A stretch of DNA of 38,533 bases, from the NCBI GenBank assembly GCA_051942165.1, contig JAVECS010000030.1:1-38533 (forward strand). The letters run 5' to 3'. A program made the translations under genes and the position numbers. Shown one piece after another: positions 1 to 38,533 of the stretch (position 1 is the stretch's first letter; each line of letters opens with the position of its first letter). Under the pieces are notes generated by a model. It had not been told where the DNA came from and did no database searches. It saw only the letters and a list, made by a program, of their open reading frames with translations. Origin of the DNA: Circinaria calcarea. Taxonomy: Eukaryota.

Positions 1-314
1 GGGTTTAAAGCTTTAGGGGTGAAGAGGTGTCTGAATCGTTAAAAATGTTTGTGGAACTAGGTACAGTACCCTCGTTGGATTTTGAAAGTACAATGGAATA
101 CATGCTTTGCCCCTTTTTTTTCTCGTAATCATCATCCCAACCTTCTTCCCGAGGTACCGTAGGTAACCCAATGGGCCTTTTAGGTTCGAAATAAGCTGAG
201 GATGCCATAAAGGTTGGATGAACTTTGGTGAACTTTCCAGCCGCATGCAACGAAAAGGCTGTTTATCGAGCAGAGAAAGCCCTCCGGCCCTTTACCTTGC
301 TTGAGGGCCCCCAA

Positions 315-1121
315 TCAAAACAAGAGACCTCCCAAAAGGGCGCCACCCAGCAAACCCCCGGCCAGCGGAAGCCCATAGCCCCCTCCATAACCGTACCCAT
401 ATGGTCGCGAATACGGATACGCAGGCCGGATATACATTGCGTTCCCGCTCGTATGCGTATACGGCCCCTGCACATAAGGATTATACCTGTACGCTCCCGG
501 CGGCATGCCCCCGCCATACATGGGCGGCTCAATGTAGATTTCCTTGCCGTCCTCGCCGCGGCCCACGAGCTGCGGCTGCCCGGTTTCGATGGCGCGCGAC
601 ATGGCCTGTCGCAAGGCCTGGTGGCGGGCGTAGGCGCGTTGTTCCTCTTCGGCGCGCCGGCGCCGCTGGAGTTCGCGCTCCTCGTGCGTCATGCCGGTGA
701 TTTTGTCCTTCATCTTGCGGCCGAAGCGGTGCATGCCTCCGATGGGGGGCTGCTGAGGATGACTGTGATGGCCACCTTCGGTGTCGTCATCGCTGCTCTC
801 CGCTTCGACGTCGGCTTTGCTGGGGACTTTGTGTAAGGAGAGGATGCGCTCTCGCTCCTGGGGGTCGAGGCTGTCGAGGAATTGCTGGTCGTCGTACGGA
901 TGCTGCCAGATCGACCGGGGAGGATTGGCTGTGGTGTCTACGAAGAACTGGTGGGAATTTTTGGGATCATACTGTCGGATCCAGCCCGGGGGCAGTGGTC
1001 GAGCTTCATCTTCCATACTGCGACGGCTGATCGGGGGAATGCCATTGCGGGGCTTGAGATGGTTAGATTGCGTCGAGGAACCTGAGCTCGTGGCCGCTTC
1101 GTAGGTGGGCGGTGCACTCAT
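315..1121 (-). CDS. WW-domain protein with Gly/Tyr/Pro-rich tail (Wwm1-like), 268 aa, no intron in CDS
   Basis: ATG at 1121 (MSAPPTYEAA; the ORF track's 1145 start is TTG). WW signature PLPPGWIRQYDPKNSHQFFVDTTANPPRSIWQHP. C-terminus GYGYGGGYGLPLAGGLLGGALLGGLLF. Confidence 0.85.
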   Translation of the reverse strand: MSAPPTYEAATSSGSSTQSNHLKPRNGIPPISRRSMEDEARPLPPGWIRQYDPKNSHQFFVDTTANPPRSIWQHPYDDQQFLDSLDPQERERILSLHKVPSKADVEAESSDDDTEGGHHSHPQQPPIGGMHRFGRKMKDKITGMTHEERELQRRRRAEEEQRAYARHQALRQAMSRAIETGQPQLVGRGEDGKEIYIEPPMYGGGMPPGAYRYNPYVQGPYTHTSGNAMYIRPAYPYSRPYGYGYGGGYGLPLAGGLLGGALLGGLLF

Positions 1122-1190
1122 TGTTGCGGAAAATTTGATCTGCAATAACTACTGGCGTTACTCTCCGTGTCCAAAAGCTGCTTGAAGTAG

Positions 1191-1380
1191 AGGGGCTTGA
1201 CGTAAGAAGGTCGGAATTGGAAAAGGGCCAAGATCAAGAAGGTATCCTAATTAGAGAAGATGAGTACGAGGAGATATTTTTGTACAGATGGCCAAATTCT
1301 TTTGCAGATAAATTATAGAGAAAGCCAACTTTAGGGGGTCAATAATGTGGCAAAGTGAATATTTAGTATCCTTGACGTCA
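1191..1380. promoter_or_regulatory. Putative CRE/ATF (bZIP) and STRE elements upstream of the WW gene
   Basis: Palindromic TGACGTCA at 1373-1380, TGACGTAA at 1198-1205, AGGGG at 1191-1195 and 1333-1337, all within about 260 bp upstream of the ATG at 1121. Confidence 0.4.
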
Positions 1381-1657
1381 GAACATATCCAGGTGCAGCA
1401 GGTTTAGCGACTCATGCTGAGCTGTCAATCATGTGACTGCCTGAACTCCATCAAGTCATTCGCATTACGAACGTTATTAAAGTTAGGTATATAGATATAT
1501 GTTGGCCAAATTCATCGATCTTTCACAGTCAGAAGAGGCAACTCTCCGTGCCCGCCAAAAGGCATATTTCCACGTATAGGCAGGCAGCTGGCTCCACCAT
1601 TCACAATTTCCCTTCATCTCTCCAAACTTCCAATTTAAACCCCCCAAAAACCCCGTC

Positions 1658-4600
1658 TCAAAAGTTCGCAATCTTTTTAAACCAACTCTCCCCCCTCACC
1701 CCCGCAGCCGGCCTTGAACTGACATACTCGCTTCTCCTTCTCGAATTCCTATCCGGCTCTCTGCTCCCTTCACTACTCCTGATTTCTCTCTCCCGCCTTT
1801 CTCTCCTCCTATTCTTTTCATCCAGCTCATCGACAGCCGTGTCCGGATATTTGGATCTCCGCCTCGAAGACTTTCTCCTCGGCCGGCGGATATCCTCGTC
1901 ATCATCAGCTGCACCAGCGGGGCCGTCCTCACCCAGGATGGGTGGTGGCTCAATGACCGTAGGCTCGATCGGCGGTGGCGGAGGGGGTTCGACAATTTGA
2001 CTGTTTACCCAGCTAGATGTGTGGTCGTTGGCGCCTGTGATAGGATGCAGATACTGTTCCGCATCCCCCCGCGCGCCGTTTCGAGGATCAAAGTAGTCCT
2101 CCACGACTGGTGCGGTTTTGCGGCGACTAGCACTTGGTTTGTTTTCGTTGGGTGTGACGCGGCGTGAGCGTCGTTCATCATGACGGATTCGTCTTTCAGC
2201 TTCTTCGGTGGCAGTACGTGACGGAAGAGGTCGGTCTAGGTGAGAACGCCGACGATCGGATTTATGGGGTCGGGATGACGAATCAGCCTTTGGATAGGCG
2301 TCGTCCGGTTTCCGTTCCCTGTGTCTAGTACGTCGTTCGATGGGTTGATTGTCCGACTCGCGTGTTGCCTGAAACTCATCTACGAACCCCTTGTCTCCGG
2401 CGCCGTTTGGGCCGGGCTGATCGTCTTGACCTTTCGACCCGTTCCCGTCATCTCCTCTCGCTTCCCTTGCTCGTAACTCGCGTATCTTTGCCTTTCTTGC
2501 CTCTGTTGCTGCTCTATCGTTTAATAAATCTCGGGCTTTTCGCTCTTCTTGCTCTCGATTATTTACGGCCCGAGAAGTCCGGTCTCTCGAACTCCGCTTA
2601 GCACGTCGTTCTTCCTTTCGGATCTCAGCCTCCTCGGCTTCTGTCAAACCGCCTCCGTATGGAGCAACACCATTGGTGAAGCCTTCAATCTCGCCTTCCC
2701 GCCTACTTGAATGACGAACCTTGCGCTCATCCCGGCGAATCCGCTTTGCACCGTCTTCCCCCTCTGTTCCGGTCCTCTTTCGACGCGGTGGCTCATCCTC
2801 ATCTCCATAGACACCGTTGGTCTTGGGGCGATCATAAGTTTCCGAAGCCCCACGGGTTTTGCGGAATGAGCCGAACAAGCTGGAGATACCACCAGCCTTT
2901 TTCGGGGTGGTACCTGAACGCTTCAATGGCGGAGGTTCACGTGGCTGCTCAGCAAACGCCAAGTCTTCGGGACCTGTGATAAAATCTGGGCCATCGTTTG
3001 CCTCAACCATGACGATATCGTCTGCTTGTTCAGGTGAATATCTGGGCTGTTTAGGTTTCGAGGTACGATCAGCAATTGAATCCTTTGGCCGAGCCGCTCT
3101 TGTCGATTTCGACCTGCCGGGTAGCGACACACCACCCGGCGGAGGGTAAACGAAAGAAGCGCCTACCTCTCTTTTGGATTTACTCCGTGAGAGTTTGTCC
3201 CTACGTACATCTTTCGTCGAGGCCTTTTGGGGCAAAGGAGCCTTGATGATTGGATCCTCTAATCCGTTTACCATTACCATATCGTCATCATCAATGGGAT
3301 ATGGATCTGGAACACCTACAATACATGATTAGTAATGGTCTATTGGCATCGTTCAAATGGAAAAATGAATGTACCTGAAGCTTTCGGCTTCCCCCTTGTC
3401 GAAGGTTGGCGGCCTAGAAATCTAGCGGCCTTTTCGTTCATACCAGGCTGATCATCTGGTGAAGGAGAGGGCATTCCTGATGCTCCAACATCTACAGACT
3501 GCTGATGTGATAAATTCCTCGGGCCGGTAGCGCTAGGTCTACGTGTCGATTTTGGCCTTGCTGGAGAAGGTCCCCCAAACAACCCGGAGAAGCTTGCACC
3601 TCGGGACCTGGGTGGCCTGGACTCTGCCTTTTTATTCTTGTCAGAGCCAGATGATCTAGAGAGGTCTTCTTTCTCTTTCTCCCTGGGTGTTTTTGTAGAT
3701 TTAGATCTACTCAAACCTGGAGCTGGAGTCTTTTCTTTGGAAGACGGCGAAGTCGCGTCGGCGTCGTCTTTCGATCTACGGTCTTTTTTGGCTTCTTTCT
3801 TGGGTGCAGCGCCCCAGAAACCCCAGGAAGAAACGCCTTCGTCCCTGACGACACGTGCACGTTCCTTCTTGATCGGTTTCGAGACCACTGCAGGTTCCGG
3901 TGGAGGAGTGGGTAGGGCTGGTGGAGCTGGAGCTTCTACTAGGTAATCATCTATCTTTAGGTTAGGTCCCGCTTCAACTTTGGTGGCTTTGACAGGCTTT
4001 TTCTTGATCTTTTTATCAGTTGGATGCAATTCAATAAAATCAATAATGTCGTCGTCCGCGGCTTCGGAAGGGAAGCTGCCGGGAACCGAATCCTTTGATG
4101 CCTTGTGGTCGTCCTTTGGTGGAGGCGACGGTTCTTTCTTTTTGAGGGAATTCAAAGTCGCAGTCTTACCTGCAGATGAGGCCTTTGATTTCAATAATGC
4201 GCTCACCGGCTTGGGAGGGAACTCAGCTTGCGGCAGAGGCTCGGGCGCAGGCGGCGGAGGCGGGGGCGGGGGCGCGGTGAACTTGGATTCCGTCTTCTTC
4301 AACTTCTCCTTCTCCAGCGCTTTGATCTTCTCAGCCACCGAAAGGGTCTTGGATGTTGCGAAGCCGTTGGCTTTTATTGCGGACATTTTCGATGTTGCTG
4401 TTGCTGTTGCTGTTGCTTTGGAGGTTTTCGCAGGTTGCAGTGATTCGTCAGCGGCCGCTGCTTCTGGTTCCTTCGACCCAATTTCGTTAAGCGAGAAGGA
4501 GGCGGCGATCTGATTGGTCGCTTCGGGCGAATCTCGCTGGCCAATTTCCTTTTTGACCTCATCTCCTTTCTTGACACCTGTCTTTTTGGATCCGCCCCAG

Positions 4601-7600
4601 AAAGTCGACGCCCACGATCCTTCCTTTTTACTAATGTTACCGTCATTATTATCAATCTTACCCCAACCATCTTTGCCACCGGGGCCCGTGTCTGGCCACG
4701 CCGTCGGCTCATCCGGCCCGATATCGATAAGCCCATCGACCTTCATCTTATCGTCAGCCTTACCGGCCTTGGCGCTTTCCTTGCCGCCCGCTTTCAGCTT
4801 GCTGCCTCTCTCCTTTTTCGCTGGTGCCTCTTCGACAATCTCCACAATCTCGTCCATGTAGTCCATCGGATTCGCCGTTCCTACCATTTCCCTGGCTTTT
4901 TCTTCTTCCTCTTCCCTCTCGCGTTCCCTCTCCTTTTCCTTCTCCTTCTCCTTCTCTTTGCTATTTTTGTTTTTCGGTGCTGCCATTGACGACATCCCCC
5001 CCCAAAACGATCTGGCAGCCTTCGCGGGCGTCTCTTCTTTTGGCGATTCTTTCTTCGCATCCTCCTCCGTCGCTTCTTCATTGGGCCACTCATCCAGCGT
5101 GGAGAAGATATCCACTGTACTCTTTCCACCCTTCTCACTATCCTTGGCTTCATTCAGCTTTGAGATAGGCGTTGTTCGTGCAGGAGTATCCTTTTTAGAT
5201 TTGCCACCTTTACCCTTAGCAGGTGCATATGCTGCCCAATCGTCCTTGGCGACATCCTCTAGCACCGGCTCAGGTTCTGGCGTGAGGCCTACAGCGGGCG
5301 GGGTAGGAGCTGGGGGAGGCGCCTGAATTGCAAGATCCTTCTTACCAACCTTTTTCTTGTCTTTCTTGGCCCCACCCCACGATCCCCACATGCTCCCTCC
5401 TACCACATCTGCAACCGAGTCCGGCGTCAGATCGTCGACCTTTGGTTCTTCTGTTACCTCCATGACTCCTTTCCTGCCGTCATTCTTCTTCTCGGCTTCT
5501 TTCTCCTTCTCTTCTCTGTCTCTCTTTTCCGTTTCCTCCTTCTCTTCCTGTTCCTTCTTCTTCTCTTTTTCCTCCTTTTCCTTTTTCTCATGATCTTTTT
5601 CTCTCTTCTTCTTCTCCTTGTTGGATAGTCCTGCCCATCCACTTCGCCAATCTTCTTCGACGGGATCAGGCTTTTCTTTTACCTCCGGTTCGGGTACCAC
5701 AACTGCGATAGGCTCGGAAGATATAGTCTGACCCCTATTGCCCTTTTTTACCGTGCCCTTTTTTGAAGTACCCCATATACCGTCGTTTGGACTATCGAAA
5801 AGATTGACAGTGGCCGCGACTGAAACGGGTGCCGCTAAGGGAGGAGATGGCGGCAAGGGTTCTTCTGCCTTCCACCCAGTTGTCGTCCCTTTCTTCGCCT
5901 TGTCTGTCTTCTTATCTTTCTTCTTCGCGAAGCCGCCGCCCATCCAATCGTCGTTGCCGTTCGTCATCGCAGCTTCCGTAGCGATATGTGACACATCCAG
6001 TATGGGCTCATCTGTAGCCATAGATAATGCGCCTTTTGTGTTTTCCTTGTCTTTATTTCCCCAAGACTCCCAGGTGCCTCCTGCTGTAAACTCAATTTCT
6101 GGAACAAGGAATGCGGTGGAAGCTTCCCCCTTGATTACCCCATCTCCTTTCTTACTCTTTTTATTAGTGTTCTTTGGAGAATGTGCACTCCACCCATCTT
6201 CAACCATTGACTCAGGGTTTGGAACTTCAATGGCAGCTGGTTCTTCTAACAGAGCGCCTTCTTCCACTGGTTTCTTGGCCTTCTTCTTGTCCTTCTTTGC
6301 TGAAGCGGTACCCCATGCACTTGTTACAAGAGGTTCAAACTCCGGAACTGTGGCAATGGCAGCATCCTGGGATGGAGTTCCTTCCACCCCCTCCTTCTTA
6401 TCTTTCTTCTTATCTTCTCCCATAGGAAACGCACCCCAGTCTTCGTCATCCATCAAGTCAGGCTCCAAATGATCACTGATAACGGGTTTCTCTGGTATCA
6501 GGCTTTTCCCCTTTTTCTTTTCTTGCTTAGTACCGAAAGTACCCCAACTATTAGTAGTAGCGGGTACTGCCTCTGGCGCAACCGCAGCTGCAGGTTCCCC
6601 CAGTTTTGTAATCTCCTCTGTCTGACTCTGCTTTCCCTTCTTCTTGTTCGTGTTCTTGGCCGTAAACGCTCCCCAGCCCGTGTCCGCCTCTACTCCCGGC
6701 TCCTCAACCTTGGGCTCCTCAAACTTAGGCAGTTCCTCTGAACCACCCTTCCTACCCTTCTTCTTATTCTCCTTCGCTGTCGAAACCCCCCAAGAAGAAT
6801 CCGCTCCAACCTCAGGCTCTACGACAATAGAGACTACGGGCTCCTCGATCTTAGATGCTTCGTCTGCACCAACCTTCTTGGCCTTTCTCTTATCCTTCTT
6901 TCCAAAGGATCCTTCCCAATCCTCTTCTATCGCAGGGGGGGCCGGTGCAGCTGGAGGTGGGCGTGGGACTGGGGGTGCGTCATTTGCCTTATTCTTTTTG
7001 TCCATCTTCTGGCCCCATCCTGCAAATGAATCATCCGCGAAACTTGTATCAACTACAATCGGTACATCGACACTCGTCATATCGATGCCTTTTGAAGGCT
7101 CGCCGACAGCACCCTTTTTCTTGTTCTTCTTGTCTCGCTTGTTAACCGAACTAAAGCCTACATCCCATTGATTTTCTTCTTCTGGGCTTTTGACAGGCTC
7201 GTTAACTTTCGGAAGCTGAGTCTCTTCATGTTTCTCGTCCAAGGTACCGTAATCCCCAAATGCAAACGAGGATGTTGTAGTCTTTTGCTTGTTCTTCTTA
7301 TTACCGCCAAATGACCACGTGTTACTCCCAGAGGTGTCAGCAGTTGTTGGCTTCGTGTCCCTGGAAGTGGTGGTTTCCGTAGCTTCTGGGCTAGTCACGT
7401 TTGCTCCGTCGGTGCCCCATTTATTGGGTGTAGCCCAGTTGCTCGTCCATCCACCAAGCCCAGCGAAACCCAACGATGTGTCCCTGGTAGTAGATGTGTT
7501 AAAGGTAAGATCAAGTTTGGGCGCGGTATCGTCTAAACTTATATCATCAAAGGCAGTTGTAGTATGCGGATTAGTAGCTGGCGGTTCAGGTTCAAACTTC

Positions 7601-8941
7601 GTAGCCCGTTAGTAGGATGAGCAATTACGCCGAAACAATGGCATACCTTTCCCCTTTTTCCCTTTTTAGCCTTCTCTGTAGTGAAGGCACCCCAATCGTC
7701 ATCTCCGTTTGCCTCTCCGCCTCCGGCCCATGCTAATGAATCGCCGGCAGTTTCTACTGTAGCATGCGCCTCGTTCTTCCTCCTCTCCTCCTCTTCCTCT
7801 TCTTCCTTTTTCTTTTTCTCCTCCTTTTCATCTATTACCGTCTTTGCCTTTTTCCCCTTTTTAGCCTTTTTGGTAGTGAAAGCACCCCAATCGTCATCCC
7901 CGTTTGCCTCTCCGCTTCCACCGGCATTTTCTGCTGCAGCATCAGCCTCGGTCTTCCTCCTCTCCTCTTCTTCCTCTTCTTCCTCTTCCTCCTTTTTCTT
8001 TTTTTCCTCCTCTTCATCTATTGCCATTTTACCCTTTTTCCCTTTCTTCTTCTTCTTGCTATTACCGACGTCCCAGTCATCCCCTCCGTCATCACCTGCA
8101 CCACCGTCGCCATTGTTACTGCCCCCTCCCGCGCCTCCTCCGGCATTCCCTCCGGCATTCCCTCCGGCACCCCCGCCAATGTCCTCGCCATCTCCTTCCT
8201 CCTTATTGCCTTCATCACCTGAATTATCCCCTGCCCACTTTGCCTTGTCCGCAGCCTTCTGCGCTTTCTTATTCTTCTTTCCACCATGAGACTGAAAGTT
8301 GCTCGAATTGTCAAAGTCAACCTTAGGTAGCGTCATAGGTTTGAAAATCTCAAGATACTCTGGCGGTCGATCGGGCTGGTGAACCGTATAATTTGGGTGT
8401 CGAATGTGTTGAAGAAGTGGTGTGGCTTGGGCTAAGCTTTCAGAAGTGGAGTAGTCTGGAGGCGCATCAAGAACGGCGTCGTTGTAAGAAGGCGGGGGAG
8501 TTCCATATGGTGACGGAGCTTGCTTTGTGGCTTCGAGTAACTCCAAGCTGGATACCGGTTTTGGTAGAACCTTGGAGTTGAGGGGCAGACACTGCAAAGG
8601 TTAGATCCTCCTCATGCAGGCTAAAAAGGAACGATTGGAGATTGGGATCGCCGAAATCGTCCTGACCAAATGCGCTCGTCGAGCAAGTCGTAGCTGACAA
8701 TGAAAATTGGGAGTCCTACCCAGCTCGAGGTAAGCGTTGGAGCTTCGCAGCAGGCATCCCGCTCCATGCACAGACTACCACACCGCCTCGCCAAAGTTGT
8801 AAACATATAGCTCGCGTTGTTCTCCCCACCATCACTAATCCCTTCATCCCAACCAGTCTTCTGTTGATGGATCTTTTGATCGTGAATCGGGCTGGCTCGG
8901 CGACCTTCGCGCGGTGAACTGACAAGCGCTACTGCCATCAT
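1658..8941 (-). CDS. Very large, mostly disordered hypothetical protein (~2348 aa) with WG/GW-Lys repeats, PPxY motifs, Pro-rich tracts and an Arg/Glu-rich C-terminus
   Basis: Exons 8941-8720, 8591-7647, 7596-3375, 3315-1658. Introns 8719-8592 (GTAGG..CTAAC..CAG), 7646-7597 (GTATG..CTAAC..AAG) and 3374-3316 (GTACA..CTAAT..TAG) join four ORFs in phase, 7047 nt total. Exon 1 is the least certain. Confidence 0.8.
4393..4417 (+). repeat. (GTTGCT)4 coding microsatellite encoding ATATATAT
   Basis: gttgctgttgctgttgctgttgct read directly from the sequence. Confidence 0.8.
7647..8060 (-). repeat. Intragenic tandem duplication, ~195-nt (65-aa) unit, two copies
   Basis: gtgaaggcaccccaatcgtcatctccgtttgcctctccgc (7681) versus gtgaaagcaccccaatcgtcatccccgtttgcctctccgc (7876). 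Both copies encode KKGKK..IDE..KKKKEEEE..RRK.EA...GEANGDDDWGAFTT.KAKKGK. Confidence 0.85.
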
Positions 8942-9179
8942 GAAGGTTCTGATGGCTGACTCGAGATGTCCGGGGTGAGCTCATCGAAACAGTTGAAAGC
9001 CAGTGCGAAAACGAGACGGTGATGCGAGATGCTTATGTTCTAAACCAGTGAAGGCCAAGGGAATTGCAAAGAACCACCCAAAGAGTCGAAGCAACGGCAA
9101 CATCCAGAGCTCCAGATGATGTTGATGGGTGCGATGGGGGATATTATGAACTAAGGACAGGAGGACACTGGTTCCTGAC

Positions 9180-9191
9180 GGGGGGGGGGGG
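9180..9191 (+). repeat. G12 homopolymer upstream of the large gene
   Basis: Run of 12 G read directly from the sequence. Confidence 0.8.
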
Positions 9192-10213
9192 TTTGGTTGG
9201 TGTGGCTTTCCAAGGCAAAGTAAGGAGCGAATGATCACGAGTGCTTCTCTCCTCTCGCCAGACAGACCCATGTCTCTTGTGCGTAGATCTGCCCCAATCG
9301 ATAAGTACGGTCGCCGGCGCCTTCATCACACATAGACATTAACCTTCCTCTTCGATGTCGGTCCTGTGTTTATTGCCACGCCATCATCGCCGGCGAAGAG
9401 GTTTTGGGTTTCCTTGTCAGACGGGTCGTTGCTCGGTAAGGTAGCAATTGACATGCAGGACAGCCATCGAGGGTGAAGAAATTTTTCACCAGGCTCCGCG
9501 CCCATTGGCCTTACTACTTGACCGCAAGTCGCAAGTCGACCTAGTCCTGCTGCAACTAGGTAGCCTCCGCTTTGGTCGATTCCAATGGGACCACTCCCGT
9601 TTGCATCGAGCGCACGCGAAACGGGTTCAACTGGGCTGATTGAGTGCCGGATACTCAATCGCTGCGGCGGGATCCTTGCGCTTGACCCTCTCCAGACCTG
9701 TCATTGGTGAGCGGCGGAATTACAGAAGCTTCTCGGACCAACGAGACTACCCAATGATGATACTGAAACTTCAATTCATGCCTCCGGACTACGCACTACG
9801 CTTTTTTCTTTTCCTGCCTTGGCACTTGCCAGCCACAACGAAGACATTTGAGGCATTGATGCATACATGTGCCTTGCAGAGAACACGTCGTAGAAGAGGA
9901 GTAGCAAATGTATCTATGTTCATTAAGCCAGTTGCATCTAAGTTAACGCCGCAGAATCCTCCAAATGCAACGTAATGGCACCATGTCGGTATCGTTCGTG
10001 ATATTCCTTCTCTCTCTCTCCCAACGACCTGTACTCGCCGTGAGTTGACTTTTATCAGTCATTTTGTCCCCCCCTGAACGCCTTACAAGTGCATGTGCCT
10101 AAATGTAAACGTGCCGGATACACGATATTTACCGAACCCGTAGTCGAAGAACTCCTTTGCACCATCCGTAGATAGCTCCCTTCCGCGCCATGGAAATATT
10201 AGACAAATCAAAT

Positions 10214-13200
10214 CTACTCCTCCTTCACCACGACTCCATTCGCCCCTCCGTTCGTTTTCACAGCGCCCGCAGCGGGTGAACCTTCGTTACCAGGCGGGGT
10301 ATCCTCAGTTGCTGCGAGTCGGTTGTACATGCCTCTGATTTGAGGGCCTGCCGTGCCGGGATTTGGCCAATAAGTTGATACATAGTCCCTAGGAGCAGCT
10401 TCAGTCAGGCAGCCCAGTGTCTGTAACGAATTTTAGCGGCTTACCAAAGATCATTCTCCATGATAATCCTGTCAGGTCCTATAACGTCTAGGTCGAGAGT
10501 CTTCTTTATGTGTTGCCCGATCTTCACCAACTCGACCCTAAGAAGGTTCGCCCGGTCTTGTTTGACGGGAATCTTTTCCTTTGTGGCCCCCTTAACCAAA
10601 TCTAAACTATTTCTGACATCTCTGAAAGCTAGACGCATGAGGTGATTCCTGGTTCCACCACCGCCAATAGCATCATCATTGCTCCGTCGGTGGCTGTGCT
10701 GTGTTCGTCGGTGATTGGAGTCCTCCGGCTTTGTATGCTCGCTACCTGCTCTTGGGCGTGTATCAGATTGTGAGACGCCCCCATTTCGCTCTCCGTTCGA
10801 GTAGCGACGTTCGGCGCTATTGCGGTTTCGGCGCTTTTCCGCGTCTCTGTAGCCCTTCCGTGCTGAAGAGGGAGCAGGCGAAGCAGAGACGGTAGCACGA
10901 CCATCCATGTTTCGGGCGAATCCATTCTTCTTGTTGTTACGGTGATGGTTTTCAACAGCTCGCTTTGCAGCGAGGTTTGTACCATTGCTAGTTTTTTCTT
11001 TCAAGACGGATAATAGATAATCGGCCCGGCGCACAAGATGAACCGCACCAGGTGACTTTACACCCTTCTCCTCACCTTTACTTCGCTCTTCTTTCTTTTC
11101 AACTCGATGTTCTTCCAAGAAAAACTTGTCACCGAGGCCTAGGTCCGGGTCATCCCGAATTTGGACCCAAGCACCGTATCCGTGTCGTACAATACCGACA
11201 CAGAGCATGCCATCCTCACGTGCACCCCATTCCGTCGAGTATGTGGCTCCCTTGGATGCTTCAGGGATTCGAAAGCTCTTTGGATCAGTAGCTTGCTCTG
11301 TGACTTCCTTCAACATCCGCATCTCACCTGGTCGCTCCATGAAGGTCTCGGCGTTGATCCGCTTTACGCCCCTGTAATCGAAGAGTACAGCTTTTCGATC
11401 TTTTTTTGTAATGGTTTTATTCTGGGCACGTTCCAATGCATCAACCCGATCCTGCTCCTCTTTCAGTAGCTTGGTAGCCAGGTTGGAGATCTCTCCCAAC
11501 GTCCTCTTCAAAAGCCCTCGGTCTCGTGTCACAAGACGAGCTTCTTGAACGAGTTCATCACCACGATCGTCAATAGAACCAAATCGCAGGTAGCCCCGAA
11601 TGAGATTACGGACCTCCTTCTCGCTCATAGGTCTCTTGGGATCCTGGCCTGGCCGTTGGTCCGAGTCATCTGCGGCAGCGTTGAGTGCGGCAAGGTCTCT
11701 TGCTTGCTTCTTTGCCGCTCGCTCTTCACGGTCTTCATCTGCTTGCTTCCTCTTTCTCGGTGCGTTCTGTTCGATGATATCCTCAAGATATTTAGCGTCC
11801 GCCTTCCGCCTCTCCTCGTCTTTTATCTCGGCAAGTTGTTCCTTGGGGATAATCTGATCCCATTCAAGATCTACTTTAACGTCTGTATATTCAAAGCTCT
11901 TGAGGAACTCTTCTCCACCATCTGCGGCAATGCCCTCCGGTTGATCCGTTTTATGTTCTTCAGCATTAGCAAGGACTGAATCAATATCAAGCTCTTCGAG
12001 CGTCTTCTGATTCCCCGATTGTTCAAACATTTTCTGGCCACGTTGCTTCAGGATACGAGAGATATCATCAGAAGACGAGGGTTCAGTGACATTCTTTCCA
12101 GCACGGGCCATTTTGTCAGTCAGCTCTTTGGCGTCTTTGTCAGTTATGCCGCGGCGGATTGTGATGAATTCCAACATCAACTTATTCCTAGCCCGTTCGA
12201 GCACCTCCTCTTCGACAGTTTCCTTTGAGACCAGTCTGTAAATACTGACAGGCTTGGTTTGTCCAATTCGATGTGCCCGAGCCATTGCTTGGAGATCAGC
12301 TTGTGGATTCCAATCCGAGTCGAAGAGAACCACCGTATCTGCGGTCATGAGGTTGATGCCAAGACCACCAGCTCTTGTGGACAGCAAGAAGCAAAAGTCG
12401 TTACTATCTGGTGCGTTGAAATGATCGATTGCCATCCTGCGAGGTCCAGCAGCTATCGTACCGTCAAGGCGTTGGAACTGGTAGCCTCGAAGACGTAAAT
12501 AGTCGCTCAAGATATCAAGCATCTTCACCATCTGACTGAAAATCAACACGCGATGGTTATCTTTTTTAAGCTTGGTGAGTAATTGATCGAGCAACATCAT
12601 CTTGCCACTGCTCGAGATGAGGCCTTTGAGGACGTCTTCACGCTGATCACGGCCTGCCAAAATACGGTCCTCGGCGTTAGGGAACATGAAAGGATGGTTG
12701 CTTGCTTTCTTTAACTCCATCATAATATTCAACAAAGATTGCTTTTGCCCCTTGGCTCCTTGATTCAGGGCCGCATAATTACGAGTTAGAATGTTTCTAT
12801 AATATTCCAACTGAACGTCAGCTAGTACCACCCGAATTGTCTTCTCTGTTTTCGGTGGTAGGTCATTCTCCACTCTGTTTTTCGTTCGGCGAAGCATGTA
12901 TGGCTGTATCGCGTTGGTCAACTCCGCAATCTTGTTTCCGGCCTCTTCAGACTGCAAGTCCATGTTTTCTTCGATGGTGATTTTACCGGGGTTAAGGAAG
13001 TCCATGAGCGCCGATAGTTCCCCTAGATGGTTTTGAATCGGAGTCCCCGTAATCAGGAGGCGACTGGGGGCCTTGAAGTCAAGAAGCTTTACATATAGCT
13101 GAGAATCACGATTCTTCAGCCGGTGGGCCTCGTCAATAGCCATGAATTGCCACTTAATTTGCGAAAGGAAGGATGCATCGGCAAGGATATACTCGTACGT

Positions 13201-15700
13201 AGTTAGGAGAACGTTAAACTTAGCCTTTTGCGTGTTACCGTTCACCAAAAGTTCGTACTGTTTGATTATGTTTCGAGACGCTTCATTACCATTGTAGACG
13301 ACGTAATTGATATCCGGTGTCCAGTTATCAAAGGTTTCAGCCCACGAAGGCATAGTCGACAATGGAACGACAACAATAAAAGGCCCATGTTGCTGTCGAT
13401 CATGCCTAAGCCAGTTCATAAAAGCCACGGTTTGAACGGTCTTTCCAAGCCCCATTTCGTCTGCGAGTATTACATTCTGATTCTTACACCAGTTGTATGC
13501 TAAAAAGTTTAGTCCGACAATTTGAAATTCGCGAAGTGTGCCATGCTTGATGTAGGATGGCTGTTCTGTCATGGTAATGTGTCGACGCCGCGTGTCTTTG
13601 TTTGACTCATGCTTATCGGATAGGGGAAGTTTCGAGGTACGGTCAAGATACCTATCGATCTCCGTTTGGGCAATGCTACTAACCAGGGCAGCAGCCTCCC
13701 ATGTGCATGAGTCGTAATAAAGACCTCTCCCTAAACACTATCAGCACATGCTACTCCAGTAATACATATTGTGGTCATACACTTGACAAAGTACTCCGTA
13801 TTTCCATCATCACCTTCACGAGAACCAATGACTCTCTCGACCTTCATGTAATCAGTCAAGGCATCCGCATCACGCTCACGGTCCAGACTCCATTTCTCCT
13901 TTTCCTCAGGTGGCATGTCATCGTCCTGTGACATGTGGATATCCTCTTGCACTATTTTACGAAAATAGTTTTCGAGTCTTCGGACACCACGGCAGGATGC
14001 TAGATCAGAGTTTTTCTCCCATGTTGCATGGTAATGGGCTTTTCCTTGCCATTTCACCTGTTCGAAATGACTCAGTTACAAGCATGGGATGAAGGATAGA
14101 AGCCTGCCATTAAGCTGTGAATCACATACATAGTACTCAAAGTCGTCTCTGCCTGGATCCGTGATATCTTGGCCTGTTGCTGATTAGCGTCTAACCACAG
14201 AAGGGTACAGCTGCGCTTACCAGCACTTGCGCGAGGTCGGTGGTTCAGGATAGCATCAATCGCAGGAACATCCTCCACCTGTTCAGCAGCCCAGTAGTTT
14301 GGCGTCAGCATGTCGGCGTCCTCTTCCTCAAACATGTCTTCATCATCTTCATTATAATTGGAGACTTTGGCAGCTTTGCGAGTCGAGAAGCGGACCTCAG
14401 CATGCGAAGGGCCAGAATCGCTGCCTGCGGGTAGCAGCTTGCGCCGATGATTTTTTGCCGTGGCTCGTCGCCGCGACACTCCATATACGTCAGAGTCCGA
14501 TTCAGAATTAGACGGTGAGCGGGCGGAGAGGCTGGCTTGTTTGGATGCTGCTATAACATTCCGACATTAGCACTGAACAAGTGAAACTTTGCGAGACCCA
14601 AGCCCTAAGTCAGGGGTAGGAGGAAAGGTACCTTGAGCAGAAGTTTGCTTTCTCCTCTTCCGTGGGTGGGCCGGGATATCTGAATCTGACCCATCGTCTT
14701 CTGATCCGCTTTCAATCTAACAACCTATGTTTAGCAAACTTGCGCCGATGGTAAAGGCTAGTACACATACGATACGGTTAGAGGGACGAGCACGAGCCTG
14801 CAACTGTCAGCCATGAAAACTATTCCTATCCATAATGTCTTACGCTTCGGCGAATTCCATAGAGTGCTGGATTGTTGAGAATATACTCATCTTCTTCGAC
14901 TCCAGATTTCCGCTTTCCCGGTCGTCGGGAATCTGGAGATGAAGAACGATCGTCGTGAGTGGTTATTATGTTTGCGGGAGGTGTAGACTCCATCTCATAG
15001 TCTGCGTCATCAGATCCAGCTGCATCTTCATCTTGAGATGATACCGAGCCTTCTCTGCTATAGTAGCCGTTCTCAGAGTTCTGTTGATTTTGGGTTCGGG
15101 GGGGTAAGGAGGTAGGATTCGAATGGTCGATGACTTCCGAAAGGTCGCTTTCACTGCTTGACACTGCAGCACCGTGGGACAGACCATTAACAGTTGGCGA
15201 AAGGTGTCCATTGTTGTATGAATGCGATGAGGATGCTTCGCGCGAAGGGGGGAATACTAGTGTACTTGCTGTACGAGAAGGCAGTTAGCATTGAATCACG
15301 TACGCCGGTCGCAGGCACAGCCCGTATGAATAAGCAAGCAGATCAAGCGTCCGCGACCCAGAAACAACTTCACAGCGGCTGCTGGCTCCAGAGAATGCTG
15401 GACAATGATAGATTGAAGATGGAAGGGTAGGTGTTGACGATATTTTGATGGACGGTACATGGCACAATAACCCACTCCTGCCAGCTTGTACTTCACTTGG
15501 AGAAGGTAGAGTGTCTAGCAGTACCAGATCAAGCCATCCAATGTCTCCGGGAGTAAGCTGGAGGAGTATTGGACGCATATATAAATATAGGTAGCCCTAA
15601 CGATGAGGCTCCAATCGGCTGGAGAGATGCGGTGATTGAGACATGTACAGCAACTGGAACACCGCTCAAGAGAGTGGATGTAGTGGTACTTACAAGCCAT
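10214..15700 (-). CDS. CHD1: Chromodomain-helicase-DNA-binding chromatin remodeler Chd1/Hrp3 (~1551 aa, 9 exons)
   Basis: Exons 15700-15694, 15268-14844, 14797-14771, 14716-14632, 14550-14221, 14173-14130, 14057-13781, 13730-10445, 10388-10214, all in phase. Tandem chromodomains (FEYYVKWQGKAHYHATWE; VERVI..EYFVKWRGLYYDSCTWE), SNF2 motifs LADEMGLGKT and DEAHRLKN, helicase-C STRAGGLGINL and QAMARAHRIGQ, SLIDE-type region, C-terminal LWDYVSTYWPN. Confidence 0.95.
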
Positions 15701-16139
15701 GGCTGACAGAGCCTCGCTCTGGATACGAGAGTTGTATTCGCCGTGGTGTGGTTGATATTCCGGAATCTGGGGGGGTGTAGATTCAGGTTGACCGAGACAG
15801 ACAGAATGAGAACGAGCGAACATTACCGTACTGACGATCGGTCCACTAACACTTTCGCTAAACGCCAAGCCCACCTTGCACTAGCGTCGGTGTTTAAATT
15901 CATCATCCCACTATCAATCTGTCGTGTGTTGGACGTTCACAGTATTTGCCCCAACGCCGTGTCATTGTCGGCAGCTCGTAATTCCCTATTTGGCTTCCTT
16001 TGTGCTGACGGGTGTTGAGACGTCCTTTCCACCACTCAGCACAGTATTGCGGAGTTTATAGCAAAGAGAAATTTGAAGCGGGGCATCTTCCTACTGTTCC
16101 TGTCCTGCTCCGCCCTGGGTACTCTGGGACATATCCACC
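15701..16139. promoter_or_regulatory. Divergent intergenic region and probable bidirectional promoter of CHD1/RLI1
   Basis: Head-to-head start codons at 15700(-) and 16140(+), with 439 bp between them. Confidence 0.55.
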
Positions 16140-18346
16140 ATGTCTGACAAACTGACGCGGTAAGTCGGCGGGGGTATCTGGCGATCCTGCCTTTGGACTA
16201 ACCGGATGACCATGCAGTATTGCTATTGTCAATAACGACAAGGTATCATCCACATCCTTACAGATTTCTTATCATTTCCGGAGAAGACATTGAGGCTGAT
16301 CAGGATTTTGGCTCATCCAGTGCAAACCCAAGGTACAGTCAGTGCTCACCCTGGAATCAAGCCAAGCGGACTGACCGGGGGCTAGAAATGTCGTCAAGAA
16401 TGCAAGAAATCGTGTCCGGTTGTCAGGACCGGCAAACTTTGCATAGAGGTCACTCCAGAATCCAAAATTGCTTTCATATCGGAGAGGCTATGTATTGGTT
16501 GTGGAATATGTGTCAAGAAATGCCCTTTTGCTGCCATCAATATCATCAACCTGCCTACAAACCTCGAATCTCAGGTCACGCACAGGTATTCGGCAAACAG
16601 CTTCAAGCTTCATCGGCTGCCGATGCCCCGACCTGGACAGGTACTGGGACTTGTTGGAACAAATGGTATCGGGAAGAGTACGGCACTGAAGATATTGAGT
16701 GGCAAGCTCAAGCCAAATCTTGGGAGGTATGATAGTCCTCCAGACTGGGAAGAGATTCTCAAGTATTTCCGGGGATCGGAACTACAAAGTACGCGTCACT
16801 AAAATCACATGACGGCGATTTACTAACGTCTACCAGATTATTTTACCAAAGTCCTGGAGGATGATTTAAAAGCTGTTGTAAAGCCTCAATACGTGGATCA
16901 GATTCCCAAGGCCGTAAAAGGTACAGATCGGACAGTAGAAGGTCTGATAACTGCCCGCTCACAGATGGACAACTTGGAGAAGATATTGGATATATTAGGT
17001 TCGCCGCCCAATTTCTAAACGTGAAACTTCTCGTTATATTAACCCGTCTTCAGAACTCGAACAGGTCTTGGATCGGGATATCGACAAACTCTCTGGTGGG
17101 GAATTGCAACGATTCGCCATTGGTATTGTCTGCGTTCAACAGGCCGACGTGTAGGTTTTCCGAACTATTTTCATGGATATGATTTTGACGCTTGCGATAG
17201 CTACATGTTCGATGAGCCGTCATCATACCTAGATGTCAAGCAGCGTCTGAATGCTGCCAGAACCATTCGTGACCTTCTTAGACCAGATGACTATGTTATA
17301 GTTGTCGAGCACGATTTGTCAGTTTTGGATTATCTTTCCGACTTTATCTGTGTCCTATACGGGAAGCCGGCCGTGTACGGTGTCGTCACTCTCCCAGCGT
17401 CTGTTCGGGAAGGTATCAACATCTTCCTCGATGGCAATATTCCAACGGAGAACCTCCGCTTTCGTGAAGAATCACTAACATTCAGAATCGCCGAGGCCGG
17501 GGATGAGTTCATGTTCGAGAAAGCTCGTGCCTTTAGCTACCCGGCCATGGAAAAGACGCTGGGAGGCTTCCATTTAAAAATAGAGCCTGGGCAGTTCACG
17601 GACTCGGAGATTATCGTCATGATGGGAGAAAACGGAACGGGCAAGACCACATTCTGTCGGTTGCTTGCTGGGGCCGAAAAACCCGATGGTACCAAATCCG
17701 TGCCGTCCATGAACATTTCCATGAAGCCTCAGAAAATTACGCCTAAGTTTCAGGGTACTGTCCGCCAGCTATTCTTCAAGAAAATAAAGGCTTCCTTCCT
17801 AAACCCGCAATTCCAGACAGATGTGTACAAGCCGCTGAAGCTTGAAGACTTCATTGATCAGGAAGTCCAGAATCTTTCGGGTGGTGAATTACAACGTGTA
17901 GCTATTGTCCTTGCCCTGGGCATTCCCGCAGACATCTACCTCATCGACGAGCCTAGTGCTTATCTCGATTCCGAACAGCGTATTATTGCTGCGCGTGTTA
18001 TCAAGCGCTTCATTATGCACGCAAAGAAGACCGCGTTCATTGTCGAGCATGATTTTATCATGGCGACATATCTCGCCGACCGTGTCATAGTCTTTGACGG
18101 AAAGCCATCGGTGGATGCAAGGGCAAATACTCCAGAAGGATTACTGACAGGCTGCAACAAGTTCCTCAAAAATCTTGACGTCACCTTCAGGAGAGATCCT
18201 AACAGCTTCAGACCTCGAATCAACAAAGCCAACAGTCAGCTAGACCAAGAGCAGAAACTTAATGGAAACTACGTAAGTATACCCCTATTTCTTCACTGGC
18301 AAGCCATTGACACATTTCACAGTTCTTCTTGGAAGATGACAGTTAA
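16140..18346 (+). CDS. RLI1: ABCE1/Rli1 Fe-S ABC ATPase, ribosome recycling factor (604 aa, 8 exons)
   Basis: Exons 16140-16159, 16218-16242, 16321-16332, 16386-16788, 16837-16998, 17054-17150, 17201-18272, 18323-18346. N-terminus [45 protein letters not shown]. Walker A motifs GTNGIGKST and GENGTGKT, two LSGGELQR signatures, C-terminus GNYFFLEDDS*. Confidence 0.97.
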
Positions 18347-19093
18347 AAAGGGAGTCCCTAAAAACGACTTTCCGCAACATGACGATGCATTAGACACTGG
18401 AGTTATAGCATCGCCCGGCGTTGGTAAAAGCGCCGGAAAACGCAGAGCTGGTCTCCTGGATGATGAAGCATGCGCCGATGAAGACGACGACGAAGACGAT
18501 ATAACATAATGGCGGCGGTCTACCTCCTGTCCCCTTATCATTGCCAACGCGCCTGGAAAAGGGACGAAGGGCGAGCTGGCAGTGTTTATAGGTTGATGGG
18601 TTAAGCTAGGTGACTACCATCAGGGGTTTACTACCAGGCCTACTGAGCAATGGGAGGAAACAAGTTGGTCTGGCAATTACAGGTTCTGCTTGTCAAACTC
18701 TGTGCAAAGGAGGTTACAATTGGCGTCGGGTTGACTCTAAACAGAGCACGTGCAACCTTTCTACAAGGCGGTAGCAGATTATCTACGTGGGAGCTGCCGC
18801 TTATCGTGCATAGGACAGAGAGCACACAAAAATGTCCCAGACCGATATGACGTACCTAGTTTGTTTTCTCTCTACCATCACCACAAAAAATTCGGTTTCA
18901 TGGCCCACTCAATCGCTGACTTAACCCGTTTTTTTCCCTCCCCAATTGCCGAAATCGAACTGCAACCGCAAGTAGTAATGCCAGCAAAGGGCCGAGAGGC
19001 TCGAACTTACTAACCTTGAGTATCGATGGCATCAAACACCCGCTGAAAGAAGATCTCCCCAAAGACACTGACCCGGACCCGAGCTAGACCTGT

Positions 19094-21551
19094 TCATTCT
19101 TCCTCGACCATTTCGCCCTCCTCGCTTCCCGAATGCACCGCCGGCTCATCCTTGACCGGCACCACGGGCGCCTGAGGCGTCCTACTCCTCCTCTCCCTCT
19201 CCCGTCGGACCCTCTTGTCCCTCCGCCCTTCACTCTCCCCGTCGCTTTCCCCTCCCCTTCTTCGCCTCCCTCCGATGCCGCTTCCGTAATCGAGTTCGTC
19301 CCGCCCGCCTCTCGGATCCCCTCGAGTCCGGTAGAGTCTCTCCCTTTCATCTTCCCTGTCTTTTCGTTCACGATCGTAACGCGCGGTAGATCGGCCATCG
19401 GCATGTTTACTTGAGATACGCTCGTGGCGGTCGTGGTCTCGGTCACGGGGTGGGGGCGATAAGCCGGTGGCGCTGGACTTGCGGTACTGACGCTCGCGAT
19501 CGGCCATTGCTTTGCGGCGGTCGGCTTCGTAGGCGTCAGGCTCAGGGGTACGGCTTGCCCGAGCAAGTGGAGGAGCGTGTTTACGACCCGAGTGGCTGTT
19601 TCGGAGGTCTCGATCCCGATCTCGATGGCTGTCTCTCTCGCGGTCGCGGTGATCACGTTTCGAGCCCCGGTCTTTCTCGCGCTCCTTTTCCGCATCTTCT
19701 TCTTTTTCCTTAAGACGACGGATGACCTTGTCGAAAGCTTGTTTGCGCAGATCTTCAGACTCGAGGGCTTGGAACTCTTCGAGGTGAGCGACCTGTGCTC
19801 GGACAGCTTCCCATGTCGATGTGGGTAGCACGGTAGGGTTATCGAGGTGTTTGATCCTAGAGCGGAGTGCATCTACGAGCCGGCGCTGCTGCCGCTCGGA
19901 GGCGTGCTTATCGTCTTCTGTGCGGCGGAGGACTTTCTCGAGCAGGCGATGGAATATTAGAGTGAGTGTATCCGGAGGGATACTGTCGGTGCGACGGTCC
20001 GTAGACATGAGGGAGAGAAACTCGGGAAGAGTAGTTTTGGGTGTTATCTCGTAGCGTTTGTCCTCTAATACATCATAGACTTCGTTGCGGATAAGACGGA
20101 GGGCCCGCTCTTCTTCTTCGACCATGTCCCAAAAGAGATCAAGAGGCGTTGAACCTGTTTGGCCAAGCAACGCTTTGTAGCGAGGGTCGTCCTCAACTAA
20201 GGGCAGAATTTGCATCCATTTTGTACCGGCTTTGATATTTCCAGCGGCTTTAAGTTCTTGAAGCAATGAAAGAAACTGATCACGATTCTGCCGTTCTCTC
20301 CTAGCTTTAGAGTTCTTCTCACGCTGGCGCTCGTCATTGAACGTTCGCTCCAGTGACTTTATGTGATTCTCGAAAGCAGTTAAAATGTCGGATTTGCTTA
20401 AAGATTGGAACTTCTCATCCCCCTGAAATCTTTCATTTGATTGGATGATCTCATGTGCAGTAGCCCACCTAGTATAGGGCTCTAAATCGAGGCCTTTCAG
20501 AATTCCAACCAGCTCATCCATAGCAGACTTCTTGGTAGTGATTTCGCGCTCTACATTGGCCTTTTTGAGATCGATGATATATTCCTCAAATAATTGGCGG
20601 CGCTCTGTGTCATCGCTTGTTGATCGGAAAATCGTCTCACCCTGGATAATAGGCCTCGCGGTCTTCCATCTAGTGTAATGTTTGATCTCTGGGTGACTTC
20701 TTAGCATAGTACCAAAGTCGGCGCGCAGCTTAGCAAGCCTTTCTTTAGCACGGTCCTTCTCTTGCAGGCGAACTTCCACGGCATATTTTTCGAACGCTGC
20801 CTTGCGATCTTTTGGATCCTTCAGAGCTCGATATTGGGGGTCCTTGATCGTGGCTCGCATGGTTTGCTCCCATGTCCAGTCTGGCTGCACATTTGATCGG
20901 CGGAGTAGCTTGATGAACGCGGCTTCGCCTTCCTCAAAAGTCGAATAGTCTGGATCCGTAGATTGAGGCTGGAAGGTTGGGGCCCGTGATCCATTTGTGT
21001 CATTCTGCCCATACCCTATCTGCCTCTCTGGTCCCACACGTTCTCCATAATCATCTCGATCACGCTGTTGAGGGTATGATGAGAACGAAGCTGTACCTCC
21101 AGCAACGAACTGCTGATGTCTGCCAGCCATTAATCCCGGTCAACCTAGAGTTGGGGTATACCTACGGAGCAGCCGGTTGTGTAGCAGGCTGGCTCTGTGC
21201 TAGAGCATCCTTGTAGACCTGTGGCATCTCCCACGAGCTCGTCTTGTTCTCCGTGTTGTACCTAGACTACCGTAAGCTACTCTGCTTGATCTAACAATAT
21301 CAAGGGTGGCCCAGTACCAGTATTTCTTTCCATTTGAGCTGTATTCCTTCCATGGTTGATTCGCGAGAGCTCGCTATGCTCGGTCAGCTCATATGTTGAA
21401 ACAGAAGATACGGTTCACCTACCTCGGCTGGTGTCATAAGCTCCGCTGGCTTGGTCCATTGCGTTGCTTTGGTTTGCGTATTGTAGTAGTACACGCGTCC
21501 TTCCGGCGTACTGGCCTGACTCCATGAAGCAGCTCCGTTTATTCCATTCAT
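19094..21551 (-). CDS. PRP40: U1 snRNP-associated Prp40 (two WW plus FF domains, RS/RD-like tail), 768 aa
   Basis: Exons 21551-21423, 21373-21318, 21261-21166, 21119-19094. WW1 WSQASTPEGRVYYYNTQTKATQWTKP, WW2 WKEYSSNGKKYWYNTENKTSSWEMP. FF repeats such as AFIKLLRRSNVQPDWTWEQTMRATIKDPQYRAL..RKAAFEKY. C-terminal SEEGE motif. Confidence 0.95.
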
Positions 21552-21948
21552 GGTCGCTAAAGCCAGGCATACACCTATCACAAAGCGCAGAGTGAAGGAT
21601 ATCTTGAATAGCGATACTCCTGGGGTATGTGGATTGCCGAAAGAAGCCCCAAGTTCGATTTTCTTCGCTTGTGCTTCACTCACATTTCAACCAATCACAC
21701 CCCAAGCTCAAACCTTAAATTCAACCAGAACCGGCCAACAGTAGTTCACTCTACTGATCTATTTAACTCCAATCTCTGCTCACCCAAACCACTGTCGCTA
21801 CATCGCATTAAGCAACCAGCTTTCTTCGTTGTTTGAGTCATCACATTGCAATACTGACGCTGTCTGATCTCTCAATGGCTTCGCTGGAGCCTATCCACAT
21901 CACCTCGAGTGCCTAACAGATTGCAAGGCATCAAACAAGTCCGGCAGG

Positions 21949-23871
21949 ATGGAGAGATTCGTAGAGGATTCGGTCATGGATATACTCATTCCGGAAGCTT
22001 CCCAGTTGGATATCGAGGATGCACTCAGCTCTACGGATACAGCAGACGAATCGGCATTGATCCCTACAATACCACAGAGGAATGTACTTTTCTTTGGTAT
22101 GACGCTGATAAACGGCACTTTGGGTACAATCTCTTACTCATTCTTAGGAAATGCGCAGATGAACTAGTCCCTATATATGTTGTTCTACGGACGCCTTACC
22201 AAGATGAGCAGAGTCTTAAAGCCTATATTGCCAGACTCGCTGTTGCCTTAGAAGCCCACGCTGTCAGCTCTCCCTCTACGGAAGGACATCCAAGCGGTGT
22301 TCGAAATGGAACTTTTGGAGGACAAACCAGAGATGTCATATGGTCTGAGAAAGTGGATACTGCGGAAGAACCAGTAATAGTGGTGGAAGAAGCTACAGAA
22401 CATGATGATACAAGAGACATGTTTGTGATCTGGAAACTCATCGCACATCTGAGTGCGTTACTTCAAGTTCGCGCAATGGGATTAATAGCGCTCATGCCGT
22501 GCAGGTCGTCCTAGGCTGCGTTTGCAGATTCCGGCCATTCTCTTCAAACTTTCCGCTTCTCTACGGCCCACAGAGGATGAAGTTCTGGCTGACCTCAGTG
22601 ATCCGTTTCTACCGAGTGGAGTGCCACTCCCCGCCAATCTACTACAACCTCTGCAAGATGACCCAGAACTGAAAGGCATGGAGCCACGACTGTCGGCGCT
22701 CAGACTATCTCGAGCTTTACCATCCATGCGCGCCCGACGTCCCGAAACAAAACCACTAAAAGTAGCGTCAAGGAGAGCTGTGCGCGCAACTTCGGCAGTG
22801 AATGCACGAGTCCGCTATCATAGGTCCAAGATATCAGCTCGGGATTCTGTTGTAACGGCTTCTCTAGATATAGAAATACCGCCAATTGTCAGCTCCATCA
22901 CGGAGATCAAGTCTATAGATTTGGATTTTAAAGAAGGCGAAATAGAGATGATGGCTAAAGATTATGTGTTGAAGCTTCCCATGAGATGCCAACCCCGAGA
23001 CAATACTGTCTTCTTCTATTATTTAACTCTCGGTCCAGCGTTTACCGACAGAATATCCACAGCGTCCAATTCCAAAGCGCTAGAGATATCAATCGATGCC
23101 ACTGTCCTCGTCTCCGAGACCTGTCACCCACGGATCGAGATGCGCTGGAGAACGCATGTTGATTTCTCGACCGCGTTGAATCCAGACTTCAGGCGTCCTG
23201 GGCAGTCCATGCAGCGAAGCAGCCGCCCAGCAAACCTTCCAAGTGTAGGAGCACCCGCATCGACTATGCAGAACACAATTAATACCACGAAGGTCTCCTC
23301 AGAGTCATATCGAAACATGCAGGATCTTGCTCCCCTTAAAGAAACTGGCATTACGGTAACTTTCACTGCCCTAGGAGAGGTCTATGTCGGCGAACCGTTT
23401 CGTTGGGACGTTTTCATTGTAAACCACTCGGGTAAATCAAAACAATTCTCTGTCATGGCTATTCCAAGACGCACCAGAAGATATTCACAGACTATGTCAT
23501 CCGCAAATTCGAGAGTAGAAATCGACTACCATCAGACTGCAGAGGCGGTCCTTGATGAGAACACCCTCTATACGATGAAGAAGAAAGGCAGTCCGGGAAC
23601 TGCACAACTGGTGTGTCTGACGACGGAGATCAAAATTGGGTATGCTTCAAACTCCACCCTGAATATCTCTTCAAGCATTGCTTACGCATCAACAATACAT
23701 AGACCTCTTCATCCTGGTGCATGCCACACCGCAGAACTCAAGTTTCTCCCACTGGCAAAAGGGTTATTGCAATTGGAAGCGGTAAGGTTTGTTGATATCG
23801 AATCGGGAGACACGGTTGATGTGAGGAATTTACCAGATGTCATTGCCGTGGAAAAGGCTTTGGAGGACTGA
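21949..23871 (+). CDS. TRS65: TRAPPII complex subunit Trs65 (~581 aa); start codon tentative
   Basis: Exons 21949-22096, 22159-22452, 22505-23639, 23703-23871. Motifs QRNVLFFDE, LSRPRLRLQ, CHPRIEMRWRTHVDFS, VYVGEPFRWDVFIVN and IKIGPLHPGACHTAELKFLPL..LQLEAVRFVD are typical of fungal Trs65. Confidence 0.85.
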
Positions 23872-24901
23872 GGTATTCAGGCTGGGCTTTTGTACTTGGA
23901 AGTCATATTAGCAGAAGAACGGTTCATTATGGCAAGGCACTCGAAGATAGCCAGGCCATTATTGGCTTAAGGGGGGTCTGCCGTATGGCTGCTCATTATC
24001 CAAACAGTTTTACGTTGAGTATATTAAGAGCAGGAATTTTCCTTCGCGAATGCTTCTTCTCAGTCATCCATGTCATCAACGCATGGAAAGCTGAGCCAGA
24101 AGTCATGGCTGTAGAAATGGACCTGGTCCTGTTCTGAATTCGCCTAAGGTTGGATTGATCCAATAGATAATTTGGAGTCGGATCCGGTAAAATCAGGAGA
24201 CATGGGTTTATCTCAAGGACGCAGCCCTGACGGTAAACGAAAGAAGTGAGGTCAGGTAGATATGTGACGGGATGAAATACCTCGAATGAAGTTGCAGCAG
24301 AGAAGAGCGTTTATAGAGACAGGTCGATGGTTGGACTAGCCGCTTGGAAGGAGTCAGATGGAATCATTGGCCGGGATCTTCAGGAGATGACTCCCATTAG
24401 ACTTTGCTAGGTGCTCTGGGCAACCTCTGTGGAGCTCGAATGGTTGAATGAGCCCGTTGAGTCCGTCTCATCTAACCATCTGGGCCCTCAGTTCGTCGTT
24501 GAGACGAGGAGGTTCGGAACGGCCCGGATATGCCCAATCCCTCTAAAGTATCGAATGATCAAACTGTCTGTATTTGCATACTTGTCGTCCCAGCTACTTA
24601 AAACAATGATGGTGGCTACCTGATAGCCAACGTTCGACGTACCCAAGTGAGTACTGCACCGCTGTATCGAAATGATGCCGGTCCTGGTCGGCCCGCTTGC
24701 CAACACGTGTGACGCAGCACGGAGTTAGTGGGGCACACTCCAAACACTGCCAGCCGCCGTCTAAATGATACAGCCATCAACTCGACTCTCCTAAGACAGT
24801 CCTGGAGAATATTCACGACCAGCTTCACTCTTGCCGCTTACCGTTTGCTCTCCTCCTCGATTATACCGTCCTCACCAACTGTACCACAGATACCCCCCCC
24901 C

Positions 24902-26136
24902 ATGCCACATCGCTCGGCCCTGCTGACCGACGGCACGGATTTACCTGGGCTTGAAAGTACACTCCTGCACGGCTCTTTGCCTACATCTAACGAAAATACT
25001 CACAATATGGAGACGGCGCGACAGAGGTTCTTAAGAGTACTGAACTCGAGATATCTATACGGCAGAGTGGTGGGCGCCTTCCCTCTCGTTATATTGCGAT
25101 GACTTCTCGATCCTAAGTCGTTTTAGCGACATGTCACAATTATCGTAGGGCTGACCACTTCCAACTCTCTGAAACTTTTAGCCTCTCCTACATGCTATTA
25201 TATTCCTGATCGAAATGGCCATCACATCGAGGCTAATAGCCAAGTTCAACTCTTACTATGCAGCGAAACCAAGTATGCTCCAAGGCAGACAGTGCCCTTT
25301 TTCGGTTTTGATCGCTAACGACTTGAGCAGTCCTTACGATTATGATGACGAATGCCGTACGATCCTCCCTTTCTTCCCTAGTCTCGACCCCTATACATCA
25401 GGTTGATTGAGCTCTTACAGAGACTGAATTTTATGATAGGTCCTTGGGGGTATAGCAGATACCGTCGCCCAATCCTTGACCGCGATCCGACAACGTGCTG
25501 TGAGACAACCGGGGGGGATACAGGAAAACGACTTGGTCGCAATCGAGATCCATGAGTTAGACAAAAAGAACCCATGGCCGGCCCATGAGCTAATTCCTGC
25601 GTCTCGAAATCTACCACCGCCTTTCGACTTCGAAAGGTTGACACGCTTCATGGCTTATGGGTTCATAATGTCACCGGTCCAGTTTCATTGGTTTGCATTC
25701 CTCTCAAGGTCATTTCCAATCACAAAGCATAGTGGTGCGATTCCAGCTCTCAAACGTGTCGCCCTAGACCAGTTGATGTTCGCACCTATAGGTAAGCTTT
25801 TCGAGCCATGTGGCGTCCTTTCAAAATAACGGGTTTGTAGGCTTAGCATGTTTTTTCACCTTCATGACAATTGCCGAAGGTGGTGGCAGGAAAGCTGTAG
25901 GTCGGAAGTTTCAGGACGTGTATCTGCCGGCGCTGAAAGCCAATTTTATGATTTGGCCTGCTGTACAGATCCTGAACTTTCGTGTCATTCCCCTTCAGTT
26001 TCAAATTGTGAGTTATGGAGCTGGTGCTACCTTCAACGTACTTATACTGACCTACAATTTCTAGCCATTTGTGTCCAGCGTTGGGATTGCTTGGACAGCG
26101 TACTTGTCCCTAACAAACTCCTCCGAGGAAGCGTAA
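24902..26136 (+). CDS. Mpv17/PMP22 family membrane protein (YOR292C/Sym1-like), up to 291 aa
   Basis: Exons 24902(or 25007)-25069, 25182-25272, 25331-25356, 25440-25791, 25841-26007, 26065-26136. Motifs P.LT..TNAVLGGIADTVAQ, FDFERLTRFMAYG, KRVALDQLMFAP and LKANFMIWPAVQILNFRVIP..PFVSSVGIAWTAYLS. Confidence 0.9.
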
Positions 26137-26755
26137 GAGGCACGAGTTTGTAGCTACGTCCCTAAGCTACTTCCGTCAGGCTTTCAAGTCGTGGGATTTA
26201 GGCATTTTACAGAGCATTGCTTGCTTCGTTTAAAAAACCTTGGGCTTGCACTCAAATATGTTGGCTGCCGACTGTTTTTGGCCCTCATGTGCTACTCTGG
26301 GAAATGGTGTGGTTGAGCGAGGCGTCTGGTTGTTTCGGAAAGCTCGACATACCCCTAGAGTCATACTGCTTACATAGAATGAGAATCTTGAGTACGGCCA
26401 ACACACCTTTCTCGTGGGCCCGTTCCGTGACTGACTATGCCATCACATCTTGACTATGGATGGTACTAACTGAATAAAGTTATTAGCTTCGCCGCAATCC
26501 AACTGTTATCGTAAAACGGCCATATCAACCAGTCGGGGGAAATTCCTCCGGATTTGCAGATTTTATACGTCACTAGTACCCCCGCCAAAACAAAAAGACC
26601 CCACCAGAGCTCAAAATCTTCAGGAGAAAGAGAACCTCAATAAAAGCTTCCTAGGATAGCTGTACAATTCCTTGTCAATCAACTGAGCCTTATAGGCCGG
26701 AAGCTTATACGAAAAAGATCTAAAGTGTTACTTACTGTATTCGAGAGCCTTCACG

Positions 26756-28119
26756 ATGTCGTTATCCAACAAGCTCGCCATCACCGACGTTGACCTCAAG
26801 AGCAAACGCGTTCTGATAAGAGTGCATCTTTGACTTACAATTCCTGAAAGTCGATTTGACAACTAACTGACAGCCAGGTGGATTTCAATGTCCCCCTTGA
26901 TTCCAATAAGAATATCACCAACAACCAGCGAATCGTCGGGGCCCTCCCCACCATCAAATATGCCTGTGAACACGGTGCCAGAGCTGTTGTGCTCATGTCC
27001 CATCTCGGACGACCTGATGGCAAGAGAGCTGAAAAGTACTCTCTGAGACCCATCGTCCCGGAATTAGAAAAACTACTCGGCAAGAAGGTCATCTTTACTG
27101 ATGACTGCGCGGGCAAGGAGGTTGAGGATACGGTCAACAAGGCGAGTGATGGACAGGTGATACTATTGGAGAACCTGCGGTTCCACCCCGAGGAGGAGGG
27201 CAGTAGTAAGGATGCTGAAGGAAAGAAGGTTAAAGCGGATAAGGAAAAGGTGACGGAGTTTAGAAAGGGGCTCACTGCACTCGGGGATGTGTATATCAGT
27301 AAGGGGCACCCGAAAGGATAGGGAGCAATGGAAAGCTGACAAACTTTGGCAGATGACGCTTTCGGAACAGCTCATCGTGCTCACAGTTCAATGGTCGGCG
27401 TCGACCTGCCTCAAAAGGCGTCAGGGTTCTTGATGAAGAAGGAGTTGGATTATTTCGCTCAGGCGCTCGAGGACCCCAAACGCCCTTTCCTAGCCATTCT
27501 TGGTGGTGCCAAGATATCGGACAAGATCCAACTGATCGACAATCTCCTTTCAAAGGTCAACAGTCTGATCATCTGCGGTGGTATGGCATTCACATTCAAG
27601 AAGACCTTGGAGAACGTCAAGATCGGCAATAGTCTCTTCGATGAAGCAGGCAGTAAGACGGTGGGAGATCTGGTTGAAAAGGCCAAGAAGAATAACGTTA
27701 AGATCGTCCTACCAACAGACTATGTCACAGCAGATAAATTCGACAAAGATGCAAAGACAGGGTACGCCACGGATGAGGGAGGTATCCCAGATGGATGGAT
27801 GGGCTTGGATTGCGGCGATAAGAGTATCAAACTGTACAAAGAGGCCATCTCGGAGGCAAAGACGATTCTATGGAACGGACCACCGGGAGTCTTCGAGATG
27901 GACGCTTTCGCCAAGGGAACCAAAGAGGTCTTGGACGCTGCGGTGGAAGCCGCCCAGAGTGGGAAGATCGTGATCATCGGTGGCGGAGACACTGCCACTG
28001 TAGCAGCCAAGTATGGTGTGGAGGATAAGCTAAGCCATGTCTCAACGGGCGGTGGCGCATCATTGGAACTTCTGGAGGGTAAAGACCTGCCGGGTGTGTC
28101 TGCGCTTTCGAGTAAGTAG
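26756..28119 (+). CDS. PGK1: Phosphoglycerate kinase (417 aa, cytosolic isoform)
   Basis: Exons 26756-26821, 26878-27298, 27353-28119. [78 protein letters not shown]. Confidence 0.98.
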
Positions 28120-28166
28120 GCGCAATCGGTATGACTTCTGGGGCGGTACGCCTGATTCATTGTAAG
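28112..28166 (+). other. PGK1: Predicted alternative intron spanning the PGK stop codon; splicing adds exon 28167-28186 encoding R-N-V-P-K-L-stop
   Basis: Consensus donor A|GTAAGT at 28112, branch-like CTGAT at 28152-28156, acceptor TAAG| at 28166; 55 nt long. Confidence 0.7.
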
Positions 28167-28403
28167 GGAATGTCCCGAAGCTCTGATGTCTACTCCGACG
28201 CGTTCTTGGGTTCGCTGTGTAGTACATTTCGCCGTACATAGCTTTACTCTCACTAGATTTCCTCTCCCTTTGACCACGGTTCAACTGTAAGCAGACTGTA
28301 GCCTCATGAAGCGTGAAGTTATCTATGTTTCCTTAAGATGCGATCTGTGTAGTCTAGCGACCATGTATGCAGCCCCGAACGCCCAGTAATGTTGCTTATC
28401 CCG

Positions 28404-28819
28404 TCACTTGTTTGCCTTAACCTTGTCCAGCTCCTCCCTATTGAACACGTCGGTCAGCACTTAGGTCCATACCCCAACTACACTCCGACTTACTTCAGTT
28501 GCTTCGAGAAATCCTCGCTCGTATCATCGTCGTCCCAGCTCTCCTCCCAAAGATGTGTATTCCCTCCTGGCACCTCGGCATCCTCCTGCGGCCAATCTAT
28601 CCAACCATCAGCTAAACCCCAAGACCCAAATCGTACCGGCATTTCCAGGAAGCACGGTAATCGCTAGGTCCACGTACCATCAACGGGAAAGTCCTCGAAC
28701 TCGTCATCCTCTTCCAGAGCTGCGGCGTGCTTCGAGGTGTCGACGGCGGGTTCGGAGGAGGGTTTGTCAGAAGCAATGAGTTTTGCCGTTGACGCGGAGC
28801 CTTGTGCTGTGGCTGACAT
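28404..28819 (-). CDS. SEM1: Sem1/DSS1 proteasome lid and TREX-2 subunit (92 aa)
   Basis: Exons 28819-28678, 28596-28494, 28437-28404. LEEDDEFEDFPVDDW..HLWEESWDDDDTSEDFSKQLKEEL. Confidence 0.96.
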
Positions 28820-29136
28820 GGTGGCGGATGGAGATGGGACGTGAGCTTGATGTTGTACGGTTAGAGACGTTCGGTAGCGTATCTGGTTCTCAATAAAGAA
28901 TTGATGGAGGGCCAGGCAGCTCTTGCCTGCAAAGCACGGACCCCGTATGATATAAGCTCGAGCTATGACGGGCACTCGGGGCACCGACTGTTTTGCGGCA
29001 CACGCTCTCTTCGAAGCCTCAGGAAGCCGTCGTGGATTTACTTTTTCGAATCCTTTTTCTTATAAAATGCTTAGCAGTATAGACCTACTTCCCTTCAAAC
29101 ATTTCGCAATTGCCACAAGTTGGTTATCGAGACACC

Positions 29137-31658
29137 ATGTTGCGGGGATGGCTCTCAAACAAGAAGGCGAACCTGAATGGTTCTACCCATTCATTGAACT
29201 CACTAGAGGAGCCCCAGAACTGTTTGTTAGCCCCTCATAGGCAAAATGATACGTTGTTAATGCCATATTAGTAGAGGCAGCGATGAGAGGTGCCCCATGA
29301 TAGCTCAAACACACCCACAACGATGAAGCTGATCCCGCCTCCTAGCGGCAACCCACATTATGAACGATGACCTCGCATCTGCAGAGGAAGGGCTGAGAGC
29401 CGGCAATTCCTCATTTCACAAGGTTAGTATAGCGTCATCCTCTGGTCCGCCTGCAGCAGATGCTGATGGACAGAGATGTGTGGAGTAAAAGGCTCAGGCT
29501 AATATCTTGTGTTTGCTTCACAACAGCTCGGAAAGGGAATGGTGACGTTTCTGAGAGCGACGCTGGGATTCGAACCCGAGGTCATTCGGGAAGGTAAGGA
29601 ATGTAGGAAATATTGAGAAAGGCCCGCTGATGGATGGACATGATAGCATCCGAACGCCTCTCGGAGGCTGAAACTTCAGCATCGAACGACCATCGACGGG
29701 CACAGCGCGAACCCCATACACTTCACTCCTCGATTTATCCAGCTGGATCGGAGTTCGCCCTCTGCCATGCTGAGGCGCAACTTATGATTGCAGTGGTCGG
29801 CGTACTTAACGAGAACTTGATGGAGAGTATAAAGGGGTTTTATAAGTTACGAAAGGCTTACATGACTCTTGATACTATCTTGGAAGCCGAAAAGAGATAT
29901 ATGCGGACCAGAAACGGAGCAAGCATCAACAGTACGAGGAGGAACTCTTTTAACTCTTTGAGGTCGGACAGATCAGCAAGATCAACCACAGGGATGCCGG
30001 GAGGCTTTGGAGATAGTCCGCCCAGAAGCGCAGTATCACAGAATGCGCCTTACGAGCAGGTCTCGGAAGTAAATCCTTCTGGGAAGCCAGAAGGTCTGTC
30101 TGGACGTTTAGAGAATGGGCCGGATGATGAAGACGAAGAGTTTTACGATGCAGATGAGGTACCTGAGGGAGCATCCATGACAGGAAGCTACTTAGGCCAT
30201 GTGGATGTAAATGCAACGACATCAAGGATGGAAAATACTTCGTTACAAAGCCCCAAAACACCAAACTCTCAAAAATTCTCAACCCCTTTCTCACCTCGGT
30301 CCACTAGAACAGCCCAGGAGATGCTCAATCTAGACCCAGATTCCGACATCTTCACAAACTCGATTGACGCCTTTATCCACTCGGGTTCCAATCTTTTTTT
30401 TGGCCTCCTCCTTCTTCTCATCTCCTTGATCCCACCGGCTTTTGGCAAACTCTTATTCATTATTGGCTTTCACGGGGATCGGGAACGCGGCATCCGTATG
30501 CTTTGGCAAGCCAGTAAATTCCATAACATTAATGGTGCTATGGCTGGCTTGATTGTTCTAGGCTACTATAACAACCTTGTGGGGTTTTGCGATGTTCTTC
30601 CTGATTCGAATCCCTCTGCCGATGAGGACGACCCCGAAAATCTCGGAGGTTATCCGCTTCACCGGCTCGAAAGTCTCCTTGCGGACATGCGCAGTCGATA
30701 CCCAAAGTCTCACCTATGGCTCCTTGAAGAATCACGCATGCAAGCATGTCACCGTCGTCTAGATAAGGCTATTGACCTTTTAAGTGGAGATACAAAGTCT
30801 TCCCTCAGACAGGTCGAGGCGCTCTCAATGTTTGAAAAAGCACTCTATGCCATGTACAGCCACCGCTACCTTCTCTGCGCCGACTCCTTCATAACATGCT
30901 GTAGCCTCAACAACTGGTCTCACGCTCTTTACTACTATATCGCCGGATCCTGTCACGTCGAACTCTATCGTCTCGCAAAGGCCAAGCCCGATACAGTCAC
31001 GGCGAAAAAGCATGCCGAGAAGGCGGTCGAGCTCCTCCAGACCGTCCGCGCCCACGCCGGAAAGAAGAAATTCATGGCACGCCAACTGCCCTTTGACATT
31101 TTCGTCGTGCGCAAGCTCTCGAAATGGGAATCCCGGGCCAAGGAGTGGGGCGTATCGCTCATCGACGCCATCGGCGTCAGCCCCATCGAAGAAATGATTT
31201 ACCTCTGGAACGGCATCAAGCGCATGGACACGCGGCAGCTGGAAGACAGCCTCCAGGTGCTCGCGTGCCACGAGGACCCGGCCCAGAACCCGACCTGGCT
31301 CCGCGAGGGCCTCGACGAAAAAGCCATCCTCGCCGTCCTCCGCGCCGCCACCTACCGGAACCTGAACCGCTGGGACGACGCCAAGAGCCTCTTGCGGAAA
31401 CAGGTTATCGCGTACGACCGGACCGTGTTCAAAGGTCAGCTGAAGGACGACTGGACCTGCCCGACGGCGCACTATGAGATGGGCGCGAATCTGTGGGCGC
31501 AGCGCACGGGGGCCGAGGGCGATGCGGCGCTGGTGAGGGAGGCGCAGGAGTGGGTCGAGAAGGCGGCCAAGTGGGAGGGCTATGAGTTGGATGCGCGGAT
31601 CGGGCTCAAGGTGACGACGGCGCAGGAGACGATGAGGAAGTGGAGGGAGGGCCGGTGA
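29137..31658 (+). CDS. IML2: Iml2/TTC39-family TPR-like protein (752 aa)
   Basis: Exons 29137-29221, 29272-29289, 29346-29422, 29527-29593, 29647-31658. Motifs IMNDD, FLRATLGFE, SIYPAGSEFALCHAEAQLM, FYKLRKAY, GFHGDRERG, NNWSHALYYY, KKFMARQLPFD, YELDARIG. Confidence 0.92.
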
Positions 31659-31866
31659 GTGGAGAGGTAGTAGGGAGGTAGTTATGAGGATGAGGGATTG
31701 ATTGGGTGATTATGGGGGTTACGAAATGGGAGGAGGGAATAGAGGGGATAGAGGGGTATAAGTGTAAGATATGCTCATGGTTACCAAACGCACCGTACAC
31801 GTATGCCTCTGATGAATATATGAATTGAATTGAACCGCATCATTGCGGAAAGTCGCTCATTGGGGG

Positions 31867-31895
31867 TATCTATCTATCTATCCATCCATCCATCC
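31867..31895 (+). repeat. Compound (TATC)n(CATC)n microsatellite between convergent IML2 and NUP120
   Basis: tatctatctatctatccatccatccatcc read directly from the sequence. Confidence 0.85.
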
Positions 31896-32045
31896 GTCAC
31901 CAATATCAATCCTCCCCACCAAAAAGGTATCCCCTTTACTTCCCTCCCTCTCACCTCCAAAACCCGGACCTAAACCCGAGCGAGCACCCGTCGAATAGGA
32001 ACGAGATACGGAAAACAAAAAAGACAGCCGCCGCCTACTCACACC

Positions 32046-35000
32046 TCAGCCCACAATCCCCCACCGCCCGCTCTCGAGCACGCTCTGCCGATCCAGCTCG
32101 TCCTGGTACATGCGCCTCACATCCGCCAGCGTGACGACTTTTCTCCTTTTGGCGCTTGCGCCGGCGCCTCCTCCGTTTCCTCTCTCACCGTTGACGAAAA
32201 CCCAGCCTTCTTCTTCTCCTTCTGCCCTGCCGGCACCGGCACCGGTACCGACGACAGCAAGAGCGTTGATGAGGACGAGGTGTTCATCCAGTAGAGTTTT
32301 CTCGTTTGCCTTTTTGGCTCCGGGTACCATTTGACGGGATTTCGGGTGTGCGGCTTTCAAGCGACTACCGGTATTGGCAGAGGAGGGCGTAGATTTCCTG
32401 GCCTCGAGCTGCGCCATTAGGACGCTAGCAGCGCCGCGGAAGTCTCCTCGTTTGGTGCGGTAGGCGTAGAGGAGCTTATACCATTGGATACCGCCTACGG
32501 TCGCTGTGGTGGAGGAATCGAGGTTCTGTTGGGTCTTGGTGGCGAGGAAGGCGTCGACTTCGGTATTGAGACCGAGCCAGGGGAGGGACATCATCTTTTC
32601 GCCTTCGCCTTGTTCTAGCATTCCCGTTATCAGTTGCGCGAGTGTTGCTCGCTGTAATGCGGTGTCGGAATAGCGGATGAGGGCTGAGTATGCGGTATCC
32701 CAATCCCGGATTGCACAAGAAGCGTGGAAGAGACGGGCTAAGAGGTCGGCGCGCTGGTCGGAGGTGGGGGAGTATTGAAGGGCTAAGCGAGCGAAAGTGA
32801 TGACATGGGCGTGAGCGTGGAGGGGCTCGAAGAGAGAGAGGATGTGAGAGTGGTAGTTCAAGGGGCCGGTAGACAGGAAGGAGGCGGCAAGGGGAGTGAG
32901 CAAATGGGAGGACGCGGTGGAGTAGGATATTAAAGGTTGAGCAGGACGAGCTAGAAAGAAGTCAGGTTTTGGTAGATGGGATTGAATGGGAGGGCAGGAA
33001 AGCTTTAAGCCAAGGGGGGGCTTACAAAGTTTGTACGCAGCTTGTTTGAAACAGATGACTGCTTCTGTGAATTGACTGCGTAGGAGGTAGAGGCGGCCTT
33101 TCATGTAAGTAGACCAAGCTGTAACAGGCTGGAATTGGAGAAAGGATGAGGAAAGATCGACATTGTTGTTCTTGAGTAGGTTGCACTGAATATGAACAAG
33201 GACTTGGTCAAGACTAATGCTAGGATCGTTCCCTCCTGTAACCCATTTCAGGAGATCTTCAATGTTGTTGGTTAGCGCAGCAGTTCCAGGCTGGTCGAGA
33301 TATGATCGAGGTTTAGGGTCGACAGCGAATAGATTTTCCAAGACTGTAGACTGCCCCATTGAGAAGTCGCTAGAAGGGGAAGTACTCTGCTCTGAAATAT
33401 CGGGTTCGGGTCGAAGGTTCGTCGCTAGCCATTGCATCATCTGATATGGTCTTAACTGGCTTATTAATTGTGTGTAGATTTGTGCTGCGTCAAAATTTAG
33501 CATCGGAGTTTCTTCTCTATCAACCTCCATATCGACGAAAACCACAAGTAGAAGGAGATCAGTAAGTATTCGTGTATGGAGCCCTATCATATCATGTGCA
33601 CCTTTCACTAGGACACTCAGACCGAATTTGGTAGTTACTAGCCCAGAGTCCTCGGTAGACATTGATTGTGGCAGCATGTCAAGAATTGCTTCGAAAGATG
33701 CGGTATCCAGACCACCAAAGCCACCAATGTCTCCCAAAGCTGCTTCGAGGTCGTTGTACTGCCTATCTCCAACCTCTCCTGCAAAATTACAACGGTCATA
33801 AAATGACTGGAGGCGTACTGGGACAGAAAATGACGACTCTCGCCAGAGCTCAGCTCTAAGAATATTCTTGCATGACAAACTGAGAGCTTCTGAGAAACCG
33901 GTGCGAAACTCTGCAGCAGCTTCTATGAGCAGTGCAAGCTCATCAGGAAGCGGAGGCTCCGACTCAGTGTTCGTCATCTCAACAGAAGGTGCGACCAAGA
34001 GGTTGAGATTCCTATTCAGATCACGGGACTTGTTGTGAGCAAGGAGTTCTGTTTGACTGCACTCTCGGGCCACGGAGCAGCCATCTGCGAACAGGATCCA
34101 TGGGATGTTGACATGGTCGTCATAGCCGAGCGATAGTGGTTCCCATCGTGACTGCTCCAAAGCGTCTGCAATCGACCAGTAGCTCGCCCACTCATTGTAA
34201 ATATCATCACGATACCTGGTGAAGTTCGCACTACCAGCATCTTTTGGTTGGAATTGGGATCGATGTGTGACACAAAATGCGATTCGTTCTTTGAGTGAAG
34301 CTTTGCTATTTTCTCGGATGGATGCATTGCCGGTTTGTTGATATATTGATAGAGCTGTCTCAAGGACCTTATCGGGGAGACGACCAGCGGTGAATAAAAA
34401 GTTAAGCCACTTCTCGTTTCCATCCTCGGAATCCAGATCTAACCCTTTGGACGGTGGTTCACTAAACGGAGTCGTCTTCGGCGCATCGATCGCCGTAGTT
34501 GACCAGTTATGCTGCCAATCTTCCGTAAGATTAAGTAGGTCAGCCTTTTTGGTATAAAGCATATACCTCCTGTTCAGCCTCATTAGGCACCAAATTTCCA
34601 ATCCTTGACCACCATCAGCACTCTTGATTTTGAAATCAGCCATGGTCCACAATGTGCCATCATCGGGATCAGGGAGTCTAAAAGTCTTGTCAGGGAATAA
34701 GTCGCGAATACCAGACTCAAAGTGATCTGCATCACGAACAGCCCAAAATTTGAAGATCCCTGAGTCGTGCGGTGAAAAAGTTGCGATATAGTATTGGTCT
34801 CCATCCCTTGCGCCCCGAGTTTGGAAAACTCGTAGCATTCCGGGCGCGCTGGGATTTAGCATAACTTTAGGGATTTCCTGTGGCTCTCGGTGCTTGCCCT
34901 GGAGGTCTCTTGAGAAGGTAACTCTACCCGTCTGGTTGTTCCATGCCTTGAGTGTATGGTTGAGACAGACAGCAAAGGTATGACTGTTAGTTGGAGAGAA

Positions 35001-35795
35001 TGCCAACGTAATTACTGTATCTTGATCAAGGATATTGCCGTCGTACCGCACCGTGTTGTTTCCTTGCCATCGTATAAGCCCACGGAGAGATGAACCCCAT
35101 TGTCCATCGCCAAATGTCCGCTCCAACCACTTTGAGCCATCATCTCCAGGCCGCCTGGTCAAACGCATTAACCGACCGTCACCCAAAGCGACCATGAGCT
35201 CGTTAGGCCCGCATACAAACAATCGGTGTGGTGGGCTAAGCGTGAAAGATGCCGGTTTAAAGACTTTGAAGCATCTTCCTAAATCGTCCTCCAAAGCTGC
35301 TGGGCGACAAAAGAGATCCGGTCGAAGGGTAAAAGTGTATAGGTCATGACCCTTGGTGAGTACGAAAAGGTGTAATATGTCTTGTTCCCCCGCATCTGCC
35401 AATGCAACACCATTATGCCGTATCGCACTCGGAAAAGCCAGTCGGATGATGTGAGTTGCTTCCTTCGTCTCGAGCTCACCCTTGCTGATATCCACAGATC
35501 GCAGTTCGAGAATATGATCCTCTTCCAAACATCGCCAGACGAAGTTTCGTGGGTATTTCTTGCCCTTGCAAAAGTATGTCGATCCCCAGGTAGCTATATG
35601 GTTTTTTCGGAAGGCTTCTTCATCCTTACAGCCGGGAATCCTACTTAGGATCTGATGTTGGCTGCGTGAGGAACGGATTAATGCGTGGGTGGACGGAAGC
35701 TGTATCTGGATAATTGACCTTGGATAGAAGGGCTCGAGACCCACTCGCGTCTCCTTGTAGAGACACAACGAAGCCGTGGGAGGCAGTGAATCCAT
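32046..35795 (-). CDS. NUP120: Nucleoporin Nup120/Nup160 (~1224 aa)
   Basis: Exons 35795-33026 and 32950-32046; intron 33025-32951 (GTAAG..CTGAC..TAG). N-terminal LYKETR and YPRNFVWR..LELRSVD, beta-propeller-like region (CLNHTLKAWN, FKFWAV), C-terminal YKLLYAYR..GDFRGAA and RKVVTLADVRRMYQDELDR. Confidence 0.9.
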   Translation of the reverse strand: MDSLPPTASLCLYKETRVGLEPFYPRSIIQIQLPSTHALIRSSRSQHQILSRIPGCKDEEAFRKNHIATWGSTYFCKGKKYPRNFVWRCLEEDHILELRSVDISKGELETKEATHIIRLAFPSAIRHNGVALADAGEQDILHLFVLTKGHDLYTFTLRPDLFCRPAALEDDLGRCFKVFKPASFTLSPPHRLFVCGPNELMVALGDGRLMRLTRRPGDDGSKWLERTFGDGQWGSSLRGLIRWQGNNTVRYDGNILDQDTVITLAFSPTNSHTFAVCLNHTLKAWNNQTGRVTFSRDLQGKHREPQEIPKVMLNPSAPGMLRVFQTRGARDGDQYYIATFSPHDSGIFKFWAVRDADHFESGIRDLFPDKTFRLPDPDDGTLWTMADFKIKSADGGQGLEIWCLMRLNRRYMLYTKKADLLNLTEDWQHNWSTTAIDAPKTTPFSEPPSKGLDLDSEDGNEKWLNFLFTAGRLPDKVLETALSIYQQTGNASIRENSKASLKERIAFCVTHRSQFQPKDAGSANFTRYRDDIYNEWASYWSIADALEQSRWEPLSLGYDDHVNIPWILFADGCSVARECSQTELLAHNKSRDLNRNLNLLVAPSVEMTNTESEPPLPDELALLIEAAAEFRTGFSEALSLSCKNILRAELWRESSFSVPVRLQSFYDRCNFAGEVGDRQYNDLEAALGDIGGFGGLDTASFEAILDMLPQSMSTEDSGLVTTKFGLSVLVKGAHDMIGLHTRILTDLLLLVVFVDMEVDREETPMLNFDAAQIYTQLISQLRPYQMMQWLATNLRPEPDISEQSTSPSSDFSMGQSTVLENLFAVDPKPRSYLDQPGTAALTNNIEDLLKWVTGGNDPSISLDQVLVHIQCNLLKNNNVDLSSSFLQFQPVTAWSTYMKGRLYLLRSQFTEAVICFKQAAYKLCKPPLGLKLSCPPIQSHLPKPDFFLARPAQPLISYSTASSHLLTPLAASFLSTGPLNYHSHILSLFEPLHAHAHVITFARLALQYSPTSDQRADLLARLFHASCAIRDWDTAYSALIRYSDTALQRATLAQLITGMLEQGEGEKMMSLPWLGLNTEVDAFLATKTQQNLDSSTTATVGGIQWYKLLYAYRTKRGDFRGAASVLMAQLEARKSTPSSANTGSRLKAAHPKSRQMVPGAKKANEKTLLDEHLVLINALAVVGTGAGAGRAEGEEEGWVFVNGERGNGGGAGASAKRRKVVTLADVRRMYQDELDRQSVLESGRWGIVG

Positions 35796-36544
35796 GAGGC
35801 CTACAGTGCTTTGGTGCCCTATTGAAGTGTACGTCCAGAGTCTGTACCGAATCCAAACAATCCTTGGCGCGTATAAAAGATACCACAGCCCGCTTGGCTC
35901 GCTTGCGCTTAGGCCTCAGCTCTGTACCCCTGATTCCCGTACCTACTCCTTGAGTTACATATTCGTACGTTAATCCCATGTCTCAAACCTCACCTCTTGC
36001 CTCTCAGACATATGTCACTATTTACGAAGTAGGGTGAGGGCATTCTACTTGTTCTTATGACCACTCTAATACATACATTTGAGATCCGAAGCTGCGCCTA
36101 AGGAGTACGCTGTACGGCAGAAAGAGAAAAGCCGCGGGCACATTATGCTTCCACATAAGCAGTAGATGTTGATTTGTACCGTCATTTTGTGGGTACGTGG
36201 TGCTCATACCACCTTCCTCACATACTATATGCACAGTCTACCGACAATTGAACTGCCAGGGAAACACTCGTGCCAAAATAGGTCACGTGATACCATGCGT
36301 TTCTCATTATCAAACCGCAATGGAGCTGATAACAACCTGAAACTTGTTAATCGGCCGAAGCAGAACAAGGTCCAAACCCTCCATGATCCCTTGGTATTAC
36401 CCGCAACGCGCAGTAGCGATACATGCATAAGGACATTTGACGTGCCTCCGTGTACCTTCATGTGGCCAAGAAATCTGATTCCTGATCAACCTGTCCCTTC
36501 AGTCGCTTTTGGAAAACCCTTTATTTTCATTTTGAGAGGAGAGG

Positions 36545-37763
36545 ATGTCTATATTCAGTAATATAGAATTCCAAGCTTGTGACACATTATACGGAAGAGA
36601 TCTTGATGCCCAAGACTGCAGAGATGCGATAGGTAAACTTCCCGAACGCGTTGGCATACGTGGCGCTCTTAGCGACGATGTCCAAAGTGATTATCGACTG
36701 TATCAGTTGCCTATTCGAAAATCCTCAGGTGAGTGAAAATCAGACTTGTTCAACCCACCTATTGAATCTAAACCCGCTTCGAGGTTCATGCTCCGTAACA
36801 ATCGAGTTCGGCGGTAGCAGTATTATACCAATAGGTCAGGGCATCCCAGATGGCTTCCGCAGCTCAGCCAGCATTCTTCTAGATTTGTGCGTTGTCCAGA
36901 GGGGCGGTTTGGGAGGCTTCATTACGGTGGATGTTCACAATCTGCTCGATTGGGCATTTGAAGATCCTTGGGTTCAGTCAATGCCATGGCTAGCGCCACC
37001 GCCGGTGGTAGCCTCTTTTATCACAGTCACTCTCAGTGGTCCGGATAACAGGAATGGTCCTCCGGGCAATTACGATTTTAGTATCCCTGATGGTATTGTC
37101 CAGCAGATGACGAGTTTTATGGCGGCTCATCCAGATTATAATAGGAATCAATATTCGAGGTTGGGGGATAAGCTACACTATTGGGCTCAGCGTGCTGAGC
37201 TGATGGGAAGACCAAGTACAATACCGTGGTGGCAGGTTCCAGTCCCTCGCGGCCCTGGAGACACAATCTATCAGTGTGACGTGGATCTCGGTAGTCCAGT
37301 AACCACGGATTGCAGCCAGGTATTGATGAATCAGCTCAGCACAGCTGCTGCCGCATCGGATACGCTTAGCCTCGCTTCGGGAGTAACTTTCTTCCATGCA
37401 AACACTTGTTATCTTGCCATCTCTGCCGGAGTGGCTCTCGTGCTTAGTTGGGCCCAGGTCCGGGTCGCAGTAACCTCGCTAATGGGTGCCTGCCTTCACC
37501 ATCCATATGGGCCAGCTCGAGGAGGAAGAGCGTATGTTGGATCTCAACCGAAGCAAGTGAGCGGTGGGAAAGGTAAGAGAACGAACAAGAGCCAGAACCG
37601 CACTCCGGCAAAGCTGAGTGCCTTGCCGCCGCATGTGAACATTACCATATTTGAACAACGGGAACCTTGGACGGATCCGGTCAACGAGCTCAAAACGTGT
37701 ACGTGGCAAGCCGTGGCAGATGAGCAACCTGTATCAAAATGTACTAAAGTGAAGGGAACTTGA
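36545..37763 (+). CDS. Lineage-restricted Cys-patterned hypothetical protein with two related modules (~387 aa); 5' end uncertain
   Basis: Exons 36545-36728 and 36784-37763, joined in phase by intron 36729-36783 (GTGAGT..CTAAA..GAG). Module 1: CDTLYGRDLDAQDCRDAIGKLP..LP..GSCSVTI..LCV..GGLGG. Module 2: YQCDVDLGSPVTTDC..TCYLAI..L..AC..GGRA. Confidence 0.65.
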
Positions 37764-38099
37764 TATACACACTTCTTTCAACGGCCCTTGGGACGCAGTA
37801 ATCCAGCTGTTTTCCGGAACGCACTGCTCACCCCGTTACGAATGCGATTAAAGTGGCGAAAAGTTCCAGAAGAAAATCCGGATATCTAACAGCTTCACGG
37901 TTGTAATAGGGGATGTTTTCAGGTATAAATTAATGGTCCTTGTAGGATTGGGAAGTCAAAAATTTTCTGGATCCTATTTTTTATATTTCTGACGCACAAA
38001 AGGTCTGAAATCTTTAAAACTATACGTCGAGACTCAATTCACCAGTCCCTCCCTTCTTCACAGTCGTAAGGGGGGCAAACGGGGTTGAATTTCAAGGGC

Positions 38100-38400
38100 C
38101 CCAGCTGTGATAATTCTCCCCTTCCCCCCCAAAAATGCCTCCATCTCGCATAGCTTATTTGAATATATCATCTGCAGGACTTTTTAGCCTTTGGGAACAC
38201 ACCGGTCCGATACCTTGCCTTATTTCCACCGCTCTCTTTGTTATAAAAAAAAAAAATTGGAACCAAAAAAACCCCCCGCATCCTATCCCATCCCTGTTTC
38301 CCTTTCCCTTCTCCTTTCCATTTCCCTTTCCCAATCCCAATCCCAATCCCTTTTCCTCTAGAAACCCCCCCCCCTTCCTTCCTTCACCCAAGGATTTCCA
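38100..38400. repeat. Low-complexity pyrimidine-rich and homopolymer-rich tract at the window end
   Basis: A and C runs, plus TTTCCC-like and CCCAAT-like hexamer repeats at 38290-38350. Confidence 0.6.
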
Positions 38401-38533
38401 CACCGTTTCCCTTGTCCTGTCCTTATAACAAATATCATGGAATACCAAACTACCGTTCTACCGTTGTATACATATACAAACTGCCCTCAAGATTAAGTTC
38501 TCAGGGATGCGATGGGATTGAAGACTTCACTAG

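Follow-up and report, generated by a model that had tools for sequence, protein, structure and literature searches.

In fungi, the Nedd4 ubiquitin ligase Rsp5/HulA governs membrane sorting and the turnover of transporters. To our knowledge, its described adaptors are either arrestins or membrane proteins. Bsd2 and Ndfip1-2 combine several closely spaced N-terminal PY motifs with a membrane location; the alpha-arrestins (ART/Rod1/CreD/ArtA) are soluble and carry PPxY motifs, basic regions and kinase sites. Two other groups of proteins are relevant here. GW182/TNRC6, Tas3, SGS3 and SDE3 have conserved tryptophans, often adjoining glycine, in a long disordered region, and the adaptor-ear ligands aftiphilin, gamma-synergin, NECAP and stonin 2 have acidic-aromatic-G-x-aromatic words but are not known to carry lysine clusters. 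According to one study, an adaptor with several PY motifs must be tethered to a membrane or polymerised in order to activate a Nedd4 ligase (PMC5892558), and another describes ARTs as having, in addition to PPxY, basic regions that recognise acidic degrons (PMC8050425).

The window analysed here (38,533 nucleotides, the whole of the stretch from Circinaria calcarea contig JAVECS010000030.1, assembly GCA_051942165.1) contains a four-exon gene on the minus strand, from position 8941 to 1658, which encodes a protein of 2348 amino acids (approximately 250 kDa, near neutral in charge; Table 1). The splice model is open throughout, with a single terminal stop. A sequence-only reading had placed the gene at 3375..8300, which is too short at both ends. 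Of the 13 distinct related loci listed, 12 have a counterpart of exon 1 of 61-68 codons followed by a phase-0 intron of 116-139 nt, and a pair of cysteines within exon 1 is kept in lichen fungi; this conserved exon makes the PY module translatable. An alternative donor giving an intron 1 of 107 nt was rejected, because in related loci exon 1 ends at the matching Trp/Ser codon and the intron measures 116-139 nt.

Table 1. Features of the giant gene and its product (positions in the window; aa, residues of the protein)
Feature	Positions	Strand	Description
Exon 1	8720..8941	-	74 codons; carries the start ATG; required for translation of the PY module
Intron 1	8592..8719	-	128 nt; phase 0; GT...CTAAC...CAG
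Exon 2	7647..8591	-	Holds the PY module, the N-terminal island, a Gly-rich linker and the initial three W+Lys units
Tandem PY module	8451..8495	-	aa 107-121; PPxY-x5-D-x-PPxY; tyrosines 11 apart; register as in C. calcarea Bsd2
Third PPxY	8355..8366	-	aa 150-153; in some homologs only
N-terminal island	8235..8327	-	aa 163-193; conserved; ends in basic helix and Trp
Intron 2	7597..7646	-	50 nt; GT donor, CTAAC branch point, AAG acceptor; deduced from the reading frame
Exon 3	3375..7596	-	Bulk of W+Lys repeats; proline-rich linkers; conserved islands
Repeat array	4534..8096	-	aa 240-1410; 22 units, acidic-x-W-(G)-x-(F/W)-x(1-6)-Lys cluster
Gly/Ser/Thr/Trp-rich island	7414..7470	-	aa 432-450; without Lys cluster
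VPGSFP island	4069..4086	-	Conserved; followed by acidic-hydrophobic patch
PTPPPEP and basic-SSWGFWG islands	3796..3912	-	Last W+Lys unit lies in basic-SSWGFWG island; both Trp identical in 26/26 homologs
Intron 3	3316..3374	-	59 nt
Exon 4	1658..3315	-	C-terminal third; Arg-rich, disordered, with conserved islands
Two acidic-then-hydrophobic islands	3005..3310	-	aa 1799-1812 and 1895-1900
Short amphipathic stretch	2858..2887	-	aa 1940-1949
Long charged single helix	2459..2656	-	About aa 2017-2082; predicted, pLDDT 78-94
DYFDPRN and TSSWV islands	1997..2104	-	Most diagnostic motifs of the family
C-terminal basic amphipathic helix	1661..1696	-	Conserved; basic-basic-x-Ser kinase-type site usually just before it

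The protein belongs to a single-copy family of Lecanoromycetes, Eurotiomycetes, Dothideomycetes and Geoglossomycetes (phylogeny by a quick tree), found only in filamentous ascomycetes in the data examined; its members are conserved at both ends and variable in between. Aspergillus has orthologs; no named ortholog was found in Neurospora or other Sordariomycetes. Candidate locus tags chosen by gene order gave no ortholog either, NCU03059 being nst-3. All named members encountered are annotated as hypothetical, as are nearly all ESM Atlas matches, which were all below 0.9 and serve as leads only. Pfam gave nothing above cut-off for the four open reading frames of the window, a PDB search with exon 3 returned low-complexity matches only, and the window had no match in Rfam. 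AlphaFold predictions, which covered exons 2 and 4 and show disorder for those two, contained isolated helices only (exon 2: pLDDT 54, pTM 0.22; exon 4: pLDDT 49, pTM 0.21). The earlier statement that some 2350 residues hold no globular domain agrees with the Pfam, PDB and AlphaFold (exons 2 and 4) results. Support extends to the broader view of a multivalent, disordered scaffold, so far uncharacterised, in which tryptophans are selectively conserved.

The best clue lies beyond the coordinates of that reading, which overlooked it: a tandem PY module, conserved in the family and suggestive of the WW-domain ligase Rsp5/HulA. The module occupies just 15 of the 2348 residues. Of 152 full-length homologs, 48 have a PY pair with the 11-residue spacing, in every case inside the first 330 residues; beyond residue 330, all 152 homologs together have just 10 single PY motifs. 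Among the 51 homologs flagged as having the N-terminal island there are 34 pairs (0 in 200 shuffles) and 88 PY motifs within the first 330 residues against 0 after them, and Asp stands at position 10 of the pair in 34/34, though the search pattern did not require it. An alignment of 23 rows from across the classes shows the P, D, P, P and Y of the module to be invariant, and the codons of the module differ synonymously in 7 loci. The pair is not universal: among 20 related loci of sufficient length for a verdict, 7 have a degenerate form and in 1 it was not detected, and 8 homologs whose N-terminus is real either lack it or have a single PY motif.

The C. calcarea genome encodes an Rsp5 with three WW domains and, as a separate gene, a Bsd2 (PF10176) that shares with the giant protein both the tandem-PY register and the inner Asp. 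Nine of the 15 residues are identical, four of them outside the PY-defining positions, in what is one comparison with a Bsd2 gene spliced by eye. The giant protein, however, is several times longer than Bsd2/Ndfip and has no evident transmembrane helix, the W+Lys array is absent from Bsd2, and the NEDD4_Bsd2 domain (PF10176) had no match in the 4 window open reading frames or 15 homologs. Unlike the alpha-arrestins, it lacks an arrestin fold, for neither the N nor the C domain was found (Pfam in the window open reading frames and 15 homologs, PDB search, AlphaFold of exons 2 and 4), and its PY motifs are N-terminal where those of arrestins are C-terminal. Judging from the motifs, the N-terminal pair quite probably binds two Rsp5 WW domains, as in Bsd2/Ndfip adaptors. 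PY motifs also occur in plain substrates and in ligands of other WW proteins, and a PY pair alone does not account for the repeats.

There are 23 W+Lys units in the protein, spaced 33-57 residues apart between residues 483 and 1039. Of its 40 tryptophans, 23 adjoin glycine (shuffle mean 6.7, maximum 17), in keeping with the little over 20 counted by hand beforehand; WG dipeptides number 18 (3.5 shuffled), tryptophans followed by at least five lysines within +4 to +19 number 21 (1.4 shuffled, maximum 8), and WxxF/W occurs 8 times (1.5 shuffled), counts that none of 2000 shuffles matched. All eight motifs quoted in the sequence-only reading were found in the protein. The repeat pattern it described held for tryptophan followed by a lysine cluster; glycine beside tryptophan proved frequent yet optional, and the proposed EEP..V.PE spacer is loose. 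Across 26 lichen homologs, W positions have an identity of 0.62 and K positions one of 0.57, where the region as a whole averages 0.30; tryptophan is thus selectively conserved. Across 26 distant homologs, Trp plus Lys cluster is enriched 16.5-fold and WG 5.2-fold, with 38% of tryptophans in WG and 43% adjoining glycine. In 152 homologs, 917 of 1111 clusters have a tryptophan within the preceding 12 residues, the clusters are 95% Lys compared with 70% overall, and the mean charge is -1.1 just before Trp and the net charge +2.2 after it. Many orthologous units are without G and F. Thus, at the level of sequence, the conserved unit of the family is Trp plus Lys cluster more than Trp-Gly. Four classes have retained this unit, and some lineages have expanded it anew with different sequence, which makes it a probable functional motif. 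A search of genome DNA for such clusters was swamped by poly-A (164 matches, 110 in the control), and no second repeat protein was found in ten contigs picked by that DNA pattern and one weak second match.

Outside the array, W439, W443 and W449 of the Gly/Ser/Thr/Trp-rich island have identities of 0.88, 0.92 and 0.73 in 26 lichen homologs; we take this island to be the most GW182-like or ALPS-like stretch of the protein. The acidic-then-hydrophobic pattern, presumably SIM-like, is present in 152/152 homologs at 19-fold above shuffles, and a search for the VPGSFP pattern was uninformative (31 matches, 25 in the control). An aromatic-basic C-terminal end is found in 195 and a nearby kinase-type site in 176 of 212 proteins, redundant cluster members included, and the terminal helix has the second-highest hydrophobic moment in the protein.

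These features may be brought together in a multivalent adaptor or activator of Rsp5/HulA that sits peripherally on membranes and has neither transmembrane nor arrestin domains, a reading to which we give somewhat less than an even chance. About 20 Trp+poly-Lys units, together with the amphipathic helix at the C-terminus, would anchor the chain on anionic membrane or else on acidic patches presented by coats or membrane proteins, supplying the tethering that multi-PY adaptors need for ligase activation; we consider this anchoring step evenly balanced. More speculatively, phosphorylation beside the terminal helix could free it from the membrane, and Lys clusters might also serve as ubiquitin acceptors. 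The probable setting would be ubiquitin-dependent sorting in hyphae, at plasma membrane, Golgi or endosome. The basic-hydrophobic membrane score is only modestly raised, with 17 peaks (9.5 shuffled, maximum 16), 11 of them containing Trp (5.0 shuffled, maximum 12). The acidic residues before each Trp would be expected to weaken lipid binding, which suggests a protein pocket instead. A bolder and only tentative version has the protein as a third structural class of Nedd4 adaptor: a disordered 250-kDa chain, free of transmembrane helices and arrestin fold, that would activate Rsp5 because its roughly 20 copies of a previously undescribed acidic-Trp-poly-Lys motif lay a Bsd2-type PY pair on membranes. 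Equally tentatively, the motif would have a receptor of its own (anionic lipid, acidic cargo tails or some other pocket) and would have been re-amplified independently in separate fungal lineages.

Binding of the acidic-W-G-x-F repeats to AP-1 gamma/GGA ears, making the protein a coat accessory like aftiphilin or gamma-synergin at Golgi or endosome, would be compatible with Rsp5 binding but is unlikely. The acid-before-aromatic polarity agrees with the GAE consensus, an ELM-like GAE pattern occurs 3 times in the protein and 45 times in 36 of 152 homologs (6.4-fold above shuffles), and FGxF is 17-fold above shuffles in the 152. Clathrin-box-like L[LI][DEN][LF][DE] is found in 55/152 homologs (58 occurrences, 2.8 shuffled), and C. 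calcarea has gamma-adaptin-like and GGA-like ear genes, labelled by eye. Nevertheless, strict GAE motifs come to just 0.3 per protein, which leaves no multivalent array; the C. calcarea protein itself lacks a clathrin box; the Lys clusters do not belong to the known motif; and G and F are missing from many orthologous units. An AP-2 alpha-ear ligand, also proposed earlier, fails on its own motif, WXX[FW]X[DE]n (PMC5694535), which is absent from the protein and occurs 17 times against 29 shuffled in 152 homologs. WXX[FW] itself is abundant there (1114, 168 shuffled), but the trailing acid is depleted, following just 17 of 1114, and at +5 stands at 1.5% against a background of 18.8%. Other trafficking words were at background in the 152 homologs: DP[FW] and FxDxF had ratios of 1.1 each, and acidic [WFY]xx[LIV] for Atg8 1.0. 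WxxL/I/V stood at 0.3-0.7-fold. There was likewise no enrichment of YxxPhi (0.9), NPF (1.3), clathrin W-box (1.4), calcineurin PxIxIT (1.2) or LxVP (1.0), or SH3 class I (0.4) or class II (0.6).

In placing a hydrophobic residue ahead of a run of Lys, the repeat units resemble the K-boxes of eIF2-beta and the N-termini of eIF5B/ABCF1. The units could accordingly bind RNA or ribosomes, in a translation or RNP scaffold merely regulated by Rsp5, and the marked Lys preference and Arg-rich C-terminal third would suit this. We judge it improbable: no RNA-binding or translation domain was found in the window open reading frames or 15 homologs, Lys instead of Arg is atypical of RNA binding, and the terminal amphipathic helix and PY pair suggest membranes.

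An Argonaute-hook platform in quelling or meiotic silencing, one of the original proposals, is very unlikely. In its favour, the conserved tryptophans lie in a disordered region and have acidic residues close by, two of the criteria applied to AGO-pocket ligands in a preprint (bioRxiv 10.1101/2025.10.18.683247), and WG is enriched 5.2-fold. Four Argonaute loci occur in the genome. Yet glycine is less tied to Trp than is the Lys cluster, which follows half of the Trp, and is dispensable in some lineages (in one Onygenales homolog only 4 of 26 Trp adjoin it); the net positive charge after Trp contrasts with the negative patch that, in that preprint, meets a positive surface at the pockets. Just one of the four Argonautes keeps pocket 1, with equivalents of K660 and L694, the K660 equivalent being lost in the other three (the fourth Argonaute was read by eye). 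No RRM, UBA or helicase domain was found, and the absence of a named Neurospora ortholog weighs the same way.

It is also highly doubtful that the PY pair docks another WW protein (an SO-type fusion scaffold, Prp40 or Wwm1-like) at septa, fusion sites or the nucleus, with Lys clusters as localisation signals. The genome has 18 WW-like matches, including tandem ones outside Rsp5, a WW gene adjoins the giant gene and PRP40 lies within the window; but linkage to that WW gene is seen in none of 23 related loci, and the PY register is that of Bsd2, which is known as an Rsp5 adaptor. Least probable is an elastic organelle tether resembling Leashin, the Woronin-body tether. Both are giant, repetitive proteins of filamentous ascomycetes, and the one studied here has conserved ends with a variable middle. 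Going by their published description (5,900-7,500 aa or more, highly acidic, Pro/Glu/Leu/Ser repeats; PMC2690989), however, Leashins differ in size, charge and repeat consensus from this protein of 2348 residues, neither strongly acidic nor near 6,000 aa, with its W+Lys units in place of PELS repeats.

As a tandem PY pair is typical of Rsp5 partners, this giant protein, which numerous moulds and lichen fungi share, may represent a membrane scaffold of a new kind for Rsp5 and not an RNA-silencing protein. Were it merely a substrate of Rsp5, it would still be an undescribed conserved scaffold, of moderate interest. If the adaptor reading is true, a conserved, giant, domain-free adaptor of filamentous ascomycetes would represent a new way to target Rsp5/HulA in hyphae.

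The W+Lys gene, named for the Trp and Lys repeats of its product, lies on the minus strand, and spliced translation of its four exons gives 2348 codons with no internal stops. All three introns have a GT donor and a CTAAC-type branch site. Intron 1 is backed by relatives: of the 13 distinct loci listed, 12 open with a similar exon, 61-68 codons long, and then have a phase-0 intron of 116-139 nt. Intron 2, with an AAG acceptor, was placed from the reading frame alone. Its own genome carries the gene as a single copy, with one complete match and a weak one interrupted by two stops. The Arg-Cys-x-Ser-x-Cys word of exon 1, a possible lipidation site, is kept in lichen fungi and is not evident in other classes.

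Features of the W+Lys gene and its neighbourhood
Feature	Position	Strand	Remarks
WW-match gene	315-1148	minus	adjoins W+Lys gene; weak, sub-threshold WW match (E 0.012)
Exon 4	3315-1658	minus	spliced model
Exon 3	7596-3375	minus	spliced model
Exon 2	8591-7647	minus	spliced model
Exon 1	8941-8720	minus	spliced model
SIM-like acidic-hydrophobic words	3005-3310	minus	152/152 homologs
PG-x-FP word	4069-4086	minus	almost invariant
PY pair	8495-8451	minus	residues 107-121
Arg-Cys-x-Ser-x-Cys word	8747-8788	minus	exon 1
CHD1	10441-15284	minus	directly upstream of W+Lys gene
Pfam-named genes	16202-35915		ABC ATPase (RLI1-like), PRP40, TRS65, PGK, IML2, NUP160; ordinary
Cys-rich 376-codon frame	36633-37763	plus	no Pfam match; possibly secreted

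Of 23 related loci, 16 likewise have CHD1 directly upstream in the same orientation, and this adjacency is a handle for locating orthologs. The WW-match neighbour, which we take to be Wwm1-like and which has a PPxY of its own, is linked to the W+Lys gene in none of the 23. Small ORFs among the Pfam-named genes are presumably Mpv17-like and Sem1-like.

The sequence-only reading had described a giant disordered protein of Trp-Gly motifs and Lys clusters, and this description was borne out. Of 40 Trp, 23 adjoin Gly (18 as WG), 21 precede at least five Lys and eight form WxxF/W, counts that were reached in none of 2000 shuffles. The Pfam scan of its ORFs gave no family over cut-off, the PDB search with exon 3 gave low-complexity matches only, and the predicted structures of exons 4 and 2 contain isolated helices only. 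Repeats in the array core are spaced 33-57 aa apart, and DNA repeats (e.g., 7647-7724 and 7842-7919, 88%) reveal recent internal duplication.

The same reading had looked to selective conservation of Trp as a check, and this was seen: in 26 lichen homologs the best-kept residues of the repeat region are Trp (0.62) and Lys (0.57), against a region mean of 0.30. In 26 more distant homologs, with 830 Trp in all, a Lys cluster follows 50% of the Trp, 16.5 times the shuffled figure; the corresponding values are 38% and 5.2-fold for WG, 20% and 5.7-fold for WxxF/W, and 8% and 0.7-fold for WxxL/I/V. In 152 full-length homologs (at least 1600 aa, extra cluster members excluded), 917 of 1111 Lys clusters, which are 95% Lys, have a Trp within the 12 residues before them, and the charge around Trp is -1.1 before and +2.2 after. 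New lineage-specific repeats have lost Gly and retained Trp and Lys. Thus, judged from conservation, enrichment, charge profile and Gly-less new repeats, the repeat unit is acidic-Trp-spacer-poly-Lys, with Gly common but optional. In homologs P0166, P0206 and P0231, new units have been re-amplified independently; these retain Trp and its Lys cluster and have lost Gly.

With the C-terminal exon as query, 159 of 7999 candidate proteins scored were matched, and the named ones among the 120 listed are all hypothetical proteins of lichen fungi. A profile search gave 228 clusters at 50% identity, 150 of them listed; look-ups of 30 listed clusters and of later matches gave the names Aspergillus, Monascus, Onygenales, Chaetothyriales, several Dothideomycetes and Geoglossum, and each homolog named was uncharacterised. 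Among the matches listed and named there was no Sordariomycete, Leotiomycete or yeast, a weak negative. In a quick tree built from 41 selected rows, sequences cluster according to class, the pattern expected of a single-copy ortholog, and the window protein falls beside Xylographa and Lambiella. One clade, lying within the Dothideomycetes (P0187, P0213, P0221, P0316-P0319), has gained DUF3659 repeats inside the W+Lys array or ahead of it, and the three orthologs scanned have 6-18 copies; in A. oryzae one DUF3659 protein is lipid-droplet-associated and its paralog is not (10.1101/2022.11.24.517872). Homolog P0322 is annotated as an Iml2 fusion, probably a gene-prediction merge, because IML2 directly neighbours the family gene at some related loci.

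The N-terminal PY pair consists of two PPxY motifs, whose tyrosines are 11 residues apart, and a predicted short helix between them. It is present in 48 of the 152 full-length homologs, always inside the first 330 residues; by eye, many of the others appear to be gene calls starting downstream of the PY-coding exons. The pair is found in 34 of 51 homologs flagged for the N-terminal island, all 34 with an internal Asp. Of the remaining 17, nine are truncated gene calls that a loose pattern had picked up, and eight have a single PY, a spacing of 10 residues, or no PY; the pair never arose in shuffles. At 23 genomic loci it was strict in 12, degenerate in seven and undetected in one, the other three loci being too short to judge. 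Synonymous codon variation was seen in the module across seven loci. Monascus P0251 and P0273 are annotated as two isoforms from a single locus, of which one has the module and the other lacks it, and lichen homologs for their part keep a Met directly after it; short isoforms may therefore exist. At the other end of the protein, a short basic amphipathic helix is kept in 195 and a basic-basic-x-Ser site in 176 of 212 proteins (redundant members included); the window protein has the helix, but a single basic residue ahead of Ser.

The sequence-only reading offered two roles, in RNA silencing or at adaptor ears. Binding to AP-1/GGA ears is possible from the motifs: the repeat polarity fits the consensus for ear ligands, which matches three sites in the window protein but only 36 of 152 full-length homologs. 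Of these 152, 55 contain a clathrin-box-like word, which is absent from the window protein. An Argonaute hook accords with conserved Trp in disorder, but poly-Lys after Trp is the opposite of the negative patch that meets a positive surface at the AGO1 pockets (10.1101/2025.10.18.683247), which counts against it. Moreover, only one (G000:C190) of four Argonaute loci (also C936, C2138, C2373) keeps the K660 and L694 equivalents of pocket 1; at the K660 position the remaining three carry Leu, Leu and Thr (one read by eye). Trp-pocket residues differ sharply among the four. AP-2 ear binding fails on the motifs published in PMC5694535 (DP[FW], FXDXF, WXX[FW]X[DE]), since WXX[FW], abundant in homologs at 1114 against 168 in shuffles, is followed by an acid in only 17 of 1114 (background 18.8%), and DP[FW] and FXDXF are at shuffle level.

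That reading is partly supported: the conserved scaffold is real, but its proposed role moves to Rsp5-linked membrane sorting, in place of RNA silencing or AP-2 binding. The reading had missed the PY pair. The genome has an Rsp5 (named by eye from its WW array and sequence), and its Bsd2 shares the PPxY register of the pair (9/15 identities). The PY pair would dock Rsp5/HulA, which is likely, and the repeats and terminal helix would give avid membrane or cargo contact. This putative contact is uncertain, its chances about even, because basic-hydrophobic peaks (17 vs 9.5 shuffled) barely exceed the highest shuffled count, 16, and the 11 that bear a Trp do not exceed theirs, 12. For multi-PY adaptors, activation of Nedd4 ligases requires membrane tethering or polymerisation (PMC5892558), and basic regions of fungal adaptors read acidic degrons (PMC8050425). 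The nearest likenesses in the proposed working mode are Bsd2/Ndfip and the ARTs, of which the protein is not a member: neither PF10176 nor arrestin domains matched in the scanned window ORFs and homologs. It also differs from Leashin as described in PMC2690989. Literature searches of openly available papers gave none on the protein, and a mention elsewhere in print is conceivable. The W+Lys family is a real, conserved scaffold family, apparently undescribed, and its sequence features tentatively suggest, at somewhat under even chances, that it may serve as an Rsp5-linked membrane-sorting scaffold.
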